Shown here: piece after piece, positions 1 through 42,211 of the stretch
Numbering within the stretch: the stretch's first letter is position 1
Layout of the letters: each line of letters begins with the position of its first letter
From: Chlamydiales bacterium
GTDB lineage: Bacteria; Chlamydiota; Chlamydiia; Chlamydiales; JBFIDQ01
Assembly (NCBI GenBank): GCA_041603795.1
Contig: JBFIDQ010000001.1
Span: 1-42,211, forward strand
Reading direction: 5' to 3'
Length of the DNA: 42,211 bases
The notes under the pieces: model-generated
The model's database searches: none
Told to the model about the DNA's origin: nothing
Seen by the model: the letters and a program-made list of their open reading frames with translations, nothing else
Made by a program: the position numbers and the translations under genes

Positions 1-1
1 C

Positions 2-238
2 CTTGTACTTGTCGCGCTCGGCTATCAGGTCTTTCCAGTCCGTTCTCATTGCGCCGTGTTGTGCTGCGACTAACTTATTGAGCCCTTCGTTCTCGGCTTG
101 CAGGGCGCGCATGTGTTTACGAATATCGTGCATAAGTTCTGCATACTCTGGGTGCGTTGAAATCGATGCAGATTCCTCGTCCATAAGGATTTTTACGAGC
201 CGATCCGTCTCATCGCTCGCCGGGGTTGGGGTGGTCAT
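2..238 (-). CDS. hypothetical protein, N-terminal part (ORF leaves the window at the left edge)
   Basis: ATG at 238-236 (MTTPTPASDETDRLVKILMDEE...AERDKYK) is open to position 2 with no stop. The start overlaps the stop of the upstream small ORF as ATGA. It is missing from the ORF track because it is truncated. The + strand ORF 3..272 is its antisense shadow. Confidence 0.5.
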   Translation of the reverse strand, partial: MTTPTPASDETDRLVKILMDEESASISTHPEYAELMHDIRKHMRALQAENEGLNKLVAAQHGAMRTDWKDLIAERDKYK

Positions 239-378
239 TGTTGGCAATCCTTCACGTCATCCGCGTGCCTGACACATGCGGAATACTCCTCGCACGAGAC
301 CACTGTGAGGATGAAGAAAACTAGTACTACGGCAAATAGCGTGGTCAATGCTGTCATAACCCATTCTTGTGTGGTCAT
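235..378 (-). CDS. small membrane protein (47 aa)
   Basis: My own translation gives MTTQEWVMTALTTLFAVVLVFFILTVVSCEEYSACVRHADDVKDCQQ. It has one hydrophobic helix, an AGGAGA Shine-Dalgarno a few nt upstream of the ATG at 378, and a stop overlapping the next ATG. It falls below the track length cutoff. Confidence 0.5.
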   Translation of the reverse strand: MTTQEWVMTALTTLFAVVLVFFILTVVSCEEYSACVRHADDVKDCQQ

Positions 379-395
379 ATCTCTCTCCTATTGGC

Positions 396-495
396 GGACT
401 ACTGAACGCGCGGGCCGGGTTCCATACCGGCAGAAACGGTGACGCTGCTTGAGGGAGTGCACTCAGTCTCAAGAGCCGCCGCGCGCCAGTAGTCC
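396..495 (-). other. GC-rich intergenic inverted-repeat element (outer 15-bp stem enclosing two hairpins)
   Basis: 396-404 pairs with 487-495 and 407-412 pairs with 480-485, forming the outer stem. 414-418 GCCGG pairs with 427-431 CCGGC. 444-453 pairs with 468-476 with one bulge. The element fills the 122-nt gap between two minus-strand small genes and ends next to the downstream RBS. Confidence 0.5.
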
Positions 496-500
496 ATTGA

Positions 501-677
501 TCATTCCACTACAGTGCATCTTGCCCTTGGGCTTCTCTCCATATATACCCCGTCAGACATGCGCTGGTAGATCCAACCTGTCTCATGACAGAGATAATTC
601 GGCGGGGCTTTGCTGATATAATCCACAGCATAGACCCCGCAAGCAATAAGCAAAAGCACTATCAAGTTACTGTTCAT
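501..677 (-). CDS. putative small lipoprotein or secreted protein (58 aa)
   Basis: My own translation gives MNSNLIVLLLIACGVYAVDYISK...RCTVVE. It has a hydrophobic N-terminus with an L-I-A-C lipobox-like motif. No clear SD is present. It lies 31 nt downstream of the HNH gene on the same strand. Confidence 0.4.
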   Translation of the reverse strand: MNSNLIVLLLIACGVYAVDYISKAPPNYLCHETGWIYQRMSDGVYMERSPRARCTVVE

Positions 678-708
678 GGGCGCATTATAACATAATCAAT
701 TGGAGATG

Positions 709-1125
709 TCAAGCACTATCAATGTCGTAATTAAGACTCATTCTATGCGCAACCGCATCAAGGAGATTATCGAACCAACCATAATGCTTATCTTGTACTC
801 GAACTTGCCACCTTCCAGATTTTTTACTGTAACTTACCCCCACAACGCCAGATTTATTGTCTTTACGCAGCCCTCTATTTATTGTGTTAAGACCTCTTGT
901 GGCGAATCTTAAATTGGATTTTCTATTGTCTTTTTTATCCCTATTAATGTGATCGATCTCAGTACCTTCAGCGGCGCCCATAATTAACCTGTGCATGAGA
1001 ATTCCCCGCCCTGTCGGCTCTTTGTGTTTTTTCCTAGCTTTTGTTCTAAGATACCCCTCGCTAGTCTCATGCCACGTATATGAACCAACAAGTTCCTCAT
1101 CCTCTTTATCGACTAAATACTTCAC
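709..1125 (-). CDS. HNH homing endonuclease with AP2-type DNA-binding domain
   Basis: HNH core is EIDHINRDKKDNRKSNL. The AP2-like segment is SGVVGVSYSKKSGRWQVRVQDKHYGWFD. The start overlaps the RNR stop by 4 nt. Confidence 0.8.
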   Translation of the reverse strand: MKYLVDKEDEELVGSYTWHETSEGYLRTKARKKHKEPTGRGILMHRLIMGAAEGTEIDHINRDKKDNRKSNLRFATRGLNTINRGLRKDNKSGVVGVSYSKKSGRWQVRVQDKHYGWFDNLLDAVAHRMSLNYDIDSA

Positions 1126-3731
1126 GAGCTGCAGGCCCCTCCTTTACCGGCTATCGAGCAAATTTCGTGCTCTGCGTATTCTACGCCTTGATGCTTTACA
1201 GCTTCTTCGTAGGGAATCTCTGTTATAGGTTGACCGCCCCTGCTGCCATCCGGATAGGCCGTAAACCCCCTAATTTTAGGCGCGTACTTGCCAAGTATTG
1301 CAGCAAATTCTTTAACCCTTCCTTCGTTGTTGCTTTTGCTGCCCCATTCGGCAAGATTGATAGTGCTGGAGATAGCCATATCCACATACTCTTGCACCTC
1401 TGCCTGGAACTTGATCCGCTTCTCAAAGTCCTCGGACAGGGTAACGGACGTTTCGATTTCATCTGGTTTAATCCCTAGTTCTTCTACCAAGTATCTGGCA
1501 GTAGCATCCACAACAAACTGATACTTCCACTTTGTTCCGTCAACAAGATAGCGACGTTTGTATGCTTTATAGATGACAGGCTCTATTCCCGATGTTGTTT
1601 GCGCGAGGATAGATATTGATCCTGTTGGCGCAATTGCTCGATAAGCGATGGGTCGCGAGCATCCCACCCAGTCAGCCAAGTCATTAGCACCTCTCTCTGA
1701 GCCGGATTCATAGACCTCCAGCCACTTTTTGAGTTCGGGTGTAACCGTGTAGTCACTTCCTCGTTTGAGCAGCCATTCGTGGATACCCATAAGTCCAAGC
1801 CCAAGCCGACGGTTCTTTGCCCGGACGTCATACACTTTCTGGTAAGGCAAATCTGCTCTAAGGGTTCCGCAGATGAGGAACTTACTGGCGAGGTTGACAA
1901 CCGTTTCAAATTCTTCCAGGTCATCAATAGCACTGAGGTTAACAGACGCAAGGTTGCATACATCAGAGTCATCCTCTGATGTAACCTCTGTACAGTTTGA
2001 AACGATAACCCCTTCAGCCATAAAAGCATGTTCTTCTACCCCAACATCGCAACAAAAAACATCAGAAAATCCATAATCCTGAACGCTAATGACCTTAACG
2101 GCTGCTTTTCTGTACGGTATGCAGTGCCTGATCTTTAGTCTTGCAGTTGGAATAATTTCTGAGAATCTGTTTACGAATTCAGTGTAAACCGTCAAGGTGT
2201 ATCCTTGAAGGTTTCCATAAGAAGATATGCCAGACGTAGAAATTCCAGAAAGAATCCCTACCTGCTCCAGCAGTCTGCGCACCCCACACAAGAAGTCATA
2301 ATTCTTATTTGATAATCTAACCCTGTTTTGCTCCTTAAAATAGTTTCCGTCAGCGTCGAACAGCCCAGCAAGGAATGACACTTGTTGTGCAGTACCAGAT
2401 AAATATAAATCATCAGGAAATAAGACTTTACTTCTGTTTGATAACAACTTATCGTTGATAGTATATACTCTAGTATAGCCCCTTGAATCATTTGCTGTAA
2501 CAGAAGAAAGCATTGACTTATCAAAATTGTTCAAGCATTGCTTACTTTCTTGCGTGCAAAATGTAACTTCGGCGCGAGGATATTTTTTACTAAAACTTCC
2601 ATCACCATATATGTACCCAAGAGTGTAATAATCCTCTGTCAAAAATGAATCAATTTCCTCACACAATGATATTTTTAGTGAGTCTCCAGTGACAAGATCC
2701 TTCGCGGAGACTTTTTCATCGCTAGAAAGAAAGAATTCGTGCTCTGGATCCGCTACTATCTCCCTTCCACCCGACATCAGCACTCGAAGGACTGGAACGT
2801 GCTCCCCAGTGCGTTTAAATACAGTCTTGGCCCACTGCTTTCCAGTCCATACCTTAACGGTTTCGCCAACAATATCCTTTATTTGTCTGTAGCCGTCAAG
2901 AGTAAAAACATACGTCTCTGGCCCAAGAGGGGCGTTACGAAGCGTTTCATTCTGCTTGTCACCAAAGTTAAAAGAGAATCCAGGCTCCCCGGTCATCATA
3001 GCCTGCTTGCAGTTCTCCATGAAGATCTCATCTGTGTGCGGAGACATCATGTCACGCCACGCATCATCATAGTTCACAGATATATTAGTATGATCTAATG
3101 GAGCAGGGAAGTTAAAGTCTGTCTGCTTAACATCCCATAGGTTAAGACCACTGTCTCCTACCGGGTGATCCTTCCAGTTTTTTATTCTGAGGAAGTCCCG
3201 AATATCTCCGTGCTGCCAGTTAAGTGATGCGTAAATTGCGCTTCTGCGAGACCCGCCCTGCATAACGTTTCGGCCAATTTCATTGACTGAACACATGAGA
3301 GGGAGCGGCCCGGAGCTAAGTCCACCAGTTCTGGACAGAGTGACACCGCCTTCTCGTAGGATGGAATAGTCAGTTCCAATTCCACCGCCAGACATGAGAC
3401 AATCGGAAGATACTCTGGCAATCCTTCCCCATTCTTCACGGGTATCCTCTTCCGCTTTAAGTAGGTAACAATTGTTCCAATAATGTGCGTCCCGTCCTGC
3501 GTAGTAGAGATATCTTCCACCTGGAATAAACTTTCTCTGATAAATAAGCTCAACGATTTCGTCTCTGTCCCCTTGGGACATGAGCGGATCGCTACGCCCG
3601 TTAAATGTTCCGCATACGTCGTCGACCAGTCGGTTGGCAAGGTTCCACCATGTATCATTGTTCCCTTGGGCGTACTTGTTGTAGAAGATGGACTCCGCGA
3701 ACTCGTTTCGGAAGTTGTTTTTTCTTGACAT
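1122..3731 (-). CDS. nrdJ: class II (adenosylcobalamin-type) ribonucleotide reductase, interrupted by an intein
   Basis: The N-terminal region reads FIPGGRYLYYAGR...CLMSGGGIGTDYS...GGSRRSAIYASL. After removing residues 268-579 the active site reads LRNA-CTEV, matching the N-x-C-x-E motif, followed by VCNLASVNL. An AGGAGA-like RBS (GGAGAAATGAAAGA) precedes the ATG. Confidence 0.9.
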   Translation of the reverse strand: MSRKNNFRNEFAESIFYNKYAQGNNDTWWNLANRLVDDVCGTFNGRSDPLMSQGDRDEIVELIYQRKFIPGGRYLYYAGRDAHYWNNCYLLKAEEDTREEWGRIARVSSDCLMSGGGIGTDYSILREGGVTLSRTGGLSSGPLPLMCSVNEIGRNVMQGGSRRSAIYASLNWQHGDIRDFLRIKNWKDHPVGDSGLNLWDVKQTDFNFPAPLDHTNISVNYDDAWRDMMSPHTDEIFMENCKQAMMTGEPGFSFNFGDKQNETLRNAPLGPETYVFTLDGYRQIKDIVGETVKVWTGKQWAKTVFKRTGEHVPVLRVLMSGGREIVADPEHEFFLSSDEKVSAKDLVTGDSLKISLCEEIDSFLTEDYYTLGYIYGDGSFSKKYPRAEVTFCTQESKQCLNNFDKSMLSSVTANDSRGYTRVYTINDKLLSNRSKVLFPDDLYLSGTAQQVSFLAGLFDADGNYFKEQNRVRLSNKNYDFLCGVRRLLEQVGILSGISTSGISSYGNLQGYTLTVYTEFVNRFSEIIPTARLKIRHCIPYRKAAVKVISVQDYGFSDVFCCDVGVEEHAFMAEGVIVSNCTEVTSEDDSDVCNLASVNLSAIDDLEEFETVVNLASKFLICGTLRADLPYQKVYDVRAKNRRLGLGLMGIHEWLLKRGSDYTVTPELKKWLEVYESGSERGANDLADWVGCSRPIAYRAIAPTGSISILAQTTSGIEPVIYKAYKRRYLVDGTKWKYQFVVDATARYLVEELGIKPDEIETSVTLSEDFEKRIKFQAEVQEYVDMAISSTINLAEWGSKSNNEGRVKEFAAILGKYAPKIRGFTAYPDGSRGGQPITEIPYEEAVKHQGVEYAEHEICSIAGKGGACSS
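1995..2930 (-). mobile_element. intein (312 aa) with LAGLIDADG homing-endonuclease domain, inserted immediately before the catalytic Cys of NrdJ
   Basis: Block A-like PLGPETYVFTLDG. Two LAGLIDADG motifs, LGYIYGDGS and LAGLFDADGN. Block F/G reads DVFCCDVGVEEHAFMAEGVIVSN followed by Cys+1. Boundaries come from restoring the extein N-x-C-x-E motif. Confidence 0.85.
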
Positions 3732-3784
3732 TCTTTCATTTCTCCGATCTCAATTTTATTTCGAGCTTTTGAAAAAATCAAATT

Positions 3785-4042
3785 TCAAATGGGTTCCCAG
3801 CTAAGAACGGTTTTAGCCACTTGGGTAACTTCAAAAACATCTACTTCGTCCATACCTTCCCAAGGGCTTTCGTCTTGGCATTCTGTCGCTCCAACAGAAT
3901 AATACGCCTGATAATGTTTGTCGTTATATTTGAATATGATCTCATGTATAATAGACCACCGAGAGTTATCTACAATATTATTTTGTACAATATCTTTGCG
4001 GTTCTCAAGAATGCCCGTCATTATTTCTTTCGGTATTTTCAT
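3785..4042 (-). CDS. hypothetical protein
   Basis: 85-aa ORF in the leftward operon. Its start overlaps the stop of the upstream ORF (4039..4275) by 4 nt. Confidence 0.6.
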   Translation of the reverse strand: MKIPKEIMTGILENRKDIVQNNIVDNSRWSIIHEIIFKYNDKHYQAYYSVGATECQDESPWEGMDEVDVFEVTQVAKTVLSWEPI

Positions 4043-4275
4043 ATTTCTCTCCTGATCTTAGCCATTTCATCCGACTTAAGCAGCGCCCTCTCTTTAGTGG
4101 TGAATATGCCTCCGGATCGTGGAGCTATCCACAATGCACGCATTTCATCATGGGATAGCTCCTGCCAGTACATTAAAGCATCATGCAGGTTACCGTCCTT
4201 GAGGGATTCCTTGATAGCAAAGACCGTATCAAAGTTCTCCCTCAGGACTTCGTTATGCCGCAGTAGGCGGTCCAC
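4039..4275 (-). CDS. hypothetical protein
   Basis: 78-aa ORF that abuts the upstream ORF with no gap. Confidence 0.6.
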   Translation of the reverse strand: MDRLLRHNEVLRENFDTVFAIKESLKDGNLHDALMYWQELSHDEMRALWIAPRSGGIFTTKERALLKSDEMAKIRREI

Positions 4276-4515
4276 CTAACGACTCTTTGATCGCTGCCTT
4301 AGTATATCACAAGCCTCATCAAAGCCGTTTTCTATAAATGAATGATCAACAATCTCTGCACCACCTATGCATCTAAAAGCTTCCAATCCTCCATCCAAGT
4401 ATTCAGAGGTTTCATCAAAGCAGTCTTCAACAGGGCAGACAAACTCTATTGTGTAGACCCTGCACTGCGGATGCGGATCCGGTATATACTTATAGTCTTT
4501 TATATTCTTTCTCAT
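4276..4515 (-). CDS. hypothetical protein
   Basis: The track ORF is 4276..4536. I prefer the internal ATG at 4515 ([10 protein letters not shown]...) because it forms an ATGA overlap with the methyltransferase stop. Confidence 0.55.
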   Translation of the reverse strand: MRKNIKDYKYIPDPHPQCRVYTIEFVCPVEDCFDETSEYLDGGLEAFRCIGGAEIVDHSFIENGFDEACDILRQRSKSR

Positions 4516-5045
4516 GCTGCTTCCGGTCCTCCCCATGTCCTCATATCTGTATATGCGAGAAGGGGTGTAGCAGAGATACGTGGGCGATCAGTAAACAACA
4601 CCACCATAGACCCTCGCGGATTGCCAGGCATAGGGCTACCATCGGGACGCAGGAAGCTTATACGGGGAAAGATGTACTCTATTGAATAGGCTGTGTCGCA
4701 TACCAACTTACCCCAAAACTCTCCATTTATTGTAGGGATTAACATGACGGTCTCGAAGCCTTTCCCGGCCTGAATATGTGCCTTGTTAATCCAGGGTTCA
4801 ATGTTACTATAGGGAGGATTGCACCACCCCCTTTCTCCAAACACGATCCAGTCTTTGGAAAGTGAATCATTCCATTTGTCTATGAACTTCTCACACTTGG
4901 CATTCTGACTGTCTGCTGCAAGGTCTACATCAAAAGGTCCGTATGCAAACCTGCAATATTGGAAGACATGATCCGGCGTCCTTGCCGAATCACGTTCGTT
5001 TACTGGCGTTGTGCTTTCATTGATCAAAACGATCCTCCTAGGCAT
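4512..5045 (-). CDS. phage Dam-type DNA N6-adenine methyltransferase
   Basis: [13 protein letters not shown] is followed by WCNPPYS (NPPY catalytic motif) and then MLIP. This layout is typical of the small phage N6-A methylase family. The family name is from memory and was not searched. Confidence 0.8.
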
Positions 5046-5143
5046 TTATTTGGGCGACCATCTTTCATCCCTGAATGGCGGTAGAATTCAGTGAGGGGCT
5101 TTTCAGCCCCGCACTTGAAGCATGTTTTTATCGAGGTTGTCAT
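5024..5143 (-). CDS. possible 39-aa zinc-ribbon fragment ORF
   Basis: My own translation gives [39 protein letters not shown]. The start forms ATGA with the stop of the upstream gene. The 3' end overlaps the methyltransferase start by 22 nt in another frame. Confidence 0.3.
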
Positions 5144-5517
5144 GCAGCCTCCCGGTTAAAAGGTATGTCTTCTGCTTCTGCGGACTGACTGACGCCATCG
5201 ATGTGGAACATGTACTGTCCTGCAAACTGACCGTTGGCGATCTTCTCAGTACGGACAGTCACCTGCTGGCCGATCCATTCGTCACAGTCAGCGCCAAGGG
5301 CGTCCTTCAGGCGACCATAGTTGGTGTTGTTCAGGACAATGCCAGCTTCCTTGCCCTCGAAGTTCAGGCAGCACTTGATAACCGGATCCTCGCCTTCTTT
5401 GGCAAAGTTCGTTCCACAATGAGACCGGATGGTCAGAACGGCGGACGTTCCCGCAGGCCAGTCTTTAGCCTTGAGCCAGTCAGAGTCACTGGAGTAGTTT
5501 TGATCGTAATTGGACAT
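5140..5517 (-). CDS. hypothetical protein, possibly OB-fold ssDNA-binding-like
   Basis: The track ORF is 5140..5544. The ATG at 5517 has GAGG 8 nt upstream. The acidic segment SAEAEDIPF near the C-terminus resembles the SSB tail (DDDIPF) but is followed by 5 more residues. Confidence 0.55.
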
Positions 5518-5611
5518 AGTTTGTACCTCGTTAAGTTTAACCATTCCTGATAATCAGGGTCATAAGCAGCTTCCAACTGCTCTAATTTATCTAGCTCCCG
5601 TTTGTAAGACA

Positions 5612-5815
5612 TTATAACTCGTAGTAAATATGATTAGTAATACTGTCAGCCAGGATGGATTTAACTGCCTTGCCTATGTCCTCATCCGAATTGTAGTACC
5701 TCGATGAGACAATAGCAATAATCTCTGGCCCTAGCTCTAGCTGAACGGAGAAACAGATCTCATCCTCAACGTCCTGCTTGGATAGCTTGTTTAATATGTC
5801 GTCGAATGAAACCAT
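5612..5815 (-). CDS. hypothetical protein
   Basis: The track ORF is 5612..5845. The internal ATG at 5815 (MVSFDDILNK...) is preceded by AAGGAG. Confidence 0.6.
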   Translation of the reverse strand: MVSFDDILNKLSKQDVEDEICFSVQLELGPEIIAIVSSRYYNSDEDIGKAVKSILADSITNHIYYEL

Positions 5816-5860
5816 TTTTTCTCCTTGTTGGGCGTAGTATAACACAAATGAACCTGGATG

Positions 5861-6301
5861 TCAAGACCTAATAGCTATTATTTTCTTAAGGAATTCAAGT
5901 CTTGCTAGGCACTCAGACACATTGGCATCCCCTGAGTAATTATTAAAGAAGTATTCGACTGCTCTGTTGTAAGAAGGCCACCACTGGCAGCCAGCTTGGT
6001 AGATCCAGTCATCGCCATCCTGCCAAGCAAAAAACTGGAATGAACGGCCGTCACTACCACCGTCTACAAGGATAGTTGATGTTATATCAGCCCTGTAAAG
6101 ATGAGCGCCCCTAAAATCTGCAAAATCAAGACGGGCCTTATGCAAATTTGTCCGGGTCATGTACGCATCATGAAATGTAGCGCCCTCAAGATTCGCCTTG
6201 TAAAACGATACATCTGTAAGAATACATCCAGAAAAGTCTGCTAAGGCCAACGAAGCGGACGAGAAATCAACGCCAGCAAGGTCTTGCCCTGAATAGTTCA
6301 T
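5861..6301 (-). CDS. pentapeptide-repeat protein with non-repeat C-terminal domain
   Basis: Contiguous A(D/N)LXX-type pentapeptides are visible (DLAGVDFSSASLALADFSGCILTDVSFYKANLEGATFHDAYMTRTNLHKARLDFADFRGAHLYRADIT). The ATG at 6301 is preceded by GGAGG. It is the first gene downstream of the leftward promoter. Confidence 0.8.
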   Translation of the reverse strand: MNYSGQDLAGVDFSSASLALADFSGCILTDVSFYKANLEGATFHDAYMTRTNLHKARLDFADFRGAHLYRADITSTILVDGGSDGRSFQFFAWQDGDDWIYQAGCQWWPSYNRAVEYFFNNYSGDANVSECLARLEFLKKIIAIRS

Positions 6302-6321
6302 AATACCTCCATTGCCAAACA

Positions 6322-6350
6322 AGTATAACACAACATGTACCATTTGTCAA
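6322..6350 (-). promoter_or_regulatory. sigma70-type promoter (leftward early operon)
   Basis: The minus strand reads TTGACA, a 17-nt spacer, then TATACT, with TGT immediately upstream of the -10. It lies 20 nt upstream of the pentapeptide-repeat gene ATG. Confidence 0.7.
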
Positions 6351-6394
6351 GTAGTAAAGCGATCTTTATTATAGAGACCAAGAGTAAATAAGAC

Positions 6395-6423
6395 TTGACT
6401 TTTGAGTCCAGTTGTGTTATAGT
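6395..6423 (+). promoter_or_regulatory. sigma70-type promoter P1 (rightward)
   Basis: TTGACT (6395-6400), a 17-nt spacer, then TATAGT (6418-6423) preceded by TGT. It is a 36-nt near-copy of the P2 region. Confidence 0.7.
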
Positions 6424-6429
6424 AGATAC

Positions 6430-6625
6430 AGAGCATTTGGTCAGCTTTATTGGCTTCAGTCCTGAGCAGCAGACACAGAAAGGGACAAACTAAAACAAAT
6501 CCAAGCTCTGATTACCCCCGTCAACTTGGTCGGTGCCGCAGCCTAGCTGTGTTAGCGTACGTGTTCCGAATCGGTTTCAGCTAGCAGTACCTAGCACCGT
6601 GTAGGGGGGAATCGTGTCTGAATAA
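6430..6625 (+). ncRNA. candidate structured non-coding RNA or long 5' leader between duplicated promoters
   Basis: There is no ATG on the + strand from 6424 to 6756 and no track ORF on either strand. Nested helices are 6470-6476/6614-6620, 6510-6519/6604-6613, 6531-6536/6594-6599 and 6543-6549/6578-6584. Confidence 0.35.
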
Positions 6626-6633
6626 AAAAGTGC

Positions 6634-6662
6634 TTGACATTTGAAGCCAGTTGTGTTATAGT
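6634..6662 (+). promoter_or_regulatory. sigma70-type promoter P2 (rightward early operon)
   Basis: TTGACA (6634-6639), a 17-nt spacer, then TATAGT (6657-6662). The alignment CTTGACaTTTGAagCCAGTTGTGTTATAGTAGcTAC differs from P1 at 4 positions. Confidence 0.7.
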
Positions 6663-6756
6663 AGCTACGTATATTGACAAGTGCAGAGGTTTCTACACGT
6701 TGGAATACTCAGACAGGTTTACTAGTTTCTACCTATCCTACGGCCAAGAGGAAGGC

Positions 6757-7233
6757 ATGCAGAATGCTTCCAAGGGTGGCAGGGGTGTCTGTTTCGAGGC
6801 ATGGAACAAAGCCATCAAACGGCATAAGGTAGACGAGGAAGAATTCTCCAAGAGGATCCGGAACGGTTACGTCTCGTACATGCGCAATCGTCAGGCAGTA
6901 CGGAACACTGGCGAGTTCGTCCCTCACCTTAAGATGCTCTCATCCTTCCTGAACCAGGACGTATGGGACGACATCTTTGAGGAAAGCACAGGAGAACTGC
7001 TATTAAAGGCTGTCTCCCTGAATTGCACAGAGCAGGGCTGCAAAGAAGAAGCGTTGTACGTCACTGACGTAGAGAAGCTATGCCAGCGCCACTACCTAGA
7101 GAAGAAGGTTTATCCGGAGCAGGGGGAGACTATCCGTATAATGAAGGAAGTTTACGGCCCTCCTGATGGACAGACATGGAAACAGTGGGCAATCGGAGTT
7201 GTAAAAAAGATCGGGGTTTTTGAAAATGCCTGA
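6757..7233 (+). CDS. hypothetical protein (first gene of rightward early operon)
   Basis: The track ORF begins at a TTG inside the P2 -35 box, which is implausible. The ATG at 6757 is preceded by AGAGGAAGG. The translation is MQNASKGGRGVCFEAWNK.... Confidence 0.7.
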   Translation: MQNASKGGRGVCFEAWNKAIKRHKVDEEEFSKRIRNGYVSYMRNRQAVRNTGEFVPHLKMLSSFLNQDVWDDIFEESTGELLLKAVSLNCTEQGCKEEALYVTDVEKLCQRHYLEKKVYPEQGETIRIMKEVYGPPDGQTWKQWAIGVVKKIGVFENA

Positions 7234-7438
7234 TTTCAAATGGATGCAGCATGGCCGCAGGATGGAGACACCCATAGACATCTACTGTAAGCGCTGCCTG
7301 CGCCACCACAAGAAGGCTGAGGTACATCAGTCGGTCAAGGGTCAAAGATACTACCTGTTAGCAGGCCCGCACATGACGACACACAAGAGTTTCGATGAGG
7401 CTAAGGAGAGATTGAATGATTACGCAAGAACAGGCTGA
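7226..7438 (+). CDS. hypothetical protein
   Basis: The ATG at 7226 overlaps the end of the upstream gene. The track uses TTG at 7220. Confidence 0.55.
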   Translation: MPDFKWMQHGRRMETPIDIYCKRCLRHHKKAEVHQSVKGQRYYLLAGPHMTTHKSFDEAKERLNDYARTG

Positions 7439-7733
7439 AGAAGCTCTGGAGAAGATTATAACCAATTCTTCTAAGATAGCCAAGTCTAAGGCCGAAAAGG
7501 AATATCTGGAGGAATACCGAAAGTCAAAGAAAGCCAGCCTAGTACAGCAGGCAAAAGGTACTGTCCTAGAGAAGGAATCCTATGCTTATGCCCATCCTGA
7601 TTATATAGGCGTGCTGGAAGGGCTCAGGGTGGCCCATGAGGAATATGAGCGCCGACGTTGGATGATGGTAGGCTGGCAGACCACCATAGACGTATGGCGT
7701 ACACAGGAGTCAACCCGGAGAGCGCACGGGTGA
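7416..7733 (+). CDS. hypothetical protein (charged, helical-looking)
   Basis: 105-aa ORF with a 23-nt overlap with the upstream gene. Confidence 0.6.
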   Translation: MITQEQAEEALEKIITNSSKIAKSKAEKEYLEEYRKSKKASLVQQAKGTVLEKESYAYAHPDYIGVLEGLRVAHEEYERRRWMMVGWQTTIDVWRTQESTRRAHG

Positions 7734-7984
7734 AGCATAGAGCCCCCAATGTCCTCCCTGAGTTCGAGGATATATATGAAAATCAGGGGTTTGTACATTG
7801 TGTATGTCCTGATGGTCACTACTTCAAAAACCAGGAATTCGCCGCCGGCACAGTAAGTTGTCCAACATGCGGGAAAGAGACTGAACGCATGCAATATAGC
7901 ACGCCAATGCACGAGGAAAGAAACGATCGATCCTACCTGCTAGACGAAGATTTACCTTACTTGGAAGAAGAAGATGAAGCTTAA
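7730..7984 (+). CDS. small Cys-rich (zinc-ribbon-like) protein with acidic tail
   Basis: The ORF is open from 7658. GTG at 7730 forms a GTGA overlap with the upstream stop and has GGAGA 8 nt upstream. The translation contains CVCPDGH...CPTCG. Start choice is uncertain. Confidence 0.5.
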   Translation: MKHRAPNVLPEFEDIYENQGFVHCVCPDGHYFKNQEFAAGTVSCPTCGKETERMQYSTPMHEERNDRSYLLDEDLPYLEEEDEA

Positions 7985-8402
7985 TCCTTGGGACATAGCC
8001 TTCTCCAGAGCCATCAGGGAGTCGTATAACTGGACTTGCGCTATATGTGAGATAGAGGACACAGAAGCTCAGTTCACGGGCAGGAGCAGGGCTATGCAGT
8101 GTGCTCACGTATTCTCAAGGAAGCACAAGAATGTCAGATGCCACCCTGATAACGCCGTCTGCCTCTGCGCCCGTTGCCACGCTATCATGACGGATGCCCC
8201 TACAGAGTGGGGATTATGGGTAGTAAACCACCTAGGTGAGGGCCGCTATCAAATGCTGCTCGAACGAAAAAACGATATTTCAATCAAGTATTCCAAACAG
8301 GATATGAGTGACATAGCGAATCATTACAGGCAGGAATATGCCAGGATGGTAAACGAAAAGATGCACGGAAAACAGAACGTTGAGTTAGTTTCATATGATT
8401 AG
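7974..8402 (+). CDS. putative NinG/HNH-like zinc-binding nuclease
   Basis: The pattern FSRAIRE..CAICE....CAHVFSRKH...HPDNAVCLCARCH resembles the Cys/His arrangement of lambda NinG-type proteins. This is from memory and was not searched. Confidence 0.55.
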   Translation: MKLNPWDIAFSRAIRESYNWTCAICEIEDTEAQFTGRSRAMQCAHVFSRKHKNVRCHPDNAVCLCARCHAIMTDAPTEWGLWVVNHLGEGRYQMLLERKNDISIKYSKQDMSDIANHYRQEYARMVNEKMHGKQNVELVSYD

Positions 8403-8406
8403 GGTA

Positions 8407-8435
8407 TTGACAAACACTAAAATCTATGATATACT
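8407..8435 (+). promoter_or_regulatory. sigma70-type promoter P3
   Basis: TTGACA (8407-8412), a 17-nt spacer, then TATACT (8430-8435). It sits in the 50-nt gap upstream of the muramidase gene, and a GGAG RBS follows. Confidence 0.65.
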
Positions 8436-8452
8436 GGTTATGGAGAAAATAA

Positions 8453-9019
8453 ATGGCATCTTTCGAAAAAGCCCTAAAGCCAACACTTGCGGCAGAGGGC
8501 ATCTACTCAAATGATCCAGTAGATCCGGGCGGTGAAACCTATTGCGGTATCTCTCGCAAACACAATCCGGACTGGTCAGGCTGGAAGGATATTGATGCAG
8601 GGCATCATCCGTCAGCGGACAGAGTAGCAGAATTCTATAAACCCCGCTATTGGGATGTCTTCCGGGGTGATGAGCTAAGTTCCGACATGGTGGCTCAATT
8701 GATGTTCGACTTTGCGGTCAACGCAGGCGTCCACAGGGCCGTCCAGCAGGCTCAAAGGGCGGCATCAGTGGTTGCCCTATACTCGGGCGAGGAACGCCTC
8801 ATACAGGACGGGGGATACGGCCCTAAGACCCACAGAGTCATAGCGAGCATAGGTGCTCATGAGGTTATGTGGGCCGTATACTACCTCGGAAGCAACATAG
8901 AATACTATCAGTCTATTATTCTCCAGAACGAAAGATTGTCAAAATTCGCTAAGGGATGGGCAAACCGCTGCATCCACAAGCTTGACAAGATACTGTCGGC
9001 ATGGAAACGATCCTTGTAG
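8453..9019 (+). CDS. GH108-family N-acetylmuramidase with PG_binding_3-like C-terminal domain (endolysin candidate)
   Basis: The N-terminal motif LAAEGIYSNDPVDPGGETYCGISR matches the EGGY-x-NDP-x-DPGG-x-T-x-GI signature of glycoside hydrolase family 108. DGGYGPKT appears later. Confidence 0.85.
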   Translation: MASFEKALKPTLAAEGIYSNDPVDPGGETYCGISRKHNPDWSGWKDIDAGHHPSADRVAEFYKPRYWDVFRGDELSSDMVAQLMFDFAVNAGVHRAVQQAQRAASVVALYSGEERLIQDGGYGPKTHRVIASIGAHEVMWAVYYLGSNIEYYQSIILQNERLSKFAKGWANRCIHKLDKILSAWKRSL

Positions 9020-9222
9020 CAGAGACGGTAAGACTGACATGCGAGGGTTACGCTCGCTTGGTAGAGGTTATTGGCGCTCAGGAAGACCCAGCAGCCTATA
9101 TAACACAGCTAATCAGGTTTGTTCCGCAGTTGCAGCATGAGATTCTGAGGGCTTATAGCTTCATCCTGGAGCACGTAGACGGGAACAGCTACTATCTGGC
9201 TTACCAGTCATGCAGCATATGA
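9001..9222 (+). CDS. hypothetical protein
   Basis: 73-aa ORF that overlaps the muramidase gene by 19 nt. Confidence 0.55.
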   Translation: METILVAETVRLTCEGYARLVEVIGAQEDPAAYITQLIRFVPQLQHEILRAYSFILEHVDGNSYYLAYQSCSI

Positions 9223-9389
9223 ATAAGGGCAGAAAACAGAAAATAAAGAACGGCTATGAATACGACGTACTTTATGGCCGTGACATCTACAACTACCTGA
9301 AGCGCCCTAAAGTCGCAAAAAGCATAAAGCGAGCGATGAATAAAAGGGAGCGGGTAGACTGGAAACAAGGCGTCCACACCTCCATTTAG
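9219..9389 (+). CDS. small basic protein (56 aa)
   Basis: My own translation gives MNKGRKQKIKNGYEYDVLYGRDIYNYLKRPKVAKSIKRAMNKRERVDWKQGVHTSI. It has an ATGA overlap with the upstream stop and is below the track cutoff. It replaces the antisense track ORF 9201..9455. Confidence 0.5.
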   Translation: MNKGRKQKIKNGYEYDVLYGRDIYNYLKRPKVAKSIKRAMNKRERVDWKQGVHTSI

Positions 9390-9398
9390 GAGGTTGCT

Positions 9399-10124
9399 TT
9401 GAAACATTTCTTCATTCCAGATACTCAGGTTAAGCCCGGAGTAAACACAGACCATCTTGAAGCCGCTGGTAACTACATAGCGGACAAAAGACCGGACAAG
9501 ATTATCATGATAGGCGACTGGTGGGATATGCCATCGCTGTCAAGCTACGATAAACCGGGCCAAGAGGGATGGGAAGCCAAGGACGTAGCGGCAGACTTCG
9601 CGGCCGGGAACGCGGCCATGCGCAGGATGATGGGACCAATCCTGAACGCAAAAGACTATCATCCGATGCTTATTTTCTGCATGGGGAATCACGAAGTCAG
9701 GCGAGAAAGAGCCTGCGCCGATCCCATGAACAGGAAGTTTAAAAGCTACCTCTCTGCGGATAATTTCGATCTGGACGGCTGGCGCGTCATTCCATACCTG
9801 AAGCCAGTGAAGGTAGATGGGATTCTATACTGCCATACCTTCGAGAACGTCCGTGGCATGGTAGAAACAAGGATAAAGACCGTAGGCAACAGTTTCGTAG
9901 CCGGTCATGAGCACACATACATGGTCGGAGCTTTCCATACGTCGGAAGGTCAGCGCAGAAGGGGGCTAGTATGCGGATCCTTCTACCAACATGACGAGCA
10001 CTACGTAGGCTGGCAGAAAAACAAAAAGACTTGGCGCGGATGCTTCCAGCTAAACGAGGTCAAGAACGGCGATTACGACCTACTCGAACTGAGTCTAAAA
10101 TATCTAATGAAAAGCTGGTTGTGA
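9399..10124 (+). CDS. calcineurin-like metallophosphoesterase
   Basis: Motifs present are IMIGDWWD (GDxxD), CMGNHE (GNHE) and AGHEH. The start is TTG, 5 nt after GGAGG. Confidence 0.8.
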   Translation: MKHFFIPDTQVKPGVNTDHLEAAGNYIADKRPDKIIMIGDWWDMPSLSSYDKPGQEGWEAKDVAADFAAGNAAMRRMMGPILNAKDYHPMLIFCMGNHEVRRERACADPMNRKFKSYLSADNFDLDGWRVIPYLKPVKVDGILYCHTFENVRGMVETRIKTVGNSFVAGHEHTYMVGAFHTSEGQRRRGLVCGSFYQHDEHYVGWQKNKKTWRGCFQLNEVKNGDYDLLELSLKYLMKSWL

Positions 10125-10438
10125 CGCCTAAAGACATCAAGAAGATCCCGCTATCACTCATAGTATGGGACGATATAGTCACAGAGAACAGCGGCTGGTT
10201 GGCCTTAGAGGACATAGACAGTTTGGAATCCGTCACTTGTTTTACTCCCGGCTGGATAGTCAGGGAGGACGGATATAATTATTACATAGTACAAAATTGG
10301 GGAGAACATAAGGGTATCTTTGAACCGGCTGTAGATTGCACAATCCCTAAGGGATGTGTCAGGTCTATAGTAACCTTACGGAAGCGATGGAATGGCGGTA
10401 ATAGACGATCTGATACAGGCACAACTGGAGAAATCTAG
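10121..10438 (+). CDS. hypothetical protein
   Basis: The ORF is open from 10031. GTG at 10121 forms a GTGA overlap with the upstream stop. Start choice is uncertain. Confidence 0.5.
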   Translation: MTPKDIKKIPLSLIVWDDIVTENSGWLALEDIDSLESVTCFTPGWIVREDGYNYYIVQNWGEHKGIFEPAVDCTIPKGCVRSIVTLRKRWNGGNRRSDTGTTGEI

Positions 10439-11735
10439 GGGCCTGCCTGCGCCTTCCATAGTAAAGCCTTCAAGAAAGAATGGTCAAGTAACCGTTGAAT
10501 CTCTCATAGCGCAAGGTCTCAATCCCTCCTACATAGAAAATTACGGCGACCTGCCCTATGAGCGATTCAATCCGGATCAGTACGGCCGAGGTGTAGCAAA
10601 TCTAAAATCATTTGACCAGGCTCGTGGGGTATTCAATCAATACCTAAAGATCAAACCCGGACAGCCAGGATACGACAACGCGCAGAAGTTCAAGAAACTA
10701 CTTCAATCGCAGTTCGGCATAGCGGACCCTAATAAAGCCACTGACCGCCAGTTATTCGAGGCGATGGATCTGGCCCTTCGTGATTCTCAGAAAGACAATC
10801 AGAAGGAAAACGGGTTCGGGTCCAGCATTCTAGGCAAGGCCCTCGGATTTCTAGCGCCTATAGCGGGCGGTATAGTTGGCGGACCGCTTGGTGGAGCCCT
10901 AGCGGGAGGTCTGACATCCGGTCTAACTTCCGGCAGTCCCATAGCGGGCCTTGCGGGAGCGGCGGGTGGATTTTTCGGCGGCTCTGTTTTCAATAAGGCG
11001 CTAGGGGTTGGAACCGGCGGATTGCTCGGACTCCCAGGTGGATCGCTACCCGGTCAAGCTATCAATGCCGCTAAAGGCGTGTTCGGATTCAATCAAGGCG
11101 GGTTTACTAATCCGGCAGGCTTAGGACTAAGCCCGGAGCAATTGTACAATCCTGCCAGCCTGGGTGGCTCACCGGCTAACCTGACGCAGTCACTTGCTGG
11201 CGGTGGCTTCACTAACGCGGCTGGGCTCGGCCTGGATGCTGCGCAGCTATTTCGGCAGCCACTAAACAATATCACCAATTATGCCGGCGGTGGATTCTTT
11301 AATCCGGATGCGCTAGGGATCGACGCTACGGATCTTTACAATCCGCAATCGCTAGGCGGTCCGGCTCCGTCTAGCAGCGTTAAAGACATCTTGAAAGAGA
11401 TCGGCAAGGGTATCACCAGTCTATCCGGCGGACAGCAGCAGCCTATAACGCAACGATCGACAGGGTTTAGCGTGCCGCAACTGTCACTTGCTGCGGCTAC
11501 ACCGACAGCGCAGACGATAGGCGGTACACTTCCGCAGATAACCTTTCCTCAGAATACAACTGCCGCTAGACCCGGCCTAACGGACAACCTAAGCGCGCGC
11601 CTGTTACAAGATAGATTCGGCGGTCCTGATCTGAAGGGGATCGGAAACTTTAACGCTCAAGCCAGGGGCCAGGGACTATCCGGCCCAAGCGAGAGACGCG
11701 GTCAGCGCAGACAGCAACTAGCTGCACTGGTTTAG
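10392..11735 (+). CDS. glycine-rich protein with glycine-zipper segment and three internal repeats
   Basis: A GxxxG-rich hydrophobic stretch is present (GKALGFLAPIAGGIVGGPLGGALAGGLTSGLTSG...). Three copies of GG(G)F(T/F)N-x-x-x-LG(L/I)-x-x-x-x-L(Y/F) lie at about 11094-11365. Confidence 0.75.
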   Translation: MAVIDDLIQAQLEKSRGLPAPSIVKPSRKNGQVTVESLIAQGLNPSYIENYGDLPYERFNPDQYGRGVANLKSFDQARGVFNQYLKIKPGQPGYDNAQKFKKLLQSQFGIADPNKATDRQLFEAMDLALRDSQKDNQKENGFGSSILGKALGFLAPIAGGIVGGPLGGALAGGLTSGLTSGSPIAGLAGAAGGFFGGSVFNKALGVGTGGLLGLPGGSLPGQAINAAKGVFGFNQGGFTNPAGLGLSPEQLYNPASLGGSPANLTQSLAGGGFTNAAGLGLDAAQLFRQPLNNITNYAGGGFFNPDALGIDATDLYNPQSLGGPAPSSSVKDILKEIGKGITSLSGGQQQPITQRSTGFSVPQLSLAAATPTAQTIGGTLPQITFPQNTTAARPGLTDNLSARLLQDRFGGPDLKGIGNFNAQARGQGLSGPSERRGQRRQQLAALV

Positions 11736-11742
11736 GATCCCT

Positions 11743-11775
11743 ATAGTAAGGGTTGGCAGCCTCATAGTAAGGGTT
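11743..11775. repeat. direct repeat ATAGTAAGGGTT x2, 21-nt period
   Basis: Identical 12-mers at 11743-11754 and 11764-11775, just downstream of the last rightward early gene. Confidence 0.8.
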
Positions 11776-11800
11776 TTCAAATCCGCCCAGGCCTACCGCA

Positions 11801-11868
11801 ACAGACCGAAAAAAAAATTTGAGTAATTGAGAACTATTCTCAGGTTAAGAACCATTCTCACAGACCGA
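11801..11868. repeat. iteron/operator-like repeat set with A9 tract
   Basis: ACAGACCGA occurs at 11801-11809 and 11860-11868. AGAAC(T/C)ATTCTCA occurs at 11830-11842 and 11848-11860, and each contains an AGAA-n3-TTCT inverted repeat. An A9T3 tract lies at 11809-11820. Confidence 0.7.
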
Positions 11869-12089
11869 TTCTAAGCCCGTATAAGAGGCGCAAAAATAAA
11901 CCCTAGGCCTACTATTGATTTGGAATAAAAACCCGTCACAAGCGCTTAGGTTAGCTAATACGCGGCCGTATAACGTCCGAATTGCTTTTAAGGTAGGATG
12001 CTAGCGGGTTTATGGTATCGGCCAGCGGATGAGATTATGCGAATCCTGGATTGATCCGTGACACGGCGAGATCTACCGGATTGACAGGC

Positions 12090-12117
12090 AAAAAAATACC
12101 CGCACTGTGGCGGGTAT
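12090..12117 (-). terminator. Rho-independent terminator (minus strand)
   Basis: The minus strand reads ATACCCGC-CACAGT-GCGGGTAT followed by TTTTTT. It lies 17 nt downstream of the stop of 12135..12320. Confidence 0.75.
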
Positions 12118-12134
12118 AAGGTTAGCGCGTTGGG

Positions 12135-12320
12135 TTATCGTTCGAGGTAGTTATAAACCTCCGACACAAGGGAGCCATCATAAACCCGATCACGCTCGAT
12201 CCATACTTCAACTGCAGACCATTGATCGATCTCTAATTCTGCGGCTAATTGTTCAACCCGATCAAGCGCATTGTTAAATTCGCTGATCGCCTCGTGGAAT
12301 TGGTAGTCAGAATTATGCAT
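12135..12320 (-). CDS. hypothetical small acidic protein
   Basis: 61-aa ORF, the last gene of the reverse cassette. It overlaps the upstream gene by 8 nt. Confidence 0.6.
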   Translation of the reverse strand: MHNSDYQFHEAISEFNNALDRVEQLAAELEIDQWSAVEVWIERDRVYDGSLVSEVYNYLER

Positions 12321-13035
12321 GTTCGTTCGCCTTTTTAATTGCTATGGCCAGCCCTCGTGGAGTAGCCGATCTAATGTTTTTTGTCTTTAGTGACTTGCCA
12401 CCTAGTTTAGACCATTGTTTTGAGGATTGCGAGCCCGCAGATTCGTGCATGATAGGATCGACAGGGCTTTTGCTCGGCATGCAAAACCCGTTGCCGTACC
12501 ACAATCCGGTTTTCTTTGTGTAGGCATCGCGCGGCGCTATGTAATCCGGCCATGTTGGGTGTTCGGCTTCTCTCTCCAGGATATAACCGCCGAATTCATA
12601 TGGATGAATGTAAACGTTGGGCTTTCGCCATAACGTTGAAAGAGCGCCTACGGGATTTTCGATCACATAAGGCGATCGGTAATAATCCGCAACACATACG
12701 GCAAATTGAGCTAAATTCACTGCTTTAGTTTGGAATTCCGGATCGGCCTTGCGTTTCTTTTTCCAGTGTTTCGCGCCACTAACCGCTAGATCAGTACAAG
12801 GTGGAAAGGCGAGCACAAGCTTTACAGATCCCGGCAAATAAGGTTTCCCAATACTTTTGAGCGTATTAATCAAATCTCCAAGACTGGACAATTTAGCGTG
12901 CGCATACGTTATACCGTCGATCACCTTTACGCCGTTATGCTGAATGTCAAAGCATATACAATCATGACCACTATCTCGCCAGGGTTTGACGGCTTCGCCA
13001 GTGTAATCAAAAAGACTAATAATCATTTTGTTCAC
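12313..13035 (-). CDS. DNA (cytosine-5) methyltransferase-like protein (divergent, short)
   Basis: SLFDYTGE resembles motif I (FxGxG). FPPCTDLAVSG resembles motif IV (PC catalytic dipeptide). VIENPVG resembles motif VI (ENV). GGAG lies upstream of the ATG. At 240 aa it is short for the family. Confidence 0.6.
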   Translation of the reverse strand: MNKMIISLFDYTGEAVKPWRDSGHDCICFDIQHNGVKVIDGITYAHAKLSSLGDLINTLKSIGKPYLPGSVKLVLAFPPCTDLAVSGAKHWKKKRKADPEFQTKAVNLAQFAVCVADYYRSPYVIENPVGALSTLWRKPNVYIHPYEFGGYILEREAEHPTWPDYIAPRDAYTKKTGLWYGNGFCMPSKSPVDPIMHESAGSQSSKQWSKLGGKSLKTKNIRSATPRGLAIAIKKANEHA

Positions 13036-13090
13036 TCCGAGATCAAAATATAAACAACAATCATAACTAGAATAAAGTCTAAATATCCCA

Positions 13091-13789
13091 TTACCCTAAA
13101 TCTCCTGCAACATGATGTCGCAACACAGTCCCGCGCGGCAAGTCTTCGACGAAGTCTGACAGTTTAGCCGCATCTGACACGCTCTCGTCTCGTCTCGCAA
13201 GCTTTCGCCAGTGTAGGCCAACATTGCCGCCGGAAGCGTAACAACCGCCCGATCCTTCGCCTACCTTACGCTTTGCCGCGCCGTGAGCAGGAAACACGAT
13301 CACATAATCCCGATCCCGCGCGCATAACGGAACATCACCACCGCAATTGTTGCAGCCGATCTTGTCCTGATAAGTTGCGGGGCATTGGACAAACCGCACG
13401 CCACGCTGTCTCCAATGTTTTCGCACCTTATCCTCAGGCAATGCTAAGACCGTGTTAATACCCGCCTTACAGGACCGTACAGCGGCTCTGAGGGTATCCG
13501 CGCTATGATTGATCATCGTCGCCGGCCCTGTCCCCCGCATTGCTTGCCACTTTTTAAGCCATTTTCGCGGGCTAAAATGTGTGTATGTGAACGCTATCCC
13601 CTTGCGAGGTACAGCACGCACAAGAGCTTCAAAATACTGCCAATCGATCGACAGTGTTCCGCGTTCACCTGCCGGCATTAATGCGCAGTTACTAGGGCAG
13701 TTACCGTACGGATTACCCGAGCTTGCGCGATAAGTGACAGCCAATCCGGCAGTTTTGGCGGCACCGGACACCGCAGTCGTGATCAACAT
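13091..13789 (-). CDS. Cys-rich protein of unknown function
   Basis: The 232-aa ORF has Cys clusters GNCPSNC, QCPATY, GCNNCGGDVPLC and GGCYASGG. The C-terminus ends RHHVAGDLG. I could not place it in a family with confidence. Confidence 0.7.
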   Translation of the reverse strand: MLITTAVSGAAKTAGLAVTYRASSGNPYGNCPSNCALMPAGERGTLSIDWQYFEALVRAVPRKGIAFTYTHFSPRKWLKKWQAMRGTGPATMINHSADTLRAAVRSCKAGINTVLALPEDKVRKHWRQRGVRFVQCPATYQDKIGCNNCGGDVPLCARDRDYVIVFPAHGAAKRKVGEGSGGCYASGGNVGLHWRKLARRDESVSDAAKLSDFVEDLPRGTVLRHHVAGDLG

Positions 13790-13966
13790 CTATTTTACCT
13801 CTCTCAAGCGTGTGACAGTAAATTCCCAATCATGATCGCCATCCGCTGCGCGGTCTACTAGATCTTGGGCTACTTTGAAAGCCTCGAACTCATCAGTGAG
13901 CGGTCCAAAGCACATAGGATCAGTACTGTCGCTTGTGGCTATGACTACAAATAACGGATCCATCAT
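13790..13966 (-). CDS. hypothetical small acidic protein (58 aa)
   Basis: My own translation gives MMDPLFVVIATSDSTDPMCFGPLTDEFEAFKVAQDLVDRAADGDHDWEFTVTRLREVK. It has an ATGA overlap upstream, and its stop abuts the ATG at 13789. Confidence 0.5.
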   Translation of the reverse strand: MMDPLFVVIATSDSTDPMCFGPLTDEFEAFKVAQDLVDRAADGDHDWEFTVTRLREVK

Positions 13967-14295
13967 TGATCCCCTGTAAGCTTGCTAACGTCTGATTCGT
14001 TCAGGGTAAACCGCAGTCGTTTAGTCTTGCCGCAAAACGTACCGGATTCAACGATTGCGTATCCTGTCGGAATCTTTACGGTCTTAACCTCGAAGTCTGG
14101 CCACGTCGCGCCCGTGATAGGCTCACGCGTTCCCGTCGCAAGGTTTACAAGATCATATGCTGAAATACTTCCGCCGGACCAATTCATTGAGCTAGTGTTA
14201 ATCGTAAGATGATCGGCGCAATGGTACGTGAACGATTTTTTACGATTGCCCATTGCAAGGTGTTTCGGTGGCGCTTTTTTAACTTCTGTGAACAT
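13963..14295 (-). CDS. hypothetical protein
   Basis: 110-aa ORF with a 1-nt overlap with the upstream gene. Confidence 0.65.
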   Translation of the reverse strand: MFTEVKKAPPKHLAMGNRKKSFTYHCADHLTINTSSMNWSGGSISAYDLVNLATGTREPITGATWPDFEVKTVKIPTGYAIVESGTFCGKTKRLRFTLNESDVSKLTGDQ

Positions 14296-14447
14296 TATTC
14301 ATTCTCCATAAGGTAACGATCCAGGGGGGCAAATGGCGGCAATTCTATATCATCGAATTCCCAAGGATCAAGATCCGGCTCATCTTCGATCAATTGTTCA
14401 CCGTGAATAAGAACGTATTGATCAAGCAATTCATCTAGTGTGAACAT
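14295..14447 (-). CDS. small highly acidic protein (50 aa)
   Basis: The internal ATG at 14447 (MFTLDELLDQ...) follows GGAGA and lies just after the upstream stop. I counted 16 Asp/Glu against 1 Arg in the translation. Confidence 0.55.
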   Translation of the reverse strand: MFTLDELLDQYVLIHGEQLIEDEPDLDPWEFDDIELPPFAPLDRYLMENE

Positions 14448-14448
14448 G

Positions 14449-14646
14449 CTAATCGTCTCCGTAATAATTGAAGCTCGGATCATCGCGATCCTCGCGTGCT
14501 AGTTCGGTCTTCGCATCGTGATAATCATCGCGTAAAGCCTCGATTCTGTCGTGCTCGCAATCCTCACAGAGCAGATCGTCACCGTAAGGTACACATACAT
14601 GATCATCGAGGTATTCGCCGCACCATTTACATTGGAATATTGCCAT
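14449..14646 (-). CDS. small zinc-ribbon protein with acidic tail
   Basis: CKWCG...CEDCEH gives two CxxC pairs. The C-terminal half is acidic. Confidence 0.6.
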   Translation of the reverse strand: MAIFQCKWCGEYLDDHVCVPYGDDLLCEDCEHDRIEALRDDYHDAKTELAREDRDDPSFNYYGDD

Positions 14647-14867
14647 TATTGATCACCGTACACCAGGGCTTTAATGTAATCGTGGCAAACTTGCGCTTCT
14701 TTAAGCGCCTGCTCAGCCTCACTGATAAGAACACGCGCCATACTTTTATACCCATGCCGAGCGCAGTGCAAAGCCTGTTTAGCATGCTTACTGGCGGATT
14801 CAATAAAATACTGCTCTTGCTCGGTTCCATATTCAATCATGGCGAATTTAAGGTTTGGTGACATCAT
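14646..14867 (-). CDS. hypothetical protein
   Basis: The track ORF is 14646..14918. The ATG at 14867 is preceded by AAGGAG. Confidence 0.6.
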   Translation of the reverse strand: MMSPNLKFAMIEYGTEQEQYFIESASKHAKQALHCARHGYKSMARVLISEAEQALKEAQVCHDYIKALVYGDQ

Positions 14868-14900
14868 GTTGATTACTCCTTTTTTCAATGTGTAGGGCCG

Positions 14901-14928
14901 ATTATAGGGGCAAATCATGATCCGTCAA
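14901..14928 (-). promoter_or_regulatory. sigma70-type promoter of the reverse cassette
   Basis: The minus strand reads TTGACG, a 16-nt spacer, then TATAAT. It lies about 33 nt upstream of the ATG at 14867. Confidence 0.6.
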
Positions 14929-15023
14929 CATATTATCTATAACATTTTGGAATATACGCCAGGATTTTAATAACTTTAGTGTTAAACCATTGATTTATAA
15001 GGGTAAAACAGGAACCCGCAAGA

Positions 15024-15512
15024 ATGACTAGAAAAGCAAAGCCCGCGCAAAGGCTCACGGACAAGATGGAACACTATTGCATCAATCGTGCTACGGGCCA
15101 TTCTAAGCTCATGTCATACCGTATGGCATACGATGCTGGTAACATGTCTGATAATGCCTGTAACGTGGCCGCATGGCGGTTAGAGCGAAAGGAGCAGGTC
15201 CGCGCGAGACTTGAGGAACTGGAAAGGCAGGCAGCTAAGGAGACTAACTATACCTTAGCCAAACACGTGCAGGAACTAGCGAGACTGGCAGACGCGGCAG
15301 AAGCTAACGGGAACTATGGGGCAGCTACACAATGCCGTGTAAGCATGGGTAAAGCCTGTGGTCTGTATACGGATAATATTAGTATTAAGGCTGAAGAACT
15401 ATCACCTTCCGCTCTTTTGAGTCAAATTCAAATGACAGACCCGGCCACAGCAAAGCTATTAGCAGCCCAACTAGGGCTTTCCTTAGACGATAACGACAAT
15501 ACCCGCCACTAG
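15024..15512 (+). CDS. terS: terminase small subunit (Terminase_2-like)
   Basis: The N-terminal region LTDKMEHYCINRATGHSKLMSYRMAYDAGNMSDNACNVAAWRL...VRARLEEL and the later GKACGLY match the pattern I remember for this family. This was not searched. Confidence 0.65.
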   Translation: MTRKAKPAQRLTDKMEHYCINRATGHSKLMSYRMAYDAGNMSDNACNVAAWRLERKEQVRARLEELERQAAKETNYTLAKHVQELARLADAAEANGNYGAATQCRVSMGKACGLYTDNISIKAEELSPSALLSQIQMTDPATAKLLAAQLGLSLDDNDNTRH

Positions 15513-15565
15513 GCCCTAGGGTTAGGCCAAAGTCCTGCCACAGGGCCTTACAATGCGCCTAAGGG

Positions 15566-15638
15566 CATGCGACAGCCATGCTCCTGCCATGCACAGACCA
15601 TGCCATGTTTCATATGCAAGGGTCATGCCATGTTCATG
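15566..15638. repeat. CATG-rich phased repeat cluster
   Basis: Eight CATG sites start at 15566, 15577, 15588, 15599, 15604, 15624, 15629 and 15635. The first four lie in (G)CCATGC units exactly 11 nt apart. CATGCCATGTT(T)CAT occurs twice. Confidence 0.8.
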
Positions 15639-15854
15639 GGATAGATTAGGACAGTCTGGATGGACAGGTTTTTATGGCAAATGGATATAAGGAGGGGGCA
15701 CCCCACCCCTTGACGGCGGATGGATCGGGGGCTAGCCCGCCCCTATAAAAAATCCCAACTGAAATAGACCCTCCCTTTATTATTAATAAAACCAAATAGA
15801 TAACCAATACTCCTAAGAAACTGTCTTAGGTGTTTACACGTGACGGAGACCTTC

Positions 15855-16073
15855 ATGCCTAACAAATTCGGCATAGTAGTAGAGAAAACAAGGAAAGCCG
15901 ATCCTTCAAAAAAGAAAGATCAGCGCACGCCTTTACAGATAGAGGCTGCTGAGCGCCAGGCCCGTGAGGAAGCTAACAGGGAATTGGAACGTAAGCGTGC
16001 TGAGTCTGTTGAGCAGGCTAAGAGGCAGGACAGGAAGGAGGAACGAGCCCGCAAGAGAGAGGCCCGAAATTAA
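15855..16073 (+). CDS. highly charged Lys/Arg/Glu-rich protein
   Basis: The ATG at 15855 follows GGAGA. The track start is GTG at 15840. Confidence 0.55.
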   Translation: MPNKFGIVVEKTRKADPSKKKDQRTPLQIEAAERQAREEANRELERKRAESVEQAKRQDRKEERARKREARN

Positions 16074-16103
16074 TTAACGAGGGGTTAATAAGAATGAACA
16101 ATA

Positions 16104-16304
16104 ATGGATATATTAACCAAGATAATAACCGAGTACGGCCCCTTGGGATTCGGTTGGATATTAGCAGTCTATTTTATTCGAGAGAATAAGGACCTGCATA
16201 GGAAGTTTCAGGAAATGGCAGAATCAAATATTAAAGCACGGATGGCTTTCACAGAGAAAATGGAAGGTCTCACAGCTATTATAAAAAAGGGTTTTGGTGA
16301 ATGA
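16104..16304 (+). CDS. small membrane protein (one predicted TM helix)
   Basis: The hydrophobic segment is GPLGFGWILAVYFI. The RBS is weak. Confidence 0.5.
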   Translation: MDILTKIITEYGPLGFGWILAVYFIRENKDLHRKFQEMAESNIKARMAFTEKMEGLTAIIKKGFGE

Positions 16305-16486
16305 GGACCCTTTTACAGTATTTGGCTACTTTATCTGGTGCTGCGGAATCTGAAAAGTCAGATGAATACTTCCGACAATATAAAAAGGCTGATGAGGAAT
16401 TCTGGGAATCCATTGAAGACCTTGATCAGACTATTACGAAATTCAGAAAAAAGGAAAAGGAACATGAAGCCGGTAGTGGGATTTAA
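16301..16486 (+). CDS. hypothetical protein
   Basis: 61-aa ORF with an ATGA overlap with the upstream gene. Confidence 0.5.
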   Translation: MRTLLQYLATLSGAAESEKSDEYFRQYKKADEEFWESIEDLDQTITKFRKKEKEHEAGSGI

Positions 16487-16491
16487 CGACT

Positions 16492-16989
16492 ATGTGGACT
16501 GGATGGAAGATTTTGCTTCTGCTTGTGGCTGGCCTTGGGGACAGGGTAAGGGGTGGGTTTCCAGTGGAGAGGCCGAAAGCTCTGAAGTACCTAAGCATGG
16601 CATCAGTTGGGCTTATAATGGGGCTTTTGGTCACATCGAGTATAAAACTGATTCTAGCCAGTGGCCTCTTGGTACTTTTAGGGTCCTGGAGGACGGATAA
16701 CGGATGGAGGGGCGGATACGTTCAAGGCCAAGGTCTTTGGTGGAAACCCTTACGCTGGGGAGCTCTTTGGGGCACGCCTTTTGTCCTCTTGGGGTATTGG
16801 GAGCCGTTATTTTTCTTAATGCCCTTCTGTGGAGCACTAGGGGCTTTTCTGGCTATCCATATAGCAGTGAAATTGCCCCCGATAGGTATCTTTGACCTCA
16901 AACATGGTTGGCCCTGGTCAGAATTGATTGAAATGCCGATTATTGGGCTGATTGTTATCATATTACTGGAGATTATTCATGGATTCTAA
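16492..16989 (+). CDS. multi-pass membrane protein
   Basis: Several long hydrophobic segments are present (MASVGLIMGLLVTSSIKLILASGLLVLLG, WGTPFVLLGYWEPLFFLMPFCGALGAFLAIHIAV, MPIIGLIVIILLEII). This is the only open frame from 16700 to 16989. The start is uncertain (16492 or 16597). Confidence 0.5.
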   Translation: MWTGWKILLLLVAGLGDRVRGGFPVERPKALKYLSMASVGLIMGLLVTSSIKLILASGLLVLLGSWRTDNGWRGGYVQGQGLWWKPLRWGALWGTPFVLLGYWEPLFFLMPFCGALGAFLAIHIAVKLPPIGIFDLKHGWPWSELIEMPIIGLIVIILLEIIHGF

Positions 16990-17164
16990 ACCTTTTTGGG
17001 CTAGTAAGACCATCTGGACGAATATTATCGCTGTAGCTGCTGCTGTAGCTGTTGCTATGGGTGTAGACATCGGTCCTGAGATGCAGGCCACCACGGTAGC
17101 CTTCATTATGGGTGTTGCTAACATCGCTCTCCGTCTTATTACGAAGGATGCGGTCAAAGTTTGA
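16979..17164 (+). CDS. holin-like two-TM small membrane protein
   Basis: The translation is MDSKPFWASKTIWTNIIAVAAAVAVAMGVDIGPEMQATTVAFIMGVANIALRLITKDAVKV. It has two hydrophobic helices and lies in the membrane-protein cluster. Confidence 0.5.
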   Translation: MDSKPFWASKTIWTNIIAVAAAVAVAMGVDIGPEMQATTVAFIMGVANIALRLITKDAVKV

Positions 17165-17245
17165 TGGAATGGTGGATAATCGGTCTTTTGATCTTCATTA
17201 TCCTCTTTAAATAAGTGCCTAGAAGGCAATTGTTCTAAAAAAACA

Positions 17246-17443
17246 ATGGAATTCCTCTTTGGACTGCTATTTGTCCTCGCCATAGTAGCAATATTGGCGA
17301 AAGTCTACTTTTACTACAAAGGCGAGGAAGAAAAGGCTCAAAAGAATGCGATTCAGCGCGAAGTCAAGAAAATTGTTGAAAATAATCGTGCTCTTGACCG
17401 TGATGCCCTTGTTCGCGGGGTGCGTCGCCCTACAGACGATTAA
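17246..17443 (+). CDS. N-terminally anchored coiled-coil protein (i-spanin-like)
   Basis: The TM helix FLFGLLFVLAIVAILAKVYFY is followed by a charged helical region. It overlaps the lipoprotein ORF, which lies in the +1 frame. Confidence 0.5.
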   Translation: MEFLFGLLFVLAIVAILAKVYFYYKGEEEKAQKNAIQREVKKIVENNRALDRDALVRGVRRPTDD

Positions 17444-17621
17444 TGCTGCTGTGAGCTTAGGCAGCATGTACTACGCTAAGAAGGGTTATGAGATAAAAGC
17501 AGGGGATTGTGACTTCTCAGAGCCGATCTACCTTGAGGGAAGCGTAGAGGGCCTCACAGACGATGATCTGAGGCAAATAGTCAATCATAACGATAAAGTG
17601 GAGAAGTTTTGCAATGAATAA
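17346..17621 (+). CDS. lipoprotein (o-spanin-like), start embedded in the preceding gene
   Basis: The signal peptide has a basic n-region MRFSAKSRKLLK, a hydrophobic core and the lipobox LFAGC. It starts 98 nt before the end of 17246..17443 in another frame. Confidence 0.55.
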   Translation: MRFSAKSRKLLKIIVLLTVMPLFAGCVALQTINAAVSLGSMYYAKKGYEIKAGDCDFSEPIYLEGSVEGLTDDDLRQIVNHNDKVEKFCNE

Positions 17622-17663
17622 GGTTATTTTTATCGGCTTTACCCTGGGGGCGGTGATTCTGTA

Positions 17664-18122
17664 ATGGCATATCCTCAAAGCATAACCCCGGCTGAAGCAT
17701 GGGCTCTCGGGCGGCGGCAAGCGAACTCGCTTCGCACTGGTATCTGCCCGCGCTACATTGCCCTGTTTTCCGGCAATAACACGGTTGAAGAAGCGCGAGA
17801 TTGCTACGATGAATTAGCAGGCGCAAAGACAATATTTAACGACATGGCGGCAATTCCCGGCATAGATGCTTATGTGTCGTCGCTTCCAGGCCTTGGTTCC
17901 GTTGTTGTCACGACCGAAACTGCAAACGTAGTGGCCGAAATAGACGCGGCCCTGTCATGGTTGGACACAAACGTGTCTGGCCTCTCGCTGACGGGAGATT
18001 CGTTCTCCGCGCCTATCGATTCGAAGCGCAGCATTGCAACGCAGCGATTCGGCGCTGGCGCAACCGCAACGCTACGCACTGCATTGCAGGCAATTATTGA
18101 CGCTATCGACGCTGCGACGTAA
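17664..18122 (+). CDS. hypothetical protein
   Basis: 152-aa ORF, followed by a TAATG junction to the next gene. Confidence 0.7.
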   Translation: MAYPQSITPAEAWALGRRQANSLRTGICPRYIALFSGNNTVEEARDCYDELAGAKTIFNDMAAIPGIDAYVSSLPGLGSVVVTTETANVVAEIDAALSWLDTNVSGLSLTGDSFSAPIDSKRSIATQRFGAGATATLRTALQAIIDAIDAAT

Positions 18123-18826
18123 TGGCGACGTTTCAGGAGGCAGAAGCGGGGTCAGCATCGGGGGCTACGTCATGGACGTATAACTTCGCTACGATCACGC
18201 CTGTCTCCGGCGAAACTGTCGTTGCGCTGATAACGCATGCAAATGATTTTACAACGACGGTGTCCGGCTACACTGTGATCGACACGACGCCAATCGGCGC
18301 GGGGTCAAACAATAACAATGTTTTTTGTTACAAGGTATTAACAGGTTCAGATACGAGTATCGGCGGGACATGCTCCGGAGCATCGGGCAGTTTCATTGTC
18401 GGGTTGGCCGTTTTCTCAGGTTCAGAAACGTTCGAGGAATTTGCCGAGGACAACACGTACCTGACATCAACATTCCCCAGCGGGTCCAAGTCAGTCGGAC
18501 ACGGCACGCTTAATCCCGGCGGTGACGGTATAGCCTTTGCGGCAATGACGGTCCCTGACCGACGCAATTGGAGCGGCGGCGCGGCGACTTTCTCGAACAT
18601 GACGCAGGCGTCGCTGTATTCCTCTGGCTCTAGTCCTTGGAACGAAATCGCATACAAGACCTATACGGGCACTTCTGCGATTGCGGAAACTGCATCGAGC
18701 ACCGACGCGGGAACTGATTACGCTTGGGGCATCGGCGCGATTTTCTCCACGATTACAGGCGGCGGTGGATTGGGAATACCAATAGCGGCATATCACTATA
18801 ACCACAACACAGGAAGCAGGTTGTAA
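18122..18826 (+). CDS. hypothetical Ser/Thr/Gly-rich protein (structural or fibre-like)
   Basis: 234-aa ORF, translationally coupled on both sides. Confidence 0.7.
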   Translation: MATFQEAEAGSASGATSWTYNFATITPVSGETVVALITHANDFTTTVSGYTVIDTTPIGAGSNNNNVFCYKVLTGSDTSIGGTCSGASGSFIVGLAVFSGSETFEEFAEDNTYLTSTFPSGSKSVGHGTLNPGGDGIAFAAMTVPDRRNWSGGAATFSNMTQASLYSSGSSPWNEIAYKTYTGTSAIAETASSTDAGTDYAWGIGAIFSTITGGGGLGIPIAAYHYNHNTGSRL

Positions 18827-19926
18827 TGCAGTTTCTTAAAGCCGACACTAATGTTGAGGTCTTGGTTGGTCCGGCTGTGGCTGTTGGTGACGGCTTCACG
18901 CCTGTTACAACGCTGTCTCTGTCTACTGCTGACGAAGCTGAATTAATCAAGCACGGCGGCGCTACAGCACTGACAGTGACCAGTATAGCCTCTAACACGA
19001 TGGCGGCTATCACTGGCGCGGATGGTTATTACACATTAGACCTGACGACAGGAAACCTGGACACAGAAGGCCCGTTAACAATTCTGATTAACGATGATAG
19101 CCTTATCCTTCCGATCCGGCTGGATTTTATGGTTGTCAATGCCAACGTCTATGACAGCCTGTTTGCTGCTGCTGCGACTGATTATCTTCAGGTCGATACA
19201 ACGCAAATAAGCGGTACAACACAGACTGCGAACGATGTTGGCGCTGACGTAAATGCCATCCTCTTGGATACCGCAGAGATTGGAACCGCAGGTGCTGGAC
19301 TGACCAATATCGGCACGATCGCGACCGTGACAAATCTAACGAACCTGCCAAGTATTCCGGCTAACTGGATCACGACAGCAGGTATTACGGACGGCGCGTT
19401 TACTGCGGCCAAGTTCGCTGCATCAAGCCTCGACGGAAAGGGAGACTGGAATGTTGGCAAGACAGGCTATTCACTGACTGCGACGACAGGACTCGGCAAC
19501 CAGACGGCGAATATCACAGGGAATCTGTCTGGTTCCGTAGGGAGTGTCACGGGCGCGGTTGGTAGCGTTACTGGTGCAGTTGGCAGTGTTACCGGCGCAG
19601 TGGGTAGCGTGTCAGGAAACGTGGACGGAAATGTCACGGGATCTGTTGGAAGCAATCTTGAGCTTGGGCCAGCAGAAGTGAATGCTGAGGTTGTGGATGC
19701 TATTAACACAGACACCTACGCTGAGCCGGGACAGGGTACTCCTGCCGCTACTGCTACGCTTGCTGCCAAGATCAACTACCTGTACAAAGCATGGCGCAAC
19801 AAGAGTACTCAAACTGCTACAACGTACAGCCTGTACGCTGATGACACAACAACTGTTGATCAGAAAGCGACTGTCAGTGATGACGGCACCACGGCAACCA
19901 AGGGTGAAGTTGCTACAGGTCCGTAA
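18826..19926 (+). CDS. repeat-containing structural-like protein
   Basis: The 366-aa ORF contains the internal heptad array GSVGSVTGAVGSVTGAVGSVTGAVGSVSGNVDGNVTGSVGS. Confidence 0.75.
   Translation: MQFLKADTNVEVLVGPAVAVGDGFTPVTTLSLSTADEAELIKHGGATALTVTSIASNTMAAITGADGYYTLDLTTGNLDTEGPLTILINDDSLILPIRLDFMVVNANVYDSLFAAAATDYLQVDTTQISGTTQTANDVGADVNAILLDTAEIGTAGAGLTNIGTIATVTNLTNLPSIPANWITTAGITDGAFTAAKFAASSLDGKGDWNVGKTGYSLTATTGLGNQTANITGNLSGSVGSVTGAVGSVTGAVGSVTGAVGSVSGNVDGNVTGSVGSNLELGPAEVNAEVVDAINTDTYAEPGQGTPAATATLAAKINYLYKAWRNKSTQTATTYSLYADDTTTVDQKATVSDDGTTATKGEVATGP
19537..19620 (+). repeat. 4 x 21-nt in-frame tandem repeat
   Basis: The units are GTAGGGAGTGTCACGGGCGCG, GTTGGTAGCGTTACTGGTGCA, GTTGGCAGTGTTACCGGCGCA and GTGGGTAGCGTGTCAGGAAAC, encoding VGSVTGA-type heptads. 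Confidence 0.85.
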
Positions 19927-20150
19927 TGGCAATAGATACAGAAGCAAAACGATGGAGCATGTTAGCGCATGCCTCATCACCTCCCAGAACAGTAGTCTTC
20001 AATCCTGACACAAGTGGATTGGTTTCTATTGAAAAGATTACCGTCCTGCAATATTACGGTGGCAATGCTTGGGATGACCCGGTTATTGTCATTGGCGGGA
20101 AAGGAAACAGGGGAGGCTTCTTTACCAGCATAGCACGAGGGGGCATGTGA
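19926..20150 (+). CDS. hypothetical protein
   Basis: 74-aa ORF with a TAATG junction. Confidence 0.6.
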   Translation: MAIDTEAKRWSMLAHASSPPRTVVFNPDTSGLVSIEKITVLQYYGGNAWDDPVIVIGGKGNRGGFFTSIARGGM

Positions 20151-20434
20151 ACATATTCAAACGATGGTGGGCTTACAGGGCCTTGGGGAAGTATAAACCT
20201 AAATACCTTTCTACTCACTCTAAAGCACCACAGATAAGAAACCACCTTAGACATTTAGAACATTACTATCCTCACGTAGAGGATAACACATTAAGTCAAG
20301 GCCGCAGGGAACAGATAGCAGAAGAAATCATGATCCACAAGGCCAAGTTAAAGAAGTGCGGAGTAGAGCCGCCATCCAACAGCATAGAAGCATTCAACAT
20401 GATGAATGAATTCTCTAACAGGAATTACGTTTAA
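20147..20434 (+). CDS. hypothetical protein
   Basis: 95-aa ORF with a GTG start in a GTGA overlap. Confidence 0.55.
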   Translation: MNIFKRWWAYRALGKYKPKYLSTHSKAPQIRNHLRHLEHYYPHVEDNTLSQGRREQIAEEIMIHKAKLKKCGVEPPSNSIEAFNMMNEFSNRNYV

Positions 20435-20742
20435 TGGCGACACTTTACATTGAAGAATATCAGTCACTGCCTGACGATGCCAGGGGATCGACTATCCCTG
20501 CCGCAGGTATGCTGGTAGCTAATCAGTCTATCACAAGCCTGTCTGCTTCCTCACAGCAGTCTGCAGCTTTCAACAACAAGACTACGTTTATCATGATTAC
20601 GGCTGATGTGGCTTCACAGGTAGAGATTGGATCTAATCCAACAGCAGCTTCTACATCAACATACCTTCCCGCTGACGTTCCACGGCCATTCGCCGTTCCA
20701 GCAAGAGGAATTTGGAAAATAGCAGCGAGGACGCAGGCATGA
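20434..20742 (+). CDS. hypothetical protein
   Basis: 102-aa ORF with a TAATG junction. Confidence 0.6.
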   Translation: MATLYIEEYQSLPDDARGSTIPAAGMLVANQSITSLSASSQQSAAFNNKTTFIMITADVASQVEIGSNPTAASTSTYLPADVPRPFAVPARGIWKIAARTQA

Positions 20743-21155
20743 GTATTTTTTTTGATGACAATTCTGGATCTCCGTCAGATACTACTGACGGAATTCCAGT
20801 AAAGCTAAAAGACTCATTAGCCAATGAAAGAAATCCCGGGACGGCAAACGAGTATGGTGTGTCTGTTCCTGAGTGGAACTATACTGTAATAGATCACGCA
20901 GACACATCGCCTGTAGCAGTATCTGGCGGCGTTCCGGCAATAATAGGTAATGTTTACTGCTCTGAAGCAATGGCCGGAAGCCCTGATTTTGCATTCTACG
21001 ATGATTCTACAGAGGTTTATCCGATGCCGGTATCTATGACTTTATCTTCGGAAAAGCTGTCCCTTGCCGGTACAATTTTTGCCACTGACCTTAACTGCGT
21101 CATAGCGTCTGCTGGAACTGCGGGGAAGATAGTTGTTCAATGGCGAGTTAAGTAA
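20739..21155 (+). CDS. hypothetical protein
   Basis: The ATG at 20739 forms an ATGA overlap with the upstream stop. The track start is TTG at 20712. Confidence 0.6.
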   Translation: MSIFFDDNSGSPSDTTDGIPVKLKDSLANERNPGTANEYGVSVPEWNYTVIDHADTSPVAVSGGVPAIIGNVYCSEAMAGSPDFAFYDDSTEVYPMPVSMTLSSEKLSLAGTIFATDLNCVIASAGTAGKIVVQWRVK

Positions 21156-22603
21156 TGACGACAAGATATTCTGTAAATAAACAAAGGAATTCAAGTTATC
21201 TTGACATTGAATCGGCCTTTACAAATGCTGCGTTTTTAGGCGGCGGTAGATTTAATAGCTCGTTATTAACTTTGGATGGCGTTGGGGCAGATAGCACAAC
21301 CACGGGTACGTGGGTAAGCCTGGGTGTGTCGGAAGATCATTCAGGACTGCTGACCGAAGGGTCTTTAATGATGTGGCTAAACAGTGACTATGTAGCTGGA
21401 GGTCTCGATTCCAGCGGATCTGTGATTGCGGCAGTAAATGCCGCTTCGCTCCCGGCTTCAATAATGAATAGAGACGGCTCTGATGCAAATAGAGGAACTA
21501 TAGTTGTAGACCCGAATGGGTATATTGACAGCCAATTAGTTATACCTTCAACTGATGATGAATATTTGCATTATAATTTAAATATTGCTTGGCGAGGCAA
21601 GGGTTCGTGGATTCCAATAATTCATCAATGGAGTTCTTCGGGTAGATTCCAGACAATTGTTGATGGCCTTGTTGTTGCGGATTCGCAAATAGGAACCTAC
21701 GATTTTCATTCGTTGGACATGAATCCTTACGACGTAAGAGACCCTAACGCTTCCACTGATTCGGACGCGTTAAGAAATGTTGCTTTGCTTGATTCTTTTC
21801 AGGATATTGGATCACCGAAAATAAGAATTGGTTTTATAGGTGATTCGTTAATGAACTTTGGCGGATTCCCAGACTGGATGTGGAGCAGCAGAACAACTCA
21901 ACGCCCTGACTGGATACCTATTGAAAATTCTTTCGCTACTGCTGGCCCAAAAGGAATAGACGGCTCAAATGGTGCGGCAGCCGAGTCAGTAAACGGAAAG
22001 CATTATGATGCCGGTGCATTAACTACAATTATAAGAATGGCTCACAAATCAGGATACTTGTCTTCTAAAAACCTGAACTTCACACAGGGTGGAGCAACGA
22101 CAGCACAAATAAAGACAAATCTTAACAACCTATTGTCTATTGGTGTGCCAAATGTTGTTTTTTGCAATGCCGGACAGAACGATGCAAATGACGGTGCTAG
22201 CTTTGACGCATCAGCAAAAACAACCTTCGAATCAAATTTAAAGAGCATGGTATCTACAGCATACAATTCAAAAGTAAATCAGTTTATAACAAGCACGCTG
22301 CACTCAATGCAGAACAACACAACTTATTCAGATCAAGTGTACGCCGACAACGTTGATTACTGCAATGCGGTTATAAACAGTCTACCTCGCTGGTCTAAAA
22401 GACAAGGGTATGGCGATAAGTTTTTAAGGGTTGCTGACAATTTTACAGCTTTCGGCGGGCATTCGTTCGACTCTAATTTGTTCTTAACAAATGATGTTCA
22501 TCATTCAACTGCTGGAAGTTATCTTTTTGGATATGAAATGGGGAAAATGATAAGCGATATAGTCCTTGGTAAAAGGTTTATGGTAGGCGCAAGATCTAGT
22601 TAA
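21155..22603 (+). CDS. two-domain protein with C-terminal SGNH/GDSL hydrolase (putative polysaccharide esterase)
   Basis: Block I is IGFIGDSL. Block III is FCNAGQNDAND. Block V is TNDVHHS. The roughly 220-aa N-terminal region has no recognised motif. Confidence 0.7.
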   Translation: MTTRYSVNKQRNSSYLDIESAFTNAAFLGGGRFNSSLLTLDGVGADSTTTGTWVSLGVSEDHSGLLTEGSLMMWLNSDYVAGGLDSSGSVIAAVNAASLPASIMNRDGSDANRGTIVVDPNGYIDSQLVIPSTDDEYLHYNLNIAWRGKGSWIPIIHQWSSSGRFQTIVDGLVVADSQIGTYDFHSLDMNPYDVRDPNASTDSDALRNVALLDSFQDIGSPKIRIGFIGDSLMNFGGFPDWMWSSRTTQRPDWIPIENSFATAGPKGIDGSNGAAAESVNGKHYDAGALTTIIRMAHKSGYLSSKNLNFTQGGATTAQIKTNLNNLLSIGVPNVVFCNAGQNDANDGASFDASAKTTFESNLKSMVSTAYNSKVNQFITSTLHSMQNNTTYSDQVYADNVDYCNAVINSLPRWSKRQGYGDKFLRVADNFTAFGGHSFDSNLFLTNDVHHSTAGSYLFGYEMGKMISDIVLGKRFMVGARSS

Positions 22604-23223
22604 TGTCTATCCTAATAGGCACTCCAATGTTCGGTGGGCAGTGTACTCGTGATTACTTCGAGTCCTGCCTTAACCTGAAAGAAGATCTGGCAGAAATAGG
22701 GGTAAACCACGATTGGCTAACGGTAGCGAACGAATCCCTGATAACGAGGGGCCGGAACACAATAGCGGATACGTTTCTGAAAACAGATTTCGAGGCGTTA
22801 CTGTTTATCGATGCGGACATTCGGTTTCGCACAGAGGACGTAGCAAAATTATGGAATTTGAATGCCCCAATTGCAGTCGGCGCTTACAGGATGAAGTGCG
22901 AAGAAATCAAGTATAGTGCATGGAGGGATAACAAGATAGTCAATCTGCAGGACATAGAGGGCAAAGAACCCTTAAAGGTTGATTACGCAGCTACAGGCTT
23001 CATGATGATTCAAAGAGATGTCTTTGAGCAGATGAAAGATAAAGTAGAAAAATATGACGAAGAAGGGGAGAGATATGCTTTTTTCCAGGATCCCATTATT
23101 GACGGGATGCACATGTCAGAGGATTACTTCTTCTGTAAAACATGGCGAGACATGGGCGGGGAAATCCTGCTTGATCCGACAATCGAACTTGGGCATATTG
23201 GAACAGTAGAGTATGCCTCTTGA
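22603..23223 (+). CDS. glycosyltransferase (GT-A fold, DxD type)
   Basis: The translation shows GTPMFGGQC..., ESLITRGRN, LLFIDADIRF (DxD) and SEDYFFC. This pattern matches what I remember from a phage and bacterial glycosyltransferase family. It was not searched. Confidence 0.7.
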   Translation: MSILIGTPMFGGQCTRDYFESCLNLKEDLAEIGVNHDWLTVANESLITRGRNTIADTFLKTDFEALLFIDADIRFRTEDVAKLWNLNAPIAVGAYRMKCEEIKYSAWRDNKIVNLQDIEGKEPLKVDYAATGFMMIQRDVFEQMKDKVEKYDEEGERYAFFQDPIIDGMHMSEDYFFCKTWRDMGGEILLDPTIELGHIGTVEYAS

Positions 23224-23824
23224 AAACATCGGAATTGACCTATCGAACCATCCTGTTGTTCCTAACATCACTCGTGATGTGCTTCTTATTTGTGGTGGCG
23301 GGCATACGGTTTGGGATGACCTACAGCGACTCGGATTACCCAACTACCAGCCAGAATCAGCCCCATTCGATGTCATGTGCATCAACGACATCTACATGCA
23401 CTTCCCCTGGAGAGTACGGCACTTTTATTCCAATGATAAGAGATGGATGCCGAAGTGGCTGGCTGCGCGGAGAGAACTGTATTCATTGGAATTTGGAGGC
23501 GCTCCAGACACCCACTCCCTCAGAACAGGAGCAAAGTACAACTGGTTCTGGCCGGGACATGGAACAAGCAGCCTCAACGGAACGTACTGCGGGCTCGCAA
23601 TGGGCTATTCCAGAATCATTCTCTGTGGGGTTCCCCTAGACGACGGCCCACATTACTTTGAAGCACCTTGGCGCAAAACCAGATTCACAGGAGAAGTCCC
23701 TGAAAGAGAAAACGGGACAATGGCCTACTGGAGTAACGCGAAGAACAGGGTGTTTGACGGAAGGGTTTTCTCAATGTCTGGAAGGACAAGGGACTTGTTG
23801 GGAGAACCGGAATCACTGCAGTAG
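23213..23824 (+). CDS. DUF115/MptE-like protein (putative glycosyltransferase)
   Basis: LLICGGGHTVWDDL, CINDIY and GHGTSSLNGTYCGLAMGYSRIILCGVPLD resemble the Rossmann-like layout of motility-associated-factor/DUF115 proteins. This assignment is weak. Confidence 0.45.
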   Translation: MPLENIGIDLSNHPVVPNITRDVLLICGGGHTVWDDLQRLGLPNYQPESAPFDVMCINDIYMHFPWRVRHFYSNDKRWMPKWLAARRELYSLEFGGAPDTHSLRTGAKYNWFWPGHGTSSLNGTYCGLAMGYSRIILCGVPLDDGPHYFEAPWRKTRFTGEVPERENGTMAYWSNAKNRVFDGRVFSMSGRTRDLLGEPESLQ

Positions 23825-23835
23825 TTTTAGTGACA

Positions 23836-24360
23836 ATGGCGCGTTCACGATCCTCGTGGATAACGTCGTTGTTTCACAAGAAGGGTCTATGGTCTCCGCC
23901 ATCAAGATCAGGCGACCAGTGGAATAGAGCGGGTTATTGGGAGCATCAAGACCTTAAAAGACTGATAAACAACAACCGCAGGCCATTATATCCAGAGCCG
24001 GTAGTCTGCGACAGGATCCCTGACTTCAAGACTCTGTGGGACGTAGCCATGAGATCTATGGGCTACGAATCAGGCCATTGGGTTGTTAAGGTAGACGCAT
24101 TCTGTTATGACTGCTTTTGGGAATACAATCCTGTCTACGTCAAAGTATATCGCCCTCCTGAAATGATCCTAGACTCCATCATGAGAACGCCTTTCATGTA
24201 TAAGCAGGGTTACTCTAAAGGGAAGTGGACCGAGATAATAAAGAAGCATCACGATCTGATGGAGCAGATTGAGGGGCCGACAGTCAACGCAGAAAAAGTA
24301 TTCGCAGGCGATGAGTCGGAAATAGATGCAGTCATAGAATCATTGGGAGAGCCTGCATAA
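23836..24360 (+). CDS. hypothetical protein
   Basis: The ORF is open from GTG at 23830, and the first ATG is at 23836. It lies inside the glycan cluster. Confidence 0.6.
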   Translation: MARSRSSWITSLFHKKGLWSPPSRSGDQWNRAGYWEHQDLKRLINNNRRPLYPEPVVCDRIPDFKTLWDVAMRSMGYESGHWVVKVDAFCYDCFWEYNPVYVKVYRPPEMILDSIMRTPFMYKQGYSKGKWTEIIKKHHDLMEQIEGPTVNAEKVFAGDESEIDAVIESLGEPA

Positions 24361-25103
24361 ACGCAATCCATGAAACGGCAGTAATCCATCATACTGCAAT
24401 CTTAGGAAACAACAATACAATAGGCCCGTACTGCTACATAGGGCCGAGAACAATCATAGGGGACGGGAATACATTCACCTCTCACTGCGCAATAGGAACC
24501 AAGGCGCAGCATCGTGGCAAGCACGAAGATGGCTACGTTAAAATAGGCCATAGAAGCGTCTTTAGAGAATTCTCTCAGATAGGAAGATCAACAGAAGGCA
24601 TTCCTACGTTTGTTGGTAATAACTGTTATGTTATGGCTGGCGCCCATATACACCATGATTGTAACGTAGAGAACTTCGTTACCATTTGCAGTAACGCTGT
24701 ATTAAACGGCGCTGTTAGGGTAATGCAAGGAGCTACAGTAGGAAGCTCTGCTTCAGTTCATCAATGTCAGGTTATAGGTAGTTACTGTATGCTCGGAATG
24801 GGTAGTATCGTGACCAAAAAGGGCAAGTTAGTCCCAGGATATATCTACGCAGGTAACCCTGTTAAGAAACAAGGCAGGAATGAGATTGGCTTAAGCAGGG
24901 CTGACATATCCCCTGAAAAGATAAGAATTGAAACGATCAGGTACAAGAGACTAAAAGATGCCTTATCCCCAAAGGGAAGTGGAAACAAACACAGTAGCAT
25001 GCGTGTACTTCGAGAATTCGCAGAACAATGCGGTTCATCCGTTCTCAAGGGAATACAGCGACGAGTACGTTCACAGGTTGAACGACTGGGTAAAACAGAA
25101 TAG
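24357..25103 (+). CDS. LpxA-like hexapeptide-repeat acyltransferase without a canonical start codon
   Basis: The frame is open from 24315. The translation ...NAIHETAVIHHTAILGNNNTIGPYCYIGPRTIIGDGNTF...GAHIHHDCNVENF...GNPVKKQGRNEIGLSR parallels E. coli LpxA ([16 protein letters not shown]...AHIAHDC...) from memory. The first in-frame ATG/GTG/TTG is at 24633. The 5' coordinate is set at the ATA in the ATAA junction and is provisional. Confidence 0.65.
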   Translation: MNAIHETAVIHHTAILGNNNTIGPYCYIGPRTIIGDGNTFTSHCAIGTKAQHRGKHEDGYVKIGHRSVFREFSQIGRSTEGIPTFVGNNCYVMAGAHIHHDCNVENFVTICSNAVLNGAVRVMQGATVGSSASVHQCQVIGSYCMLGMGSIVTKKGKLVPGYIYAGNPVKKQGRNEIGLSRADISPEKIRIETIRYKRLKDALSPKGSGNKHSSMRVLREFAEQCGSSVLKGIQRRVRSQVERLGKTE

Positions 25104-25605
25104 CAGATGCAGGTTTGTTTGCATAACAGACCATGACATCCCCGGCGTTGAGACATTCAGATTTCAACAGCCAGAAAGAAACTACTGGACATGCCTTGAA
25201 GTATTTGGCCTTGATCTAGGCAACGTTTTGTCAATCGGACTGGATACTATCTTCACAGGCCCGATAGATCACTTCTTCGAGTATCGTGGAAGCCTTGGGA
25301 TGCTGCATGACCCTAACAAGCATGGCGTTAGCATCAATGGAGTTTTAAGGTTCCCTCACAGGCCGGACATCTGGCTTAATTACGTCAGAGACAAGGAACG
25401 TATCAAAAACAGATATAAGAATGAAATGGCTTACATAGCCAGCTATGCACATGACTTCCTCGATGACAAGTATCCGGGGCAGATATTATCCTATAAGAAA
25501 CATGTGCTATTGGGGGTGGAAACTAAAGACGCAAGAATCGTCTACTTCCACGGGAGACCGAAACCTAAGGATGTAGAATGGCAGGCAATACCTCAGAACT
25601 CATAG
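24958..25605 (+). CDS. putative nucleotide-sugar transferase-like protein
   Basis: The 215-aa ORF has the pattern VACVYF...EYSDEYVHRLNDWV...FVCITD...GLDTIF...YFHGRPKP, which recalls a phage glycosyltransferase-like family. This is from memory and weak. It overlaps the acyltransferase ORF by 146 nt. Confidence 0.5.
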   Translation: MPYPQREVETNTVACVYFENSQNNAVHPFSREYSDEYVHRLNDWVKQNSRCRFVCITDHDIPGVETFRFQQPERNYWTCLEVFGLDLGNVLSIGLDTIFTGPIDHFFEYRGSLGMLHDPNKHGVSINGVLRFPHRPDIWLNYVRDKERIKNRYKNEMAYIASYAHDFLDDKYPGQILSYKKHVLLGVETKDARIVYFHGRPKPKDVEWQAIPQNS

Positions 25606-27074
25606 CCGGGTTATTCAAGTACAACAAGCTGTTGTTTCATCGGCCTTACGGTCATCCTGACACACTCTGTCCCGATGGCAAGCTGTGGAAATCCCAAGGA
25701 TGGGAAACTTGGACAAACAAACCTTGGCAATTAGAGTTTCATAATGCTGGAAAAGACCATAAAGAACGACTCACTATCTGCGGAAACGGGGTCGGAAAGT
25801 CAATCTCAGGAGCCTATGAAACTGCTGTCCATGCTACAGGCATGTACCCTGAGTGGTGGGAAGGAGCAAGATACGACAGGCCGGTTAAGATATGGGTTGG
25901 AACCATCGATGCTCAGATGCAGCGAGAGTCCCCACAAGCCCTTCTGCTGGGTCCAAATCTCACACACGGACTAGGAACAGGGTTTATCCCTAAACACACG
26001 ATAGACGGCAAGCCACGCATTAAGCAGGCCGGCATGTCGGAAGTGGTAGACAGGGTTTCCATCAAACATGTATCTGGTGGCTTCTCTGATCTGACATTCA
26101 AGACCTATCAACAGGGTTGGCGCTCGTGGCAGGCTGCTGCCCCGGATGTCGTCTGGCTCGATGAGGAACCAGACGAGAATGACGGGAACCAGAGAGGGAT
26201 CTTTGCCGAGGTTCAGACTCGAATCTTTCGCTCGTCGGGTTATCTCTATGCCACTCTCACTCCCCTGCTGGGGGAGACAGCCCTCACTCAGCATTTCATG
26301 GACCCCCAAGCCCCAGGAATTTACCATGTGGGAGCAACATGGGACGATGCACCGCACCTCAAGAAAGAAGACAAGGATCGTCTGGCTGCAACATACCCGG
26401 CACATGAAGCTGAAGCTCGAATGAAAGGTGTTCCAATGATGGGTGAAGGCCGAGTCTTTACGATTGCTGAAGAAAGCATCGTTATCGACCCAATATACAT
26501 TCCGCCCCATTGGGCAAAGATATGCGGGATTGACTTTGGTTACGATCACCCCGCAGCAGGCGCATGGTTAGCATGGGACAGAGAAACAGATATTGTCTAT
26601 CTCTATGACTGCTACAAGAAGGCCAAAGAACTGGCTTACTACCATGCCTCCATGATTCGACAGCGCGGACAGAACATCCCTGTTGCATGGCCGCACGACG
26701 GCATGAATACAGAAAAGTCAGGTGGCACGGTCCTTCATGAGTCATATCGTCAGAATGGTGCGGAGAATCTGCTTGGAATGTCCGCAAGATATGACAAGGA
26801 TAGGGGTGGCGGCCAACCAGTAGAGCCTATCATTAACGACATGCTGGAAAGAATGCAGACAGGAAGGTTCAAGGTGTTCAAGACCTGTGAGCCCTGGCTG
26901 CAGGAATTCAGGAACTATTATCGCAAAGACGGTAAATTAAAACAGAAGGGTGATGACGCATTAAAGGCCAGCTTCTACGCATTGATGATGCTTAGGTACG
27001 CCGCCTCAGATGCAGAGTCAGGTACTTATCATAATAATGTTCCTTCACAGGGCTTCTCGATGGGGATGCAATGA
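25578..27074 (+). CDS. terL: terminase large subunit
   Basis: Walker A-like is CGNGVGKS and Walker B-like is VVWLDEEPD. The 498-aa length and the position upstream of the portal fit the call. Confidence 0.9.
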   Translation: MAGNTSELIAGLFKYNKLLFHRPYGHPDTLCPDGKLWKSQGWETWTNKPWQLEFHNAGKDHKERLTICGNGVGKSISGAYETAVHATGMYPEWWEGARYDRPVKIWVGTIDAQMQRESPQALLLGPNLTHGLGTGFIPKHTIDGKPRIKQAGMSEVVDRVSIKHVSGGFSDLTFKTYQQGWRSWQAAAPDVVWLDEEPDENDGNQRGIFAEVQTRIFRSSGYLYATLTPLLGETALTQHFMDPQAPGIYHVGATWDDAPHLKKEDKDRLAATYPAHEAEARMKGVPMMGEGRVFTIAEESIVIDPIYIPPHWAKICGIDFGYDHPAAGAWLAWDRETDIVYLYDCYKKAKELAYYHASMIRQRGQNIPVAWPHDGMNTEKSGGTVLHESYRQNGAENLLGMSARYDKDRGGGQPVEPIINDMLERMQTGRFKVFKTCEPWLQEFRNYYRKDGKLKQKGDDALKASFYALMMLRYAASDAESGTYHNNVPSQGFSMGMQ

Positions 27075-27436
27075 AATTTGAAAACCGACAGATAGAAAAG
27101 TTCATCGGCCAATATGGTGCCCGCCCCGTTAAGAAAGAGTCTTACATGGGGCAGGAAATCCTTATTGCTGATGGTGGACCGCACTACGATCCAGAGAATG
27201 ATGTTGCCTTCAAGGAAGCCGACAAAGAAGAACTGGACAAGATGAAAAAAGGTTATTACTGCACAGTAGCGTTCGTCCCCGGTCATAAGTACATGGGTGT
27301 GCGGACAGTCTACTGCGAGAAAGACCACAACCCTGAATTGACGGAAGCTGCCAAGAAGGATGCGAGAGTGCGCGCTGTCCTGGCTTCTGCCAAGGAAGAA
27401 ATCGCCTCGGGAATAGTGAATCAACTATATGTCTAA
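27071..27436 (+). CDS. hypothetical protein
   Basis: 121-aa ORF with an ATGA overlap with terL. Confidence 0.65.
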   Translation: MKFENRQIEKFIGQYGARPVKKESYMGQEILIADGGPHYDPENDVAFKEADKEELDKMKKGYYCTVAFVPGHKYMGVRTVYCEKDHNPELTEAAKKDARVRAVLASAKEEIASGIVNQLYV

Positions 27437-29321
27437 AGCAAGTAAAGGATCCACAGCCGTCTCCGAGGGAGGCAAGACCAATCCTGTCCGCAGGTTCGGC
27501 CCTAACGATTACAAGCATATTGAGGAGCGTGTTATGGACGTTCTCGAAATGCGTAAGCGTGAGCGCATGGACCTGGAGAAGGAGTGGAAGGAGATTGATC
27601 GCCAACTAGCGATGACTCCTGAGCTTGGTCACAAGAAAGACAAGTTCGGCAATCTGGATCCGATGAAGAAGTGGATGCCTGAAGTAGAGCTTCCGCTTCA
27701 ATCACAGACATTAGAGGTTCTGGTCGCTGATGCTCATCGGTTGTTCTTTCCTTCCAATGGTATGTGGTTCTCCAGCCATGCCTTGACTACTGATGAATAC
27801 TTCAGCCGAGTAGACTTCGCTTCACTCATAGCGGGTGATACCGAGGAAGTACCCAGTCTGATTAGTCAGGACAACGCCAACAAGATGGTCAATGGCGTTG
27901 TTAACCACTGGCACGGTCAGTATGACTTCCCGGCTCATGTAGACATGATTAACGCAGAAGCATTCAAGTACGGTGCCGGCGTAGGCCGTGGACGGATGGT
28001 AAACAAGTCCGTCTTCATGAAAACGGCCAAAGGGATCATCAAAGAGAATCAAAGGATCCCGGTTCTTGTGCCGCGCAGCATCAAGAATGTCTACCTTGAT
28101 AACTCTGCCCCCAATATGATGAACGAGAGCTATGAGTTAGGGCAATCCATTATTAGCTGCAAAACCATGGACTACAATGACTTCATCATTGGAGCCATGA
28201 AGGGCTCTGACGATCCTAACTCTGACACAGGTGGCTGGATTAAGTCTCAAATCAAGAAGGTCGAACCCAATGATAAAGGCCATGTTGAATTGGTTGAGAT
28301 GGAGGGTGATTTCTCCATTCCCCGCAAATCTACCAGAGGCTTCTTCTTGCCTGGTATTATCGTCACTGTAGCGTCTTCTAAGAGCAGTAAAGGGGTTAGC
28401 AATAACCTAGTAAGGGTACGCTTCCGAAAAGACCACCAGAACTCTTACATTGAGTTTCCGTACCATATTGAAGACATCCAGACGGCTTATCCGACATCTC
28501 CCCTGAGAAAGGGCTGGCCTATCCAGAAAGCAGCCTGCGAAGCCCTGCTTCAGTTGATGATTAGCGCGTCCCTGAATAATCTGCCGCCGGTAAGCTATGA
28601 CCGAAATGATACTGTATTCGCTTCCCGTGGCGGCCCTATGTGGTTCCCTGGCGCTCAGTGGGGGACGATGGGCGATGTCAAGGTTCATCAAAGCCTTGGT
28701 AATCCTGCTGCCCTTTTTAATATCTATGCCGGCTTCCTTCAACAGTATGCCGATGTAACAGGAGTTAACGCTCCTAGATTAGGGGCTCAGACTGTCTCTC
28801 ACACGACAGCGTTCGCCAAAGAGGCTGAGCTTAACCGGGGGACAGTCAGGACAGTAGACTACGCCAGAGCGACCCTGGAAGGCCCTTTAAGCAAGTGGCT
28901 GGATATGGAGTATCGCATGGCACGGCCGGAGTTCAAGGAGACGACAGTTTATCTGCCTGACTCCGGTTATGAGGGATTCGTTACCTTGAACAAAACTCAT
29001 CTCCCTGATGAGGTTTACTTCGAGGCTATCGGAGCGGGCGGTCCTGCTGAGGAACAACAGAAGCGTACAGACATGCTTAATTCTGCTCAGCTTGCACTGT
29101 CCATTGACCAGATGAAGATCCAAATGGGCGGTCAGCCCTCAATGGATCTCAACCAACTAATAAAACATGTTCTACGGAACGGTGGGTGGAGTGATGTCGA
29201 TGTTATCGTCGCAGGAGAGGAGCCATCTCAGGGATCTGCTGAGCAACAGCCTGTACAGCAAATTAGTGTTACTGATCCAACAGAGGCAGGCGTTGCCGCG
29301 CTGGAAGCCATCTCGGGATAA
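27429..29321 (+). CDS. portal protein (positional call)
   Basis: 630-aa ORF between terL and the scaffold/capsid genes. No specific motif was recognised. Confidence 0.65.
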   Translation: MSKASKGSTAVSEGGKTNPVRRFGPNDYKHIEERVMDVLEMRKRERMDLEKEWKEIDRQLAMTPELGHKKDKFGNLDPMKKWMPEVELPLQSQTLEVLVADAHRLFFPSNGMWFSSHALTTDEYFSRVDFASLIAGDTEEVPSLISQDNANKMVNGVVNHWHGQYDFPAHVDMINAEAFKYGAGVGRGRMVNKSVFMKTAKGIIKENQRIPVLVPRSIKNVYLDNSAPNMMNESYELGQSIISCKTMDYNDFIIGAMKGSDDPNSDTGGWIKSQIKKVEPNDKGHVELVEMEGDFSIPRKSTRGFFLPGIIVTVASSKSSKGVSNNLVRVRFRKDHQNSYIEFPYHIEDIQTAYPTSPLRKGWPIQKAACEALLQLMISASLNNLPPVSYDRNDTVFASRGGPMWFPGAQWGTMGDVKVHQSLGNPAALFNIYAGFLQQYADVTGVNAPRLGAQTVSHTTAFAKEAELNRGTVRTVDYARATLEGPLSKWLDMEYRMARPEFKETTVYLPDSGYEGFVTLNKTHLPDEVYFEAIGAGGPAEEQQKRTDMLNSAQLALSIDQMKIQMGGQPSMDLNQLIKHVLRNGGWSDVDVIVAGEEPSQGSAEQQPVQQISVTDPTEAGVAALEAISG

Positions 29322-29413
29322 GAACGCTGAAGAATGGATATATCGTAGTGGCGCGATGGATGAAAATGAAGCCATATTACATTTGTTAACGGGAGAGCAA
29401 GGAGAATTAAACA

Positions 29414-29995
29414 ATGAATGATACTGCGGAAACCAACCCAGTGGCACAGCCGACTGATGAGGGTACCAACGTAGAAGCAAGCCTGGACGATGTTCTAGGC
29501 GAATACGATCAGGCTACACAACCTAAACAGGTTGAACAGCCTGATAACACCGGCACGGAAGGAAATGATGACAAACTCGTGCTGCAATACGTCAAGCAAA
29601 AGATGTATGAAGATGCGCAGAAGGAAGTAACTTCAGCTGTTAACGACGCCATTAAAACGGTGAAAGAGGTTTCGAGACTGGATCTTCCAGATAAAGCCCT
29701 TCAGGGCTACCTCAACGTTCTTGCTGATGAGAACCCGCGCTTTCGACAAGCATTCCTTGAGCGTGACGTTAATCCTGCACGGTGGCAAGAAGCTGTCCGT
29801 GCGGCAGGACGAGAGTTGGCCAAACCTGCGGTAGATGAAAATCTGACACAGGACGCCAACGATGTTGTTCAATCAATTTCTCGTGTTTCTAAACAAGAGT
29901 CTGCTTCTAGTTCTGAGCGGCCGTTATCTGAGAAAGACTTTAACAGGATGTCAGATGCGGAGTTCAAAGCATGGGAGCGAGCCAACATGACCTAG
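29414..29995 (+). CDS. scaffolding protein (positional call)
   Basis: The 193-aa protein is acidic and helical-looking and lies directly upstream of the capsid gene. GGAG lies upstream of the ATG. Confidence 0.6.
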   Translation: MNDTAETNPVAQPTDEGTNVEASLDDVLGEYDQATQPKQVEQPDNTGTEGNDDKLVLQYVKQKMYEDAQKEVTSAVNDAIKTVKEVSRLDLPDKALQGYLNVLADENPRFRQAFLERDVNPARWQEAVRAAGRELAKPAVDENLTQDANDVVQSISRVSKQESASSSERPLSEKDFNRMSDAEFKAWERANMT

Positions 29996-30009
29996 GAGGT
30001 TAATTTAAG

Positions 30010-31131
30010 ATGGCTCTTACTATTTCTGCAACCGATACTGAGGTTCAGAAGCCGGTAAACGTTTCGTATAATCAGCGACTTCTACGTAACGCCCGTCCTC
30101 TGGCACCTTATTTTCTTGGGACCGATGCTGGTCGAATGGACAAAAATGCCGGCACTGCCACGATGAAGTGGCGTCGATACAATACGTCCGCCGACAACGC
30201 AAGTGGTATTGCTCCGTCTGTTACGGCCTTGGCCGAGCTTACGGGTAACGCTGCTTACGGGCAGGGTCGTACTCCCGCAACGGTTCACTTCTCGGATGTG
30301 ACGGCTACCGTAGCCAAATACGGTCAGTTCTACATCCTTAACGAAGAAGTGGATGTTTTCCTTCCGAATGGTACGTTCAATGGTATCGTGGACACGCTGG
30401 CTATCTCAGCCGGTCGCTCCGCTAACCAGCTTCAACGTAACATCGCGGAAGATAACGCAACGCTTGTCTACGCTGGCAACGTGGCTTCTGACGGTGTTGT
30501 GGCCTCAGCCATTACTGTTGCTGAACTTGATCAGGTGATTAACACTCTGGTTAACAACAGCGCCATGTCGTTTACGCCGATGAGCACTGGTTCGCCCAAC
30601 ACGGGTACGTCAGCGGTCCTTCCGGGCCTGTGGGGTATCACGCATCCGGACGTAGCTTACAACATCGCGAAACTTACGGGTTTCACGGGTGTTCAAAACT
30701 ACGCGGGTCAGGTTGACACGGTTCCGGGTGAGTTTGGCATCTATCAGGGCGCAGGACAGGCAGTACGATTTGTCCAAACGCCGGAAGCATCGAAAGATGC
30801 GGACACGGGTATTACGGTTGGCAGTTCTGTTGACCTTAATAGTACGTCTGGTAATGCGGACCTTTACACCACAGTTATCTACGGCATGAATGCTGTGGGC
30901 TCTGTGGGTCTTGGCGAAAGTCACACGGACGGTATCTATCGTGCGGGTGATGATCGTGGCGTCATGAATCTCATTGTCAAGGGTCGGGCTAACGCCTCGC
31001 GTCCGTCTGGTACGGATGATCCCTTCGATGAAATTTCGACCGTCGCGTACAAGTTCTGGCATGCAGGAGCCATTACCAATGGCAACTGGATCCGGGGCAT
31101 CCGCTCAGGTGCGACCAACCTCGCCAACTAA
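30010..31131 (+). CDS. major capsid protein
   Basis: The 373-aa ORF has a strong RBS (AGGAGG), follows the scaffold gene and is followed by a stable hairpin. I loosely recall similarity to the N4-gp56 type, but this is unverified. Confidence 0.8.
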   Translation: MALTISATDTEVQKPVNVSYNQRLLRNARPLAPYFLGTDAGRMDKNAGTATMKWRRYNTSADNASGIAPSVTALAELTGNAAYGQGRTPATVHFSDVTATVAKYGQFYILNEEVDVFLPNGTFNGIVDTLAISAGRSANQLQRNIAEDNATLVYAGNVASDGVVASAITVAELDQVINTLVNNSAMSFTPMSTGSPNTGTSAVLPGLWGITHPDVAYNIAKLTGFTGVQNYAGQVDTVPGEFGIYQGAGQAVRFVQTPEASKDADTGITVGSSVDLNSTSGNADLYTTVIYGMNAVGSVGLGESHTDGIYRAGDDRGVMNLIVKGRANASRPSGTDDPFDEISTVAYKFWHAGAITNGNWIRGIRSGATNLAN

Positions 31132-31143
31132 GGCGATATAGGA

Positions 31144-31163
31144 TAGCCCCCTTCGGGGGGCTA
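31144..31163 (+). terminator. stable hairpin downstream of capsid gene (terminator or attenuator)
   Basis: TAGCCCCC-TTCG-GGGGGCTA has an 8-bp stem and a tetraloop. The 3' tail is T-poor (CTCCTTC), so termination is probably partial. Confidence 0.5.
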
Positions 31164-31203
31164 CTCCTTCTACAATATAATTTAGACAAAAGGAAGATGG
31201 GGT

Positions 31204-31755
31204 ATGGCTTTACAGAAAATTGATGGCTCTATGATTGGAGAAGTGGATGACCCGCGCAGTGGTTTCCAGCTTATCCGTCGAGCTATGATTCACCGGTACT
31301 TCCGGAAACATGGGATTGAATACAATCCGTTGATGGCAATGAATCATCTTATCTCGATTTGCGAAGTGCGGTCGATTACACCAAAGATGATTGCAGAATT
31401 TATCATTGGCCCCGGAGCATTGAATCCGCAGGTTAATGAGCAGGAAAACCGCATCAAACAGCTTGAGACGCTCGTAGAGAGCATGGCTAAGGCTAGTGGT
31501 ATTGATGTAGATAAGTTGCTTAATGAAGCCAAGGAAGAACCTGAGCAGCCTGTCAGCTTTGAAGAAATGGATATGGCGAGCCTTCGTAAGCTCTGCACGA
31601 CTATGGGCATTACGATGGAGCGTACCGACAGCAAAGATAATCTAATCGAGAAGATTAAAGCACATGGCAAAGACACTGCTGAACTGGACGAACGAGACCC
31701 TGAAGCGAGCACAGCTTCTACGTCAAGACGAGCTTTTGGGATCTCTGTCGGATAG
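31204..31755 (+). CDS. hypothetical protein with SAP/HeH-like helix pair
   Basis: The 183-aa ORF contains SLRKLCTTMGITMERTDSKDNLIEKIKAH, which resembles a SAP/Rho-N type motif. The last 92 nt overlap the next gene. Confidence 0.6.
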   Translation: MALQKIDGSMIGEVDDPRSGFQLIRRAMIHRYFRKHGIEYNPLMAMNHLISICEVRSITPKMIAEFIIGPGALNPQVNEQENRIKQLETLVESMAKASGIDVDKLLNEAKEEPEQPVSFEEMDMASLRKLCTTMGITMERTDSKDNLIEKIKAHGKDTAELDERDPEASTASTSRRAFGISVG

Positions 31756-32323
31756 CGGCAAGCAGGTATTCATAGACACATCCGTCCAGGCTGCTAATGA
31801 ACTTCTCGATGAGTTGTTCACTTCAGCCGAGATGGATCTGCCTGAGAGTATAGGCGAGACTACAATTACTCTGGTGGCCGATGACAGGGATTACGCCCTG
31901 CCATCTGGCCTTGTTCAGATCCTATGGCCGTTGACAGACGAGACCAATGGACGCTGGATCTCAGAGTACAAGGAAGGCTATCATCGCATGATAGTCAACC
32001 AGCAGTTTCCTAGTAACTATACGGGGATACCTAATTATGCTGTTATCCGTCCTACTGACGGCGAACTATACATGGATCGAATCCCGCAAAGTGCAGACGC
32101 GGGGCTGGCTTATTCAATGCGCTACGTTAAGGATACTATTCTTGATGAAGCGACTGACTCATTTCCTTGCACGGATGCTTGCTTTAGAGCACTCGTGCCA
32201 GCAGGAGCAGAGATAGTCAAGCGCGTGCATAAGCAGTCATTTGATGAAGCTATGTTTAACCTGTCAATAGGTCGTGCAGCACGTTTGTTAACGCAGCAGA
32301 AACCAAGAACCTCTTATGCCTAG
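31664..32323 (+). CDS. tail tubular A / adaptor-like protein (synteny call)
   Basis: The 219-aa ORF sits at the gp11 position of the T7-type order (capsid, tubular A, tubular B, internal proteins, fibre). Confidence 0.5.
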   Translation: MAKTLLNWTNETLKRAQLLRQDELLGSLSDSGKQVFIDTSVQAANELLDELFTSAEMDLPESIGETTITLVADDRDYALPSGLVQILWPLTDETNGRWISEYKEGYHRMIVNQQFPSNYTGIPNYAVIRPTDGELYMDRIPQSADAGLAYSMRYVKDTILDEATDSFPCTDACFRALVPAGAEIVKRVHKQSFDEAMFNLSIGRAARLLTQQKPRTSYA

Positions 32324-33911
32324 ACCTGCCAAGACAGAAGATTCTGTTGTACTAAAGTTCGGTGGTGGAATCCATTCACGGGCATCTCCCGATGAGATTG
32401 ATCTCAGGGAATGCGCGGAAGGACAAAACTTCACACTGGATCTACAGAACAGGGAAATGCGCCCAAGGAAGGGCTTTGACCTTGTTGGCACAGCACCTAA
32501 TGCTGCTCAGATCAACGGTTTCATATCCCTGAGGAAAGCTGACGGAACGGTCAAACTTGCCGTACAGGCGGGTACTGCCGTCTATGACATTGACTCTGCC
32601 TATGACTTTGGCTCATCCATAGCGACGGTAAACACCAATGCAAGGATGCGCGGAAGGATTGAAGCCAATTGGGAGCTTGGCGATAAAGTCCTTATCACTG
32701 ACATGGCCCTCGCTCAGGATGTCTACGAATGGGACGGGACAACCATGCAGGCTGTCACGTTCACAAAGAACGATGGCTCTACAGCATGGACCAATGCCTT
32801 CCGGGCAAAGTATTGCATAGTAGATGATGAGAGGGCTATCTTCGCTAACATCTATGACAATGCTTCTTCGTTTCCTCACCTGATTGTTGGATCGGATCGG
32901 TCGGACTACACAATCATATCCAACGACAACCGGCCGTCATCTTCTCTTGGGGAGGGTGATGCCTTCTTCCTTATCCAGCCGGACCTGCGCCCTATCAACG
33001 GGATTGTGAAAAGCTGGAACAAGATTGTCACATCATCCCGTGGCGGCTCCCTCTACAGGCTGAACGGCTCAAGCTCTAAAGACTTTGCCTTTGTATCTAC
33101 CTTCCCGCGTTCAGGCGCTGAGGGTGATGAAGCCCTTGTCTACGCTGGTAACGATGTTATCTACGGACGACAGGGTAGGATCGAATCAGCCACGGCTACT
33201 GAGCAGTTCGGTGACGTTGATACTAACGACCTGTCTGAGGACATCAACGACCAGATAGAAACCTATGACGGCTGGACAATGGTTTACAATCAGCGTCTCC
33301 AGCGCGTCTACTGCTTTCCTGATAATCAGAATGAAATATGGGTGTTCCACAAACCAGTTCTTGGGACAGGGCTATCTCCCTGGTCTAAGTTCGTAACCTC
33401 CCACACAACAACGTTCCAGCCAACCGCAGTAATGAATGCGCTTGACCCTAATGACGGTCTTGAGTACACATACTTCGGAGACTCTAGCGGGAATGTCTAT
33501 AAGTTAGAAGGCACGGGTGCTGACCAAACTACAGACATAGTAGTGTCTCGCACATCGGGCTTGTTTAAGGTTCCCGCAGACCTTCAGGCATTTAACGTGC
33601 AGGGATGGATCCTCTACAGGGGTTTATCAACTGACGTTACTGTCACGTTAGAGTTTCAATATGCGGGGGAGAATGTCTTTAATGAAACTATAACGGAGGT
33701 GCTAAGTGGCACAGACGCAGGCTGGTACTGGGGCGGATCGAACTACTGGAGTTCTGACGACTACTGGGGGACAAGCTTTAACGGAAGACTCATCCGGAAA
33801 AAATTCGGAGTCCCCGGCCAAAGCAACGAACTCCAACTCAAAGTCACAGTCCAAGGTTCGGCATCTTTCCAAATCAACGAAATCGGACTCAACTTCTCAG
33901 CGGCGAACTGA
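32316..33911 (+). CDS. tail tubular B / nozzle-like protein (synteny call)
   Basis: 531-aa ORF at the gp12 position. No motif was recognised. Confidence 0.55.
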   Translation: MPRPAKTEDSVVLKFGGGIHSRASPDEIDLRECAEGQNFTLDLQNREMRPRKGFDLVGTAPNAAQINGFISLRKADGTVKLAVQAGTAVYDIDSAYDFGSSIATVNTNARMRGRIEANWELGDKVLITDMALAQDVYEWDGTTMQAVTFTKNDGSTAWTNAFRAKYCIVDDERAIFANIYDNASSFPHLIVGSDRSDYTIISNDNRPSSSLGEGDAFFLIQPDLRPINGIVKSWNKIVTSSRGGSLYRLNGSSSKDFAFVSTFPRSGAEGDEALVYAGNDVIYGRQGRIESATATEQFGDVDTNDLSEDINDQIETYDGWTMVYNQRLQRVYCFPDNQNEIWVFHKPVLGTGLSPWSKFVTSHTTTFQPTAVMNALDPNDGLEYTYFGDSSGNVYKLEGTGADQTTDIVVSRTSGLFKVPADLQAFNVQGWILYRGLSTDVTVTLEFQYAGENVFNETITEVLSGTDAGWYWGGSNYWSSDDYWGTSFNGRLIRKKFGVPGQSNELQLKVTVQGSASFQINEIGLNFSAAN

Positions 33912-34023
33912 TCCAAAGAAGCTTCTCAAATCTATCCTAAAAAGGGATCCGTCTGTAAGGCAGACATCTGAAGAAGATATTCGTTATGCCTACGCTGCTT
34001 ACAAGCGTGGCACGCTGGACGGA

Positions 34024-34413
34024 ATGACCATAGAGGACGGGCTTAATCCTGAAGAATTCAGGGACAGGTTTATAGAAACTGTCACAAGCATGTTCTCATT
34101 CCAGTGGACTATAGTAGCCCAGTCAAAGAATGGTTTTGTCCCGATCGGATTTATCTTTGGAATCAACAATGGTGTCTATATCCACGTAGGAAGTTTAGTC
34201 TTCTTTGGGTGGGCATCCAAAAGAAACAAACTAGAGGGTGTGGCTAAGTTTCTGAATGACGTTCGTAAAGAGGCGTTAGTTCTCTGGTTAACTGAGACTA
34301 ACAATCAATTGTTCGCAACGATAGCAAAAACCAAGATCATCCGCAGGGTTGGCACAGTATATGACTTCGTTGACGAGCAATATGCACAGTATCAAACGGT
34401 AGCAACTGCATGA
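34024..34413 (+). CDS. hypothetical protein (frame open from 33706; true start unresolved)
   Basis: The first ATG after the upstream stop is at 34024. The same frame is open through the 112-nt gap without any ATG, GTG or TTG. Confidence 0.45.
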   Translation: MTIEDGLNPEEFRDRFIETVTSMFSFQWTIVAQSKNGFVPIGFIFGINNGVYIHVGSLVFFGWASKRNKLEGVAKFLNDVRKEALVLWLTETNNQLFATIAKTKIIRRVGTVYDFVDEQYAQYQTVATA

Positions 34414-35153
34414 ATCTACTTAAAGACATTGGTAAGGCCGCAATACCCGGACTGGCATCCGCCGGTACAGGGTACTTGCTTGATAAACTTGTAGGGCCAA
34501 GTGATAGTGATATTCTGGCTCCGCTTAATCAGGCTCGTGGCGTTGCCAATGCAGGCTTTGCTGGTGGCGGACTGACTGGTAGCCGAGTCGGTGACAGGTT
34601 CCAGGTCTCTGGAAGCCCTCAGCGCAACGCAATCATATCTGGAATGTCTGGCTCCCTGAATGATCAAGCTAGGGAGTTTGCTGCATTACGGAGCAAGTGG
34701 GGATCGGGAACATCCGATCTGCGCAAGTCCCTGTTTCAGGAAGTAGACAATAATAGTCGGAGGACAATCTCTGACCTGAAGGATAACCTGGCCCGAAGAA
34801 AAGTAGCGGGCTCAAGCTTCGCAGCAGATGCTATTGCACGAGCACAGAATGAATTCAATCAGGAACGCAATCGCATTGGGCAACAGCTAGGACTTATAGA
34901 ATTGCAGGCGCAACAAGATCTAATCGGTAAGCAGTACCAGTCAACAGTGACATCTTACAATGCCGCGCTGCAGGAACTTAATCTTCAGGGTGATGCAGCT
35001 ATTAAGCTGGCAACACAAGGGCAGGCAGCAATCTCTAACCTTGCTGGTATTCAGTCTGAACTGTTAGCGCAGAGTGCAGGCGGAACGTTTGAACTGGTTG
35101 CTCCGGGTGTGCAGCAGGCCGTCCAAGGCGGAATAGGAGCATTATTCTCATGA
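34410..35153 (+). CDS. internal virion protein-like (synteny call)
   Basis: The 247-aa protein is Gly/Ala/Gln-rich and has ATGA overlaps on both sides. Confidence 0.55.
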   Translation: MNLLKDIGKAAIPGLASAGTGYLLDKLVGPSDSDILAPLNQARGVANAGFAGGGLTGSRVGDRFQVSGSPQRNAIISGMSGSLNDQAREFAALRSKWGSGTSDLRKSLFQEVDNNSRRTISDLKDNLARRKVAGSSFAADAIARAQNEFNQERNRIGQQLGLIELQAQQDLIGKQYQSTVTSYNAALQELNLQGDAAIKLATQGQAAISNLAGIQSELLAQSAGGTFELVAPGVQQAVQGGIGALFS

Positions 35154-36424
35154 GTATAGCAGCAGCAAGAGGTCTTCCTGGGATTAGGGCTTCGCAGCAG
35201 CTTGCCCTGCAGCAGCAACAGCACAAGGCCGCTGAACAAGCCAAGCTGATTGAGCGCGCAACGTCAGGCATTGACTCTACCATAGAGACAGCCGCTAAAA
35301 TTATGGAGAACTACCTTAATGGTGGTGAGGGTCGTAAGCCTACGGATGAAGCTGTAGCTAAAGTGCTTGCACCTCTTGAGGCTCAGGTATCACAGACGGC
35401 AGGCCCGCTGTCTCAGATGACAGGGATTAATCATCAGGCGATTGCTCAAGGAAAGTTTCAGGCTATTGGAAGCATGGTCACGCCTGAGCAAAAGAGGCAG
35501 CAGGAAGCTCTTGATACCAAGGCTGGCATTACTGCTGTAGCTGAAGGTAATGCTGAGGTTGTAAACACCGTCGCAGATACAGAGGCCAAGGCTGCTGATG
35601 CTGAAAGAACAGCAGAAAGAAACTGGCTTAATGAGAACCCGACATACGAAGGCAACGTTCCTGTTTATAATCCTCAGACAGGACAGACGGAAATGGCTCG
35701 CCGCGTTACTAGCGGAGAAGGAACCTATCTTGAATTAGGCGGCAAGCCTATGACTGCCCCGTGGATCGAGGCTGATGAAGTCAGTATTGGCATTCAGGGT
35801 TCGGACCTGACAAAACCGACAGAGAATCTTCTGCAGAAAGGCATAGTGGAGATTCAGGATGTTAAAGACCTGACTCAGAAACTTAAAGAGTCGTTTGATC
35901 CAAGTTTTCTTAATGTTGTCAAGCGTGCAGGAATTAACATTCTCGCAGAAGCTGAGAAGTACGGTTTTGAGTTAGACCCTGAGCAGAAACAGCTTGTAGA
36001 AAGAATGGCGGTATTTGTCCGTAGAAACTTTAAGCTGCTTAACACCTACGTCCGTCAGATTTCGGGTGCGCAGGTTACTGACAAAGAGGCTGAGCGCATC
36101 CTGAATGAACTGCCTAACTTCGGTCTGTCGCCTACAGAGTATGAGGCTGCAATGAACGATGTTATGAGAGACATCGCCTTGGCTCAAGCTAGGAAGCAAT
36201 GGTTCCTGAGAAAAGGAATTACGCTTGAGGCGCCTTCTATAGAGGATGTTGAAAGCGGAAAAGCGGAGTCTTTGGACGCGCCTATTGGGCCTGAAGGGAG
36301 GCCTATTACTCTTGAATCAATGGAGGGTATCATAAAAGACAGGGCGCGAGAGATACATAAGGAGCGCGGCAACATCAGTGTTCAAGAGGCGTTCGATCTA
36401 GCTGAAGAAGAATTTGGAATTTAA
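35150..36424 (+). CDS. internal virion protein-like (synteny call)
   Basis: 424-aa Gln/Ala/Glu-rich helical protein. Confidence 0.55.
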   Translation: MSIAAARGLPGIRASQQLALQQQQHKAAEQAKLIERATSGIDSTIETAAKIMENYLNGGEGRKPTDEAVAKVLAPLEAQVSQTAGPLSQMTGINHQAIAQGKFQAIGSMVTPEQKRQQEALDTKAGITAVAEGNAEVVNTVADTEAKAADAERTAERNWLNENPTYEGNVPVYNPQTGQTEMARRVTSGEGTYLELGGKPMTAPWIEADEVSIGIQGSDLTKPTENLLQKGIVEIQDVKDLTQKLKESFDPSFLNVVKRAGINILAEAEKYGFELDPEQKQLVERMAVFVRRNFKLLNTYVRQISGAQVTDKEAERILNELPNFGLSPTEYEAAMNDVMRDIALAQARKQWFLRKGITLEAPSIEDVESGKAESLDAPIGPEGRPITLESMEGIIKDRAREIHKERGNISVQEAFDLAEEEFGI

Positions 36425-36426
36425 TT

Positions 36427-38676
36427 ATGGCTGATCCTTTAATCTCTGGCGATACTCGCGTCTTGTCAACAGGCGAGCCTGACGAGTTCGATCAGATTGC
36501 TGAAAAAAGGTTTGGGAAGAAGTTCTCATCTGCCGTTAATAATCCAGTCCAGCAGGCTGATGAATTTGATCAGATTGCCGGCGATCGACTGAGTAACAGA
36601 TTCACTAGTCAGGTGGTTCAGCAGGATCAGCCTGATCAGGAAGAATCAATTGCTACAGATCCGTTTAACCTGACTAAGGTAGACTTCTCTACAGTAGTTC
36701 CTGATACAGTGTCTTTTGTCTCTAATGCTTTCGAGACTTTGGCAGCGCAGACAGGAAGGAACTACGCTGGGATGCTGAAAGGGGTTGCCAAGACAGCCGC
36801 TGGCGGTGTGCAGATGGCGCTGGACTTTGCTGCGTCTAACGATCTTTATTTTACAAAGGAGGACGCCAACGATTTCGCGTCGCTAACCCATGAAGAACTG
36901 ACCGAAATAAACGCCATGATTGAAGAAACCTTCGGTCCTGGAATACAGTTAAAGATCGGTCCTGTCGAATTTCAGGGTGATGACGTATCTGAGTTTGCCG
37001 GCGAAAATGCTATCTACATGGCATTCCCGTCAAGACTCGTTACTGTAAAGGGTGCTAAGCTCCTGCAGATATTAGCTGATGGTGCTTATGCTGCGTCCAT
37101 AGCGGCGCTTGAAGCTGCGTCTGCTCTACAGCCCGGGGAAGATTTAGCTGAAAGGAACATGACGAGAGCGGAGCGTGCGGAAACTGCTGCATTGATAGGC
37201 GGGCCTTTGGGCGCGATGTTCTCTATTCTGAACAGGTTCCGATCAGGGGTAAGCCAAGAGTTCAGTGAAGCACTTCAGACCGATTATGCTAAGCGCGGCA
37301 AAGAGATAGACGACTTCATTCGGAAGAACACTAATGCTTGGCTGAAGACTAATCAGGTCATGGATGATCCTCTGGCTGAGGGCTTTGAGATCATTGGTGG
37401 AGTAGGCTCTAAGCGTCAGATACGGCGACTGGAAAAGCTTCAGCATGAAGAACTGTTGAAGATGATGAATAGCACCATCGATGAGATTCATCATGCCAAG
37501 GACTTTTCCAAGAAGGCAAAGAAAGCTTTCGATGCTACAGTAGACGGTCTGAACAAAACAAGAAAGAAGCAATGGGATGCTGACTTCAGAAGACTTGAAG
37601 GCCTTGTTGATCTTAACGCTCCTGCTGTCCGGGCTAATAATTTTCGAGCAGTCCTGCGCGAGCGAATCTCGAAACTGAATAGTCTTCCTTATAAAAGCAC
37701 TCAGCAAATTAGCGAGCGGGAGGAACTGCTTCGCATGCTTAATGACGGAAGCATCACAGGGAAAGAGTCTTTAAATTCAATCAAGAATCTCATTTCAGAA
37801 TGGGGGCAGTCTGCGGGAGGTGATGCTTCGAGATTTGAAAAGATACTTTCTCCGAAAGCAGAGAAGCGATTTGCAAAAAAAGCATTCAAAGCGCTTAACA
37901 AGGATCTTGATGTTGCTGTTGACACAGGCATTCCTGGGGCGGAAGTTCTTAGGGAAGCCAGAGAGAATTACCGCACTCTATCGGAACCGCTCAACACATT
38001 GAAGGACACAGCCGTAGGCAAGCTGCTTGGAAAAGACAGGCTCCCCTCACCTAAAAAACTTACGAAAAAGTTCACCAAGTTAGACATTGATGATGTCAAG
38101 CAGACCATGCGGATCTTGGGTGATGTTGATCCTCAATTCGCTAATTCATACAGAAGGGCTTTCCTCGAAGAACATCTGAAGAAATCCGTCAAGGGCAACC
38201 TGCCCGCTAATCAGTCGCGGTTCAAGCCTACGGAATTCTTAAAAATACGCGGAGATGAAAACGCCAAAGAATTATTCGATGCTGTATTTGAAGGCTCCCC
38301 GCAAAAGAAATTCCTTGAAGATTCATTCGATGCGATTCAGCGTATAGCTACCAATCAATCACAACAAGGCGGCACATCTGTCTTTGCTCTGATTAAGTCA
38401 GCGTCTGGTGTTGCCGTATCTTGGGATAAAACATTCGCTGCTAGACTATTCACAGAGCTTGTAGTTCCTGGAAAACTGTCTAAAGTAATTATGTCTAAAG
38501 AAGGCGCTGAGGCTTTTGCTGCGTTTGCAAAACCGGCCAATCTCCCGGGATGGGCGGCAGCTATATCTTCGCTTGCCGATATACTCGGGGTGTACCCTAT
38601 GACAGAAGCACAGCTAAGAGCAGAAAACATTGTCGGCCCAAATAGTTCCGGCGAATTTGAAACCGAAGGACAATAA
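36427..38676 (+). CDS. large internal virion or ejection protein-like (synteny call)
   Basis: The 749-aa ORF is the largest protein of the tail-proximal block. No lytic transglycosylase motif was seen. Confidence 0.55.
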   Translation: MADPLISGDTRVLSTGEPDEFDQIAEKRFGKKFSSAVNNPVQQADEFDQIAGDRLSNRFTSQVVQQDQPDQEESIATDPFNLTKVDFSTVVPDTVSFVSNAFETLAAQTGRNYAGMLKGVAKTAAGGVQMALDFAASNDLYFTKEDANDFASLTHEELTEINAMIEETFGPGIQLKIGPVEFQGDDVSEFAGENAIYMAFPSRLVTVKGAKLLQILADGAYAASIAALEAASALQPGEDLAERNMTRAERAETAALIGGPLGAMFSILNRFRSGVSQEFSEALQTDYAKRGKEIDDFIRKNTNAWLKTNQVMDDPLAEGFEIIGGVGSKRQIRRLEKLQHEELLKMMNSTIDEIHHAKDFSKKAKKAFDATVDGLNKTRKKQWDADFRRLEGLVDLNAPAVRANNFRAVLRERISKLNSLPYKSTQQISEREELLRMLNDGSITGKESLNSIKNLISEWGQSAGGDASRFEKILSPKAEKRFAKKAFKALNKDLDVAVDTGIPGAEVLREARENYRTLSEPLNTLKDTAVGKLLGKDRLPSPKKLTKKFTKLDIDDVKQTMRILGDVDPQFANSYRRAFLEEHLKKSVKGNLPANQSRFKPTEFLKIRGDENAKELFDAVFEGSPQKKFLEDSFDAIQRIATNQSQQGGTSVFALIKSASGVAVSWDKTFAARLFTELVVPGKLSKVIMSKEGAEAFAAFAKPANLPGWAAAISSLADILGVYPMTEAQLRAENIVGPNSSGEFETEGQ

Positions 38677-38679
38677 AGC

Positions 38680-39294
38680 ATGAGTCTATATAGTTCACAA
38701 ACAATCTCTGGTTACAACTCTAGCCCGCCGTCAGATGATGGTGCTGCAGAATCACAGAACCAAGCCACATGGGCTGGCGTTAAAACCAAGCTGGGCGATC
38801 CTGTCAAGACCTTGGCAGAGGCTATTAATGCTGAGTTGCTTGCAGACTTCAACACTAACATCAACACCACCAGAGCGACACTTACATTTTGGGATGTAAC
38901 TGGATTCTATGCTGAATCAGCCGGAACCCAAGTGGTTAATAGCGGGGGATGGGACAACCTTCACTTCACAGCGAACGAAGTCGATCCTGCAACTGCATTT
39001 GCTGCAGATACTTATACCGCACCACAAACGGGGTACTATCTTTTCCACCTTCATTGCGCCGTATCAACGTCATTAACCACGGGTGAAGACTTCTCTTTGA
39101 GGGTGGCCAAGACTGGTAAAGTATTTGGAAAGTACGATAAAGGTGCAAACCAAAGCGGCGCCACTATAAATTCATGCACAGTAATAGCAAAATTAACGGC
39201 CTTGGATGATGTTATTTTTCAGTTAAATCATGGTCACTCTCCCAGTGTAGCTGTTACAACTAATGCTTTTGTTGCGGGGGTTAGAATAGCATAA
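38680..39294 (+). CDS. tail fibre with C1q/TNF-like C-terminal domain
   Basis: The N-terminus ISGYNSSPPSDDGAAESQNQATWAGVKTKLGDP resembles the adaptor-binding N-termini of podovirus fibres (from memory). YTAPQTGYYLFHLHC fits the C1q signature F-x-x-P-x-x-G-x-Y-x-F. Confidence 0.6.
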   Translation: MSLYSSQTISGYNSSPPSDDGAAESQNQATWAGVKTKLGDPVKTLAEAINAELLADFNTNINTTRATLTFWDVTGFYAESAGTQVVNSGGWDNLHFTANEVDPATAFAADTYTAPQTGYYLFHLHCAVSTSLTTGEDFSLRVAKTGKVFGKYDKGANQSGATINSCTVIAKLTALDDVIFQLNHGHSPSVAVTTNAFVAGVRIA

Positions 39295-39593
39295 TGAAAA
39301 AAGAACTCAGACATTTAGGATTCGATATAAATACAGATTATGAGTTATCATTTGATGACGCAGGAGATCTGTACATATCCGCATGGTTCTCAAACAAAAA
39401 ACAACCAACGGAACAGGAAATAGCTGCCGTAACAAAACAAGAGGCAGACGATGCCGAGGACGAATACGAAGTAAAGAAGAACTTTGATCTGGATAAAAAA
39501 GATAAAGCCATCATTAAGTGGATAGCAGACCTCCATGGCTTATCAATAGGGCAGGCTAAACAACAGCTAAAAGATATTTATAAAGCCCTATAA
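39294..39593 (+). CDS. hypothetical protein
   Basis: 99-aa ORF with a TAATG junction. It is the last gene of the late operon. Confidence 0.6.
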   Translation: MKKELRHLGFDINTDYELSFDDAGDLYISAWFSNKKQPTEQEIAAVTKQEADDAEDEYEVKKNFDLDKKDKAIIKWIADLHGLSIGQAKQQLKDIYKAL

Positions 39594-39598
39594 GAAAA

Positions 39599-39615
39599 CC
39601 GGGGCATTGCCCCGG
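39599..39615 (-). terminator. Rho-independent terminator for the leftward operon
   Basis: The minus strand reads CCGGGGC-AAT-GCCCCGG followed by TTTTCTTAT. Confidence 0.55.
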
Positions 39616-39629
39616 CTCTCCCCCTCCTT

Positions 39630-39653
39630 GCCCACTTTATAGTGGGCTTTTTT
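39630..39653 (+). terminator. Rho-independent terminator for the late operon
   Basis: GCCCACT-TTAT-AGTGGGC followed by TTTTTT. Confidence 0.75.
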
Positions 39654-39657
39654 ATGC

Positions 39658-40134
39658 CTAAATGGAAAGCACAATATCATCAAGGTTCGGCGGTGAGTAA
39701 TCCGGGCCTTTCATGATTTTGCCATCCTGGTTCTTCAGAGCCTTTCCGTCCTTAGGGATCTTGCTGTCGTTAGACCGGCACACCTCCTTGACTACATCGT
39801 CTAAAGGAATACCATAGGCCACGGCAGTACCAGCAATGACATACATCATGTCAGCAAGGGCGTCTGCAATATCTACGATGTCTTCCTCTGCTTCAGCATC
39901 AAGGTACTCATGGAATTCTTCACGCAGTAACATGATGCGTAGTTCCTGTTCTTCTATTGTTGGTATCTCGGCATTGAAACCACCAATCTTTAATCCGGTA
40001 GCCCGGTGCCAGTTGCGGACAGAATTCATTAAACCTTCAATCATTTCGATCTCCAAAAAACCCCAAGCAACAATTGCCATTATAAATACCGCCATGATGT
40101 TGGCGAATATAATTGGAATATCTTCAACGCTCAT
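39658..40134 (-). CDS. MazG-like nucleoside triphosphate pyrophosphohydrolase with hydrophobic N-terminal extension
   Basis: The core EEQELRIMLLREEFHEYLDAEAEEDIVDIADALADMMYVIAGTAVAYGIPLD...SNDSKIP..DGKIMKGPDY matches the EExxE...D-x-x-D MazG/PRA-PH-type pattern. Two SD-preceded in-frame starts lie at 40134 and 40044. Confidence 0.75.
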   Translation of the reverse strand: MSVEDIPIIFANIMAVFIMAIVAWGFLEIEMIEGLMNSVRNWHRATGLKIGGFNAEIPTIEEQELRIMLLREEFHEYLDAEAEEDIVDIADALADMMYVIAGTAVAYGIPLDDVVKEVCRSNDSKIPKDGKALKNQDGKIMKGPDYSPPNLDDIVLSI

Positions 40135-40337
40135 TCTACTTCCCTCTTTAATCGTTCAAGATATAATGTAGCATCCATCAGTTCTTCCTGTAGATGCTGA
40201 ATCCAATCCATTATATCAAGATCGTTGCGTGTCATTGGCTTACCATATTTCTTCATGCCTTCCATCGAACGCCTGAAATAGCGGCGCATTACAGCAGTGA
40301 CTACAGGATCCTCGTCTACATATACATCAAAGTTCAT
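40131..40337 (-). CDS. hypothetical protein
   Basis: 68-aa ORF with ATGA overlaps on both sides. Confidence 0.6.
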   Translation of the reverse strand: MNFDVYVDEDPVVTAVMRRYFRRSMEGMKKYGKPMTRNDLDIMDWIQHLQEELMDATLYLERLKREVE

Positions 40338-40414
40338 TTAAGAAGCCGCTCCCATATAGCTTTCCCAATAACATACCCTACAATAAGCCCAATAGAAAAA
40401 TCAATCCAGTTCAT
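40334..40414 (-). CDS. possible 26-aa hydrophobic peptide
   Basis: My own translation gives MNWIDFSIGLIVGYVIGKAIWERLLK. ATGA overlaps join it to the dnaB stop and to the next ATG. It exactly fills the gap between those two genes. Confidence 0.35.
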   Translation of the reverse strand: MNWIDFSIGLIVGYVIGKAIWERLLK

Positions 40415-41652
40415 TCTTCAAACCTCGTATACGGACCAAGGAATGACATCTTAGCCATACCTGTGGGGCCGCTTCTCTGTTTGCTTATGATAATTTCTGC
40501 TCTCCCTTTGTCTGGTGAGTTTTGATTGTATACCTCGTCTCTATAGATGAAAAGAATATTGTCTGCATCCTGCTCAATGGCACCGCTCTCCCGTAAGTCT
40601 GACATCATCGGTCTCTTGTCCTGACGCGATTCTAATCCCCTGTTCAATTGCGACAAGGCAAGCACCGGTATTCCCATATCCATCGCAATCATTTTTAAGC
40701 CACGGGAAATGGTGGAAATTTCTGTAGTACGGTTTTCCGCAGAGTTCGCAGACATAAGTTGTAGGTAATCGACGCATATCATATCCAGCCCTGAGTCTCT
40801 TTTAATCTCGAAGCACTTTTCTCGTAGCTGTGCTATGGTTCTGGTTCGTTCCTCAATGTAGAAATTAACCTTGCTTAGCTGGTATGCTGCTGTAGCGATA
40901 GAGCACCAGCCCTTGTCGTTCATCGATCCGTCACGTAGTTTGTTCAGATCGACTCGCCCTATGTTGGCAAGGTTCCTTTCCATAATCTGTGATGCGGACA
41001 TCTCTAAAGAGAACAGCGCGACTGACCGACCCTTGACGGCCTGATTCATCAGCAACTGACAAGCGAATGAGGTCTTGCCCATCGCAGGTCGGCCAGCCAC
41101 GACTGTTAAGGATCCCCCTTCCAGAGGATTAAGCACGGCGTCCACACCGTTAAAATCTGTCTTCAATCCTGGATAGTTCCCTTCGGAATACTGCTCCAGT
41201 CTCTCTACTACGCTCTTTAATAGCTCTGTCTGGTCGTGCTTTGTACGACCACCCCCTTGTTCTAGCTCCTGAAGCTTCTCAGAGGCGTATAAGAGGACTT
41301 CTGTCGCTTTTGAGGGGTCAGTAGCCCTTGAGGCAATCTCTACTCCTACGGCCTTGAGAGAGCGAAGGATAGACCAGTTACGAATGACTTTGGCATATGC
41401 CTGAGCATTGGCTGCTGTAGGAGTGTTGTATTCAAGCGACAAAGCATACTCTACATCCTCCTGCGGCATGCCGGCACTGGCTGTAATAGCGTCAAATGCT
41501 TCCTTGTTTTCCCGCAAGGACAGTACGCGTCTGTATAGCTCCTGATGTTCGGGAAAATGAAAGTCTCCCGGCTCAAGTGATACAGAGTCCAGGATTTCAT
41601 TGTCTATGAATATAGATCCTAGAACATTCTGCTCTGCGTCCTGACTAAACAC
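40411..41652 (-). CDS. dnaB: DnaB-family replicative helicase
   Basis: The N-terminal DnaB-type helix bundle reads AEQNVLGSIFIDNE. Walker A is GRPAMGKTSF. LFSLEMS and CVDYLQLM follow. Length is 413 aa. Confidence 0.9.
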   Translation of the reverse strand: MFSQDAEQNVLGSIFIDNEILDSVSLEPGDFHFPEHQELYRRVLSLRENKEAFDAITASAGMPQEDVEYALSLEYNTPTAANAQAYAKVIRNWSILRSLKAVGVEIASRATDPSKATEVLLYASEKLQELEQGGGRTKHDQTELLKSVVERLEQYSEGNYPGLKTDFNGVDAVLNPLEGGSLTVVAGRPAMGKTSFACQLLMNQAVKGRSVALFSLEMSASQIMERNLANIGRVDLNKLRDGSMNDKGWCSIATAAYQLSKVNFYIEERTRTIAQLREKCFEIKRDSGLDMICVDYLQLMSANSAENRTTEISTISRGLKMIAMDMGIPVLALSQLNRGLESRQDKRPMMSDLRESGAIEQDADNILFIYRDEVYNQNSPDKGRAEIIISKQRSGPTGMAKMSFLGPYTRFEE

Positions 41653-41806
41653 CTGTTTCTAATTTATCCTTGTAGTCCGTGCGCTGTTGTTTTTCAATTA
41701 TCTTGATAAGCCTCAAGATAGTCTGTCTGATGTGTTCAAACATGTATCCGCCAGCCTCAGCATGAAGTCTGCAACTTTCCATGAAGAAAAAATCATCATC
41801 ATTCAT
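41645..41806 (-). CDS. hypothetical protein
   Basis: The track ORF is 41645..41896. The internal ATG at 41806 (MNDDDFFFMES...) follows GGAGA. Confidence 0.5.
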   Translation of the reverse strand: MNDDDFFFMESCRLHAEAGGYMFEHIRQTILRLIKIIEKQQRTDYKDKLETGV

Positions 41807-42211
41807 TGCTATCTCCGTCGAGCAGGGCCATGATGGCGGCAGGGATTTTGGTTGTCGTGCCCAGACGGAAATGCTCGTCAACAATTTCCTGCACATCCTC
41901 CCGCGACGGCCTCACGCACAACGTTTCACCGGGGCGGGGGATAGGGAAGTGGACGCTATCCCCTCCAAAGTCGTGAATGTAGTTCGCAGCTTCAAGTGGC
42001 TCTTTGAACCACGCAAACGAATCTGAGCCCCACACCGCATATCCATACTGCCGCGCGGGTTTTGGTGGGGTGAGGTTGGGCGCGCCTTCGCAATCTCCAG
42101 ATACGTATTTGCCGTCCGCCTCCCAACTTGTCTGCCACTTCATGCCATCATATTCAACATACCCGCATGGATCGCCAGTTCCATCGATAAACAAAACCGT
42201 GGCGGTAGTGC
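41799..42211 (-). CDS. hypothetical protein, C-terminal part (ORF enters from the right edge)
   Basis: The frame stays open upstream of the track TTG start at 42194, all the way to position 42211. It is in frame with the ORF at 238..2 if the ends are joined. Confidence 0.55.
   Translation of the reverse strand, partial: TTATVLFIDGTGDPCGYVEYDGMKWQTSWEADGKYVSGDCEGAPNLTPPKPARQYGYAVWGSDSFAWFKEPLEAANYIHDFGGDSVHFPIPRPGETLCVRPSREDVQEIVDEHFRLGTTTKIPAAIMALLDGDSNE

Follow-up and report, generated by a model that had tools for sequence, protein, structure and literature searches.

Our analysis identified an intein that begins with proline and lies directly before the catalytic cysteine of a phage ribonucleotide reductase (RNR). 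It is probably functional and mobile, with splicing that proceeds by the class 3 route and needs no N-terminal nucleophile. Its relatives number at least 65 (29 cluster representatives plus 36 distinct IMG/VR sequences), and every one of them carries a proline at position 1 (Pro1). The combination of Pro1 with a cysteine at position F:4 is known and not new in itself, the intein being a rare-variant form of the class 3 arrangement. The clade to which it belongs, which is located at the RNR catalytic cysteine and is characterized by Cys+1, Asp or Glu at B:7 and Ser at G:6, looks like an apparently undescribed lineage.

Host gene and splice junction

The gene was found in a window of 42,211 nucleotides, which is the whole stretch of DNA analysed, and encodes a predicted precursor of 869 residues, or 557 once spliced (Table 1). 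The top PDB match of the RNR extein was T. maritima NrdJ (1e-25). The name NrdJ, used in an earlier sequence-only reading, stands for a best match only: NrdJ_Z is the best NCBIfam model for the extein, but the score of 188 bits is below the curated cut-off of 399.95 bits. No small-subunit RNR family was detected among the scanned ORFs of at least 150 residues in the window.

Removal of precursor residues 268-579 yields ...NETLRNA-CTEVTSEDDSDVCNL, and the spliced sequence aligns without gaps with T. maritima NrdJ across N320-P-C322-G-E324. Asn266 provides the asparagine of the N-x-C-x-E active-site motif and Cys580 (codon 1992-1994), which is aligned with C322, its thiyl-radical cysteine. The sequence LRNA-CTEV occurs without an intein in 118 of the 120 closest extein homologs, and the intein-free homolog P0167 shares 87% global identity with the extein. 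Given that intein-free alleles read LRNA-CTEV, the junction is exact and residue 1 is proline. The insert is thus in frame, its exact removal restores the host motif, and insert-free alleles exist, as expected of an intein; its presence is polymorphic among close RNR alleles. The position directly before the radical cysteine, the restored LRNA-CTEV and the lack of an N-terminal nucleophile had all been read from the sequence previously and are confirmed by these alignments and alleles. The GC content is 40.7% in the intein and 48% in the exteins, and an identical protein of 869 residues was assembled independently from SRR29257391.

Table 1. Coordinates of the RNR gene, its intein and the motifs discussed in the text
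Feature	Position	Strand	Basis
Intein-containing ribonucleotide reductase large-subunit gene, class II (NrdJ)-like	1122..3731	minus	ORF; Pfam Ribonuc_red_lgC E 2e-42
N-extein, residues 1-267, end ...NETLRNA	2931..3731	minus	Intein-free alleles and T. maritima NrdJ alignment
Intein, 312 aa, HINT splicing domain with inserted LAGLIDADG homing endonuclease	1995..2930	minus	Boundaries from intein-free alleles
Pro1 (CCT), first intein residue, no N-terminal nucleophile	2928..2930	minus	Invariant Pro in relatives
Block B, GREIVADPEHEFF: Asp61 (B:7), His64 (B:10), Phe66 (B:12)	2730..2768	minus	Alignments
First LAGLIDADG motif (YTLGYIYGDGSF)	2592..2627	minus	I-DmoI alignment
Second LAGLIDADG motif (SFLAGLFDADGNY)	2340..2378	minus	Pfam LAGLIDADG_3 E 9e-16; I-DmoI and PI-PfuI alignment
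Block F, DVFCCDVGVEEHAF: Cys293 (F:4), Cys294 (F:5), Asp295 (F:6), His301 (block F His)	2022..2063	minus	Alignments
Block G, AEGVIVSN: Val310 (G:5), Ser311 (G:6), Asn312 (G:7)	1995..2018	minus	Alignments
C-extein, residues 580-869, first residue Cys580 (+1)	1125..1994	minus	T. maritima NrdJ alignment; intein-free alleles

The Pro1 family and its conserved motifs

Pro1 was present in all 29 family representatives (37-65% identity) and in 36 of 36 distinct IMG/VR viral sequences, in which it is encoded by CCT, CCA, CCG and CCC. The family was found by an exhaustive representative search; a word-indexed search of protein sequences returned only three fragments for the intein. A megablast search with the gene gave no match among GenBank phages, and tblastn against them gave only relatives with less than 31% identity, of which the one examined, from phage PH357, has Cys1. 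No member of the Pro1 family was found in a scan of 185,579 GTDB species genomes.

With regard to the splicing motifs, the assignment of PLGPETYV to block A is supported by the family, in which T6 and V8 are invariant and position 2 is V, L or I. The core of block B reads ADPEHEFF. His B:10 is invariant in the Pro1 family, and B:7 is D, E or S, in contrast to the threonine of all 77 Cys1 relatives. The tryptophan of the WCT signature (B:12) is replaced by Phe66, with Phe in 28 and Val in one of the 29 representatives. Block F reads DVFCCDV, and its first cysteine, Cys293 (codon 2052-2054), which is the proposed branch nucleophile, is located opposite the F:4 aspartate of Pho CDC21 (VYDLQV). 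It is also aligned with the engineered F:4 cysteine of gp41-1_WCT and with Cys320 of the Bethlehem intein, so that, as judged by alignment, it occupies the same position as a proven class 3 nucleophile. Cys F:4 is invariant in the Pro1 family, and F:5 is Cys or Ala. As alanine is found at F:5 in 7 of the 29 representatives, Cys294 is an unlikely nucleophile. Block G ends in V-S-N, followed by Cys+1. The threonine of WCT (G:5) is replaced by Val310 (Ile in 19 and Val in 10 representatives), and Ser311 stands in place of the penultimate histidine. The cysteine at the class 3 position of block F and the loss of Trp, Thr and the penultimate His were thus correctly recognized in the sequence-only reading. 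His64, Asn312 and Cys580 do not vary within the family, as expected of a HINT intein. The Pfam Intein_splicing match reached 27.6 bits, compared with a cut-off of 35.8, and the family profile matched solved inteins with values up to 1e-7.

The two LAGLIDADG motifs read LGYIYGDGS and LAGLFDADG, and the acidic positions of their GDG and ADG are aligned with the catalytic ones of I-DmoI, as expected of a LAGLIDADG endonuclease; both had already been described as looking intact. The Pro1 family also comprises mini-inteins of 127-167 residues that have lost the endonuclease and kept every splicing motif. Relative to the nearest relative, and with dS saturated, dN/dS was 0.048 for the intein, 0.036 for its endonuclease domain and 0.06-0.07 for the exteins. 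The splicing motifs are under purifying selection.

The AlphaFold2 model of the intein showed a pLDDT of 95.6 and a pTM of 0.93, with TliVMA, PI-PfuI and PI-SceI as the top Foldseek matches; the full model retrieved mostly endonuclease-bearing class 1 inteins, and this comparison does not address the mechanism. PI-PfuI (P. furiosus RIR1-1, PDB 1DQ3), which ranked second, is also, at the sequence level, the full-length solved structure nearest to the family (profile E 7e-15). It is likewise an RNR intein with a LAGLIDADG endonuclease. In contrast to the intein studied here, it belongs to class 1, with Cys1, Asp F:4 and a C-terminal His-Asn.

Splicing route and competing explanations

In the class 3 route that we favor, the thiol of Cys293, helped by His64 (B:10), would attack the Ala267-Pro268 bond, and the clade-specific acidic residues Asp61 (B:7) and Asp295 (F:6) may assist. 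[quoted passage not shown] Cyclisation of Asn312 would free the intein, and an S-to-N acyl shift would create the Ala-Cys bond and restore the N-A-C-T-E active site. Both the sequence of these reactions and the part assigned to each residue are inferred. As splicing recreates this active site, RNR activity depends on it. The dNTP synthesis of the phage by RNR would rest on thiol-built splicing chemistry and could therefore be redox-sensitive.

The absence of two of the three WCT residues (Phe for Trp, Val for Thr) speaks against the class 3 route. It would be in line with a class-2-type reaction, in which a single step, the direct attack of Cys580 on the Ala-Pro amide, would yield the block G branched intermediate, and Cys293, in place of Asp F:4, would have only a supporting role. 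Under the original sequence rule, an intein that lacks both the nucleophile and WCT is assigned to class 2 (PMC2807308), and Ser G:6 and Cys+1, both present here, are hallmarks that are universal in class 2 KlbA inteins (PMC4031507). In addition, Cys F:4 is just as conserved in the Cys1 relatives, 75 of 77 of which carry it; its conservation alone is therefore no proof that it acts as the nucleophile, and a different role is possible. We nevertheless consider this reaction unlikely. The known class 2 inteins are all KlbA orthologs with Ala1, Thr B:7 and Asp F:4, the KlbA structure (2JMZ) matched the family profile with an E value of only 0.45, and a thiol is found exactly where the proven class 3 nucleophile sits.

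A degenerate intein that no longer splices, and hence a dead phage RNR, could account for the loss of both the canonical N-terminal nucleophile and the penultimate histidine, and for the Pfam Intein_splicing score below the cut-off. It is highly improbable, given that His B:10, Cys F:4, the block F histidine, Asn G:7 and Cys+1 are all kept, that the reading frame is intact, and that the predicted structure is of high confidence. Moreover, the invariance of Pro1 across the diverged relatives, the same motifs in the mini-inteins and the dN/dS of about 0.05 in the intein, next to about 0.07 in the exteins, contradict the dead intein that the sequence-only reading had named as one way of being wrong. 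The other one was a better-placed junction that would make the first residue Cys, Ser or Thr; the intein-free alleles rule this out, as they set the junction to the residue. Serine (TCT) and proline (CCT) are only one transition apart, so a sequence error could in principle have created Pro1. However, the independent assembly gave the identical protein, Pro1 is encoded by CCG in the nearest relative and by all four proline codons within the family, and it stands column for column opposite Cys1 of the 77 same-site relatives. A misplaced junction or a TCT-to-CCT error can thus be regarded as practically negligible.

Relationship to other inteins and origin of the clade

The class 3 route finds its closest precedents among inteins that lack Cys, Ser or Thr at position 1 and carry Cys F:4, as found here. 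The description of Pro1 as non-canonical was correct as to the residue, but it is less exotic than implied: the experimentally characterised class 3 prototype, from mycobacteriophage Bethlehem (MP-Be DnaB), has Pro1 and splices efficiently (PMC2807308). The same applies to the triplet, whose Trp and Thr are indeed absent, but F-C-V is already on record: a published table counts it among the rare class 3 variants, with 7 occurrences among 1702 inteins of this class (PMC7891396, Table S1). A residue other than Trp is found at B:12 in 6.1% of catalogued class 3 inteins. In the prototype, Cys320 is obligatory and Trp B:12 is required for N-terminal activation, W67F splicing well only at 15 C (PMC2807308). 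The Bethlehem intein, a construct of which proved toxic, is found within gp11, a gene situated just upstream of the one for the portal (GenBank AY500153); the annotated DnaB-like gene of this phage, gp62, contains no intein. The profile alignment places Pro1 on Pro1, His64 on His65 and Cys293 on Cys320. Both inteins come from phages, contain a LAGLIDADG endonuclease, end in Asn and share Pro1, His B:10 and Cys F:4, with the cysteine and histidine of block F equally far apart. They differ at B:12, which is Trp in the prototype and Phe here, at G:5 (Thr and Val), G:6 (His and Ser) and +1 (Thr and Cys), and in that the prototype is inserted in an ATPase P-loop rather than at the RNR radical cysteine. 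The similarity is marginal (13.8 bits for the prototype and E 0.02 for Msm DnaBi1 with the family profile), and the Pro1 family thus appears only remotely similar in sequence to canonical class 3 inteins.

The intein also departs from the Ser or Thr at +1 that is typical of class 3, its Cys+1 being imposed by the host active site. The one known exception with Cys+1 is Bvi IcmO of Burkholderia vietnamiensis, in which the class 3 branch order holds even with a +1 thiol (PMC5222942). It also lacks an N-terminal nucleophile and carries Cys F:4, whereas it is a mini-intein with a full WCT triplet in another host protein. The AceL NrdHF split intein, for which the class 3 mechanism is proven, lacks Trp B:12 and has neither of the C-terminal histidines (PMC7891396). 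It resembles the intein studied here in its deviant triplet (M-C-T), its missing penultimate His and its origin from an RNR-related gene on a phage-like metagenomic contig. In contrast, it is naturally split, has Ala1 and Ser+1, keeps Thr G:5, lacks the block F histidine and resides in the beta subunit (NrdHF). With the class 2 KlbA inteins, such as those of Methanococcus jannaschii, the intein shares the absence of an N-terminal nucleophile, and otherwise only Ser G:6 and Cys+1; its Pro1, Asp B:7 and Cys F:4 differ from their Ala1, Thr B:7 and Asp F:4, and KlbA inteins are confined to archaeal KlbA orthologs.

The nearest relatives of the clade are Cys1 inteins at the same RNR site, such as that of the Pseudoalteromonas phage PH357 RNR alpha (KX822733); another, P0150, is inserted in an extein of the same subfamily as the RNR studied here. 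Homology between the two groups is clear at the sequence level (hhalign probability 99.9%, E 5e-34), and the Pro1 profile scores the Cys1 inteins at 70-86 bits. They share the insertion point (N-x | C-x-E), Cys+1, the LAGLIDADG endonuclease and, in most cases, Cys F:4. The Cys1 inteins differ in their first residue, in the invariant Thr B:7, in having mostly Thr G:5 and Gly G:6, in Gln or Asn at G:7, in the absence of the block F histidine, and in residing mostly in class Ia RNRs. Some of them combine Cys1 with a full W-C-T triplet.

How class 3 inteins arose is a matter of debate. Reviews treat them as a monophyletic group that goes back to one event in a phage gene and then spread via helicase-type genes (PMC4031507). 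A structural study in which WCT grafting failed to turn a class 1 intein into class 3 argued for a separate, protease-like origin (PMC7664689). The Pro1 family fills a gap in this debate, as it is a large and varied natural clade that combines Pro1 with Cys F:4 and lacks W and T. That its nearest relatives are Cys1 inteins already equipped with Cys F:4 bears on the idea of a latent nucleophile and a dispensable position 1. We tentatively raise the possibility, which we hold to be somewhat less probable than its opposite, that splicing without an N-terminal nucleophile arose a second time, independently, in this clade, from such Cys1 inteins. The loss of Cys1 would then have been compensated by Thr to Asp or Glu at B:7, Thr to Asp or Asn at F:6 and the gain of the block F histidine, and further by Gly to Ser at G:6 and Gln or Asn to Asn at G:7. 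If true, this would link class 1 to class 3 by a natural series and contradict the published views of a single class 3 origin and of its non-derivability from class 1. Among solved structures, class 1 inteins rank above Msm DnaBi1 against the family profile. The mini-inteins of the family accept Ala at -1, need no N-terminal Cys and could serve in protein ligation.

The splice junction and the surrounding locus

This analysis revealed that the insert at residues 268-579 of the RNR precursor is an intein lying directly before the thiyl-radical cysteine, as had been proposed from the sequence alone. Without these residues the RNR reads ...NETLRNA-CTEVTSEDDSDVCNL..., and this spliced protein aligns to Thermotoga maritima NrdJ without gaps over N320-P-C322-G-E324, so the +1 cysteine of the intein is the thiyl-radical cysteine. 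The best 120 matches to the spliced extein comprise the window protein, one intein-bearing protein (P0168) and 118 intein-free proteins, all 118 of which have an alanine between the motif Asn and Cys (N-A-C) and 106 of which carry exactly LRNACTEVT. Together with the T. maritima alignment, the intein-free alleles make the junction exact and residue 1 a proline, with no Cys, Ser or Thr nucleophile. They rule out any other alignment placing one of these residues at the junction, a possibility raised by the sequence-only reading.

Of the intein-free alleles, P0167 is the nearest, with 87% identity to the extein. The extein of P0168 is also 87% identical to the window RNR and contains an 88% identical intein. 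This presence or absence of the intein among near-identical hosts is the pattern expected of a mobile intein. The GC content of the intein (40.7%, versus 48% for the host gene) and its GC3 (37%, versus about 50% in the flanking exteins) are consistent with horizontal acquisition.

The intein-containing gene is the longest ORF at the left end of the window. In its product Pfam recognized an RNR barrel domain split into three segments and a LAGLIDADG_3 domain (E 9e-16), and Intein_splicing matched below threshold. The remainder of the window is a tailed-phage genome encoding a large terminase, a major head protein, a head-tail adaptor, a DnaB-like helicase, a Dam methylase and a GH108 lysin. None of the scanned ORFs of at least 150 residues matched an RNR small subunit. 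A free-standing HNH gene, which starts 4 bases before the RNR gene ends, follows downstream, and the RNR locus thus carries two separate selfish endonucleases, this one and the one within the intein. The same arrangement was observed in an independent assembly (L049); in the nearest relative, locus L052, gene calling gave no HNH gene in the segment immediately downstream of the RNR gene.

Features of the window at and around the RNR locus, with accessory phage genes
Feature	Coordinates	Strand	Remarks
HNH endonuclease gene	709-1125	minus	free-standing; Pfam HNH_3, E 2e-7
Intein-containing RNR ORF	1122-3731	minus	869 aa
Intein (residues 268-579)	1995-2930	minus	first codon CCT (Pro) 2928-2930; last codon AAC (Asn) 1995-1997
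Pentapeptide-repeat protein gene	5861-6343	minus	accessory
GDSL lipase/acylhydrolase domain protein gene	21155-22603	plus	accessory; 482 aa
MazG-like PRA-PH pyrophosphohydrolase gene	39658-40134	minus	accessory

Conservation and distribution of the Pro1 family

The identical 869-residue protein was recovered in a second, independent assembly (SRA run SRR29257391). When 1.84 billion cluster representatives were searched exhaustively with phmmer, 1556 matched, and the best 150 of these include 28 complete inteins starting RNA/P (slashes mark splice junctions). IMG/VR viral contigs provided 42 further loci, representing 36 distinct DNA sequences, every one RNA/P. In a set of 29 sequences including the window intein, to which the others are 37-65% identical, the invariant positions are Arg-3, Asn-2 and Ala-1 of the N-extein, Pro1, Thr6 and Val8 of block A, the Thr-Gly of the WTG motif (its Trp is nearly so), His B:10, Val F:2, Cys F:4, Val F:7, Asn G:7, Cys+1 and Glu+3. 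Pro1 is encoded in the family by all four codons (CCT 14, CCA 11, CCG 10, CCC 1), and Cys F:4 by both cysteine codons.

Mini-inteins of 127-167 residues, in which the endonuclease has been lost and every splicing motif remains, account for nine representatives and eight viral loci, so selection maintains splicing independently of homing. Nei-Gojobori dN/dS ratios against L052, which are approximate because dS is saturated, are 0.07 for the N-extein, 0.064 for the C-extein, 0.048 for the whole intein and 0.036 for the endonuclease domain, clearly indicating strong constraint on intein and exteins. An AlphaFold2 model built with the family alignment is confident (pLDDT 95.6, pTM 0.93) and matches the endonuclease-bearing inteins TliVMA, PI-PfuI and PI-SceI in Foldseek. 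On this evidence a dead or degenerate intein, the other case raised by the sequence-only reading, is very unlikely. A 183-residue fragment (P0070) carries a Pro1-family intein after the N-extein ...KRKHLGTP/PLSAST... instead of ...LRNA/P; the active-site Asn is therefore absent, and the fragment may represent a decayed RNR or another host context.

No family member was found among GenBank phages above 31% identity or in a scan of 185,579 GTDB species genomes, and the family is so far metagenomic. The combination of Pro1 and Cys F:4 is already known. In the searchable literature we found no description of a class-3-type intein at the RNR catalytic cysteine or in NrdJ, nor of this sizeable, diverse, phage-borne clade at the radical cysteine, which is characterized by an F-C-(V/I) triplet, D/E-x-x-H in block B, a Ser-Asn C-terminus and Cys+1.

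Class 3 features and the probable splicing pathway

Profile alignments, and an alignment with I-DmoI in which both LAGLIDADG motifs retain their acidic residues, bore out the motifs previously assigned from the sequence alone in blocks A, B, F and G and in the endonuclease. In profile searches against solved structures, the family block F (edVYCcdVkveEHsF) places its Cys on the F:4 Asp of swVYDLQVPEHhNF in the Pho CDC21 intein and on the engineered F:4 Cys of ELICIEV in gp41-1_WCT. Against VPVKCIGIDTEDHLF of the Bethlehem (MP-Be DnaB) prototype, Cys293 falls on Cys320 with equal Cys-to-His spacing, which upholds the earlier placement of a block F cysteine at the class 3 nucleophile position; Pro1 falls on Pro1, His64 on His65 and Phe66 on Trp67. 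The equivalent of the WCT triplet in the window intein is thus F-C-V; its penultimate residue is Ser and its +1 residue Cys. We located the prototype in Bethlehem gp11 (903 aa; L051 7260-9971, AY500153), directly upstream of the portal gene, and from this genome position we consider gp11 a terminase-like protein. The helicase annotated as DnaB-like is gp62, a protein of only 273 residues, and it does not contain the intein.

The prototype starts with Pro1, splices efficiently and absolutely requires its block F Cys (PMC2807308). Pro1, described earlier as non-canonical, is thus how the class 3 prototype itself begins and is no oddity. [quoted passage not shown] Hoffmann et al. used the operational definition 'no Cys at the N-end and Cys at C2:4', with 1701 such inteins in nr, and their Table S1 already counts F-C-V (seven entries, 2.49% weighted) without comment; in the same work the AceL NrdHF intein is shown to use class 3 chemistry even though its triplet is M-C-T and it lacks both C-terminal His residues (PMC7891396). 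In a recent actinophage survey, class 3 inteins were confined to four host proteins; terminase and Cas4, which account for the great majority, are named along with a DNA helicase and a minor capsid protein.

The best-supported reading is that the window intein probably follows the class 3 pathway. Cys293 would attack the Ala267-Pro268 bond, the N-extein would be transferred to Cys580, Asn312 would cyclise, and an S-to-N shift would restore N-A-C-T-E. This reading is favoured because Cys293 matches the position of the proven nucleophile exactly, Cys F:4 is invariant though F:5 varies, Pro1 and Cys+1 both have precedents, and there is evidence that at least one proven class 3 intein can do without Trp and the penultimate His. 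Thr G:5 is the third member of a Cys-His-Thr triad in canonical class 3 inteins (PMC7664689). This position is aliphatic in the window intein and the Pro1 clade, where the clade-specific Asp/Glu B:7 or Asp F:6 may take over its role.

The main rival is a class-2-type reaction in which Cys+1 attacks directly. In its favour, Ser G:6 and Cys+1 are both hallmarks of class 2, and Cys F:4 is also conserved in the Cys1 relatives, so its conservation by itself does not prove a nucleophile role. Against the exact match of Cys293 to a proven nucleophile, we consider this rival rather unlikely. A dead intein and a wrong junction, even taken together, are highly improbable.

Relationship to the Cys1 inteins

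Among the best 150 phmmer matches, 123 inteins were delimited, 105 of them at the same N-x/C-x-E site, where the first intein residue is Pro in 28 and Cys in 77. In a neighbour-joining analysis of the splicing domain, the Pro1 inteins separate as a single group with good support (190 of 200 bootstraps); on average they are 46% identical to one another and 27% identical to the Cys1 inteins. The Cys1 group has Cys F:4 in 75/77 sequences, Thr G:5 in 51/77 and Trp B:12 in 11/77. The RNR alpha intein of an isolated Pseudoalteromonas phage, PH357 (L053, KX822733), combines Cys1 with a full W-C-T triplet (SNL/CVAPET..., TPYHKW, DDTYCF, LTGQ/CLE). Several other positions covary perfectly with position 1.

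Positions that differ between the Pro1 clade and the Cys1 group
Position	Pro1 clade	Cys1 group
B:7	Asp, Glu or Ser	Thr (77/77)
F:6	Asp or Asn	mostly Thr
Block F His	28/29	absent
G:5	Ile or Val	mostly Thr
G:6	Ser	mostly Gly
G:7	Asn	Gln or Asn

Full-length profiles of the two groups match with an hhalign probability of 99.9% (E 5e-34), and by sequence the groups are unambiguously homologous. The Pro1 profile scores 70-86 bits with Cys1 RNR inteins and only 13.8 with the Bethlehem prototype. Among solved structures, class 1 inteins (Pho CDC21, gp41-1, PolB16, NrdJ-1, DnaE) rank at the top for both profiles; the class 3 Msm DnaBi1 matches the Pro1 profile only at E 0.02 and gave no match with the Cys1 profile. 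The close relatives of the Pro1 clade, as judged from these comparisons, are Cys1 inteins that already possess the block F Cys. The clade would be of greater interest if experiments showed that it arose from class 1, independently of canonical class 3 inteins.

P0150, whose extein belongs to the same subfamily, has a Cys1 intein inserted at the identical RNA/C junction, so two intein lineages share this homing site. A metagenomic RNR with two inteins (P0102) has, at residues 93-408, a Pro1 intein at a different RNR site (...RCNVGAYN/PVSGDTKVLT...) with full W-C-T (TDNHRW, NVYCAV, VTGN/C) and Cys+1. Its relatives at that site begin with Cys1, and the switch from Cys1 to Pro1 therefore seems to have occurred at least twice in RNR inteins. 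In P0065 and P0128, related inteins lie one residue downstream, after the catalytic Cys and with Ser at +1 (...STNAC/C...GN/SE...), which shows that the choice of homing site drifts around the active site. Four further proteins (P0029, P0037, P0139 and P0146) combine a catalytic-site intein with a second, canonical intein (VYD..., VHN/CNL) at the next conserved cysteine, in the motif DVCNL.

Follow-up and report, generated by a model that had tools for sequence, protein, structure and literature searches.

Phage T7 carries three E. coli promoters, A1, A2 and A3, which start at 498, 626 and 750 ahead of a first gene at 925, and an RNase III site, credited to Dunn and Studier in 1983, is said to lie before its gene 0.3. 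Tandem promoters are a recurring theme in phages, and in LUZ100 (phi2/phi3) and LUZ7 two closely spaced co-directional promoters serve one gene and go with high expression (PMC10134795); for E. coli, tandem co-directional promoters serving one gene at high expression are reported (PMC8830795). A different kind of early-region element is found in HK022, where put is a ~70-nt RNA of two adjacent stem-loops, putR lies ~270 nt downstream of PR, and putL is known for the sigma-dependent pausing of polymerase at −10-like sequences (PMC9378689).

The DNA analysed here (the window, 42,211 nt in total) is a tailed-phage genome or a near-complete contig. It encodes a large terminase, a portal, a major capsid protein, an endolysin and a DnaB helicase, as well as two DNA methyltransferases and a class II ribonucleotide reductase (RNR); the closest protein matches for the capsid protein and the terminase are 36–43% identical. 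Transcription diverges at ~6350, with minus-strand genes running leftward and plus-strand genes rightward. Just to the right of this point two similar promoters, P1 and P2, enclose a spacer of about 200 nt that a preliminary description of the sequence had read as highly structured and as a candidate phage non-coding RNA or regulatory leader. On the analysis below, this spacer (6430–6632) probably belongs to a tandem array of early promoters, in which it forms the untranslated leader of the P1 transcripts, and it looks like an ordinary tandem-promoter leader and not like a new structured RNA. Coordinates of all features are collected in Table 1.

Table 1. Positions of promoters, spacer features and the first rightward gene in the window
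Feature	Position	Strand	Sequence or basis
Promoter site	712–684	−	TTGACA-17-TATAAT
PL2 promoter	5864–5836	−	Motif search
PL1, leftward early promoter	6350–6322	−	TTGACA-17-TATACT with TG; back-to-back with P1
P1, upstream rightward sigma-70 promoter	6395–6423 (36-nt unit 6394–6429)	+	TTGACT-17-TATAGT, extended −10
Non-coding spacer, probable extra 5′ leader of P1 transcripts only	6430–6632	+	No ATG, no SD-preceded start, non-coding codon usage, no terminator-like site
Long-range hairpin of the preliminary description	6470–6620	+	Three of four helices thermodynamically plausible; energy not beyond chance
Decayed third promoter core AGCCTAGCTGTGTTAGCGTA	6540–6559	+	15/20 positions identical to P1, spacer positions included
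A-tract AATAAAAAAGTG	6621–6632	+	Directly upstream of P2 −35
P2, downstream rightward promoter	6634–6662 (36-nt unit 6633–6668)	+	TTGACA-17-TATAGT, extended −10
Shine-Dalgarno (SD) sequence AGAGG	6685–6689	+	Serves TTG 6700
First rightward early gene, 177 aa	6700–7233	+	TTG 6700; public call ATG 6757, 158 aa
Promoter site	8407–8435	+	Motif search

Promoters were located by searching the window for the motif TTGACW-N14-TGTTATAST, which returned six sites in 42 kb (0.19 expected). P1 and P2 match 10 and 11, respectively, of the 12 sigma-70 consensus positions, lie 239 nt apart and share 32 of 36 nt (89%, spacer included) in a repeat unit of the form CTTGAC-N12-GTTGTGTTATAGT, so that the duplicated promoters of the preliminary description are indeed near-identical units. 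Between −10 and start codon there are 37 nt for P2, 20 nt for PL1 (ATG 6301), 20 nt for PL2, 17 nt for the site at 8407 and 6 nt for the site at 712; leftward leaders come to ~14–20 nt. Every copy of the cassette except P1 has a gene directly behind it; the −10 of P1 is 276 nt from the start codon, compared with 6–37 nt for the five other copies. Comparison of the sequences downstream of P1 and P2 showed no similarity past the promoter, and the idea that the P1 unit arose by duplication of the entire P2 unit and later divergence was therefore rejected. With six sites and one relic (described below), the window contains a reusable 36-nt early-promoter cassette in a phage lineage without sequenced relatives. 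In IMG/VR the promoter motif gave 19 single matches, all in unrelated phages, and a lone match there to an 18-nt promoter core, on a 318-kb contig with no proteins in common with the window, was discarded. At the minus-strand site 712–684 the ATG (677–675) follows only 6 nt after the −10, and to judge from this spacing its transcript would be leaderless or nearly so; the protein that it would specify (MNSNLIVLLLIACGVYAV...) is small and hydrophobic.

The publicly annotated start of the first gene in the rightward early operon was revised. A full HMMER search with the 158-aa protein of the public call returned distant relatives of up to 47% identity, whose N-termini (M-x-YSDxFxxFWxxYGExE) align residue for residue with the codons of 6700–6756 (MEYSDRFTSFYLSYGQEE versus MPPSDKFLNFWTYYGEEE); the gene thus starts at TTG 6700, and 6700–6756 is coding. 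Three cysteines are invariant in the family, and 8 of 10 aligned members, the window protein included, align with PHROG 270 ‘replication initiation protein’ over its C-terminal part. An AlphaFold model of the protein (pLDDT 80) had no PDB neighbour by Foldseek. A direct repeat, GACA-N9-GTTTCTAC, occurs twice (6676–6696 and 6712–6732, 36 nt apart) and covers the SD sequence and the first codons of this gene.

A third copy of the promoter core was found within the spacer. When the P1 20-mer AGTCCAGTTGTGTTATAGTA was searched at up to 5 mismatches on both strands (84 kb), only the true promoters and 6540–6559 were returned; a binomial estimate puts the chance of such a match in 200 nt at ~8 × 10−4. 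The copy lies on the strand of P1 and P2, midway between them, and keeps the TGn together with T1, A2 and T6 of the −10 (TAGCGT, 6553–6558), while its −35 (TCGGTG) is not usable. Some of the bases that it shares with P1 fall within the promoter spacer, a pattern that favours common descent over convergence. Start positions were placed at ~6430 for P1 (a presumed start), ~6565 for the relic and ~6669 for P2, giving start-to-start spacings of 135 nt (P1 to relic) and 104 nt (relic to P2).

The spacer ends in AATAAAAAAG. The preliminary description had stressed that the fold proposed for the spacer is followed by this tail and not by a T tract; the tail indeed contains no terminator-like site, and its A-tract is better read as an UP element of P2. 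The stretch AAAAAAGTG (6624–6632) lies directly upstream of the P2 −35. The proximal UP-element consensus, attributed to Estrem et al., is reportedly AAAAAARNR, which we take AAAAAAGTG to fit, making the tract a candidate UP element of P2. P1 has a similar A-rich stretch, TAAATAAGA, at the equivalent position.

The nearest plus-strand ATGs are at 6335 and 6757, in agreement with the earlier statement that none lies between P1 and 6757, and the 422-nt gap between them is the second longest in the window. The probability of finding no ATG is 0.10 for the 202-nt element alone, which is unremarkable, 0.022 for 6431–6756 (the span tested as P1 leader), which is mildly unusual, and 0.005 for the whole intergenic stretch; the depletion in 6431–6756 is as expected for a transcribed untranslated leader. 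No SD sequence precedes any start codon in the spacer. A pattern scan of the plus strand in 6395–6757 found no terminator-like site, and a rut-like C>G bias in the element is modest (90th percentile only). Since nothing of terminator type lies between P1 and P2, P1 transcripts should read through P2 as a long leader, which is what had been suggested before.

P1 and P2 are two co-directional near-consensus promoters with a non-coding spacer and no terminator-like site between them, and in layout they correspond to a tandem sigma-70 early-promoter array. The likeness to A1, A2 and A3 of T7 lies in same-strand strong sigma-70 promoters ~100–135 nt apart within a non-coding stretch that precedes the first early gene, and in long untranslated leaders from the upstream promoters, predicted ones in the case of the window. 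The two arrays differ in that the middle copy is decayed here (poor −35, −10 TAGCGT), that the T7 A1 leader is significantly structured whereas the leader in the window has no excess structure, and that there is no sequence homology; moreover, the window phage has a divergent leftward early operon on the same promoter cassette. The LUZ promoters, unlike those of the window, are phage-RNA-polymerase promoters before SSB-type genes; here they are host-type and precede a replication-initiation-like gene.

The array of P1, decayed middle copy and P2 would drive the rightward early operon through the host sigma-70 RNA polymerase. It would have arisen by duplication of the ~36-nt promoter cassette, with the outer two copies keeping their function and the middle one decaying. 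Transcription would initiate at both outer promoters: P2 transcripts would have a ~30-nt 5′ UTR ending at TTG 6700, and P1 transcripts, because nothing terminates them before P2, would carry ~240 nt of additional untranslated leader. The A-tract with which the interval closes would serve as the UP element of P2. The net function would be extra early transcription from two strong promoters, with P1 elongation possibly interfering somewhat with P2. Several local features thereby receive simpler readings than a structured RNA: the A-tract that of an UP element, the inner stem that of a promoter relic and the ATG depletion that of an untranslated leader. Against a plain tandem leader stand the 276-nt distance of P1 from the start codon, which leaves room for a leader function, the persistence of the outer 7-bp helix in the predicted ensemble (see below), and the fact that the spacer has not been lost by recombination between the 36-nt direct repeats; the locally over-represented words CAGACAC and CTAGC could also, from their distribution, be binding sites.

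The fold on which the structured-RNA reading was based consists of four nested helices, all of which are complementary: CAGACAC/GTGTCTG (6470–6476/6614–6620), CGGTGC/GCACCG (6531–6536/6594–6599) and CTAGCTG/CAGCTAG (6543–6549/6578–6584) perfectly, GATTACCCCC/GGGGGGAATC (6510–6519/6604–6613) with one mismatch. In the thermodynamic ensemble the three outer helices are favoured (probabilities of ~1.0 for 6470–6476/6614–6620, 0.5–0.99 for 6510–6519/6604–6613 and ~0.65 for 6531–6536/6594–6599) and this part of the nested structure stands; the innermost helix (0.03), one arm of which (CTAGCTG, 6543–6549) is part of the promoter relic, does not. The structure as drawn has an energy of −36.1 kcal/mol, compared with −47.7 kcal/mol for the minimum free energy (MFE) structure, a gap of 11.6 kcal/mol. 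Folding predicts a single branched hairpin of ~150 nt.

MFE z-scores were calculated against dinucleotide-preserving shuffles (200 shuffles each for 6430–6630 and 6468–6622). The 201-nt element (6430–6630) gave z = −0.19, with 84 of 200 shuffles folding as well, and its reverse complement z = −0.16; the best case, 6468–6622 (155 nt), gave z = −1.39 (18 of 200 shuffles), the inner 108 nt (6508–6615) z = −1.34, and the span from the P1 start to past ATG 6757 (6430–6760) z = +0.13. Across 843 plus-strand windows of 155 nt the genome mean was −0.49 (sd 1.26), and 22% of these, almost all coding, had z as low as the best window of the element or lower. The T7 promoter A1 leader gave z = −4.04 with the same tool, which shows that the test is able to detect real structure. 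The energy of the spacer, being indistinguishable from that of shuffles and ordinary at the level of the genome (best window at the 22nd percentile), leaves the structured non-coding RNA reading unsupported, and the term ‘highly structured’ does not apply. Rfam 15 gave no match at gathering score and, at E ≤ 10, a single irrelevant lncRNA match outside the element; ARAGORN found no tRNA or tmRNA gene. The leader can form some long-range pairs, like any sequence of such composition, and nothing points to selection for a particular fold or to the production of a discrete RNA. The result is mainly a correction: where an intergenic region is rich in promoters, a nested hairpin drawn by hand may look convincing and yet not be distinguishable from chance. 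Plus-strand 155-nt windows with z from −4.4 to −5.0, far below the element, start at 36151, 20651, 9251, 30301 and 3751.

A functional cis-acting RNA in the P1 leader is unlikely on these data, whether it be a put-like element that modifies RNA polymerase, a pause element, a site of processing or a stabilising structure by which the flow from P1 into the early operon would be set. In its favour are the unusual length of the leader and the three favoured helices, and the −10-like TGnTAGCGT (6550–6558), ~120 nt into the transcript, recalls the pausing at putL (PMC9378689). The low structural z-scores and the lack of an Rfam match speak against it, and so do the comparisons with described elements. 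HK022 put, a cis-acting RNA, resembles the spacer in lying just past an early promoter, and the distance of putR from its promoter is comparable to the length of the P1 leader. In HK022, however, each early operon has its own put, which works on terminators further along the operon. In the window no second copy was found in the leftward operon and no convincing plus-strand intrinsic terminator that could be suppressed was found in 6300–11700 (rho-dependent ones being beyond prediction). The two adjacent stem-loops of the ~70-nt put module are likewise missing, the prediction here being a single branched hairpin of ~150 nt. Comparison of 6300–6800 by blastn with 50,697 phage records (assumed to include HK022) gave no match. 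The suggestion of a put-like element is not supported.

The lambda nut sites share with the spacer the position in an early leader; they differ in having a boxA, an adjacent boxB-type hairpin and a second site in the other operon. The sequence previously called loosely boxA-like, AGCTCTGAT, has 4 mismatches to the consensus used (YGCTCTTTA), and no site with up to 2 mismatches lies on the plus strand of 6431–6632; in the window as a whole such sites number 196 (221 expected) and are not commoner than in shuffles. Neither the MFE nor the centroid structure has a boxB-type hairpin 3′ of 6514, where the sequence enters a long-range helix, and no N-like or other antiterminator protein was recognized among 20 proteins scanned. 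With no leftward second site either, the nut-like proposal was abandoned; none of the specific nut or put features that could be looked for was found. If the leader did have a function, that would make it a regulatory RNA specific to this lineage, for which the present analysis gives no support.

A role at the level of DNA, either as clustered sites bound by a phage or host regulator or as a replication origin, is improbable for this interval between the divergent early operons and beside a replication-initiation-like gene. CAGACAC occurs at 6470 (+), 6614 (−) and 6785 (−) and CAGACAG at 6710 (+); three exact CAGACAC fall within 457 nt compared with six in the rest of the window (corrected p ~0.03), and CTAGC/GCTAGC occurs four times in 202 nt (6543–6595, ~50 nt; corrected p ~0.008) even though the genome as a whole avoids CTAG (79 observed, 164 expected). 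The PHROG 270 match of the downstream gene family and the cumulative GC-skew minimum at 5–7 kb would suit an origin. The word enrichments are, however, marginal and post hoc, and two of the CAGACA sites lie inside coding sequence; the element has no iteron arrays and no AT-rich block (51% A+T, ~53% for the genome), and the skew turns because the direction of transcription switches at the same place. In the whole window CAGACAC/CAGACAG is found 21 times (9.7 expected), including a site at 5914. Near the early promoters the sites are grouped into two inverted pairs, one of which is the outer stem of the hairpin, and the word could, by its distribution, be recognized by a protein.

A lineage-specific cis-acting RNA or RNA/DNA pause module was also considered, in which the relic would pause the sigma-70-bound polymerase ~120 nt into the transcript and the helices around it would form while the polymerase pauses and alter elongation or stability of P1 transcripts; we regard this combination as very doubtful. 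If it held, two promoters with identical core sequences would have different outputs. More improbable still is a discrete trans-acting sRNA of ~150–200 nt freed from the P1 transcript by processing: P1 is a strong predicted promoter without a nearby gene and the long closing helix could define processed ends, but there is no terminator, no excess structure and no Rfam family, complementarity within the genome does not exceed chance (best match 11 nt, E = 1.6), and no homologue was found in any collection searched. That the spacer codes for a small protein with a start codon other than ATG has next to no probability, since its only sizeable ORF (TTG 6450–6584, 44 aa, starting 26 nt after the P1 −10) lacks an SD sequence, scores lower in codon usage than every 44-codon window of real genes and has no PHROG match, so that the earlier non-coding reading holds.

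The tandem-promoter leader has no detectable relatives in the collections covered. Blastn of 6300–6800 against the 50,697 phage records gave no DNA-level relative and blastn of the element against plasmids gave nothing; exact or gapped patterns of the element had no match in IMG/VR, JGI metagenomes or GTDB genomes, and no second copy of any part of it was found elsewhere in the genome. Just one other contig has the downstream gene (Logan SRR29257391), and its sequence is 100% identical to that of the window. Neither IMG/VR nor a database of 5.8 billion proteins contains close relatives of the flanking 158-aa and pentapeptide proteins. The best DnaB match is 38% identical, and the best major capsid protein match (36%) belongs to a temperate phage of the P22 type whose early region differs from that of the window; CRP-3 is not syntenic. 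Relatives reached through RNR or DnaB have no early-region genes in common with the window, and the RNR relatives (63 loci) share with it only RNR, g9399 and g105. Distant homologues of the downstream gene lie directly behind another gene, inside an operon and without the upstream element, which is therefore not a conserved companion of the gene family; blastn and nhmmer of the element against 184 fetched loci (2.4 Mb) found nothing.

Further observations concern other parts of the genome. The RNR gene (1122–3731, minus strand, 869 aa) is matched by phage RNRs over only 63% of its length, in two pieces, and residues ~300–580 carry Pfam LAGLIDADG_3 and intein splicing domains, because of which the class II RNR is predicted to contain an intein with a homing endonuclease; two IMG/VR contigs have the RNR in the same long form. 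The 105-aa (7416–7733) and 241-aa (9399–10124) proteins, the latter with a weak metallophosphatase match, are found repeatedly beside the RNR gene, in dozens of IMG/VR viral contigs that have no other relationship, which suggests a mobile or co-selected nucleotide-metabolism module. The longest ATG-free run of the plus strand measures 690 nt (11308–11998), and a convergent non-coding gap of ~580 nt (11735–12313) contains a minus-strand terminator at 12117–12096 with a strong hairpin and a T-run.

Follow-up and report, generated by a model that had tools for sequence, protein, structure and literature searches.

Orphan methylases are a familiar form of counter-defence in phages. Among them are the Dcm-like C5-cytosine methyltransferases of phrog_757, a family that occurs in 1523 phage records under the annotation Dcm or C5 methylase, with annotated members in Jerseyvirus/Kagunavirus, Vequintavirinae, Salmonella phage 7-11 and roseophage CRP-207; no measured specificity was found for any member in the literature searched. 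Other phage C5-methyltransferases lie in clusters with a TET/JBP enzyme and in some cases a glycosyltransferase (Burke et al., 2021, PMC8256090), and in one phage study short C5-methyltransferases without motifs VIII-X showed no activity (PMC8256090). Another described group comprises morons and early anti-restriction cassettes (T7 0.3/Ocr, ArdA-type), in which very acidic small early proteins are encoded in a promoter-terminator unit. Finally, the superfamily that includes Pfam DUF7227 (PF23872), GP88 (PF17338), DUF5131 (PF07505) and the 'three-Cys-motif' phage proteins is one in which no solved structure or known function was found for any member.

The locus described here is a leftward early operon of a novel, 42-kb phage, and was analysed within a window that comprises the whole 42,211-nucleotide stretch of DNA. 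Eight tightly packed ORFs on the minus strand run from promoter to terminator at 12135-14867 (12135-14918 before the start of the first gene was corrected). The sigma70-type promoter, TTGACG-16-TATAAT (14928..14901, minus strand), matches the consensus at 11 of 12 positions. Seven sites in the window reach at least 11/12 matches and every one of them stands at the start of an early operon, such that consensus promoters are confined to the early regions. At the other end, an intrinsic terminator (ATACCCGC-loop-GCGGGTAT+T7; 12117..12096, minus strand), whose 8-bp stem (5 GC pairs) closes a 6-nt loop and is followed by a T7 tail, lies 18 nt past the stop codon of the last gene, c1. Neighbouring genes abut or overlap at ATGA-type junctions and a plausible Shine-Dalgarno sequence precedes each, which argues that the eight ORFs form a genuine operon. 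The first gene, c8, most likely starts at ATG 14867, which has an AAGGAG Shine-Dalgarno sequence upstream, while ATG 14918 falls within the promoter. The first-pass annotation had proposed eight minus-strand genes with their own sigma70 promoter and intrinsic terminator, all of which were recovered. Its further description of a moron-like unit holds in so far as the cassette is bounded by a promoter and a terminator and differs in content in a relative, but not in the sense of a foreign insertion: the GC content is similar to that of the flanks, and the promoter is shared in type with the other early operons, so the cassette is not a foreign unit but one of the phage's ordinary early operons. 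This promoter type also suggests that the operon is transcribed early.

The core of the cassette is ordinary. Gene c2 (12313..13026, minus strand) encodes a short, 237-aa orphan C5-cytosine-methyltransferase-like protein that matches the phrog_757 'DNA methyltransferase' profile over its full length (residues 1-239, E 1.2e-71); its start is most likely ATG 13026, in agreement with the 237-aa product on record (240 aa in the ORF call). The protein carries DYTG (motif I), FPPCT (motif IV, with Cys80), ENP (motif VI) and a C-terminal KTKNIRSATPRG. The invariance of C80, E126, N127, P128 and KTKNIRSATPRG in 28 homologues of 51-57% identity argues for a constrained and active enzyme. In the same homologues, the motif I region (SLFDYTGEA, at the N-terminal beta1-loop) has an invariant T12 and at least 90% conservation of D10 and G13, whereas the QxRxR of motif VIII is not recognisable in the alignment and the region reads HPxEYGGYIPE. 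The protein matches no Pfam family at E<=1, DNA_methylase included, and no NCBIfam family. The AF2 model (pLDDT 80, with two low-confidence loops) has 70 Foldseek matches in the PDB at E<=1e-3, led by DNMT3A/3B, DNMT1, DIM2 and Met1 at TM 0.4-0.5, with E-values of 2e-6 to 1e-4 for DNMT3A/B and DNMT1. As modelled, c2 is a C5-cytosine-methyltransferase-fold protein, as had been proposed from its FDYTG, PPCT and ENP motifs.

The gene 56 bp upstream of the methylase, c3 (13091..13789, minus strand), encodes the 232-aa Cys-rich protein that had also been singled out earlier, with eight Cys by our count. Pfam, alignment and hhalign all assign it, in a rearranged form, to the DUF7227/GP88 'three-Cys' superfamily. 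The match to Pfam DUF7227 is strong (E 8e-36; 124.2 bits against a gathering cut-off of 27) and extends to 34 out of 34 c3 homologues. The K-T-G, CPxxC, GCYA, RHxxAGD, TYTH, NxS and CPA...CxxC...C...HG motifs are shared with DUF7227, GP88 and DUF5131, but the canonical order CPxxC - GCYA - RHxxAGD - TYTH - NxS - CPA/CxxC - HG is not kept, and c3 aligns collinearly to the DUF7227 profile only at positions 91-218. When the c3 family alignment is set against canonical DUF7227 (hhalign E 1e-50), a gap appears at the place of GCYA-RHHxAGD, and the C-terminal 57 aa of c3 map to canonical positions 38-93 (hhalign E 3e-19). A GCYA...RHHxAGD segment of about 55 aa that lies in the N-terminal third of the canonical form has been moved to the C-terminus in c3, and because of this transposition the third Cys of the motif lies about 150 residues from the first two. 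The residues invariant in the family are K12, Y20, R21, C31, C35, H71, N94, S96, C136, C146, C149, C156, R158, R160, H169, C183, R224 and D230.

The relation of c3 to GP88 is, at the level of profiles, transitive only. The protein itself has no direct match to GP88 (PF17338) and one of the 34 homologues matches, at E 0.0013, while canonical DUF7227 matches the GP88-type neighbours by hhalign (97.6%, E 3e-12) and these neighbours cross-match DUF5131, DUF7227 and phrog_2554. The AF2 model of c3 is confident (pLDDT 94) and has no fold match in the PDB, with none of 592 Foldseek matches at E<=0.001. We consider c3 a predicted metal-binding, enzyme-like protein. A radical SAM assignment was rejected, as the motif is CX3C plus a distant Cys rather than CX3CX2C, Radical_SAM is not matched in Pfam, and no such structure is found in the best 50 of the 592 PDB matches; the traces of this fold are one BFVD match at probability 0.10 and sub-threshold matches to designed TIM barrels. 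In NCBIfam naming, a three-Cys-motif protein is paired with a partner called TcmP. This pairing is not supported here, since neither c2 nor its 27 homologues match TcmP in NCBIfam at E<=1.

The only relative of the phage that we found is L199, with a TerS 51% identical; no closer genome is present in the collections searched. At the same site L199 carries a cassette whose content differs in part and in which the pair keeps its order. Its partner protein belongs to a different subtype from c3 and is intact, and the methylase beside it is the same one, decayed to a 70-aa remnant. The benefit of the operon thus cannot rest on the methylase alone. Synteny had been put forward earlier as a check on whether the block is accessory, and the variable content at this shared site, in one relative, may point that way.

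We propose, with moderate confidence, that the cassette is an early accessory operon with one assignable activity, protective C5 self-methylation, accompanied by a partner protein and small early proteins. Host RNA polymerase would transcribe the operon from its consensus sigma70 promoter and stop at its own terminator. The assignable activity would be that of c2, which is predicted to methylate cytosine C5 in phage DNA post-replicatively, with Cys80 of the PC motif as the nucleophile, Glu126 of ENP, and SAM held at the DYTG/DIQH motifs. The genome encodes a second orphan methylase of the Dam type (4512-5045; Dam PF05869, E 6e-34), and this N6-adenine methylase and c2 would together passively shield the genome from host restriction enzymes. 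The partner c3 may target DNA during this early period too, or may merely share the early-region, terminase-proximal location that is typical of its family.

These two options for c3 can be weighed against its neighbourhood. In environmental viral contigs of IMG/VR, a GP88/DUF7227-superfamily gene lies just upstream of the closest methylase homologues at 34 out of 51 loci, compared with 0 out of 25 control loci; the 80 loci compared are not phylogenetically independent. The two genes are 0-2.3 kb apart, with the partner on the same strand and upstream in nearly every case. Clustering at 30% identity divides the partners into 8 clusters, whereas the methylases form a single one with a median identity of 60%. 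The partner is a frequent neighbour of the methylase clade without being an obligatory one. It is missing from all 22 bacterial-genome loci and all six cultured-phage loci of the methylase, while the methylase is present in three of 60 GP88 loci and missing from 84 window-type DUF7227 loci and from DSL-LC04 over its first 50 kb. The earlier suggestion of a joint action of methylase and Cys-rich protein draws support from the enrichment and from the retention of the pair in L199, but is weakened by the many loci in which either gene occurs without the other.

One doubtful but possible alternative is that c3 is unrelated to methylation and serves DNA packaging or early DNA processing, its adjacency to c2 following from a shared early-region/terminase boundary. 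DSL-LC04 and about 80 related contigs place the window-type gene between TerS and TerL with no methylase, together with a putative nuclease of 140 aa that was recognised by eye in its sequence; GP88 loci often carry TerS, TerL, a primase-helicase and the same putative nuclease family, and in the window c3 lies 1.2 kb from TerS. However, this alternative leaves unexplained the enrichment of eight partner subtypes upstream of one methylase clade, as well as the pair order kept in L199 with a swapped subtype, and the fold searches with c3 gave no terminase-like, nuclease or DNA-binding match.

An unlikely alternative is that c2 and c3 form a two-enzyme module for TET-independent hypermodification, in which the C5-methyltransferase-fold enzyme would mark or activate C5 and the GP88/DUF7227 metalloenzyme would modify it further or supply an altered cofactor. 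The enrichment over controls, the diversity of partner clusters against one methylase cluster, and the different subtypes at the same position in the window and in L199, which look like replacement under selection, are all consistent with such a module, and phages offer a precedent in the coupling of a C5-methyltransferase to a tailoring enzyme (TET; PMC8256090). The absence of the partner from the bacterial and cultured-phage loci, the rarity of the methylase at GP88 and DUF7227 loci, the non-independence of the 80 loci, and the intact partner beside a decayed methylase in L199 all speak against it, as does a partner with no fold relative in the PDB by Foldseek and no demonstrated cofactor. 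The cassette had been considered a DNA-hypermodification island, but Pfam and PHROG searches of all its ORFs detected neither TET/JBP nor a glycosyltransferase, a kinase or any further tailoring enzyme, and that description is not supported. A broader and quite improbable proposal is that GP88, DUF7227 and DUF5131 proteins are metal-dependent, possibly Fe-S, enzymes that modify DNA or nucleotides and that, in phages of this kind, would cooperate with a minimal C5-methyltransferase-fold enzyme to give a modified cytosine distinct from 5mC by a route independent of TET, with c3 as the naturally segment-transposed form.

The remaining six genes, all on the minus strand, encode small proteins that are probably specific to this lineage and made early, and that are candidate factors of host takeover or anti-defence. 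They are c8 (14646..14867), a 73-aa helical protein with only sub-threshold Pfam matches; c7 (14449..14646), a 65-aa acidic protein (net charge -14, pI 4.1) with a zinc-ribbon-like CxxC-x17-CxxC and no family above threshold; c6 (14295..14447), 50 aa with 16 D+E and pI 4.05; c5 (13963..14295), a 110-aa basic orphan (pI 9.2) with no match in Pfam, PHROG, NCBIfam or phage records; c4 (13790..13966), a 58-aa acidic orphan (net -8, pI 4.1); and c1 (12135..12320), 61 aa and acidic (net -10), whose first 8 nt overlap the end of the methylase gene. Both the zinc-ribbon protein and the very acidic proteins of the first-pass annotation are present, the latter in four cases where at least three had been claimed. 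Within the cassette, c6 is the sole small protein with a homologue, 43% identical and located at the promoter-proximal end of the cassette in L199; c1 weakly resembles the last gene of the L199 cassette (E 0.13).

It is rather unlikely that c1, c4, c6 and c7 inhibit host defence directly, as DNA mimics or otherwise, and that the cassette is primarily an anti-defence island. Their composition (four of the six small proteins at pI 4.05-4.2 and net charge -8 to -15), their place in an early-type operon and the retention of c6 in one relative would fit this role. Yet the small acidic proteins have no match in Pfam, PHROG or NCBIfam, no homology to Ocr/ArdA-type proteins or PHROG anti-defence families is found among them, and c5 and c6 have zero tblastn matches across 50,697 phage records. 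Composition is the one feature that fits a DNA mimic, and pI is also below 5 in six out of 22 small ORFs elsewhere in the window. Acidic small ORFs are common in phages generally. The earlier reading of these proteins as DNA mimics is not supported by these searches. Least probable is a restriction-modification-like or addiction unit, with c3 as the attacker of unmethylated (host) DNA and c2 as the guard of phage DNA. The pattern of one conserved methylase beside very divergent partners does resemble such systems, and some nucleases contain Cys4 metal sites. Against this, most GP88/DUF7227 genes occur without a c2-type methylase, no nuclease motif or fold was detected in c3 by Pfam or Foldseek, and the combination in L199 of an intact partner with a dead methylase would be lethal if the partner were truly a cognate nuclease, unless the DNA had the protection of a further methylase.

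Three observations are new. Members of the widespread GP88/DUF7227/DUF5131 superfamily are often encoded just upstream of the methylase in one very common clade of phage C5-methylases; c3 is a clean natural segment transposition that helps to define the domain boundaries and metal site of the fold; and L199 presents a partner swap and methylase decay at the same locus. Should c2 and c3 cooperate, they would represent a new route of phage DNA modification, which would affect the restriction sensitivity, sequencing and cloning of such phages. Should they not, the locus still provides the first genomic context for a large DUF family.

Compared with morons and Ocr/ArdA-type cassettes, the operon has the same promoter-terminator layout and acidic small proteins, but has no sequence relation to them, uses the phage's own early promoter type and is not foreign in base composition. 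Like the C5-methyltransferase/TET clusters (PMC8256090), it couples a phage C5-methyltransferase gene to a second enzyme gene, and the two co-vary in some lineages. Unlike in those clusters, there is no TET/JBP dioxygenase, glycosyltransferase or kinase; the partner is an unrelated Cys-rich protein, the two genes are far from universally coupled, and any cytosine modification is a prediction. With DNMT3A/3B, DNMT1 and M.HhaI (PF00145), c2 shares the Rossmann-type catalytic fold and the invariant motif IV Pro-Cys and motif VI Glu-Asn-x, but it is only about 235 aa long, has DYTG in place of FxGxG in motif I, lacks a recognisable QxRxR, and has a very short target-recognition region. From the cultured-phage phrog_757 loci it differs in lying directly downstream of a DUF7227 protein, an arrangement absent from the six loci examined. 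In other respects it is close to these orphans, with 46-52% identity to the cultured-phage members, no cognate nuclease, a position among early/replication genes and, presumably, the same role of self-protection from restriction.

Scans for ORFs and motifs recovered every element that the first-pass annotation had described for the cassette: eight minus-strand ORFs (12135-14867) with a promoter and a terminator of their own. The promoter (14928-14901) is of the sigma70 type with 11/12 matches, the terminator (12117-12096) is of the canonical intrinsic type, and the ORFs overlap or abut one another, each behind a Shine-Dalgarno-like sequence. The first gene should start at the ATG at 14867 and not at 14918, because AAGGAG precedes the former and the latter falls inside the promoter. 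Seven near-consensus promoters of this type (at least 11/12) occur in the window, at 712 (-), 5864 (-), 6350 (-), 6634 (+), 8407 (+), 8942 (-) and 14928 (-), every one at the start of an early operon. Since the cassette shares this promoter type and its GC content is unremarkable, it has the appearance of an early operon native to the phage, not of an insert with foreign composition.

The window, a whole phage contig of 42,211 bp, divides into four blocks. The first (1-6343, -) is early and leftward, with genes for RNR, a Dam-type methylase and a pentapeptide-repeat protein; the second (6634-11735, +) runs rightward, with replication-initiator-like, NinG/HNH-like, endolysin, phosphoesterase and Gly-rich genes; the third is the reverse cassette; and the fourth, long and again rightward, encodes packaging and structural functions and begins with TerS at 15024 (+). 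Because the 25-kb late block (15024-39593) holds no promoter of at least 11/12 and just one weak, intragenic 10/12 match, and no phage RNA polymerase was seen in the window, late transcription probably needs some activator or sigma factor. Within the late block, a 482-aa protein (21155-22603, +) with a domain of the GDSL lipase/acylhydrolase type (PF00657, E 4e-6) may be a tail-associated esterase or depolymerase. The block that holds the endolysin ends with a Gly/Ala/Pro-rich, low-complexity protein of 447 aa (10392-11735, +) that has no family match. A non-coding gap of 360 bp (11736-12095) lies downstream of both this gene and the cassette terminator. It contains ATAGTAAGGGTT in two exact copies 21 bp apart (11743, 11764), found nowhere else in the window and reaching two copies in 0/100 shuffles, and two imperfect palindromes of 15 nt, TTGAGAACTATTCTCA (11827) and TTAAGAACCATTCTCA (11845), separated by 18 bp. 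These repeats and palindromes could be operator, pac or ori candidates; tRNA and Rfam scans were empty for the window as a whole, this gap included.

The methyltransferase-like ORF (c2, 12313-13026, -) has no match in Pfam or NCBIfam, but the profile of phrog_757 ('DNA methyltransferase') covers it from end to end (E 1e-71). Members of this family are found in 1523 of 50,697 phage records, among them Jerseyvirus/Kagunavirus, Vequintavirinae, phage 7-11 and roseophages, and number more than 4500 database proteins; depositors label them Dcm or C5 methylase. Across 28 aligned homologues with 51-57% identity, T12 (DYTG), C80 (the PC cysteine), E126-P128 (ENP) and a C-terminal KTKNIRSATPRG block are invariant, and D10 and G13 nearly so. 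An AF2 model (pLDDT 80) retrieves the catalytic domains of DNMT3A/3B, DNMT1, DIM2 and Met1 with E values down to 2e-6; a PDB profile search with the methylase alignment returned nothing meaningful. Based on the invariant motifs and the model matches, c2 is predicted to be a minimal protein with the C5-MTase fold, from which a recognisable motif VIII is absent, as is any target-recognition domain of appreciable size. The genome encodes a second orphan methylase, a phage-type Dam N6-adenine methyltransferase (4512-5045, -; PF05869, E 6e-34; phrog_111), and the combination fits a methylation-based anti-restriction strategy.

The adjacent Cys-rich ORF (c3, 13091-13789, -) matches Pfam DUF7227 with 124 bits, in an alignment limited to profile positions 91-218. 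Its homologues number 886 in a word-index protein search and 1720 representatives in an exhaustive profile search. Invariant in the alignment are K12, Y20, R21, C31, C35, H71, N94, S96, C136, C146, C149, C156, R158, R160, H169, C183, R224 and D230. When window-type and canonical DUF7227 are aligned (hhalign E 1e-50), a gap falls exactly at the canonical GCYA..G..HW...LP.G..RHNxAGDLP segment, and the C-terminal 57 residues of the window type (GGCYASGGNV...LRHHVAGDLG) align to canonical positions 38-93 (E 3e-19). For these two reasons we read c3 as a segment-transposed DUF7227 variant, in which A-C-B replaces the canonical order A-B-C. Further matches link canonical DUF7227 to proteins of the GP88 (PF17338) type (97.6% probability, E 3e-12) and to a third type, found in the comparison loci L089 and L199 (E 6e-13), and the GP88-type neighbours of methylases also match DUF5131, DUF7227 and phrog_2554. 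In a lineage of freshwater phages (DSL-LC04 16428-17123, fetched as L001/L283; L004; L005; about 80 IMG/VR loci), the window-type gene nearly always sits between TerS and TerL; a 342-aa protein follows downstream, and about 2 kb upstream lies a protein of 140 aa that was judged by eye to be a putative nuclease.

The AF2 model of c3 is alpha/beta and of high confidence (pLDDT 94, pTM 0.90). It has no fold neighbour in the PDB (best E 0.14, TM at most 0.21), and its good matches in BFVD are confined to DUF7227 proteins, with weak ones to GP88, Gp37/Gp68 and one radical-SAM protein. PDB profile searches with DUF7227 and GP88 alignments gave nothing meaningful apart from sub-threshold DUF7227 matches: the profile of window-type homologues matches the designed TIM barrels sTIM11 and HalluTIM with whole-sequence E values of 6e-5 to 4e-4, over positions 79-129, where none of the individual stretches passes. 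These matches hint at an architecture of beta/alpha repeats, but may be compositional. No solved structure of the DUF7227, GP88 or DUF5131 families turned up in the resources searched, and no paper on DUF7227, on PF17338, or on DUF5131 together with phage in the literature searched. The 'gp88' of one publication (PMC12191111) is unrelated to the GP88 family: it is the product of gene 88 in Pseudomonas phage 14-1 and inhibits an END nuclease. A radical SAM identity for c3 was rejected, there being no motif, profile or fold match, and a TcmP-type partner has no NCBIfam support; the papers that mention TcmP give no function for it.

Relatives of this phage are scarce in the collections searched. 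When the cassette and a 25-kb part of the late region were compared by megablast with phages and with E. coli genomes, nothing matched, and scans of IMG/VR and JGI metagenomes with TerS, the phosphoesterase and a TerS alignment found no related genomes. The identity of the window TerL to its Vibrio, Rhizobium and Xylella podophage counterparts is low, about 41-43%. The sole relative found, reached via the protein database, is L199, a 3.4-kb ENA contig (ERZ28600778 scaffold_953) whose TerS is 51% identical to that of the window and whose Gly-rich protein shares 59% identity over the C-terminal 88 aa. For the question of whether the cassette is core or accessory, this single relative shows a reverse cassette in the same place between the Gly-rich gene and TerS, with partly different content. 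It comprises, in order, a homologue of the small protein c6 (43% identity), an intact 235-aa DUF7227-like gene of the third type, a methylase remnant and unrelated small acidic genes. The remnant (1292-1504 of the contig) is a 70-aa N-terminal piece with 51% identity; at the DNA level, 48 nt match window 12979-13026 with 90% identity. An unrelated acidic ORF of 165 aa comes next. Here, the DUF7227-like partner outlasts the methylase and differs in subtype from that of the window.

Whether the methylase and the Cys-rich protein act together, as had been proposed, can be judged from how often such genes adjoin. In L087 and L088, contigs with the closest methylase homologues, a Pfam GP88 protein lies one to four genes upstream. 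Direct searches of methylase loci with the DUF7227 HMM gave almost no matches, and the link emerged only after HMM iteration seeded from Pfam-annotated GP88 neighbours. The iterated HMM finds a GP88-superfamily partner in 44/83 methylase loci (80 from the IMG/VR scan, L087-L089 from contig look-ups) and in 34/51 (67%) of those whose upstream flank is 3 kb or longer. Partners are almost all on the same strand and 0-2.3 kb upstream of the methylase, and none occurs in 25 unrelated phage loci used as controls (258 kb). The methylases form one cluster (median 60% identity); the partners form eight clusters at 30% identity, with 65% of pairs not alignable by BLASTP. This adjacency and the L199 layout favour joint action. 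On the other side stand the decayed methylase of L199, the phylogenetic non-independence of the 80 IMG/VR loci, the absence of a methylase within 10 kb of window-type DUF7227 in 84 loci (including cultured phage DSL-LC04, first 50 kb checked), where the DUF7227 gene sits between TerS and TerL, the presence of the methylase in only 3/60 GP88 loci, and the absence of a partner from 22 full-length methylase loci of bacterial genomes and from six cultured phages. The rival explanation, possible if somewhat unlikely, is that the partner has an unrelated DNA-processing or packaging role and that both genes simply favour the boundary between early region and terminase. With adjacency evidence pointing both ways, we keep functional coupling in play, but as a minority view and an improbable one.

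Of the six small cassette proteins, four are strongly acidic, with pI values of 4.05-4.2 and net charges between -8 and -15, and one (14449-14646, -) carries a zinc-ribbon-like motif, CxxC-x17-CxxC, in agreement with the first-pass annotation. None of the six (c1, c4, c5, c6, c7 and c8) exceeds threshold in Pfam, PHROGs or NCBIfam, c5 and c6 have no tblastn match in 50,697 phage records, and among the fetched loci only c6 (14295-14447), and doubtfully c1, recur, both in L199. Acidity by itself is weak evidence for DNA mimicry, because 6/22 other small ORFs of the window also have a pI below 5. A pentapeptide-repeat protein of 160 aa is encoded behind a consensus promoter at 5861-6343 (-; PF00805, E 6e-17). 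Since pentapeptide-repeat proteins are known DNA mimics, it is a better candidate for DNA mimicry, anti-restriction or gyrase protection than are the acidic proteins of the cassette. Nothing in the analysis demonstrates the hypermodification or anti-defence activity earlier proposed for the cassette.

Beyond anatomy and family assignments, we infer the following mechanism. The operon would be read early by host RNA polymerase from the 14928 promoter and end at 12096. The methylase would modify cytosine C5 of replicating phage DNA at some short motif, and this and Dam methylation could together blunt restriction. The DUF7227 protein may bind metal at two sites, one being the CPxxC/GCYA triad and the other of the Cys4 type (C136, C146, C149, C156), its substrate probably being DNA or a nucleotide, and the acidic proteins might target the host. 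That the methylase and its partner constitute a TET-independent cytosine hypermodification module seems improbable. Neither the recurrent pairing of the methylase with GP88-superfamily genes nor the L199 partner swap appears to have been described before. The methylase itself is, by its profile match, one more member of a very common and already annotated family, and c3, judged from its alignments, adds a new, rearranged form to a Pfam DUF.

Follow-up and report, generated by a model that had tools for sequence, protein, structure and literature searches.

A phage acyltransferase gene with a candidate AUA start codon and a conserved dual-coding overlap with the next glycosyltransferase gene

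Introduction

Natural AUA start codons are already documented, and the infC gene of Escherichia coli starts with AUU. Measured in E. coli, AUA initiates at 0.02-3% of AUG (bioRxiv 10.1101/063800), while the AUA starts of Staphylococcus aureus infC, ccpN and the lineage-specific citZ reach ~10% of AUG in poor medium (PMC13009471). Ribosome profiling and reporters have validated the S. aureus starts, whose SD pairing is extended; those of ccpN and infC are conserved, and in citZ a lineage-specific ATG-to-ATA change has left the gene functional (PMC13009471). The phage locus described here is like these three genes in that a near-cognate AUA stands at a homology-defined start with an SD upstream (PMC13009471). 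It differs from them in being a candidate drawn from sequence alone, in its GGAG/GGGAG SD and in its -4 overlap with the upstream stop codon.

The junction also resembles the ATGA/TAATG arrangements at which termination and re-initiation are coupled, sharing the NTGA-type -4 geometry and an intragenic SD (PMC6728339, PMC12548453, PMC2268962), and re-initiation is enhanced by SD sequences (PMC2268962). Unlike in those arrangements, the restart codon is AUA and not NUG; in this coupling literature, no test with AUA in that role was found (PMC6728339, PMC12548453, PMC2268962).

For the encoded protein, two described enzymes serve for comparison. LpxA, the acyl-ACP--UDP-GlcNAc O-acyltransferase of the lipid A pathway, which acylates the 3-OH of UDP-GlcNAc, has a left-handed beta-helix and an HxxHD catalytic motif, both of which are found in the protein of this locus; the context of the LpxA gene is lpxD-fabZ-lpxA-lpxB, whereas the gene studied here stands in a phage glycan cluster beside glycosyltransferases and terL. 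Pcryo_0615 of Psychrobacter cryohalolentis (PDB 8e62), an N-acetyltransferase of the UDP-2,3-diacetamido-2,3-dideoxy-glucuronic acid pathway, is likewise a short LpxA-type beta-helix (~180-210 residues) without the LpxA helical domain. The phage protein differs from 8e62 in its sequence (~32% identity), in an Ala for the His of a 'GGH' coil and in an extra tail of ~45 residues. A literature search on the PDB code 8E62 returned unrelated papers only.

Overprinting is known in phages, for instance in the embedded Rz/Rz1 spanin genes of phage lambda. The 3' end of the acyltransferase gene is like Rz/Rz1 in that one DNA stretch encodes two proteins in different frames and that the arrangement is conserved among relatives; it is unlike Rz/Rz1 in that the shared stretch encodes the C-terminus of one enzyme and the N-terminus of the enzyme after it.

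Results

Genome setting

The window (the whole DNA stretch analysed, 42,211 bp) is the complete contig C1 of a metagenome bin of 2.9 Mb in 395 contigs, and it is a tailed-phage genome. Its large terminase gene (terL, 25578-27074) encodes a protein with at most 44% identity to terminases of Proteobacteria phages, the gene after terL is likely the portal gene as judged from position and size alone, and blastn of the window against 50,697 phage records gave zero DNA-level matches. AGGAGG/AGGAG SD sequences precede genes that follow gaps in the same phage (29414, 30010 and 35150). The bin carries an LpxA-like gene of its own on contig C13, whose product is 34% identical to the acyltransferase of the window.

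Upstream of the acyltransferase lies an ORFan (24049-24360, + strand) that ends in TAA 24358-24360 and starts at ATG 24049 or else at GTG 23830 or ATG 23836. The codon-usage margin was +0.28 per codon over 24049-24357, within the span of confident genes (0.08-0.42), and -0.02 per codon over 23830-24048. The start at 24049 was also that chosen by the gene caller on a second assembly of this region (the Logan contig, see below). No homologue besides itself was found for the ORFan among 5.8 billion proteins. Its 3' part is certainly coding, its translation being judged from codon usage only.

Reading frame and stop/start junction

The acyltransferase ORF (24357-25103, + strand; 248 codons plus TAG) encodes a short LpxA-fold (left-handed beta-helix) sugar acyl/acetyltransferase and sits in a glycan-related gene run immediately upstream of terL. 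Its frame is closed by TGA 24312-24314 and then open from 24315 to TAG 25101-25103. No ATG, GTG or TTG occurs in this frame over 24315-24632, the first being ATG 24633, as a preliminary description of the sequence had stated and as the codon listing and an ORF scan agreed. In a stop-to-stop scan of the + strand ORFs of the contig, 106 codons lay ahead of the first canonical start of the acyltransferase ORF, against at most 61 in the other ORFs and at most 24 in the genes taken as real, and the acyltransferase gene was the only one to lack a start in such manner. The gene caller on the Logan contig called nothing between 24361 and 24957, and the acyltransferase product was in no protein collection; in an exact look-up, neither the 156-aa truncated product nor the 203-aa neighbour was on record.

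The candidate start codon, ATA 24357-24359 (+ strand), overlaps the upstream TAA 24358-24360 to form ATAA (-4 overlap), and the ATAA noted earlier at the upstream stop was thus borne out. That ATGA is what this genome 'normally' has at such places was overstated, since the genes of the late operon, most of which are joined by overlaps, have 7 junctions of -1 type (TAATG) and only 3 of -4 type (ATGA/GTGA). An SD-like GGGAG is located at 24345-24349 (+ strand), of which GGAG 24346-24349 is 7 nt upstream of ATA. The local fold of the junction RNA was unstructured (z = 0), and an out-of-frame ATG occurs at 24370, 10 nt past the upstream stop.

Entry into the frame at some other place was considered, namely at ATC 24339, ATT 24342 or ATC 24366, by -1 frameshift fusion with the ORFan, or as a truncated product from ATG 24633. 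Such routes are supported by the open frame from 24315 onward, by the N-terminal extensions (20-70 residues) of some family members and by ATG 24633 being the first canonical codon. Against them, no SD precedes 24339 or 24342, and the 14 open codons before ATA scored -0.51 per codon, their codon usage being that of the frame in which the upstream gene is read; the N-terminal third of the acyltransferase scored +0.153 versus +0.151 for the middle. The ATG at 24633-24635 (+ strand) has no SD upstream and is conserved, a Met at this place being common to 88% of 26 relatives, and a start there would cut 92 residues confidently modelled as beta-helix coils (block-mean pLDDT 76-98); this Met is internal and does not begin the protein. 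A -1 frameshift fusion was rejected, as 24315-24410 held neither an X XXY YYZ slippery heptamer nor a stimulatory structure (z = 0) and the upstream ORF had no similarity to the N-terminal extensions of the relatives. These other entry routes were rated very improbable.

Protein identity

The product matched Pfam Hexapep at 9e-20. A sequence search of the PDB returned 8e62 as best entry (2.6e-29), with LpxA entries at 1e-21 to 1e-24, and in Foldseek 8e62 was again the best fold (TMt 0.88, rmsd 2.3 A over 202 columns), with LpxA structures at E ~1e-12. The Hexapep coils begin at residue 3 after ATA, in the AF2 model as well, in agreement with the earlier statement that beta-helix coils run from about 24357.

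The protein had been called LpxA-like, which is apt for the fold; identity with LpxA itself was rejected. The scores against the NCBIfam LpxA equivalogs NF003657 and TIGR01852 were 148.4 bits (cut-off 226) and 133.4 bits (cut-off 231.05), there was no match to the LpxA C-terminal domain PF13720 (Acetyltransf_11) at E <= 0.01, which is present in the cellular LpxA homologues P0006, P0007 and P0010, the closest structure was 8e62, and the gene context is that of phage glycan genes. Some 30 phage relatives have lengths of 177-216 residues. In relatives, the gene has glycosyltransferase and MptE-like genes as neighbours, or its product carries a fused GT2 domain. The H-D of the 'AHIHHDC' motif was invariant across 26 relatives. 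The 'GGH' coil reads 'NGA' in the window, with Ala for a His that is found in 8e62 and in 88% of relatives, and the nearest relatives (P0028, P0030 and P0048) likewise lack this His. By similarity and predicted structure, the protein best fits a short LpxA-fold nucleotide-sugar N-acetyltransferase, the substrate assignment being putative.

Position of the N-terminus in relatives

The preliminary description had suggested comparing the junction in related genomes. The start codon was ATG in all ~30 relatives for which DNA was read, and among the relatives on phage-like contigs (~30) this ATG lay 21-38 codons upstream of a conserved IGP motif; the ATA of the window lies 21 codons upstream of the motif. 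At the same site, L004 reads aaaatATGAacttt (MNFIHHTAII), a true ATGA overlap, and the window reads ctgcATAAacgca ((I)NAIHETAVI). L045, with the same gene order as the window, has an SD and ATG (MQNDIHPTAII). In the sister lineage P0176/P0177 (53% identity; contigs of 7.1 kb and 4.5 kb, respectively), the product begins MNSIDPTAVV with its Met aligned to ATA. The product of a sister variant, P0026 (1.3 kb contig), has L as its first residue, perhaps from a TTG start.

In the alignment, the start Met of each of the readable relatives (P0176/P0177, L045 and L004) fell at most 1 residue from the ATA of the window. Because these Met align so closely and L004 has ATGA there, the comparison fixes the predicted N-terminus of the acyltransferase at ATA 24357. 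Initiation at ATA, ATC or ATT had been proposed; the position of ATA is supported by the Met of the relatives, and ATC 24339 and ATT 24342 are not supported, with no SD before either.

No relatives with more than 53% protein identity to the acyltransferase were found. The best relatives in IMG/VR, JGI metagenomes and GTDB genomes had at most 45% identity, the only genome of the same family was the window's own, 400 genomes of the same class held no closer relative, and neither did IMG/VR scans with the glycosyltransferase and with P0026.

That ATA derives from an ATGA overlap by a G-to-A change is plausible from these alignments. The same change underlies a possible, if somewhat doubtful, explanation of the locus, in which a very recent start loss (ATGA to ATAA) has made the gene a pseudogene; residual translation would then be irrelevant, and there would have been no time to decay. 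The ATG starts of all DNA-read relatives and the ATGA of L004 at this site argue for start loss, as does the fact that G-to-A is the one change there that keeps the upstream stop. Gene callers passed over the gene, and accessory glycan-modification genes are often dispensable.

Reliability of the base call

A Logan contig of run SRR29257391 (21.3 kb) was 100% identical to the window over 22458-25723 (3,266 bp), ATAA included. Since this second assembly is identical, ATAA as an artefact of one assembler is ruled out; a sample-specific allele is possible, as both assemblies may share reads. The sequencing error raised in the preliminary description is therefore unlikely. A related reading, in which a consensus error or a minority variant was fixed by the assembler and the real population has ATGA, finds support in the source, a fragmented metagenome bin, and is opposed by the Logan assembly, identical at the junction although possibly built from the same reads; it was given a very low probability. 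The options other than AUA initiation and recent start loss are, taken together, quite improbable.

Integrity of the acyltransferase gene

No stops, frameshifts or invariant-residue losses were found in the 248 codons. Compared with 26 relatives, 35 of the 40 columns with at least 85% conservation were kept. None of the 100%-invariant columns had changed, those of the catalytic H-D among them, and the stretch before the internal Met retained 14 of its 15 conserved columns. AF2 modelling from a 28-sequence alignment gave pLDDT of 93-98 for most of residues 1-203 and of 97-98 for residues 1-40.

No rate acceleration was apparent. Over 127 common columns, identity to the outgroup L002 was 49% for the window versus 41% for its sister L043, so the branch leading to the window is not the longer one. 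Relaxed constraint, considered in view of the His-to-Ala change and the pairwise identities, was rejected, as near relatives also lack the His and the window is nearer to the outgroup than its sister. The gene thus shows no sign of decay, which favours initiation at ATA over a recent start loss as far as sequence conservation can tell.

Dual-coding overlap at the 3' end

The next gene (24958-25605, + strand) encodes a glycosyltransferase of the phrog_1962 family (PHROG match 9.5e-35, residues 26-213) and starts at ATG 24958, so that the acyltransferase ORF overlaps it by 146 nt. Over 24958-25103 (+ strand), the frames of the acyltransferase tail (residues ~201-248) and of the glycosyltransferase N-terminus are offset by one base. 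Homologues of the glycosyltransferase were 59-74% identical, and their N-termini (NTVACVYFEN...EYV.RL) were conserved inside the overlap. A search with the glycosyltransferase found closer, syntenic relatives (L043/L042, L044 and L045), in all of which, as in the window, the acyltransferase is directly upstream, has a long tail and overlaps the glycosyltransferase gene by ~90-185 nt. In short relatives, the acyltransferase ends exactly at the glycosyltransferase start.

For a shuffle test, the glycosyltransferase protein was held fixed, synonymous codons were redrawn and stops in the tail frame were counted. Across four lineages, 0 stops were observed in the overlap versus 1.9-5.3 expected (~4.5 in the window), and the probability of an open tail frame was 0.003 for the window, 0.06-0.09 for L043, 0.0008-0.014 for L044 and 0.003-0.004 for L045. 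The tail frame held 9-23 stops in the rest of each glycosyltransferase gene, and the third frame held 2-3 stops within the overlap. As the tail frame has been kept open against expectation, dual coding is selected, and reading of the acyltransferase has extended to its end in the window lineage. The 3' overlap is, on the evidence of this test and of the syntenic relatives, a conserved, selected dual-coding region.

The tail was modelled as one long helix with low confidence (AF2 pLDDT 55-66), and its length and sequence varied among lineages; selection may act on no more than its presence or helical nature. Loss of a stop codon as the origin of the tail was rejected, given the tail shared by syntenic relatives and the selection seen in the shuffle test. 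The extension of the ORF 146 nt into the next gene had been described as odd; the overlap is real, and the oddity falls away with its conservation in relatives and its selection.

For a start-loss pseudogene, the open tail is a difficulty, since the ~4.5 stops expected once selection lapses are still missing. With no lesion in the gene or in its tail, the loss must fall in the small last fraction of the branch. Moreover, an AUA preceded by an SD should leak and not be dead as a start (bioRxiv 10.1101/063800, PMC13009471).

Discussion

Proposed initiation at AUA

We propose, with moderate confidence, that this is an intact phage acyltransferase gene translated by low-level, SD-assisted, termination-coupled initiation at AUA. 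The 3' end of the upstream ORF is coding by its codon usage, and therefore ribosomes should terminate there. Ribosomes finishing the upstream ORF at UAA 24358-24360 would be held by the GGAG 7 nt upstream of AUA, and re-initiation, or fresh 30S initiation, would take place on the overlapping near-cognate AUA with the ordinary initiator tRNA. The yield would be a few per cent of AUG output, giving a low-abundance enzyme whose C-terminal tail would share DNA with the N-terminus of the next enzyme, a glycosyltransferase. Initiation at such a low level is plausible from the efficiencies published for AUA (bioRxiv 10.1101/063800, PMC13009471) and from the effect of SD sequences on re-initiation (PMC2268962).

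Counted for initiation at AUA were GGAG at 7-nt spacing, the use of SD sequences elsewhere in the phage, the unstructured junction, the intact gene and the open tail frame. Counted against it were the ATG starts of all ~30 DNA-read relatives and an SD of only 4-5 bp that is not extended; the out-of-frame ATG 24370 could also capture re-initiating ribosomes. Genuine AUA starts are rare and G-to-A transitions are common, which weighs in the same direction. A private initiator tRNA of the phage for ATA was rejected: no tRNA genes were found in the window, a UAU-anticodon tRNA was absent among the 35 tRNAs of the bin (CAU-anticodon tRNAs numbered 3), and a single gene is affected.

Two origins of the AUA are conceivable: a weak start favoured by selection, or a G-to-A change in an AUGA overlap that is recent, hypomorphic and tolerated. 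Selection for a weak start would mean that the enzyme is made far below its neighbours; AUA in the window, perhaps TTG in the sister lineage, and the overlap that ties the tail and its translation to the glycosyltransferase start would fit such a view, which we nevertheless consider unlikely. If selected, the weak start together with the overlap would be a compact device that fixes the relative amounts of two enzymes in the same glycan-modification pathway.

Implications of the junction and of the overlap

If AUA is used, the junction would be a clean natural near-cognate start in a phage -4 stop/start overlap. Genes started in this way are invisible to standard gene callers, and any relatives that start likewise would escape annotation too. 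The junction would make a simple system for asking whether ribosomes tolerate a wider choice of start codons when they re-initiate, a question that the coupling papers cited above do not address. If the locus shows only a fresh start loss, the change is an unremarkable mutation of an accessory gene. The conserved dual-coding overlap is better supported than the reading of ATA as a start, and it provides a well-supported example of two-frame selection at an enzyme-enzyme junction.

Overlap of the acyltransferase and glycosyltransferase genes

The tail of the LpxA-fold acyltransferase and the N-terminus of the downstream glycosyltransferase are encoded by the same nucleotides at 24958-25103 of the window, and a corresponding dual-coding overlap was found in three relatives in which an acyltransferase gene lies directly upstream of the glycosyltransferase gene (L043:436-551, L044:424-545 and L045:682-818). 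No stops were present in the acyltransferase tail frame within the overlap in these four lineages, against 2-5 expected; the overlap is conserved and its tail frame is kept stop-free across all four. Some protein relatives were much longer than the acyltransferase of the window (P0004, 422 aa; P0029, 604 aa; P0031, 625 aa). P0004 is a natural fusion in which the acyltransferase relative is joined to a glycosyltransferase domain of the GT2 type (PF00535 in the precomputed Pfam annotation), so that the two activities are carried by one polypeptide there, whereas they are encoded by overlapping genes in the phage of the window.

Region upstream of the acyltransferase

No overlapping gene lies in front of the acyltransferase gene of L045, a syntenic relative; the sequence there (L045:1-80) holds a hairpin together with a TTGACA-like element, and this arrangement indicates that coupling to an upstream ORF is not universal in this group. 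For the upstream ORFan, the gene preceding the acyltransferase in the window, a gene caller chose ATG 24049 as start, 224 nt (23825-24048) after the previous gene's stop at 23824; in the 5' part of the ORFan, from GTG 23830 to 24048, the codon-usage signal was not clear (-0.02 per codon). An ATG lies 10 nt 3' of the ORFan stop, in the ORFan frame, and opens a mini-ORF of 4 codons (24370-24384, ATG AAA CGG CAG TAA). This ATG could catch re-initiating ribosomes, in competition with the acyltransferase ATA.

Other features of the window

In a second late gene (33912-34410) the first ATG lies at 34024. The 18 codons in front of it (33970-34023) have coding-type codon usage (+0.35 per codon), and the only in-frame candidates before that ATG are ATT 33979, ATC 33934 and CTG 34015. 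Alternatively, this gene may begin at GTG 33706, giving a 206-nt overlap.

Two near-consensus sigma-70 promoter-like copies (TTGAC(T/A), 17 nt, TATAGT) were located at 6394-6429 and 6633-6668, with 89% identity and a spacing of 239 nt; they are probably tandem early promoters.
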